From: Candidatus Dojkabacteria bacterium
Lineage (GTDB): Bacteria; Patescibacteriota; Dojkabacteria; J137
Reading direction: 5' to 3'
Assembly (NCBI GenBank): GCA_025999215.1
Contig: AP024679.1
Span: 101,645-165,644, forward strand
Length of the DNA: 64,000 nt
Part shown: one piece after another, positions 1 through 64,000 of the stretch
Layout of the letters: each line of letters starts with the position of its first letter
How positions within the stretch are numbered: position 1 is the first letter of the stretch
The notes under the pieces: generated by a model
The model's database searches: none
Seen by the model: the letters and a program-made list of their open reading frames with translations, nothing else
What the model was told of the DNA's origin: nothing
Translations under genes and position numbers: made by a program

Positions 1-246
1 GAAAAGGTTGTAAATGATTTAATTTTTATGGTAAAAATTGAAGAGTTAAACCAAAATAATTTAATTTTAAGTGATGAAGAAAAAGATACATTTCGAGCAA
101 TTTATTATTATTTAAATGATTTATCAATTTATCTAAAAAAATTGTTTGATTTAGGAGGTGTTTATTATTTTGATTTGTTTGACAATTTAATTATTTCACT
201 TATGGCAAGAATTTATTACCATTTAGAATATAATAAAGAGTCATGA
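1..246 (+). CDS. 3' end of a hypothetical protein gene running in from upstream of the window (partial)
   Basis: The frame is open from base 1 into the 72-aa ORF at 28..246. There is no recognisable motif. The ORF converges on the valS 3' end. Confidence 0.3.
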   Translation, partial: EKVVNDLIFMVKIEELNQNNLILSDEEKDTFRAIYYYLNDLSIYLKKLFDLGGVYYFDLFDNLIISLMARIYYHLEYNKES

Positions 247-2861
247 TCACCTTCTATCTTTGGTATTTCTTGCCAAATCCGCTCAGTTATAAATGGCATA
301 AATGGGTGCAACATTTTCAGATACTCACGTAGAGCGTAAATTAGAGCTAAGCTTGCCTCTTTTTTATGCGATAAATTAACATCCTCAATCACATTTCCAT
401 TTTCATCTTTTTTGGGATAAATAAACTTTTTTAAAGTTTCAATCCTTATATCACAGAAATCATGCCAAAATTCACTATAAAGAGAATCGGTTGCGTGTCC
501 AAACTGAAATTCCAAAATATTTTTTGTGATCTTTTTTTTGAGGAACTTTACTTGCTTAACCAATTCTTTGGTTTCATTAAGCTTAAAATCTTCTGTTTGC
601 ATTTGATTGATTTCGTTTTTATCCAAATCTTCAATATTCATCAAAACGAATTTGGAAGCATTCCATATTTTATTTGCAAAATGCTTAAACATTTTTAATT
701 TATCATAGGTAAGCGCATAAGATGCACCAGCACTGTTTTGATAGAAGTAAGCCATCCTTAGCGCATCCGTACCATAATCTTCTCTAACCTTATCAATGTC
801 GATCAAATTGCCCCTAGATTTGCTCATTTTTTGCCCATCAGTACCCTTAACCAAACCAGTCAAATAAACATCCTTAAATGGCTCCTGAGCGCATTTAAAC
901 GCACTAAACATCATCATACGACTAATCCAGTTTTCTAAGATATCATACCCAGAAACCATCACGTCAGTAGGATAATATTGATCCATAAGTTTATATTTCA
1001 TCAAGGTTGCAAAAGGCCATTGTCCAGAACTAAACCATGTATCAAGCACATTGTCATCTTGAACCCACCCAGGACCAGGGCATTCTTTCTGAACTCTCAA
1101 ATGTTCTGGATTATCGTATTCAAGTTCGACCCACTCACCCGGTTTGATTTCAATCATTTCTTTTACTTGACCGCTATCATCAATTATTTCTTTAACTTTA
1201 CCGTGATACCATACAGGCAATCTATATCCCCACCAGAGCGATCTAGAAATTGCCCAATCCCTTAAATTATACATCCAATGATAAAACTTTTTCTTCATTG
1301 ACTTAGGGTGAATTTTCACCCTACCCTCTTTTACCATTTTTATAGCTTCTTCTTTGATATAATCGTATTTTAAATACCATTGAGATGATAATAATGGCTC
1401 GATTGGCGCCTTGGTTCTCTCTGCAATTTGAATTTTATTTTGGTAAGCTTTGTCAACTGCAACTAAATTGCCATGTTTTTGCATATCTAGTTCTAATCTT
1501 TCTCGCGCTTCTTTTATTGTTAGTCCTGCGTACTCACCAGTCAAATGATTCAACCGCAAATCATAACCTATTACCTGAATAGCAGGCAAACACTGTTCAG
1601 GATGCCTTTGTGCTATTTCCCAATCAACCTGAGAATGCGCGGGAGTTATTTTTAGCAAACCAGTTCCAAAATCTTTATCTACAGCATAATCTGCAATAAA
1701 GCTAATCTCTTTAACTTTTCCAAGAAAACTTACCTTTACTTTCTTACCCATAAATTTCTTGTATCTTTCATCCTTTGGATTACAAGCAATTGCTGTATCT
1801 GCAAATATAGTTTCTGGACGAACAGTTCCTATTATAAATCCGTTTTTAAAAGCATCATCTCCCTCCAAATCAAACATCACAACATGTCCACCTGGGTATT
1901 TTTGAGATTCAAAAAAATTGATTTTACTTAAAACCTCTTCAATTTTGTTCTTATCGCTCAAATCAACTGGAACAACCACAAGAGCGTAATTTTCATCAAA
2001 TCCTAACCTTACACCTACTACCCTACCCTGGTTAGGTGTTTCTTTTTCATTTTGATAACCGCAAGCAATCACCTTTTCACCCGTTGGTAAAACTCCTTGT
2101 AAATATGGGAACTTAGAATTCTTTTTTGTTACTTTGAAATTAACTATTTTGTTATGAAAATTTTCTTTCCAAGAAAGCGCCTTACTTACTGGTTCACCAA
2201 AAGCATATTTAAAATAATAAAAGTTACTCTGTGTTTCTTTGTACTCTACTTGATTATCAGCAACCGCAGTTCGTGCTTTGGGATCCCAATTCACTATTCT
2301 AACTCCTTTATAAATCATTCCCGCATTGTACATTTCAACAAACGTGTCCAATACTATTTCAACAATGTCAGGATCAAGCGTAAAAGTATTTCTGTCAAAA
2401 TCTGCACTCAATCCTATGGTTTGCTCATCTTTCAATGCTTGTTCCATGTTATTTTTCATCCATTCCATCATGTCGTTATAAAAATCATCCCTATTCATGT
2501 CAAATTTATTTTTACCTTGTTTTTCAAGTACTTCTCTCACATAAACTCCCTCTCCCTCCAATCCGGCGTGATCTTTGCCAGGAAGCATAAGCACTTTTTT
2601 TCCATTCATTCTTTGAAATCTAGCCATAGCGTCCATGTAAGCATAACCTGAAATGTTTCCTACATGTGGACGCCCATATGCATTTGGTGGAGGACAAATT
2701 AAACACCATCTTGGTCGTTTATCATTGGTCTCTTCAGCTTCAGTTTGCAAAGTATTGGTTAAGGGATAGTACTCCGGCTTGTACATTTTTTGCTCTAGCC
2801 ATTTTCTGAGAATTATTTCTTCATGATCTTTGTGGTTATATCCGCCTTTTGGTAAAGCCAT
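216..2861 (-). CDS. valS: valyl-tRNA synthetase (class I aaRS)
   Basis: 881 aa. HIGH-region variant PPPNAYGRPHVGN near the N-terminus and a KMSKSRGN motif. A CP1 editing-domain-length insert and an overall ValS-like architecture. Confidence 0.9.
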   Translation of the reverse strand: MALPKGGYNHKDHEEIILRKWLEQKMYKPEYYPLTNTLQTEAEETNDKRPRWCLICPPPNAYGRPHVGNISGYAYMDAMARFQRMNGKKVLMLPGKDHAGLEGEGVYVREVLEKQGKNKFDMNRDDFYNDMMEWMKNNMEQALKDEQTIGLSADFDRNTFTLDPDIVEIVLDTFVEMYNAGMIYKGVRIVNWDPKARTAVADNQVEYKETQSNFYYFKYAFGEPVSKALSWKENFHNKIVNFKVTKKNSKFPYLQGVLPTGEKVIACGYQNEKETPNQGRVVGVRLGFDENYALVVVPVDLSDKNKIEEVLSKINFFESQKYPGGHVVMFDLEGDDAFKNGFIIGTVRPETIFADTAIACNPKDERYKKFMGKKVKVSFLGKVKEISFIADYAVDKDFGTGLLKITPAHSQVDWEIAQRHPEQCLPAIQVIGYDLRLNHLTGEYAGLTIKEARERLELDMQKHGNLVAVDKAYQNKIQIAERTKAPIEPLLSSQWYLKYDYIKEEAIKMVKEGRVKIHPKSMKKKFYHWMYNLRDWAISRSLWWGYRLPVWYHGKVKEIIDDSGQVKEMIEIKPGEWVELEYDNPEHLRVQKECPGPGWVQDDNVLDTWFSSGQWPFATLMKYKLMDQYYPTDVMVSGYDILENWISRMMMFSAFKCAQEPFKDVYLTGLVKGTDGQKMSKSRGNLIDIDKVREDYGTDALRMAYFYQNSAGASYALTYDKLKMFKHFANKIWNASKFVLMNIEDLDKNEINQMQTEDFKLNETKELVKQVKFLKKKITKNILEFQFGHATDSLYSEFWHDFCDIRIETLKKFIYPKKDENGNVIEDVNLSHKKEASLALIYALREYLKMLHPFMPFITERIWQEIPKIEGDHDSLLYSKW

Positions 2862-2974
2862 TTGTATTAATTAAAATTTTTAAAATTTCACGTAAATTAT
2901 TAATTATTATCGATAACTCCCTTTGCGTATTATACCTACTTACAATATCTTTAGCAAGCTGATAAAATATTAGT

Positions 2975-3598
2975 ATGAAAAAATTAATTTTAATATTTTG
3001 TTTACTTGTATTTGTAAAATTTAGCGCTCAATTGGCTTTGGCTCAGGTGAACATGGAAAATAATGACACCGTTGAAACAGCAACCAGTAGCGATTTTACT
3101 GCTAAGTTATTACAACTGACACAAGAACCTAGTAGCAAAAAGGCCGTGTTTGTAATGCAAATTAAAAGCGGAATTAAAAGTGATAGAGTTTTAATAAACT
3201 GGGAAGTTAAAGGCGGTTCTCAAATAACAGATACCTACTCTTCAAAAGGATTATTAATTGTGGAACCAGGTAAAACGTACAATGTACCAATTGAAATAAA
3301 GCCATTCCCTAACTCAGTTACTGAAGTTTATGGAGTTGCAGAAGCATTTTTGATTGATGGCAAAAAAATAGCAACCGTTAGAAAAAATTTTTCAACTAAC
3401 AACAATGCAGAAATTTTGCCATTGACTGATGAATATCTTCAAGCAAAAAGAGATTATCAAATAAAGCAAGCAGTAACTTCTTTTCTTGTTTTTGTAATTG
3501 CAATAGCACTTTCATATTTTGGAATTAAAAAATTTATTGCTTACCTTAAAAGAGACGATGTCGCTGTTTATGATCAAAAACTTAAGGATAAAAAGTAA
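2975..3598 (+). CDS. hypothetical exported protein
   Basis: 207 aa. Signal peptide MKKLILIFCLLVFVKFSAQLALA and one C-terminal TM helix (LVFVIAIALSYFGI). No known domain recognised. Confidence 0.5.
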   Translation: MKKLILIFCLLVFVKFSAQLALAQVNMENNDTVETATSSDFTAKLLQLTQEPSSKKAVFVMQIKSGIKSDRVLINWEVKGGSQITDTYSSKGLLIVEPGKTYNVPIEIKPFPNSVTEVYGVAEAFLIDGKKIATVRKNFSTNNNAEILPLTDEYLQAKRDYQIKQAVTSFLVFVIAIALSYFGIKKFIAYLKRDDVAVYDQKLKDKK

Positions 3599-3665
3599 AT
3601 TGCGTTAAAGTACAATTTCTTCATTAATTTGATATGTTAATATTTGTTGTTTTAAAGAAAGTTTT

Positions 3666-5333
3666 ATGAGATGGATAATGCCAAGTGAAGAGACACAAAA
3701 TGTGCTTGATTTTATACTAGAACAAAGAGGTATTGATGATTTTGAAAAATTTTCAACATACTCGCTAAATCATCTTCATTCTCCTTGGAAACTTCACGAT
3801 ATCGATAAAGCAATAGACGCGATTATCAATGCATTTAAAAATAATGAGAAAATTTTTATTCATGGTGATTTTGATGTGGACGGAGTAACAGCAACAACCA
3901 TAATGTGGAGATTTCTATATCAAAAATTAAAAGCTAATGCCATACCTTACATACCAAGCAGATTTGAAGAAGGCTATGGCTTATCGCGAGATTCTCTCGA
4001 TGCAATAGTCCAGCAAGGCGGACAATTGGTGATTACTGTAGACTGTGGCGTTAAAGATATTGATTTGATAACAGAATATTCTGATAAATTAAAATTCGTC
4101 ATAACAGATCATCACTCACTAGCCCTCAAAGATAATTATTTAAATCGTGACGATGTAGAAATTATTGGAGATTTTGCAATATCAAAAAAAGCTTTAGCCG
4201 TTGTGCATCCTGCCTTAGGTAACTACCCTTTTGACAAACTCTGTGGTGCAAGTGTGGCATGGAAATTGTGTTGTGCAATAAATGAAAAGCTTAATTTAGG
4301 ATGCGAAATGAGTGATTTTCTTGATTTGGTCGCCCTTGCTACCGTTTGTGACATTATGCCATTGATTGATGAAAATAGAGCTTTGGTAAAAATTGGCCTA
4401 GAACAATTTCGAAAAACTAAAAATGTAGGGCTAATTGCACTTGCTGAAGTATCGGGTATTGATATATCAAAGGTTGATGAATATTCTTTGGGTTATCAAA
4501 TTGGTCCCCGCATCAATGCAGCAGGTAGACTGGAACATGCTATTGACGCAGTTAAACTTTTATCTACTGATAAATTCCAAAGCGCAAGGAGTATTGCAAA
4601 ATATCTTCAAACACTTAATTCAAAAAGGCAAAATTTGACTCAGGAATATTATGAACATGCAGAAGAGCAGATAAAAGATCAGATAGATGATTTTGTATAC
4701 TATGTTGAAGGTGAAAATTGGCCTGAGGGTGTAGTTGGGCTTATAGCAGGTAAACTATCTCAAAAACACTCAAGACCTGTGCTAGTTGCATCAAAAAAAG
4801 GATCAACAATCAAAGGTTCAGCACGAAGCATAGAATGTTTTGATATTGCTCAAATGTTTAAAAAATTGGATAAGTTGTTAATTGCTCATGGAGGGCATAC
4901 TCAGGCAGCAGGATTTACTTTAAGTGAAGAAAACAAGGATAATTTTGTAACAACCCTTAAAAAACTTGCTAATGAATATTTAAATCCTGATGATCTAACT
5001 AAATACCTAACCATTGATGCTCTAACAACTCCAAAATTTATAAATAACGAGCTAATACAAAAAATTGATTTACTTTCACCATTCGGATTCGGTAATCCAA
5101 AGCCTGTGATTGCTATTGAAAACGCCGAAATTACCAATGTTCGAACTTTTGGTAAGGAAAATAATCATTGTGAAATAACACTATTTAAAGACAATCACAC
5201 AATAAATGCTGTTGCCTTCAACCAAACGATCGAAAAAAATAGAAAAAAATATATATCTGTTGCAGGTACTCTTAAAATCGATGAATACAAAAAACTTCCA
5301 ACCATCAGGCTAATTGATGTGAAGTTTAGTTAA
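3666..5333 (+). CDS. recJ: single-stranded-DNA-specific exonuclease RecJ
   Basis: 555 aa. DHH motifs (HGDFDVDGVT, ITDHH) and a DHHA1 motif (AHGGHTQAAGF). Confidence 0.85.
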   Translation: MRWIMPSEETQNVLDFILEQRGIDDFEKFSTYSLNHLHSPWKLHDIDKAIDAIINAFKNNEKIFIHGDFDVDGVTATTIMWRFLYQKLKANAIPYIPSRFEEGYGLSRDSLDAIVQQGGQLVITVDCGVKDIDLITEYSDKLKFVITDHHSLALKDNYLNRDDVEIIGDFAISKKALAVVHPALGNYPFDKLCGASVAWKLCCAINEKLNLGCEMSDFLDLVALATVCDIMPLIDENRALVKIGLEQFRKTKNVGLIALAEVSGIDISKVDEYSLGYQIGPRINAAGRLEHAIDAVKLLSTDKFQSARSIAKYLQTLNSKRQNLTQEYYEHAEEQIKDQIDDFVYYVEGENWPEGVVGLIAGKLSQKHSRPVLVASKKGSTIKGSARSIECFDIAQMFKKLDKLLIAHGGHTQAAGFTLSEENKDNFVTTLKKLANEYLNPDDLTKYLTIDALTTPKFINNELIQKIDLLSPFGFGNPKPVIAIENAEITNVRTFGKENNHCEITLFKDNHTINAVAFNQTIEKNRKKYISVAGTLKIDEYKKLPTIRLIDVKFS

Positions 5334-5357
5334 AACTACATGTAATTAAAGCAAAAA

Positions 5358-5390
5358 GAAAAGCGAGGCAAAAGCCTCGCTTTTCTTTAT
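5358..5390. terminator. bidirectional rho-independent terminator between convergent recJ and HU genes
   Basis: GAAAAGCGAGGC-AAAA-GCCTCGCTTTTC is a perfect 12-bp stem with a 4-nt loop. It is flanked by an A-run on one side and a T-run on the other. Confidence 0.55.
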
Positions 5391-5406
5391 ATTTCTCAGA
5401 AAGCAA

Positions 5407-5679
5407 TTATTTAACTGCTTCTTTGAAAGCTTTACCAGCTGTAAACTTTGGAACATTCTTTGCTGGAACTTTCACAGGAGCACCAGTTTTTGGATTTCTT
5501 TTGGTGCTAGCTTTTCTGTGTACTGCTTTGAATGTACCGAACCCTGTTAGAGTTACAGCATCATTTTTTGAAACTGTTGAAACAACAGCATCAACAAATG
5601 CTTCTAGCACAGATGCTACATCTTTTTTTGTTAGCCCTGTTTTAGAAGCGATATGAGCAACTAATTGTGCTTTATTCAT
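5407..5679 (-). CDS. hup: DNA-binding protein HU
   Basis: 90 aa: MNKAQLVAHIASKTGLTKKDVASVLEAFVDAV...GFGTFKAVHRKA...RNPKTGAPVKVPAK. This is the canonical HU/IHF fold sequence. Confidence 0.85.
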   Translation of the reverse strand: MNKAQLVAHIASKTGLTKKDVASVLEAFVDAVVSTVSKNDAVTLTGFGTFKAVHRKASTKRNPKTGAPVKVPAKNVPKFTAGKAFKEAVK

Positions 5680-5857
5680 ATGCTTGTATTTAATAAATAA
5701 TATAGCGTGAGATTAACTCACTGTATAAAGTTTATTGATATATAAAGCGATTGTCAATATTTAACCTTATTTTATTTTTTTACACTACTCTACTTACAAA
5801 AATCTAAAAGCTGAAATTTATTATTTGTAATATTTTCATAAAATTCCCCAACCCTCT

Positions 5858-5999
5858 GGATTTTATTGTTATACAATACTTTTGGTATATTGTCGGAATG
5901 TTTTAAATATAACTAGTGAGAATTATCAAGTATATTTGGGTAAAAGTATAATCTATTTATAAAATACGTAAAATTTTTGATTTTATTGTATAGCAATAC
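5858..5999. promoter_or_regulatory. two copies of a 21-nt site (GATTTTATTGT-N3-(A/G)CAATAC), 120 nt apart, in the divergent hup / P-type ATPase intergenic region
   Basis: The copy at 5858-5879 reads ggattttattgttatacaatac and the copy at 5978-5999 reads tgattttattgtatagcaatac. Each contains an ATTGT-N3-ACAAT-like inverted repeat. Confidence 0.3.
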
Positions 6000-6052
6000 A
6001 ACTTTCATGTGAAAGGTATAGAAAACTTTCAAAAAAACTGTTAGCATTTTAT

Positions 6053-8500
6053 ATGGAATTTAAAAAATATGGTCTAACTTCAACTGAAGTAAGAAAAAGT
6101 AGGAAAATTTATGGTGAAAATACTTTCAAAACCAAAAAAACAAAAAACATTTTTTTAATATTTTTGAGCCAGCTACTTAACCCTCTTGTCTATGTATTAT
6201 TTTTAGCGATTTTTTTAAACCTGATTTTAAAAGAATATCTTGATGCATTAATTATTTCTATAGTTTTGATAATCAACTCTTTTCTTGGAACCATTCAAGA
6301 ATACAAAGCACAAAACACTTTAAAAATCTTGAGTAGTTACATAGAAGAAAAAGTCACTGCAATCAGAGATGGGATAAAGAAAAAAGTTTTGTCAAAAGAT
6401 TTAGTAGTTGGAGACAAAGTGATTTTAACACCTGGTTTGAAAGTTCCTGCTGATATAGCATTAATTAAAGCTTCAGAAGTAACCACAAATGAATCCTCAC
6501 TAACAGGAGAATCCAGATTAATCCTAAAGCAAGCTACAAACCTGGAGGAGTTTAGTTTAGATGATTTGGGCTCTGAAAACATTCTTTATAAAGGTTCATT
6601 TATAACAAGTGGGGTAGGGGAGGGAATCGTAATCCGAGTTGGAGCACAAACTGAATTTGGTAAAATTGCTGAAAAATTGGTAGTAGAAGATGAAACTCTC
6701 ACACCACTGCAAATCAAAATACAAAATTTTGCCAAAACTATAACTCTTTTTGTTTTTCTCTATGCGCTTGCTATTTTATTTGTTAACTTTTTACGCGGAA
6801 ATTCTTTTACTGAATCTATAACTCTAAGCATTGCTGTTGCTGTTTCGGCCATACCTGAAGCTTTAGTAATATCCTTAACAATCGTGTTAGCTTTGGGAAT
6901 GCAAAGGTTGTTGCAAAAAAAAGCACTCGTTAGAAAAATGATTGTTGCAGAAACTCTAGGATCAATAACAACATTATGCATTGATAAAACAGGAACTCTA
7001 ACTCGTGGAGAAATGAGCGTTGTTGGCTTTGAATTTACAAATAAAAGTGATGCATTGAAATCCTTAAATTTAAATAATAATGAAATAAATAGTGTTGATT
7101 TTGCAGTTAAACAATGGCTTCAACAGAATAAACTTTTGATGAACATTACCCCAGAATTTAGAACAGTTTTTAACTCTCAGACAAAGTATGCTTGGGCTAT
7201 AAATAACCAAACAGCATATTTTTTAGGTGCACCTGATCGATTAATTGAAAAACTAAAAAATGAAAATGAAAAAAACATTCTAAAGCAAAAAATAGACGAA
7301 CTAACAAACAAAGGAAGTAGAGTAGTGGGTATTGCAAAAAAGATTCTTACCAAAGAGGAATACGACTCACAAAATGTTAAATTTGAAAATCTGGAATGGT
7401 TAGGTTTAATTGAACTTAATGATCCTGTAAGAATGGAAGCTAAGGAAGCACTTGCAGAATGTAAAAAAGCCGGTATTTCTATAAAAATTATTACTGGTGA
7501 TTATAAAAATACTGCAGTTTATGTTATGGAAAATTTGGGTATAAAAATTGATGAAAGCCAAATTATATCTGGCGAAGACATAAAAAAAATGAGTGACGAG
7601 GTTTTAGAGAGTGTTGTTAGTAAAAAAATACTGTTTTATAGAATTGAACCGACACAAAAATATAGAATAGTAAGCGCGCTACAAAAAAGAGGAGAGAGGG
7701 TATGCATGATGGGTGATGGTATCAATGACGCGCCTGCGCTCAAAAAAGCTGATATTGGAGTTGTAGTAGACAACGCCACTGATGTATCAAAAGACATTGC
7801 GGATATGGTTTTACTTGATTCAAGTTTTAACACCTTGGTTGATGCTGTAGAAGAGGGTAGAGTGATTTTTGCTAACATGAAAAAAATTATCACATTTTTG
7901 TTGTCTGATTCTTTTTCTGTTTTAATGCTTATTAGTGGTAGTTTTTTACTAAATTTACCCTTGCCGCTTAATCCACTACAAATAATTTTTATTAATTTAA
8001 TAGGGGATAGTTTTCCTGATGTAGGTTTGGCTTTTGAAAAAAAAGAAAAAAATGTTATGCGAAAATTACCCAAGAACCATTACAAAATTTTTAATTCAGA
8101 AACATTAAGCTTGATAATTATAATTGGATTTATTGCTAATTTAATAAATTTTGCAGTATTTGTTTGGCTGTATTCTAATGGTTACAGTATTGAAACTATT
8201 CAAAGCTTTATATTTTTGCTCTTATCAATAGACTCTTTTTTGTATGTTTATTCAATTAGATCGCTAAAATCAAATATCTGGAAATACAATCCTTTTTCAA
8301 ATTCGATTTTAAATATTGGTGTGCTTATAGGTTTTTTCTTAACCTTGATTTCTTTTTATTTGCCATTTTTGAGGGATGGACTTAATCTTGTTGTTTTATC
8401 GCCTTATTTAATTGAAATGGTAGCAATTCTAGCCTTTTTGAATATTTTTGCTGTAGAATTAACAAAGTACATTTATTTAAAATATTTGGATAAAAATTAA
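6053..8500 (+). CDS. cation-transporting P-type ATPase (P2-like, Ca2+/Mg2+ type)
   Basis: 815 aa. TGES actuator motif, the CIDKTGTLT phosphorylation site, the MMGDGINDAPALKKADIGV hinge, and about 8-10 TM helices. Confidence 0.85.
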   Translation: MEFKKYGLTSTEVRKSRKIYGENTFKTKKTKNIFLIFLSQLLNPLVYVLFLAIFLNLILKEYLDALIISIVLIINSFLGTIQEYKAQNTLKILSSYIEEKVTAIRDGIKKKVLSKDLVVGDKVILTPGLKVPADIALIKASEVTTNESSLTGESRLILKQATNLEEFSLDDLGSENILYKGSFITSGVGEGIVIRVGAQTEFGKIAEKLVVEDETLTPLQIKIQNFAKTITLFVFLYALAILFVNFLRGNSFTESITLSIAVAVSAIPEALVISLTIVLALGMQRLLQKKALVRKMIVAETLGSITTLCIDKTGTLTRGEMSVVGFEFTNKSDALKSLNLNNNEINSVDFAVKQWLQQNKLLMNITPEFRTVFNSQTKYAWAINNQTAYFLGAPDRLIEKLKNENEKNILKQKIDELTNKGSRVVGIAKKILTKEEYDSQNVKFENLEWLGLIELNDPVRMEAKEALAECKKAGISIKIITGDYKNTAVYVMENLGIKIDESQIISGEDIKKMSDEVLESVVSKKILFYRIEPTQKYRIVSALQKRGERVCMMGDGINDAPALKKADIGVVVDNATDVSKDIADMVLLDSSFNTLVDAVEEGRVIFANMKKIITFLLSDSFSVLMLISGSFLLNLPLPLNPLQIIFINLIGDSFPDVGLAFEKKEKNVMRKLPKNHYKIFNSETLSLIIIIGFIANLINFAVFVWLYSNGYSIETIQSFIFLLLSIDSFLYVYSIRSLKSNIWKYNPFSNSILNIGVLIGFFLTLISFYLPFLRDGLNLVVLSPYLIEMVAILAFLNIFAVELTKYIYLKYLDKN

Positions 8501-8503
8501 CAA

Positions 8504-9139
8504 ATGATAATTGCTCCTGCTATCTTTACTAACAATATAGATGAGTTTAAATTTCAATTAGAAAGTTACACAAAATTTGCTAAATATGTTGACGTAGATA
8601 TAAATTATCCGTCAGAAATTTTTAGAGGCATGCAAACAATTGAACTTGATGAAGCATTGAGTGTTTTAACTAAAGCTAAAAGAGAAAATGTTAATTTAAG
8701 CTTTCACCTAATGATGGATGATCCTCAAGAAGCTATTGAAGCCGTAATGAAATCTAACATAAAAATTTATAAAATTTACATTCATCAGGAATCTAATATT
8801 CAAGATATAAATATCAAATCAAATTTGGCAATTACAGTAAATGTAGAATCTAGATTACTTGATCTAGAATTTTATAATCAATTTTCTGAAGTACAGTTGA
8901 TGACCGTAACTACAGGAAACCAAGGAAATGATTTTATGCCCGATGTTTTGGAAAAAGCTAGAGCTTTGAGAGAGCAAGGTTTTACTGGGTTAATAGGTAT
9001 AGATGGTGGCGTAAACGATAAAACAGCGCACTTGATAAAAAATTATCCTATTGATAAAGTGAGTGTGGGTTCTTTTTTCAGCAAAGCTTTGGACCCAGAG
9101 GAAAATTTTCAATTACTCGAAAAAATATTTAAATCTTAA
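8504..9139 (+). CDS. ribulose-phosphate 3-epimerase-like TIM-barrel protein
   Basis: 211 aa. N-terminal IAPAIFTNNIDEF resembles IAPSILSADF of Rpe. The C-terminal GIDGGVN...VSVGSFF resembles VDGGV...GSAIF. Confidence 0.4.
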   Translation: MIIAPAIFTNNIDEFKFQLESYTKFAKYVDVDINYPSEIFRGMQTIELDEALSVLTKAKRENVNLSFHLMMDDPQEAIEAVMKSNIKIYKIYIHQESNIQDINIKSNLAITVNVESRLLDLEFYNQFSEVQLMTVTTGNQGNDFMPDVLEKARALREQGFTGLIGIDGGVNDKTAHLIKNYPIDKVSVGSFFSKALDPEENFQLLEKIFKS

Positions 9140-9148
9140 AGTAAAATT

Positions 9149-10447
9149 ATGCCTTTAGATGTTAGACTGCCCAAAAGACCAAAAGACTTTAAAATCAACG
9201 AAAATGGTAACGGCAATGGCAATGGCAGATTGATTAAAAGAGTTACTTTTTTTGGCGATTCTGCAATACCTGAGGGGGATCCAATTTATGAATCAGTTTA
9301 TGAAGCTGCGAAACTTCTTGCTCAAAATGACTACATCATCGTAAATGGAGGCGGACCAGGACTTATGAAGGCAGCTACAGATGGTGCTGAGTCTGTCAAT
9401 GGAAAAACTAGCGCTGTATTTTGGGAACCAAAACTTGCATCATTTTTTGAAGGTAAAAATATTTCAAATGTTACTGACGAATCAACATCTTTTTCAAATT
9501 ACATGATGAGAACTTTGGGCTTGATAGAGCAGGGTGATGCATATATTGTGTGTAAAGGTGGAACTGGTACCATTTCAGAATTTGGAATGGTATGGGCGCT
9601 TGCAAAACTTTATTATGGTTCACACAAGCCTGTTATTTTGTATGGTGATTTTTGGGATGATTTAATAATTGCATTTCAAAAAACAATGTACATTGATGAG
9701 GTTGAACTGAGTGTTCTATATAATGCAAGAACTCCAGAGGAGATTCTTTCACTATTGAAAATTCACGAATTAAAGCTTAAAAATGTAAAATCAAGAGTTA
9801 GTGGTGATGAAGCTGGGTTTGTTTTGTCTACCGAAGCCAAAATTACAAGTGAGAGTTATGATAAATATGCAAGACATTACCATGCTGATAGGGCAGGTAA
9901 ACTGGTCGCTCAAGATCAGCTTGATGAGTTTATATCTCTAGTTAACCCCCCTGCAAAAGTTCTTGATGTTGGTTTATGCACGGGACAAGATGCATCTTAT
10001 CTTTCTAATCATTATTCAGTAACTGCGATTGAGCCATCAGCAAAGTTTTGTGAGATTGCAAAATTTGAATGCTCCAATGTTAACATTGTTCAAGGTGATA
10101 TAGTAAATTACGAACTAGAGCCAAACACGTACAAAGGTATTTGGGCAAGAGATTCAATTCACCATATTTCAGAAAAAAACCTAGATAAGGTATTTCAAAA
10201 ACTTTCAAACGCTTTAGTTGACAATGGCATACTTTATATAATTGTAAGAGAGGGTAGTGGTGAATTTGTAGAAGAGGAGGAAAAAAACTATACTACAAAA
10301 GATCAACCTTTGAAGCGATTTTATCATCTATTTACAGCTGAAGAACTTGTACAAAGAGCTGAAAAGGCTGGACTAGTTCTCGAAAAAATTGACCATACTA
10401 AAAGAAGCCATAAGTGGTTAGTTGGAATTTTTAGGAAAAAGGCGTAA
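9149..10447 (+). CDS. fusion protein: N-terminal LOG/TIGR00730 family (Rossmann-fold nucleotide-binding/phosphoribohydrolase-like) domain + C-terminal class I SAM-dependent methyltransferase
   Basis: LOG motifs GGGPGLMKAATDGA and KGGTGTISEFGMVW in residues about 40-200. MTase motif I VLDVGLCTGQD, motif II IVQGDI and motif III LVDNGILYI in residues about 250-400. Confidence 0.6.
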   Translation: MPLDVRLPKRPKDFKINENGNGNGNGRLIKRVTFFGDSAIPEGDPIYESVYEAAKLLAQNDYIIVNGGGPGLMKAATDGAESVNGKTSAVFWEPKLASFFEGKNISNVTDESTSFSNYMMRTLGLIEQGDAYIVCKGGTGTISEFGMVWALAKLYYGSHKPVILYGDFWDDLIIAFQKTMYIDEVELSVLYNARTPEEILSLLKIHELKLKNVKSRVSGDEAGFVLSTEAKITSESYDKYARHYHADRAGKLVAQDQLDEFISLVNPPAKVLDVGLCTGQDASYLSNHYSVTAIEPSAKFCEIAKFECSNVNIVQGDIVNYELEPNTYKGIWARDSIHHISEKNLDKVFQKLSNALVDNGILYIIVREGSGEFVEEEEKNYTTKDQPLKRFYHLFTAEELVQRAEKAGLVLEKIDHTKRSHKWLVGIFRKKA

Positions 10448-12829
10448 TTATTTTTGATCATTTTGAGGTTTTTCTATCTCAATGTTACCCTTGTTGTCGT
10501 ATTTTTGATTTACCCATTTGTTCAGTTTTTGAACAACAACATCCCTTGGTTTTGAATACTTAGCCCTAGATCTGTTCACAATCTGCTCACTTAAATTGTA
10601 GTAAACGTATCTTGGTGCTAAAGAAATTCCAGTAAAAGGTTTGGATTGTGAGCCATCGATAGTCATTTTACTTGCAAACCTAAAACGCTCTAAATTTACA
10701 ATATCCTCTTGAGTTAAATATGGCGAATATTCCTTAGCTAATCTTTCTGCATCTTTTGGACCCACTACAAAATTAACCAATGTCCCAACATTTCCAAAAA
10801 TTGCGTCTTGAATTCCTTCAGAAAGCTGATCGATATATTGATGCGCAACAATTAGATTTAAGCCATATTTTCTTGCTTCAGACAAAATTTTAATGAAAGT
10901 ATCCGTAGCAAAGTTTTGAAATTCATCAACATAGAGGTAAAAATCTCGTCTTTCGCTTTCAGGAATTTTTGCTCTCTGCATAGCATTTGAATAAAGCCTT
11001 GTAATGATCATGGCACCAAGTAAACTAGAATTTTCTTCTCCAATTTTTCCTTGTGAAAGATTTACAAGTACAATTTTTCCTGAATTCATTGCATGTTGCA
11101 AATCAACGGCTGATGTTACTTGTCCCATCATGTTTCTAACCATAGGAGAACCCAAAAACCTACCAACCTTGTTTTGTATCGGTGCTATAGCTTCAGTAAT
11201 TAACCTTGGATTTTTGGCCATTTGATCAAATTCTTCTATCCAAAACTTTTTAACAAATGGATCTTTAACTTGTTTAAGCAAAAATTTTCTGTAATTTTTA
11301 TCTACTAAAATTCGCTGAACAGCAAGCAAAGAAACATTTTGACAATGTAGCAGGGTATAAATTGTATTTGAAAGAATGTGCTGCAACCTTGGTCCCCAAG
11401 AGTCTTCAAAAAATTTTTTAAAAACTGCAACTATACCATCTGCCAACAATTCAAGGGATTCTTCGCTTTTGGCATCAAGCATGTTAAAAGCAATAGGAAA
11501 TTCAACGTCTGAGGGATCTATGTAGATTACATCTTCAACTCTGTGCTGAGGAATTAAGTTTAAAATTTCTTCAACAGCATCGCCATGAGGATCAATAAAT
11601 GCCAACCCTTCACCATCCAAAATGTCACCAGCAACCATGTTTTTTAACAAAACTGATTTACCAGCTCCTGTTTTTCCAATGACATACATGTGCCTTCTTC
11701 TATCCATTTTTTTAATACCAAATGGAAAGTGTTGACCTCTGTAATCTGTTAATCCAAAAAGCCTACCTTCATTGATTGGTAAATTTTGGGGTATCTCAAG
11801 CTTTCTGGATTTAACCCATGAGATTGTGGGTGTTTGAACATTTTTGGTAGGTAAATGATAAATTGATGCTATCTCTTCTGTGTTTAAAATTCCTTTTTCT
11901 TTACTTGATAAAAATCTTTCCCTAAAATTTTTAATTTTTAACATTTTTTGTTTTCCTTGATTTTCAAAAAAGAAACTTAAAATTCTCTTAAAAAAGTTTT
12001 TTTTGTCTGTTTTTTCTTTTAAACTATTTAACTGTGGGGCTTGAAATTGCTTAAATGTAGACATCAAGTTTTCTAAATTGGAATTTACAGTAACTTCATC
12101 CGGTCCCGCTGAGAGGAGCCTAATTACAAACTCAAAGCCAAGTTTGTTATTTTTTTTCTCAATTTCACTTATTTCTTGCGCTTCTGTAGATTCTAAACCT
12201 ACTTTGTTACCTTTTTCGTCTTTTTTATTTTTTAAATCAGAAATATATTTATTTCCTGTTGATTGCCATGTATTGTCTATTGGCCTTACTAACAACTGTA
12301 AAGCAACTATTGATTGAGTAGATAGCTTTGATAGCGATGCAGTTATAGATGCAAGTGGATCTACTTCAAAATTTGAAAAGGTTTTTATTGGAAGATAAAA
12401 AGGTTTACTCAAAGTCAATTCTTTGATTTGGATTTGAGGATAATTTAGGTTTTCAGCATAATCTTTCACAACAGTGATTTGAGCATCAGGATATTGTGCA
12501 TAAATTTGGTTTTCAATGAATTGAAGATATTGAGAATTAAAAGCCATTAAAAAAAATACACCTGTAGAATGCGCAAAAATTTCAAAACTTAAGTGATCAA
12601 AAGCTTTGGGTTTGTTTTTGAGAATTCCGTGCAATGCTTGGTACAATATTTCTGCAGATTCTGGACCTTTTTCGTTATTCTGAGGTACAGTTATTTTAAT
12701 TAACATTTTATTGGCTATTACTTCGCTTACTTCATTTTTGGCCGATCTCTTTCTTGCGGAATAAACCGCTAATAAAAGGATTAAAAAAAGTAGAATAACA
12801 ACAAAAAAAGCTATAGCGATTACATTCAT
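10448..12829 (-). CDS. membrane-anchored P-loop ATPase, TraG/VirD4 (type IV coupling protein)-like or FtsK/HerA-like
   Basis: 793 aa. N-terminal TM helix, Walker A YVIGKTGAGKS followed by IDPHGD, and Walker B LYVDEFQNF. Confidence 0.5.
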   Translation of the reverse strand: MNVIAIAFFVVILLFLILLLAVYSARKRSAKNEVSEVIANKMLIKITVPQNNEKGPESAEILYQALHGILKNKPKAFDHLSFEIFAHSTGVFFLMAFNSQYLQFIENQIYAQYPDAQITVVKDYAENLNYPQIQIKELTLSKPFYLPIKTFSNFEVDPLASITASLSKLSTQSIVALQLLVRPIDNTWQSTGNKYISDLKNKKDEKGNKVGLESTEAQEISEIEKKNNKLGFEFVIRLLSAGPDEVTVNSNLENLMSTFKQFQAPQLNSLKEKTDKKNFFKRILSFFFENQGKQKMLKIKNFRERFLSSKEKGILNTEEIASIYHLPTKNVQTPTISWVKSRKLEIPQNLPINEGRLFGLTDYRGQHFPFGIKKMDRRRHMYVIGKTGAGKSVLLKNMVAGDILDGEGLAFIDPHGDAVEEILNLIPQHRVEDVIYIDPSDVEFPIAFNMLDAKSEESLELLADGIVAVFKKFFEDSWGPRLQHILSNTIYTLLHCQNVSLLAVQRILVDKNYRKFLLKQVKDPFVKKFWIEEFDQMAKNPRLITEAIAPIQNKVGRFLGSPMVRNMMGQVTSAVDLQHAMNSGKIVLVNLSQGKIGEENSSLLGAMIITRLYSNAMQRAKIPESERRDFYLYVDEFQNFATDTFIKILSEARKYGLNLIVAHQYIDQLSEGIQDAIFGNVGTLVNFVVGPKDAERLAKEYSPYLTQEDIVNLERFRFASKMTIDGSQSKPFTGISLAPRYVYYNLSEQIVNRSRAKYSKPRDVVVQKLNKWVNQKYDNKGNIEIEKPQNDQK

Positions 12830-12942
12830 AATTACAGTTTACAATGAATTAAAAATAATTTTAAGATGATCAGTCGACTTTTTGATTTAAAGTTAGATGT
12901 TGTATAATTAAGTAGTGAACTTTACTTATTAAAAATGAAAGT

Positions 12943-13623
12943 ATGATTTTTGATCCTTTGTGGTTACTTTTTACAGTTCCGGGCTTAATTATAGCATTGT
13001 TTGCTCAATTGTTTGTATGGTTTGCTTACAATAAGTATTCACGTGTAAAAGCAAACTCAAATTTAACGGGCGCGCAAGTGGCAGATTTAATTAACAATAA
13101 TGAAAACTTTGGGGTTGATCTCATGGTTAGCAATGGAAAACTTAACGATTATTTTAATCCTTTAACAAATAGAGTAAATATTTCTTCTGCCAATGCTGTG
13201 TCTGACTCTGTTGCATCAATTGCAGTTGTAGCTCATGAATTTGGACATGTTCAGCAAAAAGCTCAATCTTCAATGCTTTTTAGACTACGAACTTTAATTG
13301 CTCCATCGGTGGGTTTTGGAGCAAATGTTGGATATATCTTGATAATTTTAGGTTTGGCGCTATCAATAATTGATTTAGCTTGGATGGGTGTAATTTTATT
13401 TTCTCTTACAACAGTGTTTGCTTTCTTAACCTTACCAATAGAAATTGATGCAAGCAGGCGAGCGCTCAAGCTAATTCAAAAATATAATTTAATTCAAAGT
13501 GATTTGAGCGGTGCTCGAATTGTTCTCACAGCTGCAGCGCTTACTTATGTTGCTGGTTTGATTCAATCACTAGGTCAACTTTTGTATTTTGTGTTTTTGG
13601 TAAGTAGCAGGAGTAGAGAGTAA
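12943..13623 (+). CDS. membrane zinc metallopeptidase, YugP-like (HExxH)
   Basis: 226 aa. HEFGHVQQ zinc-binding motif flanked by TM helices. The size and topology are typical of the putative neutral zinc metallopeptidase family. Confidence 0.55.
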   Translation: MIFDPLWLLFTVPGLIIALFAQLFVWFAYNKYSRVKANSNLTGAQVADLINNNENFGVDLMVSNGKLNDYFNPLTNRVNISSANAVSDSVASIAVVAHEFGHVQQKAQSSMLFRLRTLIAPSVGFGANVGYILIILGLALSIIDLAWMGVILFSLTTVFAFLTLPIEIDASRRALKLIQKYNLIQSDLSGARIVLTAAALTYVAGLIQSLGQLLYFVFLVSSRSRE

Positions 13624-13742
13624 TTTACAAGTTTTAGAAAACTTTAACTTTCTATAATTTAGAATGTAGTAATTTTAGTAAGTTTTTAAAAGTTTTATAA
13701 GAATTGATAATTGATTAAGGATGGTTGCTGTATTTAAAAATT

Positions 13743-13771
13743 TTGACATCCTTCAACAATTATAGTTAAAT
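13743..13771 (+). promoter_or_regulatory. sigma70-like promoter for the 13792 gene
   Basis: TTGACA-17 nt-TTAAAT lies about 20 nt upstream of the ATG. An AAGGATG/CATCCTT 7-bp inverted repeat overlaps the -35 element. Confidence 0.35.
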
Positions 13772-13791
13772 AGAGTAGTTAGAAATTTAAA

Positions 13792-14991
13792 ATGGATCAA
13801 ATACTTAATACACTAAACGAACTGCTCCCAAAAATAAGAAGCTTGTTGGCTTACACTGACGAATTGCCTCAAAACTTTGATCAGGTGCTTCATGAAGTTG
13901 AAAAATCAAACCTCATGAATATTCTAAATAAGACTTTTCAAGAACTTAAAGGTAAGCAAGCCAGAATAGATTTTTTAGGTCAAATTTCAGCAGAAATCGA
14001 CAACCTTGATTTATATCCCGAAGATAAATATAACGGGAAGATGCTTATAGATGCTTTTGTAATCAATCATCCACTTTATTTCCCTGATAATCACCTGGGT
14101 ATATTTTCTATATCTTATTTTTTAATCCAAAAAGCAGACGCAATTGAAGATGGAAATTTTGCAAAGGATTACGGTTATAAATCTATTTTTGATTGCTTTA
14201 GTATTAAAACTAGTATTTGGGCTTCATATCTTTATAATCAAGTAATCAAAAAAGGAACATATTTCGAGGTAAAACCAGATTTGTTTTATATTGAAGTACC
14301 TAAAGAATCTAAACAAAGTTTGTATAATGAAAAAAGAGATGATGTGCTTATGCGCGATACTAATTTATTTTGGAACGTAAATTGGCTTTATGCAACAGAG
14401 TTTTACGATACTTTAGGAGAATTTAGCATTCCATATTACATATTTGGTATTGAGGAAGATAACAAATCAGAAAGCACAAAAATTTATCCTTACATGGTAC
14501 TTTCACTTTTATACCTATCGGTAGATAAAGAGTTACAGGAATCATCAGAAACAAAAAATGGACTGCCTTTCAATTTGAACTACTTGGTTACTGCAGATTT
14601 ATCTAGAAACAATAATTTTTTGAGCTGTTACTTGGATATTTTTACTTTAGCATATTTTAAAAATGAAGAAGATACCCAAAGTGAAATTTTGATTATGGAT
14701 TTCAAAACTAGGGCAAAGCATAATCCTAACTATTATACTGATTTAGAAATTTTTGTAAGATATCTACTAGCTAATACTGAAAATTTGCTAGAAATTTTAA
14801 GGCAAATTAACTTTAACTATAAAGAAGAAAGAGGAAAAGTAAATAAAAAAATACAAGAAGTTTGGGGCGATTTAAGTAAAAAATTAAATATCAAAGAAAA
14901 TTTTTCTGTTGAACAAAACGAGAAGCTTAAGAATGCTCTCATTAGGGCTTTTCTATATACTATTGAGTTGGAGGAGATGTTTTTGAAGTAG
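13792..14991 (+). CDS. hypothetical protein (first gene of giant-protein block)
   Basis: 399 aa. No signal peptide and no recognisable motif. Confidence 0.5.
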   Translation: MDQILNTLNELLPKIRSLLAYTDELPQNFDQVLHEVEKSNLMNILNKTFQELKGKQARIDFLGQISAEIDNLDLYPEDKYNGKMLIDAFVINHPLYFPDNHLGIFSISYFLIQKADAIEDGNFAKDYGYKSIFDCFSIKTSIWASYLYNQVIKKGTYFEVKPDLFYIEVPKESKQSLYNEKRDDVLMRDTNLFWNVNWLYATEFYDTLGEFSIPYYIFGIEEDNKSESTKIYPYMVLSLLYLSVDKELQESSETKNGLPFNLNYLVTADLSRNNNFLSCYLDIFTLAYFKNEEDTQSEILIMDFKTRAKHNPNYYTDLEIFVRYLLANTENLLEILRQINFNYKEERGKVNKKIQEVWGDLSKKLNIKENFSVEQNEKLKNALIRAFLYTIELEEMFLK

Positions 14992-15144
14992 ATTTTTATA
15001 TTGTTAGATTAATAATTTTTCAATCTTAAGTTTAGAGATGATTTCACCAAAATTCCGAATTTAACTAACTCTCCTTTTTTTTTGATTTAAAATGTAGTTT
15101 TGATATTATGTTGCCAAAGAATTTTATTTATAAAAAATTATTTT

Positions 15145-16098
15145 ATGGACAGCAACACGAACAACATAACGAAAAATTTAATCTTAGAATTTCTAAATAA
15201 TGAGTTATTTTCAAGTACTAATGGTGAAAATGCAGAGGAAAATCTACAAAAAATAAAACAAGGTATTCAGTCTGTTTTTGATAATGTTTTTAATAGTAAT
15301 TCTCAAATTTTTAAAAATTACCTCAATCAGATAATAAACTCTGTTAATAGTTCAGATGATACAGTCAAACGACAAATTTGGCTTGGTTTGAAATGTCTTT
15401 ACTCTTTTCAATTTGATCTAACACCCACAGAAAATGATAGTCCAATATTTTACTTTTCAATCTTAATCGAAACTTATGCTCCAGAATTTCAATCACTTTT
15501 TAAAAGTTTAGAAAGGAATATTATTGAACAAATTGACAACGAAGATTCTACATTTTTAGATATAATAATAGATTTTTGTAAAGTAACAGGCTTTTCAATT
15601 GGCGAATTTATACCTGAGCCGACTTCTAGTGTTATAGAAATGTCTGATGATTACACCTTTGAAAAAATAATTAAATTGTTTGAATTACTTCCAATTTCCT
15701 TAGAATACGATATAAATGTTGATATATTTGTTGCATCAATTTCAGAAAAAAGTTTAAACGAAATTTTTGATAGCATTTTCGATAATTATAATGTGCTTCA
15801 AAATTTTTTCTACAGTCTAATTAAAAAAGCTTTAAGAGAGTTAATAAACAACAAAGCTCACAAACCTTATATTAAATTTTTATTTTTTCTAGATAATTAT
15901 GGAGTTCACTTGATAGGCAGCGATGATAATTCTAAAAATTTACTTAATAAAAAACAAAATGAAATAAATGGTGAGATTTATTATGAAGATCCTGATAGTT
16001 TATCTATGTTTTTATGGTTGGCAAATAAATGTGAAGAAGATGTTAAGAATTTTTCTTTAATCATTTACACATCTGTTGTTGGTAAAGATTTTTTGTAA
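15145..16098 (+). CDS. hypothetical protein, paralog A of a duplicated 317-aa gene
   Basis: The ATG at 15145 matches the start of the second copy. The track ORF begins at an upstream TTG at 15100. Residues 1-204 are identical to paralog B and the C-terminus is diverged. Confidence 0.55.
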   Translation: MDSNTNNITKNLILEFLNNELFSSTNGENAEENLQKIKQGIQSVFDNVFNSNSQIFKNYLNQIINSVNSSDDTVKRQIWLGLKCLYSFQFDLTPTENDSPIFYFSILIETYAPEFQSLFKSLERNIIEQIDNEDSTFLDIIIDFCKVTGFSIGEFIPEPTSSVIEMSDDYTFEKIIKLFELLPISLEYDINVDIFVASISEKSLNEIFDSIFDNYNVLQNFFYSLIKKALRELINNKAHKPYIKFLFFLDNYGVHLIGSDDNSKNLLNKKQNEINGEIYYEDPDSLSMFLWLANKCEEDVKNFSLIIYTSVVGKDFL

Positions 16099-16370
16099 GT
16101 AAAATTTAAATATGAATATTTGTTATTAAAGAATTTTTTGACAATTGTTACAACTTATTATTGATTAAGTTTGAATCTTCTCTAACGCTAAAAAACAAGT
16201 GAAATTACGGGGATTTTATTATATCAGTAAATACTCTTCAAATATTAAAAACTATATTTTATTCGATAGTTCAAGAAAATTTTTGAGTATATTATTAGAT
16301 TTTTACAAATTAAGATTTTTTCTTTATTAAGAATTTTGAGCATGAAATACAAAATCAAAGGATATTTTGT

Positions 16371-16399
16371 TTGACAAATAAAAATGGAAAAAGTATACT
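16371..16399 (+). promoter_or_regulatory. near-consensus sigma70 promoter for the 1032-aa gene
   Basis: TTGACA-17 nt-TATACT ends about 30 nt upstream of the ATG at 16430. Confidence 0.4.
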
Positions 16400-16429
16400 T
16401 TGATAAATTTAGTTTTTAAATAGATAACA

Positions 16430-19400
16430 ATGGCTGAAAAAATGTCACAAAGTTCAGATACTACGCCAAACAATCTCCAAAAAGGGGAGAGTTCTGTAAG
16501 AGGACAAGAACGAACAGATCCGGCAAAAAGAATGGAAGAAATAAGCTCTGAAACCCATAATAAAGTTAATAATAGACAAGATGAAGAAGAACAGCATGAT
16601 GAAGGCGATAAACTACCAGAAGAGATATTATTAAGCGTTCAAAATTTGTTGAACCTCTTAAAAGGTGAGTACGAAGCTATATCTGGACAAAGTTTTAATG
16701 ATGAACAAAGTAGAGAAAATGCTGTTGTAGAAAGCATAAGTAATGATAAGGGCAAAATGTCTCAATTTGTCCAAGGCCTTAAAAGTCTAGAATTATTGCT
16801 AAAGGATAATATCTATCTATTACATTCAAACTCAAAAAGTATAAAATTAGAAGATTTGTTGAATGAGATGAATTTGTACATCCTTAGAGATGTTAAAATT
16901 CAAAATGGGGGTAAGTTTTTTCGAAAAAATAGAAATCTTGAAGAAGGTTATAGTGCTTTCTATCTATTACTAGATAAAGCTATAAATCAAAATGAGATAT
17001 CTTCCGAAACTTACTCAGCAATGTATACAAAATTACCTAAGCTTATAGAATGGTTGTATACAAAAGACAGAGCTTCATCCGAACAAGAAAAACCAAGCAA
17101 TATTTTTGAGGTTATTGAAAATTTTAGTGAAAATTTTTCAAGTTTTGACACTATTGACAGTGATGAGTTATCAAGTACACTTTCTGTTATGTTTAATTAT
17201 CTAAAAACTTCAATTAGCAGTTTAGATTTTGAAACGTTAGTAGAGAGTAAAGAAAAAGATCTAAAGAAATTGTATGAGCAAACAAAAACTCGAGGCATAG
17301 GCTTTATAGTTTTGCCATTTAAAGTTTTAAGTTTATTCAGGAAAAATTCACGGTTCTTCGCACTTGGTTTAAGTTATGAACAAGAACAAAAAATTATTTA
17401 CATTTTAAACTTTCTTGAAGAAATCATAACAACATATTTTAAAAAAAATTTTGGATTATATCAACCTAGTGAATTTAGGGAAAAATTTTATATATACAAA
17501 AACACACAAGAACAAAATCAAATTAATAAATATTTAAATGATAATAAATTTGTTTCAACTTTGTTTTGGTTTAGAATTTTTGAAGACGAATCTTATTCAT
17601 TAAATTCCAATTACTGGGAAATTATTGATAGTGCATTAAATTCTTACTTAACACCTAAAAAAAACAGAAGATTTTTTTTAAGAAGAAAGTCTGCTCCAAA
17701 AATTGGAGATTTTGAGGGATTATTTACAAACCCTAGGATTAGGGGTATGTTTGATATTTTTTCAAAGTCCCTGGATCTTTCTTACTCTAATGAAGAAGCT
17801 TCTACTATTTCAAACAAGATAAAAGATACACGTGAATTTTTTAATTATCTGTGCCATTGTGTCAAAGAAAGTTCTGGATCAGGGCTTAGTTTTGATAAAT
17901 TATTATCAGCAAGTTTTGATGAAATAATGGGTTTTGAATTAGATGCAGACATTTATACGTTACTTGAGGTAGCTGAAGATAACTTATACATTATTTTTAG
18001 AAGATTTGTAGAAAACATGAATTCGGGTTTTCAAAATGGTCAAGAAGTAGAAAGTAAATTTGCAGAATTAACTGAAATTGCAAATATGATGGAAGTATTA
18101 ATTAAAATGCTATATATATATGCTAATCAATCTAATAAATTAGAGGTTGTAAAAGAATGTGAATTAAAAATGAATGGTTTATTAGAAGGTTTTAAACAAT
18201 GGTTAACTAGTCCCTATAACAAATTATATTTTCTTCTTGCTATAGAAAATCCAGACCAGATAAAATCTTATGAAAATCCTGAAATTATTTTAAATTCTAT
18301 AGGAATTTTTAACGAGATTAGAAAAAGGTTATCAAGCTCTGAGCTTTATTCAACTAATGATACTGAAGATGTAATTAGAAGAAAGGATTATGTAGAGGCC
18401 ATAAATGAAAATTCTGTTTTTGTTAAAAATAAGCTTAAAGAATTAGCTGATCTGCTGCTTTTTATCAACAAAAATAAAAAACTTAACCCAGATATTCTGT
18501 ATAATTCACTAAAGTGGATGTCATTAATTTTTGATTCATTTGTTAGTAGTGAAAATTTTGATTATAACTATAACTTTAATTCCTTGTTTGATACAATTTG
18601 TAAAAAGCTCGAAATTCAAGAAACCCCTGAATATGCTGCATTGAGATTAGTTTTTAATTTATATCTTATTGAAAAAATTTCAAAAGAAAATAATTATAAT
18701 ACTATCAGCAATCCTGGAAGTTTTGAATTAGTCAATAATCCTTTTAATTATTTTAGACTAGCGTATAATGTTGCATCTAGTGTCTGGTACAGAAATGGTA
18801 AACCACATCTAACTCAAACAGATAAAGCGTATCTTTGTATTCTTCTCACACGTTTAGATAGTCAAACACATGGGAACGTGTCACTCTTATCCGAAAGTGT
18901 TATTAATGATAATAGTGAGGTTATGGAACAAATTAAAAATTTTAAAAGTGTGTTTAATTCATATAATGATAATGATAGAAAACTTATAGATCATCTACTC
19001 AGATATCAAGATGAAACTATACCTGATAATTTCTCGAGAGCTGGTATGTTTTTAATATTTCTACTTACAAGTAAAATTAAGCATTATTCCGTAATTATCG
19101 ATTCATTTTTTCTCGAGAAAATTGCATTGTTGTTAAAAATTCACCAAGAAGAAGCAAAACCAAATTCTGTTTTTAATCAATTAATAGATACAATTGGCGA
19201 TATAAAAAAATATCATTCTATCCTTAGATATTTTACTAATATAAATTCACTATTTTTTATAGTACCTAATGTTTCAGGGTTATCAGATAAAGATACTAAA
19301 CGAGTTAAATTGTTAGAATTTTTACGAAGGGTTAATAAATCTGAAAGTTATGATGATTTAGTTAATGATGATAAATCTGCAATTTCAAAAGCTGTATCCA

Positions 19401-19528
19401 TGTCTGGTTTGCAAGGTATCTTAAACATACAAGAAGAAGATGCTAAAGCTTTGGCATATCAAATTTTAAAGTTTATTTCAACAAACTTACCAAGTATGAA
19501 TATGCAATTGCAACAACAAGTTCTTTGA
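16430..19528 (+). CDS. large hypothetical protein (1032 aa), acidic low-complexity N-terminus, no signal peptide
   Basis: A long uninterrupted ORF with no P-loop or other recognisable catalytic motif. Confidence 0.55.
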   Translation: MAEKMSQSSDTTPNNLQKGESSVRGQERTDPAKRMEEISSETHNKVNNRQDEEEQHDEGDKLPEEILLSVQNLLNLLKGEYEAISGQSFNDEQSRENAVVESISNDKGKMSQFVQGLKSLELLLKDNIYLLHSNSKSIKLEDLLNEMNLYILRDVKIQNGGKFFRKNRNLEEGYSAFYLLLDKAINQNEISSETYSAMYTKLPKLIEWLYTKDRASSEQEKPSNIFEVIENFSENFSSFDTIDSDELSSTLSVMFNYLKTSISSLDFETLVESKEKDLKKLYEQTKTRGIGFIVLPFKVLSLFRKNSRFFALGLSYEQEQKIIYILNFLEEIITTYFKKNFGLYQPSEFREKFYIYKNTQEQNQINKYLNDNKFVSTLFWFRIFEDESYSLNSNYWEIIDSALNSYLTPKKNRRFFLRRKSAPKIGDFEGLFTNPRIRGMFDIFSKSLDLSYSNEEASTISNKIKDTREFFNYLCHCVKESSGSGLSFDKLLSASFDEIMGFELDADIYTLLEVAEDNLYIIFRRFVENMNSGFQNGQEVESKFAELTEIANMMEVLIKMLYIYANQSNKLEVVKECELKMNGLLEGFKQWLTSPYNKLYFLLAIENPDQIKSYENPEIILNSIGIFNEIRKRLSSSELYSTNDTEDVIRRKDYVEAINENSVFVKNKLKELADLLLFINKNKKLNPDILYNSLKWMSLIFDSFVSSENFDYNYNFNSLFDTICKKLEIQETPEYAALRLVFNLYLIEKISKENNYNTISNPGSFELVNNPFNYFRLAYNVASSVWYRNGKPHLTQTDKAYLCILLTRLDSQTHGNVSLLSESVINDNSEVMEQIKNFKSVFNSYNDNDRKLIDHLLRYQDETIPDNFSRAGMFLIFLLTSKIKHYSVIIDSFFLEKIALLLKIHQEEAKPNSVFNQLIDTIGDIKKYHSILRYFTNINSLFFIVPNVSGLSDKDTKRVKLLEFLRRVNKSESYDDLVNDDKSAISKAVSMSGLQGILNIQEEDAKALAYQILKFISTNLPSMNMQLQQQVL

Positions 19529-19911
19529 AATGATATCTTCAGTATTGATCTTTAATGAATAAATATTTATATAAATTTTAAAGGCACTTTACGAAACTTA
19601 TATGTATTTAACTGCAGAAGGGGTACTAGAACTTCCTTATGCTAATGTTGATTATAACAGAGTTGATAGAGTGTTTATATTAAAATTAGAACAATCATTC
19701 GAAAATGAAAGCAAAAAAGAAAAACAAGGTCAAATAAATTGAGTGCGCAGTTCTTATGGTATTGAATGATTTAAATACGAATCATAGCTACATTTATGTA
19801 AACAGTTATTTTATCTTGTTTAATTTTAATTATAGGGGTTAAATTTTATGTAGCAAATGTAGATTTTGATATTATGTTGTTAAGTTATTTTATTTGTAAA
19901 AATTTAATATT

Positions 19912-20865
19912 ATGGACAGCAACACGAACAACATAACGAAAAATTTAATCTTAGAATTTCTAAATAATGAGTTATTTTCAAGTACTAATGGTGAAAATGC
20001 AGAGGAAAATCTACAAAAAATAAAACAAGGTATTCAGTCTGTTTTTGATAATGTTTTTAATAGTAATTCTCAAATTTTTAAAAATTACCTCAATCAGATA
20101 ATAAACTCTGTTAATAGTTCAGATGATACAGTCAAACGACAAATTTGGCTTGGTTTGAAATGTCTTTACTCTTTTCAATTTGATCTAACACCCACAGAAA
20201 ATGATAGTCCAATATTTTACTTTTCAATCTTAATCGAAACTTATGCTCCAGAATTTCAATCACTTTTTAAAAGTTTAGAAAGGAATATTATTGAACAAAT
20301 TGACAACGAAGATTCTACATTTTTAGATATAATAATAGATTTTTGTAAAGTAACAGGCTTTTCAATTGGCGAATTTATACCTGAGCCGACTTCTAGTGTT
20401 ATAGAAATGTCTGATGATTACACCTTTGAAAAAATAATTAAATTGTTTGAATTACTTCCAATTTCCTTAGAATACGATATAAATGTTGATATATTTGTTG
20501 CATCAATTTCTGAGAAAAGTTTTATAGAAATCTTTGGCAGTATTTTTGATAATGATAATGAGCTTCAAAATTTTTTCTACAGTCTAATTAAAAAAGCTTT
20601 AAAAGAGTTAATAAACGACAAAACTCACAAACCTTATATTAATTTTTTATTTTTTCTAGATAAATATGGAGTTCATTTAATAGGAAGTGATGATAAATCT
20701 AAAAATTCACTTAATAAAAAGCAAGATAAAATAAATGGTGAGATTTATTATGAAGATCCTGATAGTTTATCTATGTTTTTATGGTTGGCAAGTAAATGTA
20801 AAGAAGATGTTAAGAATTTTTCTTTAATCATTTACACATCAGTTATAGGTAAAGATTTTTTGTGA
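19912..20865 (+). CDS. hypothetical protein, paralog B of the duplicated 317-aa gene
   Basis: 317 aa. The 5' two-thirds and the upstream leader are nucleotide-identical to copy A. Confidence 0.55.
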   Translation: MDSNTNNITKNLILEFLNNELFSSTNGENAEENLQKIKQGIQSVFDNVFNSNSQIFKNYLNQIINSVNSSDDTVKRQIWLGLKCLYSFQFDLTPTENDSPIFYFSILIETYAPEFQSLFKSLERNIIEQIDNEDSTFLDIIIDFCKVTGFSIGEFIPEPTSSVIEMSDDYTFEKIIKLFELLPISLEYDINVDIFVASISEKSFIEIFGSIFDNDNELQNFFYSLIKKALKELINDKTHKPYINFLFFLDKYGVHLIGSDDKSKNSLNKKQDKINGEIYYEDPDSLSMFLWLASKCKEDVKNFSLIIYTSVIGKDFL

Positions 20866-21045
20866 ATGATATTACAAAAAACACACATTTGATAACAAAA
20901 TGATTTTTATGGTTTAGCTTTAGTGGTCTAAATTTAATAAGTTTAAATCTTTTAAGTTGATCTAACTTATTAGTGATCATTATCAGAACATTAATGTAAA
21001 ATTTTATTTATTTTTTTTAATCAATTGTAATGTTAAAATTAAAAT

Positions 21046-24000
21046 ATGTCTCGAGGTAATCCTGAAAGGAATGGTTCGTATGAAAAACCTCCAAAAATAA
21101 ACCAGATACAAGATAAGGAACAATTAAGTTTTGTAATTCATAGACTTATTCATTTATTCCAAAATTTAGGTTCCTTACAAGAAACCGTTAATATAAAAGA
21201 ACAAGTTAATTATTTTAATAAAATTTTAACTACAGAGAATTTAAGAAAAATATTTGGTGAAGTATTATCGTATGATCCTTCAGATTTTGCTCAAACTCAG
21301 ACAGAGAAATCTCCAGTATTTGAAAATATCTCACAATTACTTAATCATTTAAGACTTAACTATCATTTGCTAAAGAATTTTATTAGAGCGGATAACCCAT
21401 TTTTCACGTATTTAGGACTATTGGAAATATCTGCCCAAAAAGATGAAACAAATGTAAAAGAAGCAAGTCAAACACTACCCAACAATGTAATTCATTTTCC
21501 AACTCCTGGTTTAACAAGCAACCCCAGTAATCAAAATGAAGAGCAGTCTGGCAGTACTGTATCTGAAACTCAAAATGATTACCGTTTTGATTTAAACAAA
21601 CTGATTATATTTATATCAAACCAGGATAATCCCGACCCTGAGAATATAGCAAAGCTGCTTAGATCTTTATCAGAAATACTTTCAACAAAAATAATGGATA
21701 TAAATCAAATGAAAAGAATTGGTGAGCTGGCTCAAATTTTCATCTCAAGAAGTAATCTAAAATCAGAAATTATAATACCTGAAAAACCTAAAAATACAAT
21801 AGAGAATGAAGAAATTGTAAATGCAGCTAAGTACCTTTTAGAAAAACCTGATAGCAAGTTTGGAAAACAAGAAAAAATTTTGGCTTTGAATGCGCTTTCG
21901 AATAATCTCACAAAGTTTCTAAAAAATACCCAAAAAGAAGATATTGAAACAAATTTTTTTACAAATTATATTCTCAACACAATTATTAATATTTACCTTA
22001 GTTCAGACGATGATAATCGAAAAATTATAGAGAATATTATTAATTCATTTAGTAAAGTAAGAAATAATGACGAAATACAAGCTTATTGGGAGTCTATCAA
22101 AAAAATATTTGACAGTAAAATTGCAACAAACTTTTTTGAAATTTTAGCAACAATTGAAATAGAAATAAAAAAATTATATGAAGAGGATATGAACAATGAG
22201 GACTTTGAAAATTTGTTAAGCAAATTAGATGAAGATAAAAAACTGATAATAATAATGATAATAAAAGATTTTTTAAGGTTTTACTTTAAATCAAAACATA
22301 ATAGGCTACATAATTATTTTAAAGTTATCTTTAAACAAATTTTTCAACTTCGGACAGAGATTGAAATTACGGATTCAGATATAAGTAAATTTGAAAGTAA
22401 TCTTACAACACTAAATGATTTACTAAACCCAAAAAGAAAAATGCTTGAAAAAGTTTTAGGCTCAAATTCAAAAATATCAAACATAATTGATCCAATTCGC
22501 AATTATATTTCTGTTTTAAAGAAACAAAAGTTCAGTAAACAAACTGAAAATATAGATACATCACAGATTAAAAATACCTCACCTAATACTTCTTCAGAAC
22601 CTTTATCAGAAAGAGCACGTATATTTAAAAGTAAAATGCTTGAAAAAGTTTCATTAAATTTAAGACGATTAAACCCAATTGATATAATTCGCAATTTTAT
22701 TTCTGTTTTAAAGAAACAAAAGTTCAGTAAACAAACTGATGAGTTCAGTGAACAAACTGAAAATATAGATACATCACAGATTAAAAATACCTCACCTAAT
22801 ACTTCTTCAGAACCTTTATCAGAAAGAGCACGTATATTTAAAAGTAAAATGCTTGAAAAAGTTTCATTAAATTTAAGACGATTAAACCCAATTGATATAA
22901 TTCGCAATTTTATTTCTGTTTTAAAGAAACAAAAGTTCAGTAAACAAACTGATGAGTTCAGTGAACAAACTGAAAATATAGATACATCACAGATTAAAAA
23001 TACCTCACCTAATACTTCTTCAGAACCTTTATCAGAAAGAGCACGTATATTTAAAAGTAAAATGCTTGAAAAAGTTTCATTAAATTTAAGACGATTAAAC
23101 CCAATTGATATAATTCGCAATTTTATTTCTGTTTTAAAGAAACAAAAGTTCAGTAAACAAACTGATGAGTTCAGTGAACAAACTGATGAGTTCAGTGAAC
23201 AAACTGAAAATAGGGAAGTAACAGAACAGGCTTCAGAATTTTTACAAAATGCACAAAACTATTATAATCTTAAAGAACTTAAAGATAAACGAACTTTTTT
23301 TGAAAGTTTTTTAGAATACTTGTTCCTGAACGAAAATATCGATAACATGAACAAATCTTTTGGAGTTGAAAGCAGAGATGAGATTTCAGATGAAGTTAGT
23401 AGAAATCAAATCGTAACTCAACTTTTAGAAAGTTGTAAAAACAAACAAAATTATTCAGATAATGAATTTTATACAAATTTTACAGGAATTTTTAGCATCG
23501 ATTTCAACCGGGATTTTGTGATTTTACTCAATTCAGATAAAATTGGTTATAAATTTAAACATTTTTTAATTGAATTATATAAAAAAAGAGTTAATGGTGA
23601 AATAGAAGGCACTAAGTTTTACGGTTTATTTTTAAAATTTCTTTTCTTAAATGAAGATGATCAGATAAAAGAATTGAAGTTGTTTGGTGAAGAATATAAT
23701 ATTACTGAAGAAGAAAAAAAAGAATTACTAGACATAATGGCAAAGTCAAGTGATTCGATTGTAGCTTTTTTATTTGGAAGCATAGAAGCAGTCTTTGGCC
23801 TAAAATTTTTAAACAATATTTCTAATGATATAAATATACCAAAAGTGCTCAAAAATTTTTTAATTAATTTATACGTAAAAAAAATAAACAACCGTGCAGA
23901 ATATAATTCAAGTGAAATGTTGATAAAATTTATTAAGTTTATGTTTTATTTTGAAAAAATTACAGATGAAGAAAAAAAAGAAATGTATGAACTTTTTGGT

Positions 24001-25041
24001 ATAGATAACATAGATCAAATTACTGAAGAAAAGAAAACTATAGTTGATTATCTTTTATCAAACGATAATATTTACTCGATATTTTTCCCTATTCGTTCAA
24101 ATTTTATAATAAGATGCCTAAACGACTTATCTTTTACAAAATTAAAACAATTATTTGAATATGTTGTCTTCAATTTTGATAAAACAAAAAACAGGCTAGA
24201 ATACATTAACGAAAATAATTGGCCTTTACACATCTTTAAATACCTTCTTTCGGGTGGAAACACATACACACAAATAGAAAATTTTTTTCCTTCACAAGAT
24301 GATCAACAAAACCTTGATATTAATGATCGGTACCAATTTTTACAAGATCTTGCAAATAGTTTCAAAAAATTTGGTATCGATACTAGTTCACTAACTGATT
24401 ATTATTCATTTGCTTATAGTATTTTAATAAATGAAGAAGTTGAAAATAAAATTAAAAACTTTATAATAAAAGTACATATTCTAAAATATGGTGTAAACAA
24501 TAAAAGCCAACATGAAATTTTCTCTAACTTTTTTCAGTATCTGATTTTGAATAAAAATGATGTTGAAGATATGAACGATCTTTTTGGTGTTGAAAGCAGG
24601 AGTGATATTTCAGACTCGGAAAGAGATATTATAATAGAAGAAATATTTACAAAACTTGGCAAGTTTTCCGATCGGTTTTTTCCTTACTACGCAAAACTAT
24701 TTTGGAATTGTGCATATGGTACTAATAGTCCAGATAAATTGAAAACATTTATGCATAACTATCTAAAAGAAAAACATTCATATATACATTCATATATATT
24801 TAATGACATGATTACATTTTTTAGAACTGGCAAAGATAATAATGAAGGACTCATAAGGAGTTTTTTTGAATTAGAAGATACACAAAATTTAGATGATGAT
24901 GATAAGAAGAAAATTATAACGTTTATTTCATCTGAAACAGACAAATATCCATATCTAGACGAAGAGAATCTCAAATATTTTCTTGAAGTTAAAGAAGAAG
25001 AGCCTAATCCAACCCAAAATCAAGATGACAATCAAAGTTAA
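21046..25041 (+). CDS. giant hypothetical protein (1331 aa) with in-frame tandem repeats
   Basis: No signal peptide. The N-terminal roughly 130 aa are homologous to the N-terminus of the 25187 ORF. Internal 70-aa tandem repeats are present. Confidence 0.6.
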   Translation: MSRGNPERNGSYEKPPKINQIQDKEQLSFVIHRLIHLFQNLGSLQETVNIKEQVNYFNKILTTENLRKIFGEVLSYDPSDFAQTQTEKSPVFENISQLLNHLRLNYHLLKNFIRADNPFFTYLGLLEISAQKDETNVKEASQTLPNNVIHFPTPGLTSNPSNQNEEQSGSTVSETQNDYRFDLNKLIIFISNQDNPDPENIAKLLRSLSEILSTKIMDINQMKRIGELAQIFISRSNLKSEIIIPEKPKNTIENEEIVNAAKYLLEKPDSKFGKQEKILALNALSNNLTKFLKNTQKEDIETNFFTNYILNTIINIYLSSDDDNRKIIENIINSFSKVRNNDEIQAYWESIKKIFDSKIATNFFEILATIEIEIKKLYEEDMNNEDFENLLSKLDEDKKLIIIMIIKDFLRFYFKSKHNRLHNYFKVIFKQIFQLRTEIEITDSDISKFESNLTTLNDLLNPKRKMLEKVLGSNSKISNIIDPIRNYISVLKKQKFSKQTENIDTSQIKNTSPNTSSEPLSERARIFKSKMLEKVSLNLRRLNPIDIIRNFISVLKKQKFSKQTDEFSEQTENIDTSQIKNTSPNTSSEPLSERARIFKSKMLEKVSLNLRRLNPIDIIRNFISVLKKQKFSKQTDEFSEQTENIDTSQIKNTSPNTSSEPLSERARIFKSKMLEKVSLNLRRLNPIDIIRNFISVLKKQKFSKQTDEFSEQTDEFSEQTENREVTEQASEFLQNAQNYYNLKELKDKRTFFESFLEYLFLNENIDNMNKSFGVESRDEISDEVSRNQIVTQLLESCKNKQNYSDNEFYTNFTGIFSIDFNRDFVILLNSDKIGYKFKHFLIELYKKRVNGEIEGTKFYGLFLKFLFLNEDDQIKELKLFGEEYNITEEEKKELLDIMAKSSDSIVAFLFGSIEAVFGLKFLNNISNDINIPKVLKNFLINLYVKKINNRAEYNSSEMLIKFIKFMFYFEKITDEEKKEMYELFGIDNIDQITEEKKTIVDYLLSNDNIYSIFFPIRSNFIIRCLNDLSFTKLKQLFEYVVFNFDKTKNRLEYINENNWPLHIFKYLLSGGNTYTQIENFFPSQDDQQNLDINDRYQFLQDLANSFKKFGIDTSSLTDYYSFAYSILINEEVENKIKNFIIKVHILKYGVNNKSQHEIFSNFFQYLILNKNDVEDMNDLFGVESRSDISDSERDIIIEEIFTKLGKFSDRFFPYYAKLFWNCAYGTNSPDKLKTFMHNYLKEKHSYIHSYIFNDMITFFRTGKDNNEGLIRSFFELEDTQNLDDDDKKKIITFISSETDKYPYLDEENLKYFLEVKEEEPNPTQNQDDNQS
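22440..23215 (+). repeat. in-frame tandem repeat inside the 1331-aa ORF: about 3.5 copies of a roughly 210-bp unit, with a nested 21-bp sub-repeat
   Basis: The units IRNFISVLKKQKFSKQTDEFSEQTENIDTSQIKNTSPNTSSEPLSERARIFKSKMLEKVSLNLRRLNPIDI are nearly identical at the nucleotide level. The 21-bp sub-unit encodes SEQTDEF and occurs 1-3 times per unit. Confidence 0.8.
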
Positions 25042-25186
25042 AATATAATGAATTATTACCATATTAAGTTTATAATTTGATACAATTAAGAATATAAGAC
25101 CAAACAAAAAAAATATGAAAAAGCACATCAAAGTTAAGTTTTTGTTACAATATGTTTTGAGAATAAATTTTATGTAAAAAATATCA

Positions 25187-28100
25187 ATGAATACATTCCC
25201 TGAATCTAGAAACCCAACTTTCAACCCTGAGGGAAATCAGATTCCTGTTCCTGAAAATCAGGACCAATTTATAGATTTAATAAAAAGTTATATTAGCTCG
25301 ATACAAAAATCAGATCAGGAGGGAAAATTATCACATTTTCGAAACTTAAGTAAAATTTTAACCATAAATAATATTATTGAATTTTTTAATATAAAGGATG
25401 ATGAAATTTATGATCCCAAAAATACAGAATCAGCAGAAAACATTGGAAGTGCCTCTGATTTAATAAATTATTTAAGGCATACACTAACCAACATATTACC
25501 CTTTTCATATCAAGAAGCTAACAATCCAATATTCCGCTACTTATTGTTAATAGAACAATCATCACAAAGCCTATCCAGTGAAAGCTCAGAAGTTGAAAAA
25601 AACGATCTAATAACGAAAGTTGACGTTATCTATAGTAAATTGTTAAAACTTATATCGCAATCAAAAATTAAAATTAAAGACATACCAATTCTTGTTGATG
25701 CTATTTTTCAATTTGAAAAACACCGCGTTTCATCTGATAGTCAAAAAATGTATGATAAGCTTACCCTAACATATAGAGTTGTTGAACTAATTTCAAAATT
25801 ATTTGAATTAACAGAAATAACTATTTATGAACCAATAGTATTTAATCAATTATTTGAAATTGTTTTCGACATAATACCTGAATCCTTTCAAAATTTAGAT
25901 CCAGAAGATTATGAAGGAATAATTGAAACTTTAGCTTATATCTATCAAGAATTTGTGAAAATAATAGATAAAATTTCAAAAAAAGATTTTAATAAAATAG
26001 ATTATAAAATAAATTATGAAAAAACTTTTAACGCATTAAATGAAGCATTTAAACAAAATAGTTTTTATACGCTTAGATTTGGTGCCATGATTGTTAAAAT
26101 GTTAGTGAAAATTAAACAAAAAAAACCTGAACAATTTACAAATATGGGTAACCAAATTTCAAAATTAGCTAAATCTTTAACAAATTCAAATCTTAATCCC
26201 TTATTAAATTCATTACAAACTATAGCGAATAAGAAAAGTGAACTAACTTTAGATGATTTAAAATCTGTTATTAACAACATTATTAACAATTTTTCATACC
26301 TAAAAGATATATTTCTAATTCTCGAAGAATTAAGAAGTCTTAATGATGCTACAGACATACGTTCGTTAAAATCAATTTCAAATTTAATTTCGAAAATTTT
26401 AAAAAAATTTGAACTAAAAGCCCAAGCCCGACAAAATAAAAAGATTCGTGGTGATATAAGACCTGTTTTTCCCTTTTGTAACAACCCACGTGAACTTTTA
26501 CATCAAAATACAAATGATCAAACAAAAAAAATTCCACCTGTGTTTAGAGCAAAGTTAGATGACTACCTTCTATTTGAACTTTTTCATCAACATACAAATG
26601 ATCAAACTGAAAACATTTCAACTGAGTTTAGAGAAAATTTAGATAATAACCGTCTACTTGAACTTTTAAATCAATATATAAATGATCAAACTGAAAACAT
26701 TTCAACTGAGTTTAGAGAAAAGTTGGTTAATTACTGTAATGAACTGGTGAATCCAAAAAAATTAATCGATCCTTTTTCAATATATTTCTTGTATATCCAT
26801 TTGAAAAAAATAAAATTACCGTGTATCCCTCGTTACTACAATTTTGATGAATTTAAAAATATCCTAAATAACGAGTTTCAAATACATATAGATTTAGAAT
26901 TGAATTCCATACAAATTGATGCAGTTTTAAGAATGTTCATTGAAAATAATTATCTAATAGATGCATCAGGAAATATCGATATGTTTACTCTCACAATTTT
27001 TTATCTTAAGCTTAAAGATTTTTATAAAACGAAAGGATATGAATTTGATGAAGAAATCTTTTTCAATATTTTAAAACTTTACGGTATTGAGAGAAGTGAA
27101 GTGACTGAGGGTGATGAAATTAAGTTTGATCATAGTGCTTTGAGGTTATATAGCATTTTTGCTTCAAATTCAACTCAAGAAAAAAATAAGGATTTTACTG
27201 AGCTCTTGGAAATTTGTATTGATTTGAAGAACAATGATGCAAGGTCTTTTCGTAGTAGTATAGCTAGCAAAGTGTCGAACCTGACTCTAGAAAATAAAAT
27301 AAACTTAATTATGCTTATAGCTGAAATAAAACCAAGATTTAGATTTTTTGCAAAATATGTGACACAACATTTATCGATTAGAAATGATCTATACTATCGC
27401 ATAACTTTAGAGTCTAGGATAGAATCTCTAGAATATGAACTAGCCAAATGGTTTGAAGAAAAGTTAAAAAATAAAAATCTTCAACTTGATGATGATACAC
27501 TAAAAGCCTTAGATTACATTCGTGAAACCTTAACAATCAATGTTTTAAATTTTTTAAAACAATTAAAAGAAAGTATTGACAAAGCTCTTCAATCAAGCTA
27601 CAACGAAGAAGTTGATAATACACAAATGAAGCTAAAAAATCAAGAAGGAATTCAATATACACCAACAGAACAGAGTGGTTTAAAATCGAGTGACGATCCA
27701 ACTAACCCCAAGCAAAGAACGCAAGCACTCGAACGCAGAGAACCTTATGTTACACCAAAAAGTAATAAAAATAATGAAGGAGAGGGAAATGTAGAAGTAG
27801 GAAGAAATGTAGAAGCAGGAGTAACAAGTTCTGAAAAAATTATAGACCAACTTGAAGCTATTTTGTTTTTAAAGACTTTTCTAGAGAAATATAGAACAGA
27901 TCTATTGGTGCGTGAAAAACAAAATGGATCAATATTTACAGGTGTTAAAGGGTTAGTTAGAAAAATTTCTGGGAATTCAATTCCATATCGTGTAAAGCAT
28001 GAAAAAAAAATACTTAGGGAAATGTATGTTCGTTACGGTGATGATCATATTAAAAGAATTTTAAAAATAATTGATGATCTATTAGGAGATGATAATTTTA

Positions 28101-30904
28101 AACAAACCGAGCAAGGCCAATGGATTATAAAAGCAATATCGTTGCTAGCCAATATGAATAATTTAAAAGGATATGGATTGAGTGATGTAGAGTCACACAG
28201 TTTAGCTTTTCCATCTATGCTTAGTAGTTTTAACTTGGAAAATATTCAGAGATTATTAAATGAAGGATCTAATACAAACATTGATACGCAAAAAACAGAG
28301 TCAGGTCAAGATATTCCGACTCAAATATTAAATTTAATAGAAACTTCTTTAAATTTTGTAGCACCGGATGATCTGAGAAGTTCTGCTATTAGTTTTCTAC
28401 AGTCTTTAAGCAACACTATTTCGGAACAAGAAGATACAGAAAAAAACACAACTGGTCAGCCTCTGCAAGAAGCTATAGAAGAAAAAGCCATTGATGAGCT
28501 TAGGAATGAATCTACTCTGCAAGCTCTGGTCGTTGCATTAAGTGATAAAAATTTTGTACCGAAACTTATTCATTATATTAAAAAACTTGAACAAATAGTT
28601 AAACCTGAACAAGAAACACCCGAACAAAAAAAGCCTGATCCTGTGGAGCATCCACTAATTAAAGCAACAGAGAGATTGTTAAATGAAGAGAGGGAAAAAG
28701 GGGAATCTGCAGATAGCTTTAAATTCAATTTGTACGATGCATTGTACTATGAATTTTTTTCTATTATACCAAATCTAAATGATTATAATATAAATGCTGC
28801 AAATCAAAATGAGCAAGATACAGGTAACAGCAACTCAACTGCAATTGTACCTTATGATCCACGAGCAAATGCTATTGTACCTTGGTCGGACCAAACATCA
28901 ATTAATTCTAATTTACCTAATGAGCCTACAAATGGAGGTGTAAATCAAAATGAATTGTTGATTATTAATAAGATAATTGAAATGGTTACATCACCAAATG
29001 TTGAAACTGGTGCTTCTATAGAAGACATTTTATCTGAAGCTGATAAAATTTATGCAAACTTTAAAACTTTAGAAAATATAATTAAAAATCAAGAAAATGA
29101 AGAACATTTAAAGAAATTAAACACATTCATTTTGATTGGTTTTATTCGACATATCATCCATAAAAGTAATGTAAATATTGAAAATCAAGGTGAGTCCGAA
29201 GCAGATGATCTTGATCTTAAGAATGCTGCTGCTATGTTTATTGCCTCACAAGGTCCTGTTATGATAGATTATGATTTATTAAAACTTATAACCGAAGACC
29301 AATACGAGGCCGTAAAAGATATGCCTGCTGATATCACTACACTGTTTGTAATAAAGTATTATCGTTGGGATTATTATCAATTCTATGATAGATTGGCTGG
29401 TGATCCTTCTTTAAGTGAAAATAGACTGATTATTTATAAACTTCTTTTGAAAAATGCACTTAGAATGGTTCTACAAGAAACCGCAGAAGATCAAGTTGAA
29501 GAAGTAACAACAATTAGAATTAAGAGATTTTTTGATTACATAGAAAATTTTCCAATAGATACTTTTAAAGGAGATGATGATTTATCTAATCTTATAAATG
29601 AACTTAAGAATAAATATATTGAATATTTAAGTTCAGATGATAAAAACAGCCATCACATAGGTAAAGTTCTAGAAAAAACAGATTTAGAAGAAGGTGATTT
29701 ACAGAAACTTTTGAGATATTTACTTGGTGATAACGCTTCTTTACCAGATACTAATACTATAACGTCATCAAATTATGAAAATGAAAATCCATTAGAACCT
29801 CCTTTCCAAAATCTTTTACAAAAAATAGAAGAAAATCCAAATATTGACTCGGATGTAAAGAATAATTTGACTAATCAGCTAAATAGACTGAGGGGCTTAC
29901 AAGAAGGACTTGATGCTAAGGTTTTAGATAGTATTGCTGTAAATATTAGTCAAACTTTGGAGAACTTAAAAAAAGTTTCTAGTGAAGAAAATTCACCTTT
30001 CCAAATTATACAACAATTGATAGCGAACTGCATTGATGAATCGTTATATAATGAAAAGAATAAACTCATTGCTTTTGCAATATTTCATAGAATACCAGAC
30101 ATTTTAAGTACTCACTTTGATACTTTTTGGAAACCCGCTTTAGAAAGTTTAATTAATTTTGCAGTGTTTACAGAAATGTGGAGTACCTCTAGTATTAATA
30201 CTAAGGTTTTAGAGAATTTCTTTAATAGTTTTAGTGAAAACGCTTCTAATGATTACTTAAACTCGTTAATAAATCATCTAATAAATAAAGTATTAAAAGA
30301 TAAAAGTACTGATAACGATAGTAATAATGAAGCAATTTATTATATTTGTCAATTTTTATTAAAAAATTTTTCAAAAGTTTCACAACAAAACTATGAATCG
30401 TTAAAAGAAGTTTTGGTTAAATTAGCTAGTTCATCTCGCGCTATTTTCAATAGTGTGCTTAAACCTTTGATAACGGAAAATATTTTTAGCCTTTTAAATA
30501 GTGGCGCTACAGAAAGTAGTGAAATCGTTAATAGTTCATTAGCTTTCAATATAGAGTTGGTAAATCGTTTATTTTTAGTAGCTAATAATGATTATGAATA
30601 TGGAAAAAATCTCTTCATTGAAATTTTTTTAGATGGTATTTTTAATCATTTAGAAAAGTTAGATAACCCAAAAAGTATTTCATCTCAAATTAAAACTATA
30701 TTCAATAAATTAGTAGATTTACCTGAACAATATAGGGTAGGGTTTATAACATCATTAAAAAAGAGAGTATATTGGTGCAAAGAGTACAATAACGGTGTTT
30801 ATAAATTTATAGAGCCTTATTTTCTGAGATTAGTGATTGATTGGTTCAATACTAATTCGATAGGCCAAGTATTTCCTGAAGGTTCGGATGTTTTAGAGCT
30901 CTAA
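25187..30904 (+). CDS. giant hypothetical protein (1905 aa)
   Basis: No signal peptide. The N-terminus is paralogous to the 21046 ORF (shared KILT...YDP...LxNxLR...NPxFxYLxLxE). An internal 28-aa x3 repeat is present. Confidence 0.6.
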   Translation: MNTFPESRNPTFNPEGNQIPVPENQDQFIDLIKSYISSIQKSDQEGKLSHFRNLSKILTINNIIEFFNIKDDEIYDPKNTESAENIGSASDLINYLRHTLTNILPFSYQEANNPIFRYLLLIEQSSQSLSSESSEVEKNDLITKVDVIYSKLLKLISQSKIKIKDIPILVDAIFQFEKHRVSSDSQKMYDKLTLTYRVVELISKLFELTEITIYEPIVFNQLFEIVFDIIPESFQNLDPEDYEGIIETLAYIYQEFVKIIDKISKKDFNKIDYKINYEKTFNALNEAFKQNSFYTLRFGAMIVKMLVKIKQKKPEQFTNMGNQISKLAKSLTNSNLNPLLNSLQTIANKKSELTLDDLKSVINNIINNFSYLKDIFLILEELRSLNDATDIRSLKSISNLISKILKKFELKAQARQNKKIRGDIRPVFPFCNNPRELLHQNTNDQTKKIPPVFRAKLDDYLLFELFHQHTNDQTENISTEFRENLDNNRLLELLNQYINDQTENISTEFREKLVNYCNELVNPKKLIDPFSIYFLYIHLKKIKLPCIPRYYNFDEFKNILNNEFQIHIDLELNSIQIDAVLRMFIENNYLIDASGNIDMFTLTIFYLKLKDFYKTKGYEFDEEIFFNILKLYGIERSEVTEGDEIKFDHSALRLYSIFASNSTQEKNKDFTELLEICIDLKNNDARSFRSSIASKVSNLTLENKINLIMLIAEIKPRFRFFAKYVTQHLSIRNDLYYRITLESRIESLEYELAKWFEEKLKNKNLQLDDDTLKALDYIRETLTINVLNFLKQLKESIDKALQSSYNEEVDNTQMKLKNQEGIQYTPTEQSGLKSSDDPTNPKQRTQALERREPYVTPKSNKNNEGEGNVEVGRNVEAGVTSSEKIIDQLEAILFLKTFLEKYRTDLLVREKQNGSIFTGVKGLVRKISGNSIPYRVKHEKKILREMYVRYGDDHIKRILKIIDDLLGDDNFKQTEQGQWIIKAISLLANMNNLKGYGLSDVESHSLAFPSMLSSFNLENIQRLLNEGSNTNIDTQKTESGQDIPTQILNLIETSLNFVAPDDLRSSAISFLQSLSNTISEQEDTEKNTTGQPLQEAIEEKAIDELRNESTLQALVVALSDKNFVPKLIHYIKKLEQIVKPEQETPEQKKPDPVEHPLIKATERLLNEEREKGESADSFKFNLYDALYYEFFSIIPNLNDYNINAANQNEQDTGNSNSTAIVPYDPRANAIVPWSDQTSINSNLPNEPTNGGVNQNELLIINKIIEMVTSPNVETGASIEDILSEADKIYANFKTLENIIKNQENEEHLKKLNTFILIGFIRHIIHKSNVNIENQGESEADDLDLKNAAAMFIASQGPVMIDYDLLKLITEDQYEAVKDMPADITTLFVIKYYRWDYYQFYDRLAGDPSLSENRLIIYKLLLKNALRMVLQETAEDQVEEVTTIRIKRFFDYIENFPIDTFKGDDDLSNLINELKNKYIEYLSSDDKNSHHIGKVLEKTDLEEGDLQKLLRYLLGDNASLPDTNTITSSNYENENPLEPPFQNLLQKIEENPNIDSDVKNNLTNQLNRLRGLQEGLDAKVLDSIAVNISQTLENLKKVSSEENSPFQIIQQLIANCIDESLYNEKNKLIAFAIFHRIPDILSTHFDTFWKPALESLINFAVFTEMWSTSSINTKVLENFFNSFSENASNDYLNSLINHLINKVLKDKSTDNDSNNEAIYYICQFLLKNFSKVSQQNYESLKEVLVKLASSSRAIFNSVLKPLITENIFSLLNSGATESSEIVNSSLAFNIELVNRLFLVANNDYEYGKNLFIEIFLDGIFNHLEKLDNPKSISSQIKTIFNKLVDLPEQYRVGFITSLKKRVYWCKEYNNGVYKFIEPYFLRLVIDWFNTNSIGQVFPEGSDVLEL
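26500..26745 (+). repeat. three tandem copies of an about 84-bp in-frame repeat inside the 1905-aa ORF
   Basis: HQNTNDQTKKIPPVFRAKLDDYLLFELF, HQHTNDQTENISTEFRENLDNNRLLELLN and QYINDQTENISTEFREKLVNY. The second and third copies are nearly identical at the nucleotide level. Confidence 0.7.
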
Positions 30905-31201
30905 AGGTATCATACCACCTATAGAAGTGATGAGTCGAGTGGTGAAATTAATCCTGCTAAAGCTTATCTGTATATTTATCATGTAATTGATCCAGACGGA
31001 ACTTATGAAAAGTGTAAGGGTAAAATTCCGTATATTTTTCCTGAATTTAATCAAGATAATATAGATCAAGTTAATAATCCTTTAGACGAATTACTAGAAA
31101 ACTTTATTAAAGAGGAGGTTAAGAAAGGGTCCAATAACAAACAAGATAGTTCTGATGATTCCTTACCTTCAAACCCTTCTGAACAAAACATTGAAACATG
31201 A
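30905..31201 (+). other. 98-codon in-frame open extension directly after the TAA stop of the 1905-aa ORF (possible readthrough or recent nonsense mutation)
   Basis: The same frame as 25187..30904 runs with no stop and no ATG/GTG/TTG from 30905 to a TGA at about 31199. The composition is coding-like and D/E/N/S-rich. Confidence 0.35.
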
Positions 31202-31682
31202 GTGTAACCTACAACACCCTCAAATTAGGTTTAATATACCTGAGAGGAAGAAGGAAGACAAAAGTATATATGAAATAATATATTAAAAGAAAAAAAATAC
31301 AAATGAAAAATTTAAGGAACAATTTCTTGAATTTGTACAAACGACTCTGGAGCAATTACTTGATATTAATAAAGATCAGTTCAGTGCGATGTATGATGGC
31401 ACGAATGAAGCAATTTTAATTTCTGTAAACTTCTTGTATCCCTATATCATATTGAAAAAGATATAGATTAAAAAAACAAAAAAAGGGGAGTAATTGAATA
31501 AAAAACAATTGTTAATTTAACAGATTTATACTCAATAACAAGGTAATTTGGTGTAGAATATAAAGCATGGCTTTGTATAAGTTTGATTAGTTTATGCAAG
31601 CATTGTAGGATAATGTAATATAAAAATATATTGTTTTCTCAATTTTCGTTGAAGTAAGTTGAAATTGTGTTTATAATACCTT

Positions 31683-32966
31683 ATGAAAATCTCAAACCAA
31701 CCTCCCAAGGGCTTTTATGACTGGGACAATCAAGAATTTTTAATTAGAAAGTATATTTTTGATACCTGGCGTAATGTTTGTTTGAAATTTGGATACGATG
31801 AATATCTAACACCACTACTTGAAAACAGTCAAATCTACAAAGCAAAATCAGGCGAAGATGTGGGTAGTAAAGAATTAATGGTAATTAAAGATCAAGCCAA
31901 TAGAGAGCTTTCGATACGACCAGAAATGACTCCATCTGTAACGCGTTTTGTAACCAAAATTTATAATGATTCTAATAAACCCATTAGACTTTTTTCTATA
32001 GCAAATTTCATAAGAAACGAAAAACCTCAAAAGGGCAGAAATAGAGAGTTTTGGCAATTAAATTTTGATGTATTTGGAAGTAGCAAATTTTTTGTAGATT
32101 CTGAGATAATTCAAATTGCTATTGAAATATTGAGAGCTTTTGGTGCGCCTAATAATTCTTTCAAAGTTAAAGTTAATCACAGAAAATTAATTGAAAATAT
32201 ATTGGTTGATCAAATAGGAATTGATTTTGCCAACTTAAAATTAGTAACTAGAGTTCTCGATAAAGCTCAAAAAATTGAAGAAAAAGAATTAAGAAATAGC
32301 TTAAAAAACCTAAATCTTAATTCTAAACAAATAGATTTAGTATTAAAATTTATAAATTCTGATAGTCTTTCAAAATTGAAAAAACATTTCAAAAATTTAG
32401 ATGGCTTAGATGGTTTTAAGGAACTTCAAAATATTATTTCTTTCCTTGATTCACTAGGCTATGGAAAATTTATAGAATTTTCTACAAGTGTAATCAGAGG
32501 TTTTGATTATTATGATGGAATGGTTTTTGAAGTTTTTGATAATCACCCATCTAACAACAGATCGCTTTTTGGTGGTGGCAGGTACAATGGTTTAGCCAGT
32601 ATTTTTGGTTATGAAGATATTCCTGCAGTTGGTTGTGCGCCTGGTGATGAAACTACAAGAATTTTCTTAGAAAACTGGGACCTTTTACCTAATACAAATG
32701 ATATTAAAAAAGTCTATGTACCAATTTTAGAAGGAGTGGAAGAAAACAGAGCATTTCTACTTGCTCAAGAGCTCAGAAATGAGGGTAGGGTAGCGATAGT
32801 TGGGGCAGAGGTTCAAACCATTCAAAAAGCTTTAAAATTTGCAAACAAAGCAAATTATGACTATATAGCTATATTTAGTACTCTTGAGGCAGAGAGAAAT
32901 TGTTATACTCTCAAAGACTTACAAACAGGGGAGCAAGTAGAAATAAATTTAGAAAACAAATTCTAA
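31683..32966 (+). CDS. hisS: histidyl-tRNA synthetase (class II)
   Basis: 427 aa. Motif 2 region ELSIRPEMTPSVTR and motif 3 FGGGRYNGL. The N-terminus has the typical PKGFYDW...FGYDEYLTP sequence. Confidence 0.9.
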   Translation: MKISNQPPKGFYDWDNQEFLIRKYIFDTWRNVCLKFGYDEYLTPLLENSQIYKAKSGEDVGSKELMVIKDQANRELSIRPEMTPSVTRFVTKIYNDSNKPIRLFSIANFIRNEKPQKGRNREFWQLNFDVFGSSKFFVDSEIIQIAIEILRAFGAPNNSFKVKVNHRKLIENILVDQIGIDFANLKLVTRVLDKAQKIEEKELRNSLKNLNLNSKQIDLVLKFINSDSLSKLKKHFKNLDGLDGFKELQNIISFLDSLGYGKFIEFSTSVIRGFDYYDGMVFEVFDNHPSNNRSLFGGGRYNGLASIFGYEDIPAVGCAPGDETTRIFLENWDLLPNTNDIKKVYVPILEGVEENRAFLLAQELRNEGRVAIVGAEVQTIQKALKFANKANYDYIAIFSTLEAERNCYTLKDLQTGEQVEINLENKF

Positions 32967-32968
32967 AC

Positions 32969-33331
32969 TTAGGGATTTGAAATTGCTTTTTTAATGGCAT
33001 CCAGACTAAGCATTGCGCACTTTAATCTAGATGTTGTGAGAGGAATACCAATCAAATCAAGTGTATCTTCGTAATCTAGTGCTTTAACTTCTTTTACTGT
33101 TTTACCCACAATAAATTCGGTCCACATTGAAGCAGTAGCTATCGAAATAGAGCAACCTTCTCCCACAAATTTCATCTTTTTTACAACATCATTTTCAACT
33201 TCCAAAAAAACTTCTATCTCATCACCGCATGATAAATTTTGTGATTTTGCAATGTGTGTTGCGCTATCCAACTTTCCAAAATTTCTTGGATCGTGGTAGT
33301 GGTCTAATAATATTTGCTGTTGTTCGTTCAT
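32969..33331 (-). CDS. sufU: Fe-S cluster assembly scaffold, SufU/IscU (NifU N-terminal domain)
   Basis: 120 aa: HYHDPRNFGKL...SCGDEIEVFL...GEGCSISIATASM, with three conserved Cys. Confidence 0.75.
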   Translation of the reverse strand: MNEQQQILLDHYHDPRNFGKLDSATHIAKSQNLSCGDEIEVFLEVENDVVKKMKFVGEGCSISIATASMWTEFIVGKTVKEVKALDYEDTLDLIGIPLTTSRLKCAMLSLDAIKKAISNP

Positions 33332-33948
33332 TTTATTTCATCTATTTCACCTCTTAAAAAAGGTTGTTGTTGACTTTGTTTATAGTCTTCTATCCATTTT
33401 ATCAAAATTGTTTTTAATTTTGTCTCAATACCGAATTTCTTCAAAATCTTGGAAGATATATTTCTCTTTTCCTCATAATTTTTAATTATTTCAAAAGCCT
33501 CATCTTTTGCCAACCTTTTTCCTGTTTTATCGTTAATTCTATCAATCAAATAATCAGCAAGTAAGTTCATCTCAACTTTATCATCAGTAAATATTTTTTT
33601 TAGTAGCTCTATCCATCCAATCATACCTAACCAAGCTAAAAATGAGTAAAATCCCAATGCCTTCTGAAAATTAACACTCAAAATCCCAAAAATCAGAGAA
33701 ACTACAATAGAGTAGAGTATTAAAAAGTAATTGAATGAATTAAACCTGCTTCTTCTATAGTAATCTACCGGAGGTACCTCTACATGGCTTTCTATGGGAG
33801 GTTCAAATCTAAAAATTAAATAAAAAAGCGAAAAAAAGAATGAAAAACTCAAGAAAATATTTGCTAGGGTTAAATCCAAAATCAATAGTAAAAAAAAGAC
33901 CAAGCTACTACCTACAAACAAAAACTTAAACCTAGGATACCGCTCCAT
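33328..33948 (-). CDS. hypothetical membrane protein
   Basis: 206 aa with about 4 TM helices in the N-terminal half. Its stop overlaps the sufU start in an ATGA arrangement. Confidence 0.5.
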   Translation of the reverse strand: MERYPRFKFLFVGSSLVFFLLLILDLTLANIFLSFSFFFSLFYLIFRFEPPIESHVEVPPVDYYRRSRFNSFNYFLILYSIVVSLIFGILSVNFQKALGFYSFLAWLGMIGWIELLKKIFTDDKVEMNLLADYLIDRINDKTGKRLAKDEAFEIIKNYEEKRNISSKILKKFGIETKLKTILIKWIEDYKQSQQQPFLRGEIDEIK

Positions 33949-33971
33949 GTTTAAAAATATTCTAACTACTT

Positions 33972-34940
33972 TATGTTATCACAAAGCAAATATCAAGCAA
34001 ACATTGACCAATCTTGGTCTTTCATTAAGTATTTAATTAGCTTTGAAGTAGAAAACTCTTTTTATAACTGAAGCCTGGTTTAATTTATCTAATTTTAAAT
34101 AAAATTATTGTAATTTTACGAAAATATTTAACATTCATTCTTCTATCTAAATCTAGAGATCGTATAAACCTCTTTTTATTAAATTTTAAATCTGTGCGCC
34201 TTCTGGCTTTTTCTTAAACTGGTCTTCTATTTTTCCATATTTAGATGGTTTGAGGCGTCGAATGATTCCAAGGCCATAGTTGTAAGGTAAACTCAGCACC
34301 TCTAGGTCGTCATTATGAAATCCAAATCGATTGGTTTTAAGCGCATTAAATACTTTCTTTAGTGCATATTTATCCACCATTGTGTCATGAATGCAAATAA
34401 TTCCGTTTTCTTTAAGTAGTGAAAAGCATTTTTTAATTTCATTTTGAACAAAATTAGATTCCCAAGTCTCAGATGAAAAGTAATCTAAAAAGGCAAAATC
34501 AATTCCTGTTGATTCCAAACGCTTCCAAACTGAATCTGCTTTTCCGTGAATAAATTCAGTAACTTTTTTTTCTTCGTCACTTAATAAGTATGAAAAATCA
34601 CGCATATCGCACGTAATGAATTTTCCTTTATTTAAGTGAGCTGCTTTGGCCAAAACAAAAGATGAACGACCAAATCCTATCTCCACAATATTTTTTGCAT
34701 TTAATCCTTTGACTATTGAATATAAGGTAAGGAGGTGTTTTGATGAAGAGTAACTATCATGAAACCATCTAAACAAAGTTTCATCTGGTAAAAAACCTTT
34801 ATATCCCAAATCAGACTCTAGTTCAGCCTGACAGTGCATAGTTGGACGTGTCCCCATGTTAGAGCTAATCCTGAAAATTAGAATGTAGAAAAACTTTTCT
34901 ATCTTTCCCTATGTTATCATAAAGCTAGTATCAGGCAAAT
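33972..34940 (-). promoter_or_regulatory. two copies of an about 30-nt conserved promoter-like motif upstream of the methyltransferase gene and of the membrane-protein gene
   Basis: The minus-strand motif is TTTGCyTGATAnnnGCTTTrTGATAACATA, at about 34910-34940 and 33972-34006. It reads as a -35-like TTGCyT followed by an extended -10-like TGATAACAT. The copies end 20-40 nt before the respective ATG. Confidence 0.3.
34186..34857 (-). CDS. class I SAM-dependent methyltransferase (TylF/CmcI-like fold)
   Basis: 223 aa. Motif I IVEIGFGRSS and an acidic residue after beta-2 (ITCDMRD). Confidence 0.45.
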   Translation of the reverse strand: MGTRPTMHCQAELESDLGYKGFLPDETLFRWFHDSYSSSKHLLTLYSIVKGLNAKNIVEIGFGRSSFVLAKAAHLNKGKFITCDMRDFSYLLSDEEKKVTEFIHGKADSVWKRLESTGIDFAFLDYFSSETWESNFVQNEIKKCFSLLKENGIICIHDTMVDKYALKKVFNALKTNRFGFHNDDLEVLSLPYNYGLGIIRRLKPSKYGKIEDQFKKKPEGAQI

Positions 34941-35398
34941 TGCGCAAATGCTTTGTTAGCTTCAGCCATTCTTATTACATCTTCTTTCTTCTTAATTGCG
35001 TTACCCTCATTATTGTATGCAGATATTATTTCTCGAGCCAAAACTTGCCAAAACTCCAGAGATCCTCTTGATTCTCTCGATGCCTGAACTAACCATCTTA
35101 ACGCAAGAGATATTTGTCTATGTGGCGGAACCGGTACTGGCACTTGATAGTTTGAACCACCAACTCGCCTAGAGCGCACTTCTACTTGAGGTTTTAGATT
35201 CGCAACAGCTTTTTCTAACACTTCTATTTCATCCGCTTTAGTTTTATCTTTTACCTCATCAAGTGCTTTATAAACTATAGTTCTAGCAATTGATTTTTTA
35301 CCATCTTTCATTACGTAGTTAATTAACTTAGCAACCAAAGTGCTATTGTATTTTAAGTCTGGTTCAATTTCTCTAATTTTTGCTTTTTTTCCTCTCAT
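34931..35398 (-). CDS. rpsG: 30S ribosomal protein S7
   Basis: 155 aa: MRGKKAKIREIEPDLKYNSTLVAKLINYVMKDGKKSIA... Confidence 0.9.
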   Translation of the reverse strand: MRGKKAKIREIEPDLKYNSTLVAKLINYVMKDGKKSIARTIVYKALDEVKDKTKADEIEVLEKAVANLKPQVEVRSRRVGGSNYQVPVPVPPHRQISLALRWLVQASRESRGSLEFWQVLAREIISAYNNEGNAIKKKEDVIRMAEANKAFAQFA

Positions 35399-35422
35399 TT
35401 ATTACCCTAATTTAAAATATAA

Positions 35423-35872
35423 TTATTGATTTTTTGGTTTTTTAGCACCATATTTACTTCTTCCTTGTCTCCTTGCTTCAACAGGTGCAGCATCATAAAC
35501 ACCTCTTACTATTTCGTATTTAACTCCTGGCAAGTCTGGCGTCCTTCCAGCCTTTACAAGCACCACAGAGTGCTCTTGCAAATTGTGGCCTTCTCCTGGA
35601 ATATACGCAGTAACAACTTGCTTGTTAGATAACCTTACTCTTGCTACTTTACGCAAAGCAGAGTTAGGCTTTTTAGGTGTCATTGTTTTTACAGAAATAC
35701 AAACTCCTCTTTTGAAAGGATTCGGTTTCTTAAAAAACTTATTTTTGATAGGATTGTAGTTAAAGTGAAGAGCCTTGTACTTGGTCTTTTCACTAAACTC
35801 CAAGCCTTTAAACATAACTTTTTTTCTTTTTGGTTTTCTACCTTTTCTTACAATTTGTGATATTCTTGCCAT
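35423..35872 (-). CDS. rpsL: 30S ribosomal protein S12 (with about 25-aa N-terminal insertion)
   Basis: 149 aa: [16 protein letters not shown]...[14 protein letters not shown]...PGVKY. An extra segment sits between the basic N-terminus and KRGVC. Confidence 0.9.
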
Positions 35873-35890
35873 AATTTTAATTTAATAAAA

Positions 35891-38800
35891 TTAATTTTTC
35901 GATGATCCAATGGTTATTCCTTCATCATCTATTAGTCCTAGCTTTTTCTTTAGAACCTTACCTAACGGTACAGGACGACCAATTATAACATTCTCTTTTA
36001 GTCCTCTCAAGTAATCTACTTTTCCTATCAATGCTGCATCTGTCAAAACTCTTACCTGTTGTTCAAATGATGCTGCAGACAAGAAACTCTCTGTTCTAAT
36101 CGCAGAATTTGTAATTCCCAGTAACACTCTCTCATATTTAACTTTTTGTTTGTTTTGCTTTTCAAGTTCTTCATTTTCTATTTCAATATCAAGTACATCA
36201 GCAAAGTCCCCAGGTAAGAAGTTTTCACTATCTCCAGAATCGCTCACCAAACCAAATCTGGTCATTTGTCTAATCATAATCTCTAAGTGTCTGTCGTCTA
36301 CCTTAATTCCTTGAAGACCATAAACTTCTTGCAAGCCAGCAATAATATATTGTTGAGCAGATCTTAAATTTCTAAGCTCTAACAATGCTTTTGGATCTAT
36401 TGATCCTGCCGTCAAAACTTCTCCCTTGCTCACTTCTTGACCATTTTCTACAAGTATATCAGCCATCTGTTTTACTTCATACTCAAGCTCAGTAACTTTT
36501 TTAAATTTCAAAATTACTGCGCCATCTTTCACTTTTACTTCTCCTGAGTGGTCTGCTCGAACAACAGATTTATCTTTTTTTACAATCAAAGTATCACCTT
36601 TTTTAACTTTACTTTGATCTTCTACTACTATTTCATCAGTTTTAACAGTTGTATATTTTTTGGTTGAAACCTTGTTTACTTTCAATATCAATTTAATTTT
36701 TTCTCCCTCTTCTTGAATACTAACCACACCATCATCTTCAGCAAGCGCAGCTAAAGCTTTTGGTGTTCGAGCTTCAAATAATTCTTCTACCCTTGGGAAA
36801 CCTTGTGTAACGTCACTCTTACCAGCTCTAGCGTCTGATTTACTCTTAAGAGTTAGCTGTGTTGTGGGCTCTCCAAGAGCTTGAGCTGCAATTATTCCTG
36901 CTGCCTCACCTATTTCAATAATTTTTCCGGTTGCATTGTCAACACCATAACACATTACACAAACTCCATGAGGAACTTTACAAGTCATTGGGCTTCTTAC
37001 CCATACCTTATCAATCTTTTCATTCTTTTCAATTGCATCTGCAATTTCATGGCTAATAACTTCATTTTTTGCAACTAAAACTTTTCCAGATTCAGGTTCA
37101 ACTATATTCTCAAAAACAACCCTTCCTCTTAATCTTTCAGCAAAACTTTGCTCTCTGTACTCGTTTCTATCTAATTCTATACCTTCATCAGTATTACAAT
37201 CATGGTGTAGAACAATCACATCTTGAGCTACATCAACTAATCTTCTTGAAAGATAACCTGATTCAGCTGTTCTCAAACCAACATCAATAAATGATTTTCT
37301 TACACCTTTAGATGCAACAAAATATTCCAAATTATTTAAACCTTTTTCAAAGTTTCCAACTAATGGAAAGTTAATCACATTTCCTAAAATATCAGAAACA
37401 TAACCTCTAACTCCAGAGATTTGTTTTATCCATGCTTTAACTGGCACTCCGCCTGATTCTTCCAATTCAACTAAGCCCTGTGTTTTTGGTGTTTTTTGAA
37501 CTAAATTCCAAATCTCTTCGTAAATTTTTTCTGTTGTATTTGCCCATTCTTTTTGCATCAACCAATTCATCTCATTCTGTGTTATCAATCCATCGTAATA
37601 GTCTGCAAGCAATGCATCTTCCTTTTTTCTGTATTCAGAAACATATTTTTCTACTAACTCTTCATTTCCAAACAAAAAATCTTCCATCGATAATGAAAAT
37701 CCAGAATATCTTGAAAAATTAAACCCTAAATTTTTGATTTTATCTAAAACTTCTACAACAACATCATTACCATAGTCTCTGAAAATTTCTTCAATTAATT
37801 TAGCAACATATTTTTTGTTAACTGCTTCATTTACAAATCTAAACCCTTCTGGAAGAGCCTTGTTAAAAATTATTCTTCCAGGTGTTGTTACAACTAATTC
37901 TCCATTTATCAGAACCTTTATCTTTTCATTGTATTTGATTTTACCAATATTAAAATCTGCCATGGCAACTTCAGTATTTGGGTAAAATCGCTTTACTTGC
38001 GAATCATCACCGTATGCAATTGTTAAAAAGTAAGTACCCATTGCCATATCTTTTTCAACGTTGGTTATCGGTGAACCATCTCTAAGCCAGAACATGTTGT
38101 CTTTGGCAAACATTCTTTCTTTTACTTCTTCAATAGCTCTGTTTGAGATTGGAAGATGAATTGTCATTTGGTCACCGTCAAAGTCTGCATTGTAACCTTT
38201 ACAAACCATTGGGTGAAGCCTAATCGCATCTCCTTCTATGAGTACAGGGTAAAATGCAAGGATACTTTGCCTATGCAAAGTTGGTTGTCTATTCAAAAGT
38301 ACAGGATGGTTTTTGCTTACTTCCTCTAAAATATCCCAAACCTCAGTTGCTTTCTCTTCAAATAATATTTTCGCTCTTGTTGGATTTGCAGCAAAACCTC
38401 TCAAAATTAATTCTCTAATTACAAAAGGCTTAAATAACTCTAAAGCAACATTTTTAGGTAAACCGCATTGATCAAACCTAAGTTCTGGACCAGGAACAAT
38501 TACTGCTCTTCCTGAATAATCAACTCTCTTACCAAGCAAATTTTGTCTAAATCTACCTTGTTTTCCTCTAAGAGCATCCGACAAAGATTTGTAAGGCATT
38601 TGTCTTGTATTGAGAGCTGGGTTTCCTGGTTTGTGATTGTTATCAATTAAAGAATCAACAGCTTCCTGTAACATTCTTTTTTCATTTCTAAGAATAATTT
38701 CAGGAGCTCCCATTGAAATATATTTCTTAAGTCTGTTATTTCTATGAATTACTCTTCTATACAAGTCATTTAAATCATCTGTCGCAAACCTACCACCTGG

Positions 38801-39808
38801 TAACTGGATAATAGGCCTTAAATCTGGTGGAATCACTGGCAAAACTTCCAATATTAACCACTCAGGATTGGTTCCGGATTTCTTTAATCCCTTAAGTATT
38901 CTTAATCTTTGCACCAATCTCGACTTTCTTAATTGAGACTTAGTTTCTTTAAATTCTTTTTCTAGCTTCTCAACCTCATCAGCAACATTTAATTTTTGCA
39001 ACAACACTTTTATTGCTTCAGCTCCCATGCCTGCATCAAAAAATGTTAAGTCATAATCCATCAACAACGAATATTCTTCTTCAGATAGGGTCGTACCAAC
39101 ATTCATGTTTTCAATCAAGATTCTTAATTCTTCAAATTTTTTCTCAATACTATCTTGTCTTTGTTTAAAAGCAGATTTTACATGCGCTATTTCTTTTGAT
39201 TCTTTGACACTTAATCTCTCTAACAACAAATTCAATTTTTCTTTATCTTTTTGCTCTTTTTCAGCCGCTTTTCTTTCGTCTTCAAAAGCAGCTTTTACTT
39301 CATCTATCCGCTCTTGCATTTCTTGTTGCGCGCTCTCAATTTCTTCCTTTTTATAATTTTCGAGTTCGCTCAAAGCTTGATTTCTCTCTTCTTCATTTAC
39401 TTCAGTTACAACGTATCTGGCATAATAAATTACTGTTTCAAGCTTTTTCTGCGGTATATCTAAAATTAGCGCTAGCCTGTTTGGGACACCGTTTGAAAAC
39501 CAAACATGAGCTACCGGCGAAGCAAGTTTAATATGTCCCATTCTTTCTCGCCTTACTCGTTTGTGAGTTACCTCAACTCCACACCTATCACACACTATTC
39601 CTTTGTATCTAACTTTTTTATATTTTCCGCAGTAACACTCATAATCTTTGCTTGGCCCAAAGATTTCTTCAGCCATCAAACCTTGAGGTTCTGATTTAAA
39701 TGTCCTGTAATTAATTGTTTCTGCTTTTGTTACTTCACCAAAAGACCAATTTAAAATGTCCTGAGGCGAAGCTATTGTAATCTTTAGCGCATTAAAATCT
39801 TTAAGCAT
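35891..39808 (-). CDS. rpoC: DNA-directed RNA polymerase subunit beta'
   Basis: 1305 aa. NADFDGDQM catalytic motif, a zinc-binding CxxC...CxxC N-terminus and the trigger-loop region. Confidence 0.95.
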   Translation of the reverse strand: MLKDFNALKITIASPQDILNWSFGEVTKAETINYRTFKSEPQGLMAEEIFGPSKDYECYCGKYKKVRYKGIVCDRCGVEVTHKRVRRERMGHIKLASPVAHVWFSNGVPNRLALILDIPQKKLETVIYYARYVVTEVNEEERNQALSELENYKKEEIESAQQEMQERIDEVKAAFEDERKAAEKEQKDKEKLNLLLERLSVKESKEIAHVKSAFKQRQDSIEKKFEELRILIENMNVGTTLSEEEYSLLMDYDLTFFDAGMGAEAIKVLLQKLNVADEVEKLEKEFKETKSQLRKSRLVQRLRILKGLKKSGTNPEWLILEVLPVIPPDLRPIIQLPGGRFATDDLNDLYRRVIHRNNRLKKYISMGAPEIILRNEKRMLQEAVDSLIDNNHKPGNPALNTRQMPYKSLSDALRGKQGRFRQNLLGKRVDYSGRAVIVPGPELRFDQCGLPKNVALELFKPFVIRELILRGFAANPTRAKILFEEKATEVWDILEEVSKNHPVLLNRQPTLHRQSILAFYPVLIEGDAIRLHPMVCKGYNADFDGDQMTIHLPISNRAIEEVKERMFAKDNMFWLRDGSPITNVEKDMAMGTYFLTIAYGDDSQVKRFYPNTEVAMADFNIGKIKYNEKIKVLINGELVVTTPGRIIFNKALPEGFRFVNEAVNKKYVAKLIEEIFRDYGNDVVVEVLDKIKNLGFNFSRYSGFSLSMEDFLFGNEELVEKYVSEYRKKEDALLADYYDGLITQNEMNWLMQKEWANTTEKIYEEIWNLVQKTPKTQGLVELEESGGVPVKAWIKQISGVRGYVSDILGNVINFPLVGNFEKGLNNLEYFVASKGVRKSFIDVGLRTAESGYLSRRLVDVAQDVIVLHHDCNTDEGIELDRNEYREQSFAERLRGRVVFENIVEPESGKVLVAKNEVISHEIADAIEKNEKIDKVWVRSPMTCKVPHGVCVMCYGVDNATGKIIEIGEAAGIIAAQALGEPTTQLTLKSKSDARAGKSDVTQGFPRVEELFEARTPKALAALAEDDGVVSIQEEGEKIKLILKVNKVSTKKYTTVKTDEIVVEDQSKVKKGDTLIVKKDKSVVRADHSGEVKVKDGAVILKFKKVTELEYEVKQMADILVENGQEVSKGEVLTAGSIDPKALLELRNLRSAQQYIIAGLQEVYGLQGIKVDDRHLEIMIRQMTRFGLVSDSGDSENFLPGDFADVLDIEIENEELEKQNKQKVKYERVLLGITNSAIRTESFLSAASFEQQVRVLTDAALIGKVDYLRGLKENVIIGRPVPLGKVLKKKLGLIDDEGITIGSSKN

Positions 39809-39832
39809 ATTTATTAAATTAAAATATTAACT

Positions 39833-42800
39833 TTAATTATCATTTCCAATTGAATCTACAATTTCTTCTATTGCCATGTCATCAATTTCTGTATCAACTT
39901 CGGCTTGAATTTTATCGAGTTTAATTGCAAGCCCTGCCAACTCTCGATCAAGTACGTTGAATGATTCTGGAATATTTGGTGGCGTGAATGGTTGAGCAGA
40001 AATGATTGCCTTGTATGCTGCAGCTCTACCAACAATATCATCAGATTTAATGGTTAACATCTCATGCAATACTGATGGAACAGCATGTGATTCCAACGCC
40101 CAAACTTCCATCTCTCCAAGCCTCTGACCACCTCGTTGAGCTTTTCCTCTCAAAGGTTGTTGAGTAACTAGGGTATATGGTCCTGTTGATCTTGCATGAA
40201 CTTTGTGTTCAGCAAGGTGCTCAAGTTTCAAAAAGTATTTATATCCAACAGTTACTTTATTTTCAAATTTTTGACCTGTTCTTCCGTCATAAAGATCAAT
40301 TTTTTGACTATGTTCAATACCTGCCTTTTTTGCTAGCTCAATCAAAGGATCAAGCGAATATTCAGAAAAAGGCTCAACCTTTGCCTTAATTCCTAATTTT
40401 TTACAAATAGAACCTGCGTAAGTTTCAACAAGCTGACCCAAATTCATACGTCTTACCATACTTGTAGGTCCAACAATTATATCTATTGGCGTACCATCTG
40501 CTTTGTGAGGCATATCTGCTTGTGGCACAATTTTTGCAATAAGTCCTTTATCTCCATGATAACCGGATAATTTGTCTCCAACCTGAATTTTATGAGTTTT
40601 AGCAACCCAAACTTTCACTTGCTTCAAAACTCCTGCTCCAAGCTTTGCACCCTTCTCTCTATCTAATACTTGCACACCAATAACTATACCTTTTTCTCCA
40701 TAAGGCATTCTTAGTGAATTATCTTTAACATCTCGAGCATATTCACCAAATATTGCTCTCAATAATTTTTCTTCTGCAGTTAGCTCCGTTTCTCCTTTTG
40801 GAGTTATGATACCAACCAAAATATCTCCTGATTCTACATTTGCTCCAATTCTAACGACGCCATCTTCACCCAAATGCCTTAATGCTCTTTCTCCAACACC
40901 TGGAATATCTCTGGTTATAAGCTCATCACCAAGCTTAGTCTCTCTAACTTCTTGAATATATTCTTTAATATGAACTGATGTTAATACGTCTTCTTTTACT
41001 AATCTATCAGAAATAACTATTCCGTCTTCATAGTTGTAACCATCCCAAACCATGAATGCAGTTTCTAAATTTGCACCTAATGCTAATTCTCCATTTTCTG
41101 TTGATGGTCCATCAATTAAAACATCTCCTTTGCTAAATTTATCTCCTGTTACAACTCTAGCAACTTGACTAAAACATGTATCTTGGTTTGTTCTTAAATA
41201 TTTTTCAACCTCATAATGAACTTCTCTCTTATTTTTACCTGAACCATATTCAACAATTACTTTTGATGCATCGGCATATTTAACCACACCATCATCCTCT
41301 GCAAAAACTGTTCTTCCACTTGCCCTAACAGCCATTTCTTCAAAACCTGTACCTACTAATGGCGCTTGTGGCCTAATTAAAGGCACAGCCTGGTTAAGAG
41401 TCCTGACGGTATAGAAAGACCTATTAAGATCGTCATTTGCAATAAAAGGCACCAATGACAATCCCAAACCTCCAATCTGTGCAGGCGCTACATCTATCAA
41501 ATCAACATCTAAAATGCTTACTTTTCTAAATGAATTTTGATTTCTTACGTAGGTAGTTTGCTCTAGAATATTACCAAACTTATCTTTTTTAACTGCTGCT
41601 GAACAAATACTATGCTCCAATTCAAATTCTGCATCAAGATATACTACTTCATCGCTAACAAAGGGCACCAAAGGAATCTCTGTGACACCACCTTTCTTTG
41701 CACTTTCAACTATTTCAGGTGTAAGCTCCTCATTTGCTTTCGCGATAACTTTCCCTTTTACTTCCAAATCTGATCTCAAAATTCTATTTTTGAATTTTTT
41801 GATATCATCACTTCCTACTTTAAATACATTTACAACTTTGTAATATGGCGCCTCCAAAAAACCAAAATCATTAACTCTTGCAAACACTCCCATCTGATTT
41901 ACCATTCCTACCGAAGGACCTTCTGGCGTTGTAACTGCACACACCCTTGAATAGTGAGTCAAGTGAAGGTCTCTAACTGAAAATGTTGCTCTTTCCTTTG
42001 TCAAACCCCTTGGTCCTCTTGCTGTTATTCTTCTTTTAGCTTCTAATTCGCTCAAGATATTTTGTTGTTCCATGTATCTCAAAAGCGCGCTACTTCCAAA
42101 AAATTGATTAATCGCAGCCATTACAGGTCGTGTGTTTACAAACAGCGCTGGAGTTACTTTTTCATCCACGGAGTAAGAACTCATTTTGTCACGGATGTTC
42201 TTTTCCATCAATAAAATTCCAGCTCTTATCTTGTCAGACACAATTTCATTAATACCTCTAATTCTACGATTGTAAAGACTATCAATATCATCTGGTGGTA
42301 TCACGCCATGATTAAGCTTAATAAGCGCTCTGACTACATCAACGATGTCTCTCTTTTTTAATAAGTAATCTTGTGGACCAAAATCTTCATCCCTACCAAG
42401 CTTTCTATTTAACTTATATCGCCCAACTCTGCCTAAGTAAAATCTTCGCTTATTGAAAAATATATCTTCTAAAAATTCTTTTGCACTCTCAAAAGTGACA
42501 GAATCTTCAGGTCTCAATTTTCTATAAATATCAATTAGAGCTTCTTCAGTATTTTTAGTTGGATCTTTTCTCAATGTTGCATCAACAAACTTAAAATCAC
42601 CCACATCAGCGTCATCAAGCGCTTTTTTGATTTCTGCGTCTGAACTATATCCTAACGCTCGGAGTAGAGTAGTTAGTAATATTTTTGGTCGCTTTTCAAG
42701 CAATTTAACACTCATAACTCCGTACTTGTTCATTTCAAACTCATACCATTTACCTCTAGCTGGCATTAATTTAACTGAATAAATTGGTTTTTCAGGCGTT

Positions 42801-43237
42801 GAAGCTTTTGATTCAGAAAACAACAAACCTTCGCTCCTCAATATCTGAAATACCACAACCCTTTCATTACCATTAACCATAAAGGTTGCTCTATCACTCA
42901 TCATTGGCATATCGCACAAGAAGATTTTTTGTTTTTTAATTTCTCCAGTTCTTTTGTTAACCAACTTAACATTAACGTGAATCGGCGCATCATAAGTTAA
43001 TCCCAAAACTTGCGCTTCTCTGAAGGTTAATTTCGGTTCTCCCCATTCTACATCTTCAAAATAAAGCTCCCAGCTCGACTGGGTATAATCTTGGATGGGA
43101 TTAATTTCATCGAACAAGTCCTCAAAACCTCTTTCTATAAATTCTCTGAAAAATTTTTTCTGTGCTTCCAATAAATCAATTTCAAATTTGGGTGAAGGAT
43201 CTTTGGTGAGGTTAACTCTGTTGTTTTTTTTATCCAT
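39833..43237 (-). CDS. rpoB: DNA-directed RNA polymerase subunit beta
   Basis: 1134 aa with conserved rifampicin-cluster regions and a C-terminal HAVPSVLHEMLTIKSDD. Confidence 0.95.
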   Translation of the reverse strand: MDKKNNRVNLTKDPSPKFEIDLLEAQKKFFREFIERGFEDLFDEINPIQDYTQSSWELYFEDVEWGEPKLTFREAQVLGLTYDAPIHVNVKLVNKRTGEIKKQKIFLCDMPMMSDRATFMVNGNERVVVFQILRSEGLLFSESKASTPEKPIYSVKLMPARGKWYEFEMNKYGVMSVKLLEKRPKILLTTLLRALGYSSDAEIKKALDDADVGDFKFVDATLRKDPTKNTEEALIDIYRKLRPEDSVTFESAKEFLEDIFFNKRRFYLGRVGRYKLNRKLGRDEDFGPQDYLLKKRDIVDVVRALIKLNHGVIPPDDIDSLYNRRIRGINEIVSDKIRAGILLMEKNIRDKMSSYSVDEKVTPALFVNTRPVMAAINQFFGSSALLRYMEQQNILSELEAKRRITARGPRGLTKERATFSVRDLHLTHYSRVCAVTTPEGPSVGMVNQMGVFARVNDFGFLEAPYYKVVNVFKVGSDDIKKFKNRILRSDLEVKGKVIAKANEELTPEIVESAKKGGVTEIPLVPFVSDEVVYLDAEFELEHSICSAAVKKDKFGNILEQTTYVRNQNSFRKVSILDVDLIDVAPAQIGGLGLSLVPFIANDDLNRSFYTVRTLNQAVPLIRPQAPLVGTGFEEMAVRASGRTVFAEDDGVVKYADASKVIVEYGSGKNKREVHYEVEKYLRTNQDTCFSQVARVVTGDKFSKGDVLIDGPSTENGELALGANLETAFMVWDGYNYEDGIVISDRLVKEDVLTSVHIKEYIQEVRETKLGDELITRDIPGVGERALRHLGEDGVVRIGANVESGDILVGIITPKGETELTAEEKLLRAIFGEYARDVKDNSLRMPYGEKGIVIGVQVLDREKGAKLGAGVLKQVKVWVAKTHKIQVGDKLSGYHGDKGLIAKIVPQADMPHKADGTPIDIIVGPTSMVRRMNLGQLVETYAGSICKKLGIKAKVEPFSEYSLDPLIELAKKAGIEHSQKIDLYDGRTGQKFENKVTVGYKYFLKLEHLAEHKVHARSTGPYTLVTQQPLRGKAQRGGQRLGEMEVWALESHAVPSVLHEMLTIKSDDIVGRAAAYKAIISAQPFTPPNIPESFNVLDRELAGLAIKLDKIQAEVDTEIDDMAIEEIVDSIGNDN

Positions 43238-43403
43238 ATGAAAGTTAAGCGTAAAATTTATCTAAAACTAAAAAGGCCCGCAAAGCGGCTAATTACTCTT
43301 TAATTTGGGTTAATGCCACAAAAAACCAAAACTAGCAAGAGAGTATAGCATAAAATTTAAAATAGTAAAAGTTTTTTTTTAAATTCTTTTTAATTTTTTA
43401 TTA

Positions 43404-44039
43404 TTAAATTATATCTAAAGGGTCTATGTTTGACGTTAATTCTCCCTCTTTCACATTAACTATTTTTATTTCGTCATTATCTTTACACTTTTCTTCATTA
43501 CTTTGTAAACAAGCAACGTACTCAGTATAATAAGCCCTCAAATCAGAACCAATTGTATCAGAACTTATTGGTGTTGTAAAAACTATATATTGACCCTCAG
43601 GCACCAAAAGAACATAATTTGCTTTTAAGCTAGATACTCCAACACAATAAATTTGATTTTCATTATCAACATTTTGAGCACATACAACTTGATATTCAGA
43701 CACACCTACATCTTCTCTGACTATAGCTGTAATTTTACCAGAAATTTTACCATAACCATCTATTGATTTGTTTTGTAGTTCTTTGTTTTCTTTTCTTAAA
43801 AAACCAATTTCGTTTTCAAGATTATCTATTTTTCGTTGTAAAGATGTTTGAGATTCATCAGCAATGCTAGCTAGCTTATCTCGCTCTAATGTCACTTCAT
43901 CGAGTTTTTTTTGAATATCTTTATTGAGTTTTCGTGAATCATTGTAAAAGAGACCCAACACAACGCTAGACACCGTTATGGAAGAAATTATAATTATAAT
44001 AAGGAAATTAAACAAAATACTCAAGAAAGCTTTCTTCAT
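43404..44039 (-). CDS. hypothetical membrane-anchored coiled-coil protein
   Basis: 211 aa. N-terminal TM helix followed by a coiled-coil segment (LERDKLASIADESQTSLQRKIDNLENEIGFLRKENKELQNK). Confidence 0.45.
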   Translation of the reverse strand: MKKAFLSILFNFLIIIIISSITVSSVVLGLFYNDSRKLNKDIQKKLDEVTLERDKLASIADESQTSLQRKIDNLENEIGFLRKENKELQNKSIDGYGKISGKITAIVREDVGVSEYQVVCAQNVDNENQIYCVGVSSLKANYVLLVPEGQYIVFTTPISSDTIGSDLRAYYTEYVACLQSNEEKCKDNDEIKIVNVKEGELTSNIDPLDII

Positions 44040-44184
44040 GATTTAAATTATACAGTATAAATTAAAAAAAGTCTAACAATTAATTAGAAAAAATTTGATT
44101 TAAAATAACGAAACTTAATTTTCTTTTACAAAAAAGCATTTTGTGTTATCATTCTTAGAATATTTTTATATTACCTCCTTGATT

Positions 44185-45717
44185 ATGTCAAAAACTGGAA
44201 AAATTAGACAACCTGTTGTTGCTGTGATGGGTCATGTAGATCATGGAAAAACAACTTTTCTTGATGCAATTAGAGGCGCAAGAGTGGCAGAAAAGGAGGT
44301 TGGAGGAATCACACAAAACACAAGAGCTCACGAGATTACCTTAAAAAGCGGTAATAAAATAACTTTTATTGATACTCCAGGACACGAAGCTTTTAGCGCC
44401 ATGAGAAAAAGAGGAGTTTTGGTCACAGATTTTGTTTTACTTATGGTTGCAGCTGATGATGGGGTTCAGCCACAAACCAAAGAATCAATTAAATTTGCGC
44501 AAGAAAACAATGTTCCTATAATCGTTGTAATAAATAAAATAGATATAGAAGGAGTTAATACTCAAAAAATTAAATCAGAACTCGCAAGCTACGGTGTTCA
44601 AGTTGAGGATTTGGGAGGAGATGTTTTGTGCTTTGAAATCTCAGCAAAAAATAAAATTGGGCTTGATGAACTTTTAGAAGGTATTGAACTTTTAGCTGAA
44701 GTAAATGAACTAAAACCTGGTACTTTAGATGAAGGGATTGTAGCAAAAGCTTTTGTCTTGGAATCTATTTTTGACAAACATTTGGGAAATATCGGGATTT
44801 GTATAATTAAAGGAGGCTCTATTGAACCAAGATTATTTGGAGTGTCATCGTCAGGCTATTTCAAAATTAGAAGTGTTTTGAACGAAGATTTTAAACCAGT
44901 AGAAAGCGCTTCTGAATCGCAACCAGCCTGGATTACTGGGCTTAAACAACCTTTGAATACAGGTGAGATGCTGTATTTTGTACTGAATGAAAATGAAGCA
45001 AAAGCTTTATTTGAGCAACTTAATAACAAAGAAGAACAAGAAACTCAAGAAATTGACCCAGAGAGCATTTTTGCTCAAATGATCCTTCAAAGAGAAGAAG
45101 AAAAACAGGGCATCAATCAGAAAAGTTTAAAAATTATTTTGAAAGCGCAAACACAAGGAACCTTAGAAGCTATTTTGAAACAATTAGATAAGTTAGAAAC
45201 GGAGGAAGCAAAAATTGAAGTAATGTACTCTGCAACAGGAAATATAACCGAAGATGATGTTTTCCGAGCAAAAACCGCTAAGGCTATTATCGCAAGTTTT
45301 CAATTATCTCCTGACAATAAAACCCTTCAGATTGCAAAAAGAGAAAAAGTTTTGATAAGAAATTATGAGATTATTTACGAAATGATTGATGAATTAGCAG
45401 AAGCCCTAGATGCTTTGGCTGATAATTTTGAAGAAGAGATCGAGCTAGCCAGAGCTATTGTTAAAAAAGTTTTTGTTTTGTCTGATGGATCTAGAGTTGC
45501 TGGTTGCGAAGTTAAGTCGGGAACGTTTGTAAAAGGGTACAGGGTGTGGGTTGAGAGAGGAGATGATGAAGTTGGAAGAGGCAAAATAGTTAGTTTAAAA
45601 CAAGGTAAAAATGAAGTTAGAGAAGTTAAAAAAGGACTTGAATGTGGAATAATGATAGATCCTCAAATTGAAATTGAAGAAGGTGACGAAATAGTTGCTT
45701 ATAGAGTAGAGAAGTAA
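44185..45717 (+). CDS. infB: translation initiation factor IF-2 (short form lacking long N-terminal region)
   Basis: G-domain GHVDHGKTT, DTPGHEAF and NKID. The ATG at 44185 (MSKTGKIRQPVVAVMGH) is preferred over the track's GTG at 44143. Confidence 0.85.
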   Translation: MSKTGKIRQPVVAVMGHVDHGKTTFLDAIRGARVAEKEVGGITQNTRAHEITLKSGNKITFIDTPGHEAFSAMRKRGVLVTDFVLLMVAADDGVQPQTKESIKFAQENNVPIIVVINKIDIEGVNTQKIKSELASYGVQVEDLGGDVLCFEISAKNKIGLDELLEGIELLAEVNELKPGTLDEGIVAKAFVLESIFDKHLGNIGICIIKGGSIEPRLFGVSSSGYFKIRSVLNEDFKPVESASESQPAWITGLKQPLNTGEMLYFVLNENEAKALFEQLNNKEEQETQEIDPESIFAQMILQREEEKQGINQKSLKIILKAQTQGTLEAILKQLDKLETEEAKIEVMYSATGNITEDDVFRAKTAKAIIASFQLSPDNKTLQIAKREKVLIRNYEIIYEMIDELAEALDALADNFEEEIELARAIVKKVFVLSDGSRVAGCEVKSGTFVKGYRVWVERGDDEVGRGKIVSLKQGKNEVREVKKGLECGIMIDPQIEIEEGDEIVAYRVEK

Positions 45718-45840
45718 AATAAATTTTGATCAAAATTCCCTCACTCAAACCTCTGTTTTGAATTTGGTCACAAAGCATAAATCCCTAACCTATTTAGTTT
45801 TTCAAAACTCAATGTTTGGTTAAAATTTTTGGTATAAATG

Positions 45841-48800
45841 TTATTCTTTTGCACCAAAAGGATTTTGTAATGTTTTAACTTCTACAATATCTGCTAAAGA
45901 TCCAACTTCTGCCAAATTTTTCTTCATCAAAATATCTTTTGTCAAAAATCCTCGTTCATCAATTTCAATCACTGGAATTTGATTTTCTACTGAGTCTGCC
46001 ATAATGTAACCATTTTTGTTTGCTATGTACCAATATTTTCCAGGTTGTAGTTTTACTTTTATTTCTCCTTTTGAATTAGTCAAATAGACACCCACTTGCT
46101 TATTTTCTCTGTAAAACCTTACACTAACACCAGGTAATTCCTTGTTGCCATCAACTTCAAGCACCTTCCCTGCAGTTCTTGCATATAGACTTGCCAAATG
46201 AATAATATTTAATGTAAACAATATTCCATAAATTGCTAGTAATAGATAATTAACCGCATTTGGATACTGCGTAGTTATAATAACAGTGTAAACAAACCCA
46301 ACTGCCATGCTGATTGCCATCAACCAAATCAACGCCCTAATAATTGATGGCTTGTAGTAGTTTCTTAAGGCTAATAAGCTAAATTTACTATCTTCACGAA
46401 TTAGCCCTATATCTTCAACAATTTCAACAGTATCACCTACATTGCTTACCCTGATATTTTTATCAAATACCTTGTAGCCTGAAGCTTTTACTTCGATTCT
46501 GTATTCTCCTGAGTTGTCAAGAAGTACTCCATACTTACCATCTAGATCTGTAACTTCATGCTTGATCAAAGTATCACCTGCATATACATTAACAATGGCA
46601 AAAGGAATACCTTTGTTGTTTTTCAAATCGTATATAAAGCCCCAGTATTTCTTTTTCTTTCGTAAAACAATTCCAAACAACACTCCAAATTTTTGAATGG
46701 AATCTAAAAGATAAGTGCCCGACAAAGGAGTCATTGAAAGAGTTCCAAACATTGCAACGAGTGCTGCTACCGCTAAAGGTCCAAATGAACTTGGGTTTAC
46801 TTCAAGACCTAGTCTTACATTTACACTTTGAGTTCCTACTGCTTCACCACATCTATTGTTTGCAATAATTTTTACCTCTGCATCTTTGGTTACATAGGTT
46901 TCAAATTCACCCTTTGGTGCTAGTCTTTTAATATCATCACCTAAACCTGAAATCGTCACATTTTCGACATTTTCAACTTCCCAAACTATTTTTACCTTCG
47001 CATTATCCTGCATCTCTTCAACCACTTCTACATTAAAAAACTTAATTTCTGGTAATTCACAAACTTCATCCACAGTCTGACCTTTTGGCAAAACAACAAT
47101 GGTCAGCTTCGATTCTAAATCACCATATGCGCCAGTGCCTCTGAGAGTAAAGGTGGTTGTTTTAGTTAATTTAACTTCTAAAGTGTCGTTTAAATTAACG
47201 CTACCCAAACTTAAATTGTCTATATTATTGTCAGAAGATAAAATGACTTCATTTAAATTGCTAGTCTGCCATGAGAGAATGGTAGTTTCACCTTCATAAA
47301 TTTCATAATCACTCGCAGTAAATACCAAAGTAGGTTGAGATGTTACAGATGAACCTGGAGGATTAACTTCCTCTGATGGACCAACGAAAAGTATTGGGTC
47401 TGATGTTGCATAAGCAGTTCCGTTAGTTGCGTAAATGTAGTAGGTACCCAGAACACTGGAAACAGCGTTTGGAATATCTACCGAACCACTTCCGCTTGGT
47501 ACCAATATGCTTTCAATGTTGAAATCTTCAGCCACTTCATCGGTTTCTACATTTCTTAATTCTAAATAAATTATTTGGTCATCCTCTAACGGGTTTAACA
47601 AATCATCAAGCGCATCAACTTCAAAACTAAATGGAGTTCCTGATGGTACAACATCAGGTTCTTCATCAACATCTAAAACTAAACCTCTTTGATCCTCAGA
47701 TGGGTAGGCAGAATATTCTAGTTGAAACTCTGTTAGTACAGGTGTTGATCCCCTAAACATATCAATAGCCAAAGCAAACCTATAACCAGGATTTACAAAA
47801 TTTACCTTTTGTCCAAGTTCTATTGGTTGCCAAGTAAATCCTCCATCATTTGAAACTCTAAAACTAGTTAATTCTGGATTATACTTAAAATTTGTAGAAA
47901 CAAGCTCAATATAATCTACATCTAAATAATTTCCTTCTAAATCAGAATAAATTTTGGTAACAGCAGTTCCTTGAGGTTCAAATTCAATGTTCATAGTTAC
48001 GTCATGAATACCATCAAATGTGAAAATAGTGAAAGAATCAACATCTCTTTGTACAAAAGTTCCTATTTGAGCGGGATAAACCCTTGAAGCATAATCTATT
48101 ATATCTATTACATCATCTCTTTTTTCAGTTGGTGTATTGTTAGTTGATATGTATACAATTTCACCTCCGCGACCTGTTACCCAGATTTGTTCACCTATGA
48201 TGTCATCACCTGGATAATAAGTAATAGCAGATAATTCTGTTTGCTTCATTTCTGCTGCTGATGCAATCGTTGTAATTAAATCATCAGATGCATCAAATGT
48301 GCCGTTGTAATCATAAATCATGCTAACTCCATGATTTCCAGCAAAAATAACCTGATCATCTTTATTGAAAGCTATACCAAAGTTTCCACCGAATCTGACA
48401 TCAGTATTTCTATCATAAAACGTGAAAGTATCGTCAGTTTTGTTTAGCGGTGTTCCATTATCATTGTATCGAACAATTCCTGCGCTATAATCTGCAAACC
48501 ACCATCCATAACTTTTTGGTGATGTGCTTAGTGTCAATGTCTGCGTATCATTGAAGTTATATTCTGCCGTAGCAAAATAATCTACGACCGTATCATCAGC
48601 TTGCGAACTTATAGAAGCTCCAGGATTTATATACTTTGTACCTCCCGATCCATCCCATCGAGGATATTGTAACATTACTCCGTAATTTGCAGGATTTCTA
48701 TCATCAATTGTTATTGCGTCTACTTCTTTAAGTTGAGTATCAGCAGTAAAATCATAAACTGTATACTCATCTATACCATCTGCTATGCTTGTCCCAAAAT

Positions 48801-51800
48801 TAATTGCTACAACTCTGTTGTAGAGAGTACCTAACCACAAGTGGCAATCTCCGGATGGAGTCTGGAATGACGCCATCCCTTGTGTAAAATCTGAAGACGC
48901 TAACCCTACATCTGTCAAATCAAATTGGTATTCAGTATTTGTATTTAAATCGTAGTATGCAAAATTTGGGCCAGCTTGATTTAAAAATAATCCATTTCCA
49001 CAGCTTGAATATTCAAAACCTAGTTGCGATCCTGCATCTCTTTTGTATCTATTACCCCAACGACCATTATTGGTTGGAACTAATAAATTTTTTGATGCAA
49101 CTGATACATCTTCTTTAAGTCTTAATTGACCTCTTCCCCAAATTACGTTTTCAGATAAAACGGAATCGTAATCTATGTAAGAGTTGAAATCTGATTGTTT
49201 ACTCACTTTTACAGCATCTACTTCTTGCCTTTCAATCACTGTAAACGATACGCTTTTTATTTGATCTCCTGCTGTCACATTTCCACTTGCATCTCTTGCT
49301 CTCACCCAAACTTGATAGTCACCAGGAGCTAGATCTTCTAATTTAAATTTAAATTGCTCTTCTTTTTCATCATATAACCCATCTGCAGGGGTAATTGGAG
49401 TAAAATCAACTCCATTAGTGCTATATTCAATTAGAGCTATATTAGATGTAAGTTCGCTTTCATCATCCCCGACACTACCACTAATTATTGGTGAGCTATC
49501 TGCGGTTGGGTTAGGTAACACCGGCTGTAATTCAATGATTGGAGTAGAAGTATCCACCGCGTCAATATTAACTCTGTCTGCTGGAGCTCCTACATCACCC
49601 AAAATTCCAGAATAAAATTCAACACCATTAGAACCAAATACTCTGATGAAAACTATTTTTTCTCCATCTATTAATGGTGGTGTTTGAAAATAAAAATCTT
49701 CTTCATACTCATTGAATGAACCATCTGATGGTATTGCATCGGTCCAATTAACCTCATAAAAGCCAGTCCAAATAGCATATTGAACATTCGCCACTGTAAA
49801 ACCATAATCTTCATTACCGTAAGCTGTACCAGTATAAGTTACTTGATTTTGGTTGATAGGTTGAACACCTAAATTATTTAAAATAAATGTAGGTTCAAAT
49901 TGATTTGAATTTATAGGTGCGCCTGCTGTGGTATCATATATAGCTTGTTGACCATTTAAAGTTAAGATTGTGAAAACGCCACTAATTGTTGGTTGATCAA
50001 AAGACTCTGGAGCAAGAGTAAATCTTAAAATTATTTCACCTGCGTATTTATCGAAATCAAGAATTGAAAAATCAACCTCACAAGTATCTCCATCAGCACT
50101 GTCTATAACATTTGCTGGTTCAAAATTATATCCAAAATCAACGGAAAAACTACAAAAATCAAACTGTAAGTCCGTACTTGCAACAAAACTCACTAGAGGG
50201 TCTTGATTTGTAACCTCTTTTTCCACAACAAATCGCACATCATATACTTCATTAATTCCAACAGTACGCCTATCTGAGCTTCCAACTAAAAGATTAAGAG
50301 AATCACTGCTCAAATAACTAAACCCTTGTGTAAATTCATAAAAATTAGTGTTACCTACTGCATCTTCAACTATAATTTTGGCTAAAGCATACTTGCTGAC
50401 AGATTCAGAAGGTCCATTTTCAACTAAGTTTGTGTCATCTAATACAATTTCGTAAATTTCTGTACTTGAATCAAACGCTCCATCAACAGGTGTTGCCAAA
50501 ATAGTGTTTAACAGTAAATCGTCTTGACCGTACAACTCAAGCCTGATTGAGCTAATTGACGAATCTTCATCTAATGCAGTACCACTAATTTCATCGGAAC
50601 CAACCACAAAAAGTCTTTCATTAACAATGCCAGAATATATATCTGCTCTTTTTGCACTCCTGAATAAATTAGCATCCATTGATAATTTTGGCAAAGAATC
50701 TTCAGAAATAGTGCCATCAAAGCTATGATATATTCTAAAATTATCTATTGTAAATCCTTCTGTTCCATTTTTATCTTGCGCTTCTCTTGCGAAAGATGAT
50801 TCTATTCTAAAAAGTAAGTATGGATCACTAGAGCTCAATAAATAATCAGATTCTGTATACCCAGCACTCGCTAAAGCTTGATCTAAATCAATATTAATCT
50901 GTTGTGTTACACCAGTTTGCCCACTTCCATTTGCATAAAAATCAAAAATTTCATAAAGTACACCATCTATATCTAAATATAATTTATTTCCGTTCTGCTC
51001 TTGAGCTTCAAAGTTAGAGACAAAGTTATCATGCCAAGTAAACTCAAAAGTTAGATAAAGGTTGTTTGTAAAATTAAAATTTTCAGGAACATAAACTTTG
51101 GTTTCTGTCGTTATTGTTTCAATACTACTATCATCTCCAAACCCATCAAATGTTAAAGCACCCGCGCTACCATCATTTGTGAAAGTTGAATCAGAAATTC
51201 TTACTCTTCCACCAGTCGATCCAACCACATCTACCCATTTATATACACCTTGCTCACTTGGTAATACTTGATCATCAGTAACGTTAGTTGAAATGAATTC
51301 CCCAGAATTGATAGCAAATTCACCAACACTAGAATTGAAATCTAAATCAGAGAGTACCCTTGGTCCTTCATATAAGCCCTCATCAAAACTAATCTGAGCA
51401 AAGCTATATAAGTTTTGCAAAGGCCATAGGACTCCATTCTCATCTGTTGCTCGTACTTGAAAAGTATGATTCCCTGTAGGTAAATCTACAAAAAATAAAC
51501 CTCCCTCAACTTCAGTGCTACCTACTTGACTAGACTCATAATTTACCCAGCTGCCACTATCAATTCTATATTCAACTGATGAGATATTAACTCCAGCTAA
51601 ATGTCGTACCGAAAAACCAAGCCCATCATCTACACTCCCATTTTCATTTTTATATAAAACAAATTCAATACCATTTCCCAAACCATCAATATCTAAAACT
51701 TCAACGTACCCTGAAGCTGGCCATACATTATCATTGTTATCTATAGCTCTTACACTGACAGGGTAGTATTGCGGATTATCAAACTCATCTAACCCTGCAT

Positions 51801-53757
51801 CGGGTATTGCATAGTTATCTACTTGATAAACCACAGAACTAGTACCATACCCACCACTCACTAGTGATGAAAATGAATCTGGAATAGCATTCCAAGTATT
51901 TCCTCCGTCGTAACTATACTCTAGAGAACTAACAGTCAAACTTCCTGTTGCATTAGCTGTTATTTGAAAATTTCCTCCTGAGTTGTCTACACTCACATTT
52001 AAATCTATTTCCCCTGATCCTGATCCTGTAGATTCAGTGGGTTTTAATACAACAGCAGCAATCGCCCATGGTGTTGGATCTCCAGTGTATGTCCATGATA
52101 ATGTATCAGATGTTGAAGTTGACTCTCTGTAACCACCATTCGTAAAAGTATTTATATTTCCTTCTTCCCAAATCTCAGTCGTACCTGAATTAGGAGTGCT
52201 ATTTGAAATAAAACCCAAATAACCATTCCAAGCTCCAAACATGTAATAGCCATTTTTGCTCGTTAGCGTTATTGAAGGATTATTTGACCATAGCGCATTA
52301 TTATCTTGAGTATCTTCACACCCTGCTGCATATATTGGATTTGTTGTATCAACATTACCTAAAAATGTAAGAGCTGAAATAACCTCTGTTGCATCTGATG
52401 AAAATTGTATATCACCTCCATTACTTCCAACATTTGGATTTGCTAACCCCCATAAATCAATAGAGTAATCATCACTTTCACAGGAAGCTAATTGAGTGAA
52501 ATTAACACCTCCCCAACTAGCGCTTGTTACGGTTTGCCCAGCATCCATTCTATGAGCTACCGCCAAAATGGCGTATGTAGCATTATCATCAGGATCTAAC
52601 GGTTGACTGCTATTTATCGGATAACCTGCCGCTGCATATGGATATGCTTCTGTAAATACATTTAAAACTTGAATGTCTTCATAAGTTGGAGGATTTGGTA
52701 CATTGACCGTTTGAGTACCAAAACCTGCTGGCTGTGGATAATACAATCCATCGCTTCCTAAAGCTCTGTAATCCACAGTGTAATTTCCTGGTGCCCCCAA
52801 TGTTTGCTTATCCACCAATCCACTAGTAGCGCTGCTTGTCCCAAAACCTCCTCCACCTGAATCATCTAAACTTACCCAACTTCCCCCATTAACTCTATAT
52901 TCCAAAGCACTCACTGTTGCTGTGCCTGACGTCCTAGTCGCAGTTATCTGAAACGAATCAGTATTATCTATCAAACTTACATTAAAATCATTAGAAACCA
53001 CTGCCTGAGGAACTATAGAAATTGCAGCAATCGCCCATGGTGTTGGATCTCCAGTGTATGTCCATGATACAGTTTCAGATGCTGAAGTTGACTCTCTGTA
53101 ACCACCATTCGTAAAGGTATTTACATTTCCTTCTTCCCAAATCTCAGTCGTACCTGCATTTGGCGTACTATTACCTGCAAATACAAAACCTAAGTAACCA
53201 TTCCAAGCTCCAAAAACTAAATCATCAGGATTAGATGCGATTGTAACACTTGCAGTATTGCTCCAAACTCCTTGAGAACTTGCACACGCTGAGCTTCTAA
53301 CAGGATTGGTTGTATCTACACCAGAAAACGAAGTGACATTTATAACGATGTCATTTGTAGCTCCACTCCAAACAACATTGACAGGCACACTTCCTGTTGA
53401 AGGATTAGCTACGTACCAAAGCTCCACTGCATAATCAGCATCACTTTCTCTACATCCAAAACTAGCCTCTTGAGCATTTACGTCAACATACGTTACAACC
53501 TCAGCTGAAGGTGATTGTCTATAAACAACAGTCACCACTGCAAAATTTGCGTCAGCATCAATGTTAAAATTTTCTATCACTTCATCAACTCCATTATAAG
53601 CCGTGTTTGACTGAGTAGATTCAAAGGTAACTGAAGTTGCTGCTACAATTAGCTCTTGTGTAAGTAAATAAGCGATTGATGATGCAATGGATAATATAAA
53701 TAATCCTGAGATTACAAATAAAAGTAGCTTTTTGGATGCCATGGCAAACTTGTTCAT
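45841..53757 (-). CDS. giant surface/extracellular protein (2638 aa)
   Basis: N-terminal signal anchor. There is an internal duplicated module of roughly 330 aa (about 52.0-52.33 kb and 52.96-53.29 kb). Two carboxypeptidase-regulatory-like beta-sandwich segments are interleaved with several C-terminal TM helices. Confidence 0.6.
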   Translation of the reverse strand: MNKFAMASKKLLLFVISGLFILSIASSIAYLLTQELIVAATSVTFESTQSNTAYNGVDEVIENFNIDADANFAVVTVVYRQSPSAEVVTYVDVNAQEASFGCRESDADYAVELWYVANPSTGSVPVNVVWSGATNDIVINVTSFSGVDTTNPVRSSACASSQGVWSNTASVTIASNPDDLVFGAWNGYLGFVFAGNSTPNAGTTEIWEEGNVNTFTNGGYRESTSASETVSWTYTGDPTPWAIAAISIVPQAVVSNDFNVSLIDNTDSFQITATRTSGTATVSALEYRVNGGSWVSLDDSGGGGFGTSSATSGLVDKQTLGAPGNYTVDYRALGSDGLYYPQPAGFGTQTVNVPNPPTYEDIQVLNVFTEAYPYAAAGYPINSSQPLDPDDNATYAILAVAHRMDAGQTVTSASWGGVNFTQLASCESDDYSIDLWGLANPNVGSNGGDIQFSSDATEVISALTFLGNVDTTNPIYAAGCEDTQDNNALWSNNPSITLTSKNGYYMFGAWNGYLGFISNSTPNSGTTEIWEEGNINTFTNGGYRESTSTSDTLSWTYTGDPTPWAIAAVVLKPTESTGSGSGEIDLNVSVDNSGGNFQITANATGSLTVSSLEYSYDGGNTWNAIPDSFSSLVSGGYGTSSVVYQVDNYAIPDAGLDEFDNPQYYPVSVRAIDNNDNVWPASGYVEVLDIDGLGNGIEFVLYKNENGSVDDGLGFSVRHLAGVNISSVEYRIDSGSWVNYESSQVGSTEVEGGLFFVDLPTGNHTFQVRATDENGVLWPLQNLYSFAQISFDEGLYEGPRVLSDLDFNSSVGEFAINSGEFISTNVTDDQVLPSEQGVYKWVDVVGSTGGRVRISDSTFTNDGSAGALTFDGFGDDSSIETITTETKVYVPENFNFTNNLYLTFEFTWHDNFVSNFEAQEQNGNKLYLDIDGVLYEIFDFYANGSGQTGVTQQINIDLDQALASAGYTESDYLLSSSDPYLLFRIESSFAREAQDKNGTEGFTIDNFRIYHSFDGTISEDSLPKLSMDANLFRSAKRADIYSGIVNERLFVVGSDEISGTALDEDSSISSIRLELYGQDDLLLNTILATPVDGAFDSSTEIYEIVLDDTNLVENGPSESVSKYALAKIIVEDAVGNTNFYEFTQGFSYLSSDSLNLLVGSSDRRTVGINEVYDVRFVVEKEVTNQDPLVSFVASTDLQFDFCSFSVDFGYNFEPANVIDSADGDTCEVDFSILDFDKYAGEIILRFTLAPESFDQPTISGVFTILTLNGQQAIYDTTAGAPINSNQFEPTFILNNLGVQPINQNQVTYTGTAYGNEDYGFTVANVQYAIWTGFYEVNWTDAIPSDGSFNEYEEDFYFQTPPLIDGEKIVFIRVFGSNGVEFYSGILGDVGAPADRVNIDAVDTSTPIIELQPVLPNPTADSSPIISGSVGDDESELTSNIALIEYSTNGVDFTPITPADGLYDEKEEQFKFKLEDLAPGDYQVWVRARDASGNVTAGDQIKSVSFTVIERQEVDAVKVSKQSDFNSYIDYDSVLSENVIWGRGQLRLKEDVSVASKNLLVPTNNGRWGNRYKRDAGSQLGFEYSSCGNGLFLNQAGPNFAYYDLNTNTEYQFDLTDVGLASSDFTQGMASFQTPSGDCHLWLGTLYNRVVAINFGTSIADGIDEYTVYDFTADTQLKEVDAITIDDRNPANYGVMLQYPRWDGSGGTKYINPGASISSQADDTVVDYFATAEYNFNDTQTLTLSTSPKSYGWWFADYSAGIVRYNDNGTPLNKTDDTFTFYDRNTDVRFGGNFGIAFNKDDQVIFAGNHGVSMIYDYNGTFDASDDLITTIASAAEMKQTELSAITYYPGDDIIGEQIWVTGRGGEIVYISTNNTPTEKRDDVIDIIDYASRVYPAQIGTFVQRDVDSFTIFTFDGIHDVTMNIEFEPQGTAVTKIYSDLEGNYLDVDYIELVSTNFKYNPELTSFRVSNDGGFTWQPIELGQKVNFVNPGYRFALAIDMFRGSTPVLTEFQLEYSAYPSEDQRGLVLDVDEEPDVVPSGTPFSFEVDALDDLLNPLEDDQIIYLELRNVETDEVAEDFNIESILVPSGSGSVDIPNAVSSVLGTYYIYATNGTAYATSDPILFVGPSEEVNPPGSSVTSQPTLVFTASDYEIYEGETTILSWQTSNLNEVILSSDNNIDNLSLGSVNLNDTLEVKLTKTTTFTLRGTGAYGDLESKLTIVVLPKGQTVDEVCELPEIKFFNVEVVEEMQDNAKVKIVWEVENVENVTISGLGDDIKRLAPKGEFETYVTKDAEVKIIANNRCGEAVGTQSVNVRLGLEVNPSSFGPLAVAALVAMFGTLSMTPLSGTYLLDSIQKFGVLFGIVLRKKKKYWGFIYDLKNNKGIPFAIVNVYAGDTLIKHEVTDLDGKYGVLLDNSGEYRIEVKASGYKVFDKNIRVSNVGDTVEIVEDIGLIREDSKFSLLALRNYYKPSIIRALIWLMAISMAVGFVYTVIITTQYPNAVNYLLLAIYGILFTLNIIHLASLYARTAGKVLEVDGNKELPGVSVRFYRENKQVGVYLTNSKGEIKVKLQPGKYWYIANKNGYIMADSVENQIPVIEIDERGFLTKDILMKKNLAEVGSLADIVEVKTLQNPFGAKE

Positions 53758-53824
53758 AACTAGATCAGTATAAAAAAAGATTTTTTAGTTTGCAAGAAAA
53801 AAATAGCTAAATTGTACAAAGTGT

Positions 53825-54793
53825 CTAATATGAACTTGCTGAAGAGTCTACTTTAACACCTTTCGATTCAAGCCATCTTTGAGCTCTTAAGGCTGCCATA
53901 CAACCAAAACCTGAAGCGGTAATAGCTTGTCTATATTCTTCATCTTCAACATCACCACACACAAACACACCATCTACATTAGTTTCAACATGATTATTAG
54001 CAACAATATAACCTCGCTCATTGAGCGTTATAGCATTTTTTAAAAATCCTGTTACTGGAACATGCCCAATTGCCAAAAACAAGCCATCAATCTCCAAAAC
54101 AAATTCTTTGTTTTGTTGTTTATTAAAAACTTTGATAGATTTAACAACTTGATCACCTAAAACCTCTTTTACCTCTGTATTTAAAATTATTTCAATTTTA
54201 GGGTTATTTTTTACTCTATCTTGCATAATTGGACTTGCTCGAAACGTATCCCTCCTGTGAATTAAATAAACTTTTGTTGCAAATCTTGTTAAAAAATTTG
54301 CTTCCTCCATCGCAGAATCACCTCCGCCAACTACTGCGACTATTTTATCTTTAAAAAAAGCTCCATCGCATGTAGCACATGTAGAAACTCCTCGACCATA
54401 AAACTCATCTTCTCCAGGAATTTCAAGTTTTCTAGGAGTTGCTCCAGTAGCGATAATTACGCTCTTCGCCCAAAAATCTTTACTTGAGGTTCGTAAAAGT
54501 TTTACATCCTTAGAAAAATCTACATACACCACATCATCAAATTCAAAACTTGTTCCAAACTTCTTTGATTGTTCAAACATTTTATTCATCAGATCAGGTC
54601 CCTTCACGCCTTCAGGAAAACCTGGAAAATTTTCTACTTCAGTCGTATTCATTAGCTGGCCTCCCCAATTTACACCCGCAATCACTAAAGGATTAATCTT
54701 AGCTCTACTAGCATAAATACTAGCAGTTAAGCCTGCCGGACCAGAACCAATTATTATTAAGTTTTCAATTTTTTTATTGTGTATTTTCATCAA
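53825..54793 (-). CDS. trxB: thioredoxin-disulfide reductase
   Basis: 322 aa. FAD-binding site GSGPAGLTASIYA, redox CATCDG, and NADPH-binding site VVGGGDSAMEEA. Confidence 0.9.
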   Translation of the reverse strand: MMKIHNKKIENLIIIGSGPAGLTASIYASRAKINPLVIAGVNWGGQLMNTTEVENFPGFPEGVKGPDLMNKMFEQSKKFGTSFEFDDVVYVDFSKDVKLLRTSSKDFWAKSVIIATGATPRKLEIPGEDEFYGRGVSTCATCDGAFFKDKIVAVVGGGDSAMEEANFLTRFATKVYLIHRRDTFRASPIMQDRVKNNPKIEIILNTEVKEVLGDQVVKSIKVFNKQQNKEFVLEIDGLFLAIGHVPVTGFLKNAITLNERGYIVANNHVETNVDGVFVCGDVEDEEYRQAITASGFGCMAALRAQRWLESKGVKVDSSASSY

Positions 54794-55124
54794 TTACACT
54801 ATTTAACCAATCAACAAACGCATCTTTGTTTAGCATTGCTCCCAATTTTCTCGTAACTTCTACACCATCTTTCAACAAAACTATGGTCGGTATGCTCATC
54901 ACGCTAAACTCTGTCGCGATACTTGGATTCTCATCAACATTTACTTTTGCGAATTTCAGTTTTCCTGCCATCTCTTGGGCAACGCTCTCGAACACTGGCG
55001 CAAACGCAATACATGGCCCGCACCAATCTGCCCAAAAATCAATAACTACGAACCCCTCTTCTGTCTCACTTTTAAAGTTACTCTCTGTTAGAGTAGTATA
55101 AGTTTGATCTTGCGTTTGTATCAT
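54774..55124 (-). CDS. trxA: thioredoxin
   Basis: 116 aa with the WADWCGPC active site. Its 3' end overlaps trxB by 20 nt. Confidence 0.85.
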   Translation of the reverse strand: MIQTQDQTYTTLTESNFKSETEEGFVVIDFWADWCGPCIAFAPVFESVAQEMAGKLKFAKVNVDENPSIATEFSVMSIPTIVLLKDGVEVTRKLGAMLNKDAFVDWLNSVIDENTQ

Positions 55125-55148
55125 ATAATTGAAATAAAAAATAAAAAA

Positions 55149-55421
55149 TTACTTAATACTAAAAAAAGTTTTGATTAAGTTTTCAACCTCTTTAAGTTTA
55201 TCACCATTGTTCTTTTTTTTAAAACATTCCGATGCTTCGTTGCTTAAAATAGAAATAGCCAAACTTGATAATCCAGATCTTATAGATTTAATCTGATTTA
55301 CAATCTCAACAGGATCACGCTCATCCTCAAGCATATTAAGAACGCCATCTAACTGCCCTCTCAACCGATTAACTATTTTTACGTATTCATCACAATTTTT
55401 TGAATTTGTCTTAACTTTCAT
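55149..55421 (-). CDS. CsoR/RcnR/FrmR-family (DUF156) transcriptional repressor lacking canonical metal ligands
   Basis: 90 aa. It aligns without gaps to CsoR (RLRGQLDGVLNMLED...IVNQIKSIRSGL...ECF). The Cys36 equivalent is Pro, the His61 equivalent is Ser, and the Cys65 equivalent is retained. Confidence 0.6.
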   Translation of the reverse strand: MKVKTNSKNCDEYVKIVNRLRGQLDGVLNMLEDERDPVEIVNQIKSIRSGLSSLAISILSNEASECFKKKNNGDKLKEVENLIKTFFSIK

Positions 55422-55497
55422 GCTTTAATATACCATGCGGGGGTAGGGTAGTCAAGGGAAAACTTTCTTAAAACATAATTTTAAAACTTTAAGAATT

Positions 55498-56037
55498 TTA
55501 AATTTCTACTGATACTTCGGCAAAGTTAAACTCTGACTCAAGGTCTGTGTTAACTTTAGAAGCAAAATTTCCTTCGGACAATAGCTTAATCTTTACCTTT
55601 TGATTAGGATCTTTTTTAGTTACCATTAATCTACCTAACTCTATTTGCTCAGTATTGATTGAAAGTTCAGATGCTTGGGTTACACCATACACAAAGCTAG
55701 CTCCAGTTTCGACTGGAAAATACAAGTCAAATGAATCTGACGGCACCCATTCTAAATTTTCTACCGAATCACTATCTACGAAAAAATACATTTCAGCTCC
55801 AATAACACTCAAATCATTATTAACCAAATTAACCACTACTTCGTACAAAGTGTCATTAATCATTTTGGTATCAAACGATAGACTTGCCTCTCCAGCACTC
55901 AAATCAGAGTTATCAATAATTTTTGAATTATCACCGTTCAAATCTAGTAAACCTAGCAACACTGCAACTGAAAATGCTGTCAAAACTGTTGCAAAGAAAA
56001 TCTTAAAAATGTTTGTATTTTTTTTCATATTATTCAT
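55498..56037 (-). CDS. hypothetical secreted protein
   Basis: 179 aa with an N-terminal signal peptide (IFKIFFATVLTAFSVAVLLGLL). Confidence 0.45.
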   Translation of the reverse strand: MNNMKKNTNIFKIFFATVLTAFSVAVLLGLLDLNGDNSKIIDNSDLSAGEASLSFDTKMINDTLYEVVVNLVNNDLSVIGAEMYFFVDSDSVENLEWVPSDSFDLYFPVETGASFVYGVTQASELSINTEQIELGRLMVTKKDPNQKVKIKLLSEGNFASKVNTDLESEFNFAEVSVEI

Positions 56038-57472
56038 TAATAACTTCTAAATCAAATAAGTAACTACAACTCTCAGATTCTTTGTTGTAGTTTTGAGCAA
56101 ACCTAGATAAACTCAAAAGCTTGCCAGAATCCTCCAAAACTCCACCGTAAATCTTTGCATATCTTGCCAAATCTTTTAAGTTTACCGAACCATCTGAATC
56201 TAAATCACCATAACAAATATTACTTTTTATAAACTTATCGGCGTAGTTTTTGGCAGGTGTTGGTAAATTATTGGTATCACCACTAAGTACATACTCCCTA
56301 ACTTCCTCAATTGCTTGATTTGGATCAAAACTAAGTTCTGACTCTTCGTTTTTGAGTAAATCATTATAAGTAGATACTATAAACAAAACTTCGTCTATTT
56401 CACTCAAATCTGAGCTCACACCAAGCACGGAAGCAGTAATATTATTTGGACTGTTTAAATTGCTTGTACCAAATTTGAAGGTGCTTTTACATACTTCATT
56501 TTCATTTTCTATACCTATATTTATTATTTTTCCTACATAAGCTAATTCTACAATCTCAATTTCGTAATAAACCCTCAAATTTAGAGCTATCTCTGATTCA
56601 GAATCATTTATATTACAATGATTTTCAATTAAACTTTTTATAAAATTCTGATTCTCCCACAAAAAGTGGTAATTCACTGAAACGATTGATGCATTATAAC
56701 TACCCCTAATATCATACTTTATAGAGTTAATAATTTGACTTAAAAATCCATCTGAATTAAGAAGATCAATATTACCCGAATATACTATAGGTACGGTCAC
56801 ACTGCCACGCATTTCTCGCTTGAATGTTTGATTTGCTATAACTCTCAGTTCAAAATTGCTATCATTTCGAAAAACAACAGCATAAGTTTTGAGGTTATTA
56901 AGTTCGGTAGCGCCTTTAATCAAAACTTCATTTAAGCTCAAATTTGTGTTCTCAAGGATTATCACTTCATCCTCATTCATTGATTGTTCTGAAATTGAAG
57001 ATCTTTCATCCTGGGTTGATGACAGACAAGATGGGTCATTACCACACATTGAACGAGGAGAGTCACAACAACCCACACTTTTTGAACACGCAACAGTTCC
57101 ACAAGCTAAGGTATTGTAACCTTTACTATCAGCATATTCATTAAAAAGACTCTCACAATAAGTAGTACAGCTACCAATCCCTTGTGGTAAACACTTGTTA
57201 CCAATCTCCTCTCCTGTAATGTGCCTTCCACATTGACAACATATTGCAGTTCCTTCACATATATCAATAACCGTTTCATTTGGTACACATGTTCCGCCCG
57301 GACCTACTAACGCTGGCCCCGCGCTCGCACTACTATCTGAAGTAGCTAGATTGCCTTCATTAACATAGTAACCTAATGACAATATGAAAAGTAACGCTGA
57401 AAAAACCAAATAGATATTAGCAAAAACTTCTAAATTTAATCTAGTTATTATATTCAAATAATTTTTTCTCAT
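56030..57472 (-). CDS. cysteine-rich secreted protein with C-terminal dockerin-like Ca-binding segment
   Basis: The start is at the internal Met (MRKNYLNI...) just before the TM/signal anchor. The Cys-rich block is CVPNETVIDICEGTAICCQCGRH...CGNDPSC. The C-terminal segment YGDLDSDGSVNLKDLARYAKIY matches a dockerin repeat. Confidence 0.5.
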   Translation of the reverse strand: MRKNYLNIITRLNLEVFANIYLVFSALLFILSLGYYVNEGNLATSDSSASAGPALVGPGGTCVPNETVIDICEGTAICCQCGRHITGEEIGNKCLPQGIGSCTTYCESLFNEYADSKGYNTLACGTVACSKSVGCCDSPRSMCGNDPSCLSSTQDERSSISEQSMNEDEVIILENTNLSLNEVLIKGATELNNLKTYAVVFRNDSNFELRVIANQTFKREMRGSVTVPIVYSGNIDLLNSDGFLSQIINSIKYDIRGSYNASIVSVNYHFLWENQNFIKSLIENHCNINDSESEIALNLRVYYEIEIVELAYVGKIINIGIENENEVCKSTFKFGTSNLNSPNNITASVLGVSSDLSEIDEVLFIVSTYNDLLKNEESELSFDPNQAIEEVREYVLSGDTNNLPTPAKNYADKFIKSNICYGDLDSDGSVNLKDLARYAKIYGGVLEDSGKLLSLSRFAQNYNKESESCSYLFDLEVINE

Positions 57473-57518
57473 ATTTGAACAACACAAATAACACTTTTTT
57501 AATAATGTATAGATTGAT

Positions 57519-58649
57519 TTAAGTACTATTAATTTTCTTAAATACTTTTTTATATTCCTCAACTAAATTGCTCCAAGTAAATTTTTGTTCAACATATTTT
57601 CTACTGTTTTTACTTAACATATCAAGTTTTACAGGATCTTGTACTAAATCGTTGATCACTTTTGCAAAATTTTCTGGATTTGTGATATCAGCGCGATAAC
57701 CATTGATACCATCCCTTACCACATCTTTCATCCCTTCCATGTCGCTAACTACCACGGGAGTTTCATTTGCATTTGCTTCAAGAATCACAACGCCGAAACC
57801 TTCCATATCATTATTTACCGGAATATTTGGCATAACAAACAAATCACTAGCCCTGAGAGCTAGCTCAACTACTTCGTCACTTTGTCTACCCAAAATATAA
57901 ATTCTATCTTTGTGAATACTATTTTCTTTAAAATCTAAAATTTTTTGATGTTCCTTACCGTCACCAATTGCAACATAAACAATATTTTTATCTAGTTTTG
58001 GAAAAATATTTTTTAAAAAATTAAGATGACCTTTTCTTTTAACTTGCCTACCAACAGTTAGCAAAATTTTTGTATCCTTATTCAATTTTATGTCAAACAG
58101 TTCCGCAAATACTTCTTTTGCCTTTTGCTTTGAATACTTTAATTTAAATCTTGACAAATCAACACCGTTAGAGATGACAAACGCTTTGTTTGGATTTAAA
58201 CCTCTCTTTATTGATGCATAACTTGTTGCCTTAGATACTGAAACTACACCATCTAAATACTTAAAGGATAATGGCAACCAAAAATATTGATACCAAGGAG
58301 ATGGCATAGTTACATCGTGACCGTGGTTAATGGTTAACATTGGAGTTTTTCTAATAAAAACTTTTGCTAATGGTGTCATTGATGAGGTAACCATAGATAA
58401 ATGTAAAATTATATCCGGCCTGTAAATAAAATTAAGTATCGGTAAAAGAAAGAGTGTTTTTATCCAAAAAAGAGTGGTGGGAGGACCCATTCGTTTATAT
58501 TTCGCATTCATAAGCATGGGAATTACTTTAATTTCTTTATCTTCTTGCAACGCTTTTAACAGCTCAACGCTGACTCTTTGCATACCTCCTATGTTTTGAA
58601 GGGGAAAATTTTTAGGAAGATGTTGGTGAGAGATATACAATATTTTCAT
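57519..58649 (-). CDS. glycosyltransferase family 4 (GT-B, group 1)
   Basis: 376 aa. The EX7E region is EGFGVVILEANANETPVVVSDMEGM. Confidence 0.75.
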   Translation of the reverse strand: MKILYISHQHLPKNFPLQNIGGMQRVSVELLKALQEDKEIKVIPMLMNAKYKRMGPPTTLFWIKTLFLLPILNFIYRPDIILHLSMVTSSMTPLAKVFIRKTPMLTINHGHDVTMPSPWYQYFWLPLSFKYLDGVVSVSKATSYASIKRGLNPNKAFVISNGVDLSRFKLKYSKQKAKEVFAELFDIKLNKDTKILLTVGRQVKRKGHLNFLKNIFPKLDKNIVYVAIGDGKEHQKILDFKENSIHKDRIYILGRQSDEVVELALRASDLFVMPNIPVNNDMEGFGVVILEANANETPVVVSDMEGMKDVVRDGINGYRADITNPENFAKVINDLVQDPVKLDMLSKNSRKYVEQKFTWSNLVEEYKKVFKKINST

Positions 58650-59698
58650 TCTAAAATCGCCTTAGAAATAATTATTCGTCTTTGCTTAAAATTTTTATAA
58701 ACTATATCTATCAGATAAGCTTTCTTATCTCTCAAAAGGCGAGGTTCTAAATCCCAAATCACGCTTGGCCATTCAATAGCCACAAAACTATCCCAAATAT
58801 TTTGTGAAAATAATGTAGCTAAATCAAACTTAGACTCAATTCTCCACGCATCAACATGAATTAGTTTTTTGTCATTAAATTCGTATTCATTTACATAGCT
58901 ATAACTTGGTGATACAACAGTTTCATTTATTCCTAAACCTTCTGCTATTCCTTTTACAAAATGAGTTTTACCTGCACCAAGTGACCCATTTAACAAAAAT
59001 AGTTTAGAATCAGAGTTTTTTTGAATAAATTCTTTGGCAATTTGAATGGTTTCGCTTGGGGAATTTGAAATTTTATCTAGAATTTTTTGTTGGTTTTTGA
59101 AAATGCTTATAGATCCCTGTCTAAAAACATTAGCTTTATTACCGCTTACATCAACAACAGTGGATGTCGGATTTTTGGGTAGGGTTCCTCCGTCTATTAT
59201 CAAATCAATTAGTTTTTTTTTGCTTGGCGATAAATTTTCAAGAATATCTGAAATAGAGTAGGGTGTTTTGGCATTAGCAGTATTGGCTGATGTTGCAGTG
59301 ATTGGTTTTCCAAAGCTTTTAATAATTTCTAGAATTAATGGGTAATCGGGTATTCTTATACCCAGCGTTCCTTTTTCCGACTCAAGCCTTGAGTCAACTC
59401 TTTTCTTTGATTTGCAAACTAGAGTAATAGGTCCCGGCAAAAATTGATCAAAAAAATAAGATGAGTCACCAATATCAACATATTTACTCGCCATTGTGGT
59501 ATTTGAAACCGCAATAGAGATGGCTTTACCTTGAGGTCTCTTTTTAAAGTTTAAAACTTTAGTCACCGCCTCGCTGTTAGTTGCATCAACTCCTATCCCA
59601 TATGCTGTCTCAGTTGGATATATTAAAGTTCCACCGTTTTTCAAAACTTCAATTGATTTTGTAATTACATCTTTATCATTTGATTTTATGATTTCCAT
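58646..59698 (-). CDS. fusion: threonylcarbamoyl-AMP synthase TsaC/YrdC domain + tRNA t6A protein TsaE (YjeE P-loop)
   Basis: The N-terminus reads GGTLIYPTETAYGIGVDATNSEAV...SANTANAKTP, which is YrdC-like. The C-terminus reads LNGSLGAGKTHFVKGIAEGLGI...VVSPSYSYVNEY...IEW, which is TsaE-like. There is an ATGA overlap with the upstream GT4 gene. Confidence 0.7.
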   Translation of the reverse strand: MEIIKSNDKDVITKSIEVLKNGGTLIYPTETAYGIGVDATNSEAVTKVLNFKKRPQGKAISIAVSNTTMASKYVDIGDSSYFFDQFLPGPITLVCKSKKRVDSRLESEKGTLGIRIPDYPLILEIIKSFGKPITATSANTANAKTPYSISDILENLSPSKKKLIDLIIDGGTLPKNPTSTVVDVSGNKANVFRQGSISIFKNQQKILDKISNSPSETIQIAKEFIQKNSDSKLFLLNGSLGAGKTHFVKGIAEGLGINETVVSPSYSYVNEYEFNDKKLIHVDAWRIESKFDLATLFSQNIWDSFVAIEWPSVIWDLEPRLLRDKKAYLIDIVYKNFKQRRIIISKAILE

Positions 59699-59701
59699 GA
59701 A

Positions 59702-60310
59702 TTAGCTTTTTCTATCAATAAAGTAGATTAGTGTAGTCCAAATTCCACTAGAAATAGTTAGTAATCCAACCGTAATCATTACAATGTCAAAATACCGATC
59801 ATTGATATTCGCAACCAAACCTGCAGTTAGACTAAAAACTATCATAGCAACACTCATAACTGTATCGTAAATTCCATACTCAAGCCCTTCTTTGCCTTTA
59901 TCTAAATTTTTTGCAAAAATTTTTCTCCAATTTACTAAATTCATAGATGCTCCAAGCCCCATAATTATTTGTAAAAAATAGTACATAAAAGGTTCAGATA
60001 TAAAGGGATAAAACAAGAAAGGCGCTCCCATCAAAAAATTTCCAAGTGTCAAAATAAATATATCGTCTCTATCTGATTTTGTTTTATCAGTGAGATAAGC
60101 TATTGGAATTTGAGATAGGGCGCGAGTTGCATAGTAAATTGATACTCCAATACCTATTATCGCTGTAGCGTCATGATCTATTTTTTTAGATAAATATATT
60201 CCAACTAGTGAGTTAACAATTAAGTAAAGTCCCCAAGTAAATATGTCTGACAAAGTCAAAAACATCACTATTTTGTTGATTTTTTTTGTTTGTGAAATTT
60301 TTGTTAACAT
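59702..60310 (-). CDS. hypothetical polytopic membrane protein (half-MFS-like, about 6 TM)
   Basis: 202 aa and strongly hydrophobic. Confidence 0.45.
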   Translation of the reverse strand: MLTKISQTKKINKIVMFLTLSDIFTWGLYLIVNSLVGIYLSKKIDHDATAIIGIGVSIYYATRALSQIPIAYLTDKTKSDRDDIFILTLGNFLMGAPFLFYPFISEPFMYYFLQIIMGLGASMNLVNWRKIFAKNLDKGKEGLEYGIYDTVMSVAMIVFSLTAGLVANINDRYFDIVMITVGLLTISSGIWTTLIYFIDRKS

Positions 60311-60374
60311 ATCTGAATAATAAATTATTATCTAGCATTTTTCAAATTTGTTTCTTTTGTTTTGAGAAGCAAAA

Positions 60375-60400
60375 ATATGAGTGGCGTACGCCACTCATAT
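60375..60400. terminator. rho-independent terminator (perfect 12-bp palindrome) downstream of the 60425 gene
   Basis: ATATGAGTGGCG-TA-CGCCACTCATAT, with an A-run upstream and a T-run downstream, so it could act in both directions. Confidence 0.45.
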
Positions 60401-60424
60401 TCTACTTTTTATTCAACTCGAGAA

Positions 60425-61822
60425 TTAATACCAAAATTCAGTATTTTGTGCAAGGTCTTTAACTATTTCTTTATATTTTTCAACCTCATTTTCATTTTGA
60501 GTTTCTGCTGTAATTGAATATCTTAATGCAGCGTTAGATCCTCCACCTCCCACAGCAGATACATTATATTTGTTGGTTACATCTGAGTAAATAACAAAAA
60601 CTGCTAGATTCCTACCATCTATAGTTGTTACATTTTCAGCGTCATCTGGAATATAATAAGCGGCTTGACATTCACTCATTCCTGAAGCTAATTCAACTTC
60701 TATATTTTGATCGTTTTGAAATTTAAGTGTTTCAAATGTACAGTCCAAACCATCTTTTTCCATTGTCAATTTTTTAACTTCTGAATTTATCTCTCCAAGG
60801 TTTTGATCATAATACAACCTTCCACCAAATTCATTGAAGTAAAATAAATCTCTTAATGGAGATTCTAGTAATTCTAAACCTGAAATCAATTTTTTAACTT
60901 TTGACATGTATTCACTAACTTCATCCTGAATTAACTCGCTAGCTCGAACTCTGACTACAAAACCTTTCTTTTCACCTCTATGATCAATATAACTATAATA
61001 ACCTCCAAAAGTTGATACACCATATTGTTTTGTAAGATCTGAATAAGTTTCATAAACTCCAAATTCAAAGCCATCTGAACTTTTTACAGTTTCATAATTT
61101 TCAATAGGACCTCCTGCCCCTATACACTCACCCATTCCTGCAATAGCAACTACACTCAATTTAGGATCATTTGAAAATTTAACTGTCTCATAGTCACAAT
61201 TAAGACCGTCCTTATCTATATTCATATTTCTAACTTCTGATTGTGCGACTCCTAGTGTTTGATCATATCTTAACTTTATATTAAACTCGTTGAATGAAAA
61301 TAAAGATGAAGAAATATCTGAAGTATTGTCTGCGCTTTGTTCTTCACATTTTGAAGTATCGCATACTACGACACCTCCAGAGCAATTACAGATCGTACAA
61401 GAATTGTCTAACTCAAAACTTTCACCGTCACTGTACTGCTTACCGTTGTACTCACAAACATTTGCATTAGCTATATTTTCGATAACTTCTTTATTGCTAT
61501 CATTTATCTGAGTTGTGTAGTAATATGTTCCACCTAACGCCACCGTTCCAGTTGCTACTCCAGCCACTGCTAGGGTTGCTAATTGAGATGAGGACAATTT
61601 AAATATTGATGTTATTGTTCCCATAGACAAAAAATTAAAAGATAAAATAGAATTATAAATTCGTTCAAGCTCAAAAGAGGAAAGCTCATAATACTCCCAC
61701 AATTTAAGCGAAGAGATAACTGAAGTTACTGATAAACTTTGTATCTGAATAGTTTTTTTAAGATTAACTTTCAACTCATCTAAACCTCTGTAATACCTTT
61801 GTTTCACTGCACTTTCTTTCAT
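60425..61822 (-). CDS. membrane-anchored cysteine-rich protein whose N-terminus resembles sigma region 4.2 (likely C-terminal part of a frameshifted sigma-fusion, or anti-sigma-like partner)
   Basis: The N-terminus MKESAVKQRYYRGLDELKVNL resembles xxGTVKSRLxRARxxL. A TM helix lies at about aa 85-105. The extracytoplasmic part contains CxxC-rich stretches and an internally duplicated about 65-aa module. Confidence 0.5.
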   Translation of the reverse strand: MKESAVKQRYYRGLDELKVNLKKTIQIQSLSVTSVISSLKLWEYYELSSFELERIYNSILSFNFLSMGTITSIFKLSSSQLATLAVAGVATGTVALGGTYYYTTQINDSNKEVIENIANANVCEYNGKQYSDGESFELDNSCTICNCSGGVVVCDTSKCEEQSADNTSDISSSLFSFNEFNIKLRYDQTLGVAQSEVRNMNIDKDGLNCDYETVKFSNDPKLSVVAIAGMGECIGAGGPIENYETVKSSDGFEFGVYETYSDLTKQYGVSTFGGYYSYIDHRGEKKGFVVRVRASELIQDEVSEYMSKVKKLISGLELLESPLRDLFYFNEFGGRLYYDQNLGEINSEVKKLTMEKDGLDCTFETLKFQNDQNIEVELASGMSECQAAYYIPDDAENVTTIDGRNLAVFVIYSDVTNKYNVSAVGGGGSNAALRYSITAETQNENEVEKYKEIVKDLAQNTEFWY

Positions 61823-62241
61823 TCGTAAAATATTTCCGCTATTTCCGAAAACTTCAAATCATACCAATTTTTCAAAATGATAATCTCTTTTGTTGTCTCT
61901 GGAAGTTTATCTAATTCCTGATTTAAAGCTTTTTGAATTTGTTCATCTTCAAAAATTTTTTCGATGTTTGTTTGGTCAGGAATGTAATTTAACTCTTCTG
62001 TAATAGAACTTTTATTTTTAGGATGTTTTCTGAATGTTTCCCTGTAGACATTTTTGGCAGTGGCCAAAAGCCACGACTTTTCTTTTCCGCTAGAAACTGA
62101 TTTAGCTTTGCTCAAATAGCGAGAGAATGTTTCTGAAGTAATATCTTTCGCTTCCTCAACATTTTTACATAAAAACAATGCAAATTTATACACATCTTGC
62201 GCATAGTTGTAATAAATTTTCTCAAGATTGTTGCTGTTCAT
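61819..62241 (-). CDS. ECF-type RNA polymerase sigma factor, C-terminally truncated (ends inside region 4.2)
   Basis: Region 2 is ITSETFSRYL and region 4 is LPETTKEIIILKNWYDLKFSEIAEIFYE followed by a stop. The recognition helix is missing. The start is set at MNSNNLEK, because the track's TTG at 62322 would overlap the next gene. Confidence 0.65.
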   Translation of the reverse strand: MNSNNLEKIYYNYAQDVYKFALFLCKNVEEAKDITSETFSRYLSKAKSVSSGKEKSWLLATAKNVYRETFRKHPKNKSSITEELNYIPDQTNIEKIFEDEQIQKALNQELDKLPETTKEIIILKNWYDLKFSEIAEIFYE

Positions 62242-62278
62242 ACTAAGATATGCAGATTTTCGATAAAAAGTCACAATT

Positions 62279-62641
62279 TTATTTTCTTTTTCTATGCGCA
62301 ATTTTTTTAAATGATTCTTCAAGCTTGGTTAATTGTGTATCGCTCAGATCATCCAAGTCTAATAATTTTGTATTGGCATCCTTAATTGATTTGATTAATT
62401 CATCTATCTTGATATTAATCATTTTGGTATCTCTATTCTGTGTATTTTGAATTAAAAAAACCATTAAAAATGTGATTATTGTTGTGACGGTATTTATCAG
62501 GAGCTGCCAAGTATCAGAGAATCCGAATAAGGGTCCAGTTAGTAACCAAGCCATAATTAGAGATATAGATACCAAAAAAGCATAGGGAGAACCAACTAAC
62601 TCTGAAGTTTTATGCGCAAACTTTCTAAATATTTTTTCCAT
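62279..62641 (-). CDS. small membrane protein, low-affinity iron permease (Fet4-like) family-like
   Basis: 120 aa: ELVGSPYAFLVSISLIMAWLLTGPLFGFSDTWQLLINTVTTIITFLMVFLIQNTQNRD. This matches the conserved core remembered for that family. Confidence 0.45.
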   Translation of the reverse strand: MEKIFRKFAHKTSELVGSPYAFLVSISLIMAWLLTGPLFGFSDTWQLLINTVTTIITFLMVFLIQNTQNRDTKMINIKIDELIKSIKDANTKLLDLDDLSDTQLTKLEESFKKIAHRKRK

Positions 62642-62751
62642 GAGTAAAATCTATCACAAATTACTTACTGCATCAATAAAATTAGTTAAAACTTTAAAGT
62701 TTTATTATAAATAAATATATCTGATAAAATTATCTGGTCAATGAACTAACT

Positions 62752-63498
62752 ATGCATTTAATTTATAAAAAACTAGGAGAAACTCCTTTGGAAGCCCTAA
62801 ACAAGTTTAAGTCGGGAAATAATATTGAAGATAAACTTGCTTATGCAGGAAGGCTTGATCCTATGGCTAAGGGATTGCTTGTTGTACTACAAGGCGAAGA
62901 ATGTAAAAGGCGAAATTTTTACCAAAACCTTGATAAAGTTTACAAATTTAAAATTCTTTTTGGAATAGAAACTGATACTTTTGATTCGCTGGGAATAATC
63001 ACAAAAATTAAGCTATCACAAATTGATTTAGATGATTTTAAAAAAATAGTTAAAGAATTAAATAGAGTAGAGCTGATGCAACAATATCCTTCCTTTTCAT
63101 CTAAAACGGTAAACGGTAAACCTTTATTCTGGTGGGCTAGAAATAATAAATTAAGCGAAATACAAATTCCTCAAAAGAAAGTTAAAATTTACTCTTTAAA
63201 AATCCTTAAAATTTCAAAACTAAACTCAAAGAAAATATTATCAGAAAATCAGAAAAGATTAGAGTTGGTCAAGGGAGACTTTAGACAAAAGCAAATTAAA
63301 AAGATTTGGGAAGAAAAAATTAAAAATTTAAATCATCAATTTATCATTGCTGAACTTGAAACAAAAGTGAGTAGTGGAACCTACATAAGATCTCTTTGCA
63401 GCCTTATAGGTCAAAAACTTAATTCATGCGCCATTGCCTGGGAAATAGAAAGAATTCAGGTGGGCTCATTTAAACTCCCTGAAGCTGAGCATAATTAA
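62752..63498 (+). CDS. truB: tRNA pseudouridine(55) synthase
   Basis: 248 aa: AYAGRLDPMAKGLLVVLQGEECK...KVYKFKILFGIETDTFDSLG, including the catalytic Asp motif. Confidence 0.85.
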   Translation: MHLIYKKLGETPLEALNKFKSGNNIEDKLAYAGRLDPMAKGLLVVLQGEECKRRNFYQNLDKVYKFKILFGIETDTFDSLGIITKIKLSQIDLDDFKKIVKELNRVELMQQYPSFSSKTVNGKPLFWWARNNKLSEIQIPQKKVKIYSLKILKISKLNSKKILSENQKRLELVKGDFRQKQIKKIWEEKIKNLNHQFIIAELETKVSSGTYIRSLCSLIGQKLNSCAIAWEIERIQVGSFKLPEAEHN

Positions 63499-63541
63499 TT
63501 GAAATAATAATGCTTTTAGATTAAAATGTGCTGTGAATCAC

Positions 63542-64000
63542 ATGTCCCGACGAAACAAAGCAATTTTTTTCATTTTATTACCAATATGGATCACCATAAA
63601 TTTATGGTTAATTGCTAAGTATCAAAATAATCAAGCAATTAATCTTGACACGCTCCCAAGATTATTAAGCCAAGTTTTTGGACTAATTGGAATTGTACTT
63701 CTTTCATTAAGCTACATTCTTTCGGCAAGAATAATTCAGTTAGAAGAATTTTTTGGTGGTCTAGATAAAGTGTATAAACTTCATAGCTTTATTGGAAAAA
63801 TGGCTCTAGTTTTTATACTATCTCACCCAATTTTGCTTGTAGTAAAAAATTTTAGTTTAGATTTATTTACCTACTATTTTATACCATTTGCTAAAAATCA
63901 GCATCAAGCACTAAACGCTGGCATATTAGCGCTTTATATTTACTTAATTTTAATTTTAATTTCGATCTTTAGGTTTCTTCCTTATGAAATGTGGAAATTT
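63542..64000 (+). CDS. membrane protein with ferric-reductase-like transmembrane domain (5' partial, continues beyond window)
   Basis: The frame is open to the window end. There are multiple TM helices. The His pair in LHSFIGKMALVFILSHP has the 14-residue spacing typical of heme-ligating FRD/MsrQ-type helices. Confidence 0.35.
   Translation, partial: MSRRNKAIFFILLPIWITINLWLIAKYQNNQAINLDTLPRLLSQVFGLIGIVLLSLSYILSARIIQLEEFFGGLDKVYKLHSFIGKMALVFILSHPILLVVKNFSLDLFTYYFIPFAKNQHQALNAGILALYIYLILILISIFRFLPYEMWKF

Follow-up and report, generated by a model that had tools for sequence, protein, structure and literature searches.

How can two neighboring copies of one gene be identical over most of their length and clearly diverged over the remainder? 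The question is raised by a 317-codon gene that occurs twice, on either side of a 1032-aa gene, in a 64,000-nt stretch of a Candidatus Dojkabacteria genome (the window, to which all positions refer; all features described are on the forward strand). The direct duplication around the 1032-aa gene, predicted from the letters of the window alone, is real, since local alignment and a repeat finder both recover the two copies, as a direct repeat of ~15081-16140 and 19844-20911. Copy A consists of a leader (15091-15144) and a CDS (15145-16098, 317 aa, BCX13592.1, KatS3mg085_124) ending in TAA, and copy B of a leader (19855-19911) and a CDS (19912-20865, 317 aa, BCX13595.1, KatS3mg085_127) ending in TGA, with a start-to-start offset of 4767 nt. 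The copies enclose the gene for the 1032-aa protein (16430-19528, BCX13593.1), with a strong sigma-70-like site upstream of it at 16371-16399, and copy B is followed by the gene for a 1331-aa protein (21046-25041); these two downstream genes, both orphans, are unrelated to each other. No third copy or fragment of the 317-codon gene is present in the 64-kb window.

The start of copy A is taken as the ATG at 15145, as in the 317-aa database entry, and not as the TTG at 15100 chosen by a mechanical ORF finder. The two leaders are diverged homologs sharing a conserved block with an extended -10-like TGnTATTAT, which has no further occurrence within the window. In copy A, a promoter-like site lies at 15082-15109, with TG preceding its second hexamer, and this element may, judging from its letters, act as a promoter. 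Between the 1032-aa gene and copy B lies a small 46-aa ORF (19602-19742; a gene call at 3559-3699 of Logan contig L001), which lacks a counterpart upstream of copy A and has no family match. The NCBI locus tags jump here from _125 to _127, the missing _126 falling at the place of this ORF.

Alignment of the two copies reveals a mosaic. Positions 15143-15743 of copy A and 19910-20510 of copy B agree over 601 nt with zero mismatches, while the adjoining 3' segments (15744-16106 and 20511-20873) differ at 35 of 363 nt (90.4% identity). On the 5' side, the leaders match at 35 of the 42 positions in 15098-15139 (~83% identity, with 1-nt indels), a further mismatch lies at 15142, and homology is gone upstream of ~15091. 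The identical tract begins 2 nt 5' of the ATG and ends at CDS nt 600 (codon 200/201), residue 204 being the first to differ between the two proteins, and its borders are sharp on both sides, each facing diverged homologous sequence. The original prediction had described the leader and the first ~610 nt of the CDS as identical, followed by a drop to 85-90% identity from codon ~205. Its coding part and the abruptness of the drop are borne out, with the boundary and the identity corrected to the values above, while its identical leader is not; the two peptides that it quoted, ISEKSLNEIFDSIFDNYNVLQ and ISEKSFIEIFGSIFDNDNELQ, are present in the translations. The ungapped block comprises 967 nt with 36 mismatches, and when these were redistributed at random 200,000 times, no identical run was longer than 377 nt, which excludes chance as the source of the 601-nt identity, and at the divergence rate of the 3' segment the probability of finding no mismatch in 601 nt is ~3e-27. 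The pairwise alignment proposed as a check on the duplication shows a mosaic, and uniform divergence does not predict identity over 601 nt.

The contig derives from a metagenome assembly, and repeats are a classical cause of consensus errors, so that copies differing throughout, or even a single copy, might have been homogenized or duplicated over the 5' 601 nt by metaFlye or its consensus step. This explanation is very improbable in view of the read evidence. In Logan, a separate assembly of run DRR290133 by a de Bruijn assembler (different in type from metaFlye), the k=31 contig DRR290133_77655 (3896 nt) equals positions 16044-19939 of the window at 100% identity. At either end it runs exactly 30 nt (k-1) into a stretch that the copies share (16044-16073 and 19910-19939), the right end thus being 30 nt into the identical tract of copy B. 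Such a path implies that the reads hold the tail of copy A, the 1032-aa gene and the head of copy B, and that the graph branches where the copies become identical. The contig carries both junctions together with copy-specific bases, and it requires both contexts in the reads and an identity that starts at 19910; of the edges of the 601-nt tract, the k-mer break confirms only this left one. When the exact products of copy A, copy B and the Zn-peptidase were looked up in the contig index, no further Logan contigs came to light. The KatS3 sample naming this MAG refers to a PacBio HiFi assembly with a read N50 of 10.5 kb, greater than the 4.77-kb spacing, so that HiFi reads reach over both copies and their unique flanks (the membership of the MAG in that data set is presumed). 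The unrelated downstream genes and the different stop codons of the two copies also speak against an artefact. The assembly error named in the original prediction as a possible undoing of the duplication consequently does not hold.

Could selection, with no recombination at all, have kept the 5' 600 nt intact, either as an N-terminal domain or as a nucleotide element, while the C-terminal part diverged or diversified? The border at residue 200 lies inside the protein and could be a domain boundary, and a low-confidence structural model shifts from all-helical to mixed near residue 250. Selection at the protein level does not protect synonymous sites, however. Between the copies, codons 201-317 have dN = 0.063 and dS = 0.237 (dN/dS = 0.27), whereas codons 1-200 have dS = 0, with no difference at ~117 synonymous sites. 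A dS of 0.24 would predict ~24 synonymous differences for codons 1-200, and none is observed, which means that protein-level constraint cannot explain the identity. As for a nucleotide element, no Rfam elements were found, and an invariant element of 601 nt ending 2 nt 5' of the ATG would be without precedent. The contrast at synonymous sites effectively refutes this explanation, to which we attach almost no probability. The diversifying selection that had been proposed for the C-terminal part is contradicted by the same ratio and by the distribution of coding mismatches over codon positions 1, 2 and 3 (7:6:18), in which there is no non-synonymous excess; codons 201-317 are under purifying selection.

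The most probable explanation, and in our view a likely one on the pattern of differences, is that an older duplicate was recently homogenized by gene conversion between the paralogs, as had been proposed for the 5' part. It accounts for 601 nt without a difference, including ~117 synonymous sites, next to a segment with a dS of 0.24 and with diverged sequence on both sides. A unit of ~1.02 kb, comprising the leader with its promoter-like element, the 317-codon gene and a few 3' bases, would have been duplicated some time ago, so that one duplicate came to precede the 1032-aa gene and the other the 1331-aa gene. Divergence would then have built up to ~10% in the coding 3' part and ~15% in the leader. 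Finally, a recent non-reciprocal homologous recombination, either interlocus gene conversion or its equivalent, a double crossover between sister chromosomes, would have copied 601 nt from one paralog onto the other, removing every difference between the second nt before the ATG and codon 200. The most mismatch-dense patches adjoin the two ends of the putatively converted tract, namely the leader and the 37 nt after 15743 with 10 mismatches, as expected if heteroduplex extension stops where homology falls. A RecJ gene is present in the window. The comparison comprises this single pair of sequences from one genome, since the databases searched contain no detectable relative of the gene that could serve as an outgroup.

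The 3' segment itself is uneven, with 10 of its 35 mismatches in 15744-15780 and 25 in the next 326 nt (Fisher P 0.001; change-point permutation P = 0.03). This weakly hints at an earlier conversion event, possibly of the far 3' part (15781-16106). An indication of more than one event would also suit other recombinational routes, such as unequal crossing-over via a triplication/deletion intermediate, partial re-duplication of the 5' part, or long-term concerted evolution with repeated events, and three perfect 213-nt tandem repeats in the neighboring 1331-aa gene (22529-23186) suggest locally active recombination or slippage. The change point was picked post hoc and its signal is weak, however, and two sequences offer nothing that would separate such routes from simple conversion; we consider them unlikely, if less so than an artefact or selection alone. 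The idea that the repeated unit is a mobile element (IS, MITE or prophage) was rejected, there being no Pfam or PHROG match, no flanking inverted repeats and no match to phage or viral contigs. The window contains no tRNA genes.

Gene conversion between duplicates is an already known process, of which this locus would be an ordinary example that introduces no new mechanism or question. In tufA/tufB and the rRNA operons, duplicates are kept identical, partly or wholly, by RecA-dependent conversion, and as in the present pair identity includes synonymous or neutral sites and stops sharply where homology ends. Those genes are highly expressed and universally conserved, and their homogeneity is arguably selected, whereas the gene described here is lineage-specific and only two thirds homogenized. 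Neisseria pilE/pilS and Borrelia vlsE combine one expression site with many promoterless silent cassettes and diversify a surface protein. Segmental conversion between homologous copies makes mosaics in these systems as well, but both copies here are full-length with their own leader and ATG, and conversion would homogenize them. Antigenic or phase variation of the cassette type was accordingly dismissed, with two full-length copies only, no further copy in the window or in public proteins, and a product without an export signal.

A closer likeness is offered by the PE/PPE paralogs of M. tuberculosis (pe_pgrs27/28, ppe18/ppe19), in which interlocus gene conversion was described using PacBio long reads (PMC12046097). 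There too, non-reciprocal transfer between paralogs on the same chromosome produced a mosaic gene exactly matching the other copy (PMC12046097). Donor and recipient could be identified in that case from an outbreak sample with ancestral states (PMC12046097), which is unlike the present locus. PE/PPE proteins form a large known family with a probable role at the surface or in immune interaction, whereas here there are two copies of an orphan family in one genome, without a signal peptide. Recombination between interspersed repeats also gave rise to a 7.3-kb duplication in the same study (PMC12046097), which is the kind of rearrangement that the 601-nt repeat could cause. As a perfect direct repeat of this length is an ample substrate for RecA-type recombination, it is mechanistically reasonable that it could delete or amplify the intervening 4.77 kb, and we flag it as a possible agent of such changes. 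Read as gene conversion, the locus would be a clean, long-read-resolved segmental case in a Patescibacteria (CPR) genome of ~0.86 Mb, suggesting that homologous recombination between paralogs operates in genomes so reduced.

What the gene encodes was approached through searches. Only the two copies themselves were found in a word-indexed search of 5.8 billion proteins and in a full HMMER search of 1.84 billion representatives, and no relatives were found in JGI metagenome contigs or IMG/VR. The protein has no match above curated cut-offs in Pfam, PHROGs, PADLOC or NCBIfam, and its best match among PDB sequences has E = 0.24. A single-sequence AlphaFold2 model has a mean pLDDT of 44, too poor for a fold search. 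The product is soluble and acidic, with no signal peptide or TM segment, and is probably mostly helical. The gene is nevertheless a real one, and the divergence between copies A and B provides rare direct evidence that an orphan without database relatives is real and under purifying selection.

The gene is part of a lineage-specific island of ~17 kb (13792-30904) with six genes in five orphan families (399, 317, 1032, 317, 1331 and 1905 aa). Its composition profile gives ~26% GC (25-28%), compared with 31-36% in the flanks. Six related Dojkabacteria genomes lack the island at this site, their flanking Zn-peptidase and HisRS genes being 0.2-3 kb apart, and no remnants of the genes that fill this gap in the relatives were found. 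None of the island proteins matches Pfam, PHROG, PADLOC or NCBIfam above curated cut-offs. Homology searches found no relatives of the 1905-aa protein or of the 1032-aa protein, the latter also lacking a phage match, and the 399-aa protein has no metagenome relative. All products of the island are acidic and without a signal peptide; in the 1331-aa product, one hydrophobic window of 19 residues exceeds a crude threshold. It might be speculated that the 317-aa protein serves the giant orphan encoded next downstream as a modular partner (adaptor or chaperone). Its N-terminal 200 residues would be a shared domain kept identical by conversion, and its C-terminal 117 residues would have changed at 17 positions to fit the 1032-aa or the 1331-aa partner. 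The island would then encode cargo without signal peptides in an episymbiotic CPR bacterium, possibly handled by a VirD4-like coupling ATPase. This proposal, drawn from the arrangement of the genes, the place of the border and the absent export signals, is a long shot. A gene for a VirD4-like coupling ATPase does lie 1 kb upstream of the island, but it is also conserved in relatives without the island, which weakens the link to cargo.

A compositionally foreign origin of the island was rejected, as its synonymous codon usage and GC3 (0.18 vs 0.22) are near those of core genes. The low GC of the island stems mainly from the first two codon positions, i.e. from amino-acid composition, and the sequence gives no clear evidence of recent import. 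A common module of the island proteins was likewise rejected. For the module HMMs, the 1331-aa and 1905-aa proteins supplied their N-termini and the 1331-aa protein also its four repeats, and the 317-, 399- and 1032-aa proteins score no higher against them than shuffled controls. Weak similarity (E = 6e-4 in a six-protein database) is confined to one pair of N-termini, those of the 1331-aa and 1905-aa proteins. By eye, a motif like NPxFxYLxLxE is seen in island proteins, and the 1331-aa protein contains ~105-aa repeats.

Copies A and B are paralogous 317-codon genes on the + strand (15145-16098, stop TAA, BCX13592.1; 19912-20865, stop TGA, BCX13595.1) that bracket a gene for a 1032-aa protein (16430-19528, BCX13593.1) and encode products 94.6% identical. 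Local alignment places them in a direct repeat (~15081-16140 and 19844-20911, offset 4767 nt), in which 15143-15743 aligns with 19910-20510 with zero differences across 601 nt. The duplication and 5′ identity described in the original prediction are thus real, except that the leaders are not identical: they differ by 7 mismatches in 15098-15139, a 1-nt indel and a further mismatch at 15142, and homology is gone upstream of ~15091. In the 3′ segment (15744-16106), 35 of 363 nt differ from copy B (90.4% identity), and homology past the stop codons is lost over ~10-40 nt. With leader and 3′ segment both diverged, the identity tract has sharp borders at both ends. When all 36 mismatches present in the ungapped 967-nt block were placed at random within it, the longest identical run in 200,000 trials was at most 377 nt.

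Codons 1-200 contain no synonymous differences, where ~24 would be expected at the dS of 0.237 found for codons 201-317 (dN = 0.063, dN/dS = 0.27; Nei-Gojobori, copy A vs copy B), so protein constraint cannot account for their identity. Diversifying selection on the C-terminus, the alternative first offered, is not supported by this dN/dS or by the mismatches at codon positions 1:2:3 of codons 201-317 (7:6:18), which show instead that purifying selection acts on the two copies as real protein-coding genes, useful to know for a 317-aa protein without a detectable relative elsewhere. With these two explanations ruled out, recent recombinational homogenisation remains. Recent interlocus gene conversion, which homogenised the 601-nt tract between older paralogues, is well supported, as had been proposed for the 5′ part, by a tract free of mismatches even at synonymous sites and diverged on both sides. 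All of the sequence-level defining features of this process that are testable with one genome are present. The tract ends adjoin the densest mismatch patches (the leader, and 15744-15780 with 10 mismatches), positions that would fit a halt of heteroduplex extension where homology falls. The 3′ segment is itself uneven (10 mismatches in 37 nt, then 25 in the remaining 326 nt; P = 0.03 by change-point permutation), which hints weakly that its far part was converted earlier, in ongoing concerted evolution and not a single event.

An identical tract could also be created in assembly. Logan, a separate assembly of run DRR290133 and of a different type, has a 3896-nt contig that encodes an identical 1032-aa protein and matches window positions 16044-19939 at 100% identity. 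The contig starts with the last 30-mer common to both copies before the mismatch at 16074/20841 (16044-16073), and finishes with the 30-mer that opens the perfect tract (19910-19939). At k = 31, which we take to be the Logan value, a de Bruijn contig must end exactly at 16044 and 19939 if, and only if, both contexts are present in the reads. The ends therefore indicate that the reads hold the copy A-specific tail, the 1032-aa gene and the copy B-specific leader, joined in that order, and that identity starts at 19910 in the raw data. This contig, equal to the window sequence and ending 30 nt inside stretches common to both copies, makes an assembly artefact highly improbable as the source of the tract; junctions of both copies in the DRR290133 reads likewise speak against the concern, raised at the outset, that one copy is artefactual. 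The window is part of an 862,240-nt contig that belongs to 'Candidatus Dojkabacteria bacterium KatS3mg085', a metagenome-assembled genome tied by sample name to KatS3, a 52 °C hot-spring sediment sequenced with PacBio HiFi and assembled with metaFlye 2.8.3 (PMC9671151, which does not mention mg085 itself). The HiFi reads (N50 10,544 nt) are ~2x the repeat spacing, further evidence against an artefact.

On sequence comparison the duplicated unit is only ~1.02 kb: co-duplicated downstream genes would still be ~90% identical, and the 1032-aa and 1331-aa products, encoded 3′ of copies A and B, have no mutual similarity. No third copy or fragment of the 317-codon gene was found within the window. 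A 25-nt block, AAATGTAG(-/A)TTTTGATATTATGTTG, is conserved between the two leaders; this putative promoter contains an extended -10-like TGnTATTAT and is absent elsewhere in the window. Of the sigma-70-like sites in the region, the best (16371-16399; TTGACA, 17-nt spacer, TATACT; 11/12 matches) lies inside a palindromic stretch 31 nt 5′ of the 1032-aa gene's ATG, and this gene may have its own promoter there.

The pattern works like the concerted evolution that rRNA operons and tufA/tufB undergo. The pair also resembles the long-read-resolved interlocus gene conversion of M. tuberculosis PE/PPE genes, a study in which interspersed-repeat recombination also gave a 7.3-kb duplication (PMC12046097). 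The repeats of copies A and B could plausibly mediate deletion or amplification. The pair adds a tidy new example of a known process, from orphan genes of an uncultivated CPR bacterium. Cassette-type antigenic variation was rejected, since the two copies are both full-length and of expressed type, silent cassettes are absent and the product is not exported; a mobile element as the repeated unit was also rejected. That the 317-aa proteins serve as adaptors, each specific to the giant orphan protein encoded downstream of it, is very doubtful. Their AlphaFold2 single-sequence model is unreliable (pLDDT 44).

The pair belongs to an island (13792-30904) of six same-strand orphan genes (399, 317, 1032, 317, 1331 and 1905 aa) with GC of 25-28% vs 31-36% in the flanks. 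The products are acidic (pI 4.4-5.5), no signal peptides were found, and a crude hydropathy scan flagged only the 1331-aa product, at a single 19-residue window. Pfam, PHROGs, PADLOC and NCBIfam yielded no family assignment. Among 5.8 billion proteins there is no relative of the 317-, 1032- or 1905-aa protein, and for the 317-aa protein a full HMMER scan across 1.84 billion representatives and searches of metagenome and viral contigs also gave none. The gap between the flanking genes for a Zn-metallopeptidase and histidyl-tRNA synthetase is 18 kb here vs 0.2-3 kb in 6 related Dojkabacteria genomes, where small ordinary genes fill it, so the island is lineage-specific, at a variable site; no remnants of those genes were found there. 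Its synonymous codon usage is close to that of core genes and its low GC comes mostly from amino-acid composition, so a recent foreign origin is not indicated. A VirD4-like coupling ATPase adjoins the island but is conserved in relatives, and was rejected as cargo. Its gene in two related Dojkabacteria genomes (L006, 7762-9812; L009, 1-1120) appears as two abutting tblastn segments in different frames with a 4-8 nt overlap, which may reflect a frameshift or sequencing error. Between island and hisS, 30905-31682 (778 nt, GC 28%) contains no ORF of at least 60 aa, no Rfam match and no remnant of the genes that relatives carry at that position.

Within the 1331-aa gene (21046-25041), a 213-nt (71-aa) unit forms 3.1 perfect tandem copies (22529-23186, 99-100% identity), and 21-nt sub-repeats are nested at the unit joints; after the identity tract, these repeats are the island's second indication of very recent recombination or slippage. 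Residues ~727-1240 comprise four divergent ~105-aa modules, spotted by eye (F..F[LI].[YF][LM]F[LY]NE ... LFG[VIE][ED] ...), whose HMM found nothing in other island proteins above shuffled controls. Weak similarity (E = 6e-4 in a database of six proteins; 36% over 84 aa) links the N-terminal ~130 residues of the 1331-aa protein (21046-21450) to those of the 1905-aa protein (25187-25570), and the two may be distant paralogues. The 1905-aa gene contains an 84-nt tandem repeat (26491-26724, 2.8 copies, 86% matches), and another giant gene, of 2638 aa, a 149-nt direct repeat (52055-52203 and 53024-53172, 969 nt apart, 93% identity).

The source genome is absent from the species-representative genome collection, where the nearest Zn-peptidase is only 61% identical, so this lineage has no close relative there. 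Outside the island the window encodes functions usual for a chromosome, among them aminoacyl-tRNA synthetases, RecJ, a P-type ATPase, rpoB/rpoC, IF-2 and thioredoxin reductase; tRNA and Rfam families sought in the window were not detected. Two fused ORFs were observed: Sua5/YrdC with TsaE (t6A synthesis; 58646-59698, 350 aa), and a SLOG/LOG-like domain with a SAM methyltransferase (9149-10447, 432 aa), the latter conserved in related Dojkabacteria loci.

Follow-up and report, generated by a model that had tools for sequence, protein, structure and literature searches.

Nonsense-truncated bacterial genes and their 3′ relics show one in-frame stop, followed by a start-less stretch of coding-type sequence in the same frame, and they are found in fast-evolving, lineage-specific regions. 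Among bacterial pseudogenes, start-codon losses are greatly outnumbered by nonsense and frameshift lesions, for which a giant gene is a large target. A similar layout, with an ORF, one stop and an in-frame coding extension that has no start of its own, is known from programmed readthrough, as in the A1 protein of phage Qbeta at UGA, in plant and animal viruses, and at low level at UGA in E. coli. Of the three stops, UAA leaks least in bacteria, and UGA is the codon used in the cases known from bacteria and phages; to our knowledge, UAA readthrough is not an established mechanism in bacteria. Stop codons are also reassigned, as in codes 4 and 25 of Mycoplasmatota, Gracilibacteria and Absconditabacteria and in TAG- or TGA-recoded phages, but we know of no bacterium in which TAA alone has been reassigned. 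In a further arrangement, two separate genes simply abut in the same frame with a minimal spacer.

Here, we analysed a window of 64,000 nucleotides (contig AP024679.1, positions 101,645 to 165,644) from the metagenome-assembled genome (MAG) KatS3mg085 of a Candidatus Dojkabacteria bacterium, a tiny hot-spring bacterium with a 0.86 Mb genome. The window carries a giant orphan ORF on the forward strand (25187..30904, ATG to TAA, 1905 aa), which matched BCX13597.1, 'hypothetical protein KatS3mg085_129', exactly in NCBI nr. Its locus resembles the nonsense-truncated genes in both layout and setting. Unlike those cases, it has no orthologue in the public collections searched, and its intact ancestral form is a reconstruction.

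The open frame beyond the TAA and its coding signal

The giant ORF ends in DVLEL and a TAA stop at 30902..30904, and the next base is A (TAA-A). Behind this stop, 98 in-frame sense codons run from 30905 to 31198 on the same strand, with coding-type codon usage and no canonical start, and the extended frame is closed by a TGA at 31199..31201, the would-be stop of a 2004-codon ancestral ORF. These coordinates agreed with those of an earlier sequence-only reading, and our translation of the extension was the same as the peptide given there. The lack of an in-frame ATG, GTG or TTG was likewise confirmed across all 98 codons. An ATG at 31198 overlaps the closing TGA and opens just a 26-codon ORF in a different frame. 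In the source record the extension is without gene annotation; the giant and the histidyl-tRNA synthetase (HisRS) have consecutive protein accessions, with no annotated feature between them.

The sequence-only reading had also judged such an open run very unlikely by chance, and the random-sequence expectation bore this out. With trinucleotide stop frequencies of 0.069-0.083, the probability of 98 open codons was 9e-4 to 2e-4 per site, and a first-order Markov simulation gave 1.7e-4. Over the 32 gene ends of the window, the chance rose to about 0.006-0.03. The in-frame open run behind the stop was 0-35 codons in the window's other 31 genes, with three exceptions in which a following gene that has an ATG of its own lies by coincidence in the same frame.

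The codon usage of the extension was that of a real gene. Its log-odds score was 0.393, and in-frame windows of real genes scored 0.394 ± 0.117. Off-frame windows all stayed below 0.393, and the other five frames of the same stretch scored from -0.5 to -2.3. When the score was normalised fairly for stop-free stretches, the extension reached 0.272, true genes 0.243 ± 0.077, and the comparison stop-free stretches -0.23 ± 0.26. Thus, the extension has full coding character in the frame of the giant. On the normalised scale, two unlisted stretches that we identified as NifU and ribosomal protein S12 scored below 0.272.

About 20 off-frame stretches of at least 90 codons exist within real genes of the window, which lends some credit to the idea that the extension arose by chance, or as the shadow of an opposite-strand gene. 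But it overlaps no gene, ORFs on the opposite strand here are at most 58 aa long with negative scores, and both the per-site probability of 2e-4 to 9e-4 and a codon score at the gene mean speak against it. Chance or shadow is hardly credible, and this reading is effectively refuted by the codon scores and the chance probability.

Probable truncation, with a consensus error and a separate small gene as alternatives

These results are best accounted for by the first option of the sequence-only reading, a recent nonsense mutation, which has the support of the open frame, the coding signal and the low chance probability. A fairly recent mutation of this kind probably took ~99 residues off the end of a gene of 2004 codons. 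The ancestral ORF would have run from 25187 to the TGA at 31199-31201, with the 98 codons as its former C-terminal tail, until a single base change at 30902-30904 turned a sense codon into TAA. The codons GAA, AAA, TTA, CAA and TAT are each one step from TAA, and all are common in the giant gene. Translation would now end 99 residues early, just past the last helical repeat and in a region without confidently predicted structure, and the downstream 294 nt would be untranslated and drifting, the event being too recent for a second stop or an indel. From the data above we infer the sense-to-stop direction of the change, its recency and the present lack of translation of the tail.

The age implied by this scheme can be given bounds. 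A stop would arise from 48 of the 882 single-base changes possible in the stretch. For a neutral relic, the probability of still being stop-free would fall to 0.5 at 0.043 substitutions per site and to 0.05 at 0.19, so that a 'recent' truncation is quantitatively compatible with the open frame. The most likely outcome is an ordinary one, a gene cut short by a stop mutation with the loss of its last 5%.

The same TAA could instead be an assembly or consensus artefact, or an effect of mixed strains, with the real gene a continuous 2004-codon ORF. The sequence does come from a metagenome-assembled genome, and one wrong substitution would be enough. But the assembly was made with metaFlye from PacBio HiFi (>Q20 CCS) reads, the MAG is on the study's list of high-quality MAGs, and the TAA lies outside any homopolymer run. 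Residual errors of HiFi/metaFlye assemblies are mostly homopolymer indels and not substitutions. On these grounds a sequencing error, which had been put forward from the sequence alone, is quite improbable.

A gene of its own is another way to explain the coding signal, which fits that reading equally well. The stretch would then be, or have been, a separate small gene, some 85-98 codons long, whose frame happens to be that of the adjoining giant. Its ATG would have been lost, for instance by a change to AGG at 30905 or to ATT at 30947, which would make it a start-less pseudogene, or it would still be translated from a non-canonical start such as the ATT at 30947. Three adjacent gene pairs of the window (8500/8504, 9139/9149 and 59702/59698) do lie in a common frame, separated by only 0-2 codons, the layout of abutting same-frame genes, and since such pairs occur, frame continuity alone is no proof of a single ancestral ORF. 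Moreover, the genome is without Shine-Dalgarno motifs, so the absence of a ribosome-binding site before the stretch is uninformative. In-frame near-cognate codons also exist in the extension; they are ATT, ATA and CTG only, and the earliest is the ATT at 30947.

Several points weigh against a separate gene. A canonical start is absent from all 98 codons, whereas the downstream genes of the three pairs have an ATG start and Pfam domains, and the extension has neither. Real genes here have A/T-rich leaders, and the sequence upstream of the ATT at 30947 is richer in GC than these; the coincidence of frames also lowers the odds about threefold. Searches for a standalone homologue among 1.84 G and 5.8 G proteins, in viral contigs, phages and plasmids, and in the HMM libraries gave none. 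Compared with nonsense truncations, starts at ATT, ATA or CTG are rare, and so are start-loss pseudogenes. We therefore consider a separate gene unlikely. The sequence-only statement that the stretch 'cannot be an independent gene' was right about the missing canonical start but went too far, because three same-frame pairs exist in the window and a lost or non-canonical start is possible.

Readthrough, recoding and frameshifting as improbable alternatives

If the TAA were subject to programmed readthrough, or if ribosomes terminated there and then reinitiated, a minor 2004-residue isoform would result, and selection would keep the extension open. The state of the extension accords with this, as it shows no decay, that is, no stop, no frameshift and gene-average codon usage, and there is no backup stop for 98 codons, as compared with 0-35 codons in other genes. 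But TAA is the main terminator here, used by 24 of the 30 long ORFs (TGA by 4, TAG by 2), and its context is TAA-A. The minimum free energy of the downstream RNA was -25.9 kcal/mol against -23.1 ± 3.6 for shuffles (z = -0.79), an Rfam element was not found, and the window holds no tRNA and hence no suppressor tRNA. Selection is also unnecessary, as a neutral relic is expected to be stop-free up to a divergence of ~0.04-0.19. The likeness to programmed readthrough is therefore one of layout only; unlike the described systems, the locus has UAA followed by A instead of a leaky UGA or UAG, and no stimulatory structure lies downstream. As an explanation, readthrough, the remaining proposal made from the sequence alone, gained no support from an ordinary TAA terminator without a stable RNA fold, an Rfam match or a tRNA in the window, and we regard programmed readthrough or reinitiation under selection as very improbable.

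A looser form of the same idea is low-level UAA readthrough, or non-canonical reinitiation just after the stop, which would give 1905- and 2004-residue forms in a Patescibacteria bacterium that lacks Shine-Dalgarno motifs. This is a long shot; if true, this would be the first chromosomal gene of a bacterium with functional UAA readthrough. The finding would matter more only if reads showed the TAA to be fixed in the population and the extension to be translated.

The host belongs to Patescibacteria, a group with TGA-recoded lineages, and in this it is like the bacteria with reassigned stops. Unlike them, it uses TAA, TGA and TAG alike to terminate long ORFs, and internal stops are absent from its conserved genes. 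With table 11, none was present in rpoB, rpoC, IF-2, HisRS, a class I tRNA synthetase, a P-type ATPase or RecJ, and these seven genes mostly terminate with TAA. There is no sign of TAA recoding. A frameshift into the extension from an ATG at 30930, which opens 19 codons in another frame, was also considered and rejected, as inspection revealed no X XXY YYZ slippery site.

Relatives, structure and genomic neighbourhood

We searched for relatives of the giant and its extension in protein collections of 1.84 G and 5.8 G proteins. The junction peptide had no match in a word-indexed search, an exhaustive phmmer search with the C-terminal 1098 aa, an X and the extension returned the self match only, and so did a search with the whole giant. 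A profile of the two paralogous N-termini described below gave no match, and it missed the query proteins themselves as well. Contig look-ups by exact protein returned no record. In Pfam, PHROGs and NCBIfam, both the giant and the extension were without an above-threshold match, and no relative of either was found in viral contigs, phage records or plasmid records. Across 160 HisRS-anchored loci from genomes and metagenomes, tblastn and phmmer detected no relative of any island protein; HisRS identity at the best of these loci was 53-58%. By sequence comparison, the giant and its extension thus have no detectable relative in the collections searched, apart from an N-terminal paralogue, and an orthologue or paralogue spanning the TAA junction was not found there.

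That paralogue is the adjoining ORF at 21046-25041, whose N-terminus is paralogous to that of the giant. We also tried its tail as a stand-in orthologue for the extension and rejected it, as the acidic likeness seen by eye was one of composition only (alignment p = 0.54). In a C-anchored global alignment, the ORF 21046 tail and the extension gave z = 1.73 and p = 0.05, and an unrelated control pair gave p = 0.04. An AlphaFold2 model of the junction region, made without an alignment, had a mean pLDDT of 48.6, with values below 50 after the last helix, the junction and the extension included.

The giant is located in an island of ~18 kb with low GC (0.25-0.30) that consists of orphan genes. The island ends are marked by a zinc peptidase gene and HisRS, and these two adjoin in related genomes. 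No direct or inverted repeats of at least 11 nt, a sign of an integration site, were found flanking the island ends. The island holds near-identical paralogues and perfect tandem repeats, which point to a region of fast turnover, where truncations are to be expected. The truncation favoured here would be one more sign of quick evolution in this 18 kb island of orphan giant genes; the finding carries little weight alone, and its use is mainly as an annotation note for BCX13597.1.

The stop of the giant is 778 nt away from HisRS, a long gap for so compact a genome, and both its length and a weakly coding-like fragment inside it speak for a truncation. Within this gap, a second open stretch of 59 codons without a usable start (31287..31463, forward strand) lies in the +1 frame relative to the giant. 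It directly follows a TAA at 31284-31286, crosses an A8 run at 31290, and has a borderline coding score of 0.085, at the lower end of what true genes reach. This stretch may be another decayed part of the proposed tail, or noise.

Coding signal downstream of the giant ORF

The giant orphan ORF (25187-30904, + strand, ATG start, 1905 aa) ends in ...DVLEL at a TAA (30902-30904, +), after which 98 sense codons continue in the same frame (30905-31198, +) to a closing TGA (31199-31201, +). Translation reproduced both the coordinates and, exactly, the extension peptide given in the sequence-only reading, and a scan agreed with it that none of the 98 codons is an in-frame ATG, GTG or TTG. The only near-cognate starts are ATT, ATA and CTG, the first being an ATT at 30947.

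An open run of about 300 nt proved as improbable by chance as had been claimed, with P = 9e-4 to 2e-4 from stop trinucleotide frequencies (0.069 window-wide, 0.083 in the surrounding 14-32 kb) and 1.7e-4 in a first-order Markov simulation of 98 open codons. By log-odds of codon usage, with the window's other genes as the training set, the extension scored 0.393, compared with 0.394 ± 0.117 for in-frame 98-codon windows of real genes; its remaining five frames gave -0.5 to -2.3, and off-frame windows across the whole 64 kb all stayed below 0.393. A second score, normalised over sense codons only and thus fair to stop-free stretches, gave 0.272 for the extension, 0.243 ± 0.077 for true genes and -0.23 ± 0.26 for the other stop-free stretches of at least 45 codons (n = 252). 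The codon score was validated when two unlisted stretches scoring below the extension were identified as NifU and ribosomal protein S12. The improbable open run and the codon scores together indicate that the extension is protein-coding DNA in the giant's frame, now or until recently; that it is a product of chance or an antisense shadow is hardly credible.

After the stops of the window's other 31 genes, the frame stays open for 0-35 codons, with three exceptions, in each of which the next gene has its own ATG and shares the frame by coincidence. Such same-frame runs, with spacers of 0-2 codons, lie within 6053-10447 (P-type ATPase, ribulose-phosphate epimerase-like and SLOG-methyltransferase fusion genes) and at 58646-60310 (59702-60310 and 58646-59698, - strand), and imitate open-after-stop signals of 212, 435 and 351 codons. 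Because genes abut in one frame three times in the window, the extension could itself be a separate neighbour gene that has lost its start or uses ATT, and the earlier statement that it cannot be an independent gene was too strong. This explanation, however, requires a coincidence of frame as well as a rare type of lesion or a rare start codon, and our searches found no standalone homologue; we consider it unlikely.

Source genome and genetic code

BCX13597.1 ('hypothetical protein KatS3mg085_129') matches the giant exactly, and the downstream gene (31683-32966) is BCX13598.1, histidine--tRNA ligase (HisRS); because these accessions are consecutive, the annotation is empty between the two. Both lie on an 862,240-bp contig of the MAG Candidatus Dojkabacteria bacterium KatS3mg085, which originated from sample KatS3 of the Katase hot spring sediment study, sequenced with PacBio HiFi and assembled with metaFlye 2.8.3 (reads, DRA011957). 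A sequencing error, one of the explanations first proposed for the TAA, would have to be a substitution in the consensus of a HiFi assembly, outside any homopolymer run, which makes it improbable.

Elsewhere the window carries the usual core genes of Patescibacteria, namely rpoB, rpoC, S7, S12, IF-2, a class I tRNA synthetase, RecJ, a P-type ATPase and a type IV coupling-protein-like ATPase. Long ORFs terminate at TAA (24/30), TGA (4/30) or TAG (2/30), and the conserved genes are free of internal stops; therefore, stop codons are not recoded here. Programmed readthrough of the TAA, likewise offered earlier, fared poorly: the stop reads UAA-A, the RNA 3' of it gains no folding stability over its shuffles (z = -0.79), neither an Rfam element nor a tRNA was found in the window, and most genes here are terminated by TAA. 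We regard readthrough as very improbable.

The 32 gene starts inspected in the window all lack a recognisable Shine-Dalgarno motif and have leaders that are just A/T-rich. The HisRS start (31683) lies 6 nt past a good -10 box (TTGAAG-17-TATAAT, 31649-31677), which suggests that its mRNA is leaderless or nearly so. The window holds a second giant ORF (45841-53757, - strand, 2638 aa), outside the low-GC island described below, with a CarboxypepD_reg-like domain near its C-terminus and no other domain.

A candidate nonsense mutation and the search for relatives

The extension is best explained as a tail probably cut from the giant by a nonsense mutation. A sense codon at 30902 would have mutated to TAA, depriving a 2004-codon ORF of its last 99 residues; GAA, AAA, TTA, CAA and TAT are each one step from TAA and among the giant's commonest codons. 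Of the 882 possible single-base changes in the extension, 48 create a stop, and a neutral relic would remain free of stops with P = 0.5 at up to 0.043 substitutions per site and with P = 0.05 at up to 0.19, so the undecayed state fits a moderately recent event without selection. Among the explanations first put forward, the recent nonsense mutation is the one retained, with "recent" read as moderately so. This would make the extension one more example of a familiar kind of event, in which a stop mutation shortens a gene and the former tail can still be read. Between giant and HisRS lie 778 nt, a long gap for this genome, in which there is a start-less 59-codon open stretch (31287-31463) shifted by +1 against the giant's frame. 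This stretch begins right after a TAA (31284-31286), passes an A8 run (31290-31297), has no ATG until codon 35 at the earliest and encodes a gene-like peptide (KEQFLEFVQTTLEQLLDINKDQF...). Its codon score of 0.085 is borderline and too weak to build on, and the stretch may be a further decayed piece of the giant's tail or noise.

Searches for relatives returned the giant alone. The junction peptide had no match in a word-indexed 5.8 G collection; the C-terminal 1098 residues plus X plus the extension, searched against all 1.84 G cluster representatives, matched only the giant itself, and this match stopped at residue 1905. The whole giant as query likewise gave its self match and nothing else, and viral contigs as well as phage and plasmid records were without a match. 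No relative of any island protein was present among 160 loci anchored on HisRS and drawn from genomes and metagenomes, where the best HisRS identity was 53-58%. KatS3mg084 (L063), the sole other Dojkabacteria MAG named from the sample, shares 48.8% average amino-acid identity with KatS3mg085. On these searches, the giant appears to be a singleton in the public sequence covered. A profile built from the N-termini of the giant and of its neighbour, ORF 21046, gave 0 matches, source proteins included, and does not count as absence of relatives: the giant was present in the collection searched, yet unmatched there.

ORF 21046 was tried as a proxy orthologue; to the eye, its acidic C-terminal tail looks like the last part of the extension, but the similarity is not significant (p = 0.54). 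C-anchored alignment gave no more than p = 0.05, while an unrelated control pair gave p = 0.04. Single-sequence AlphaFold2 predicted helical repeats that stop about 17 residues short of the TAA, with no confident structure beyond (mean pLDDT 48.6).

The orphan island around the giant

GC drops from about 0.32 to 0.25-0.30 across 14-32 kb of the window, where an island of about 18 kb (13700-31650; about 2% of the 862 kb genome) holds orphan ORFs only. The zinc metallopeptidase gene (12943-13623, Pfam Zn_peptidase_2) lies immediately 5' of HisRS in related genomes, at 194 nt in L041 and 2.2-5.1 kb in L101, L045, L007, L010 and L025; here the distance is 18 kb. The island ORFs starting at 13792, 15100, 16430, 19912, 21046 and 25187 had no homologue in any search, and no flanking repeats of at least 11 nt were found at the island ends.

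The island turns over quickly and was built by duplication. ORFs 15100-16098 (332 aa) and 19912-20865 (317 aa) share 94.6% protein identity and represent a recent duplication, with one copy on either side of ORF 16430-19528. One 300-nt stretch of the pair is 99% identical, and likeness is also seen upstream (15098-15140 vs 19864-19906). ORF 21046-25041 contains three perfect head-to-tail 213-nt copies (22529-23186) plus shorter nested 21-nt repeats, which suggests that the gene expanded internally very recently or that the assembly may have collapsed or expanded at this point; a 205-aa antisense shadow ORF (22503-23120) exists because of these repeats. The giant has three diverged 84-nt (28-aa) tandem copies of ELLHQNTNDQTKKIPPVFRAKLDDYLLF-like units (26491-26742, 75-82% identity).

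The two largest island ORFs (1905 and 1331 aa) have homologous N-termini of about 130 residues (25187-25786 and 21046-21645). Residues 54-127 of the giant match residues 57-131 of ORF 21046 at 36% identity (BLASTP, E = 1.7e-4), the aligned first 200 residues at 31%, and the shared motif reads KILT..N...F...YDP...TE...L.N.LR..H.L.N...A.NP.F.YL.L.E.S.Q. Judged from this similarity, they are distantly related paralogues whose family had no members elsewhere in our searches. In the gap 3' of ORF 16430-19528, a 55-codon stop-free stretch (19575-19739), whose first ATG is codon 10, has the top codon score among unlisted stretches (0.40) and may be a small gene missed in annotation or a fragment of a gene.
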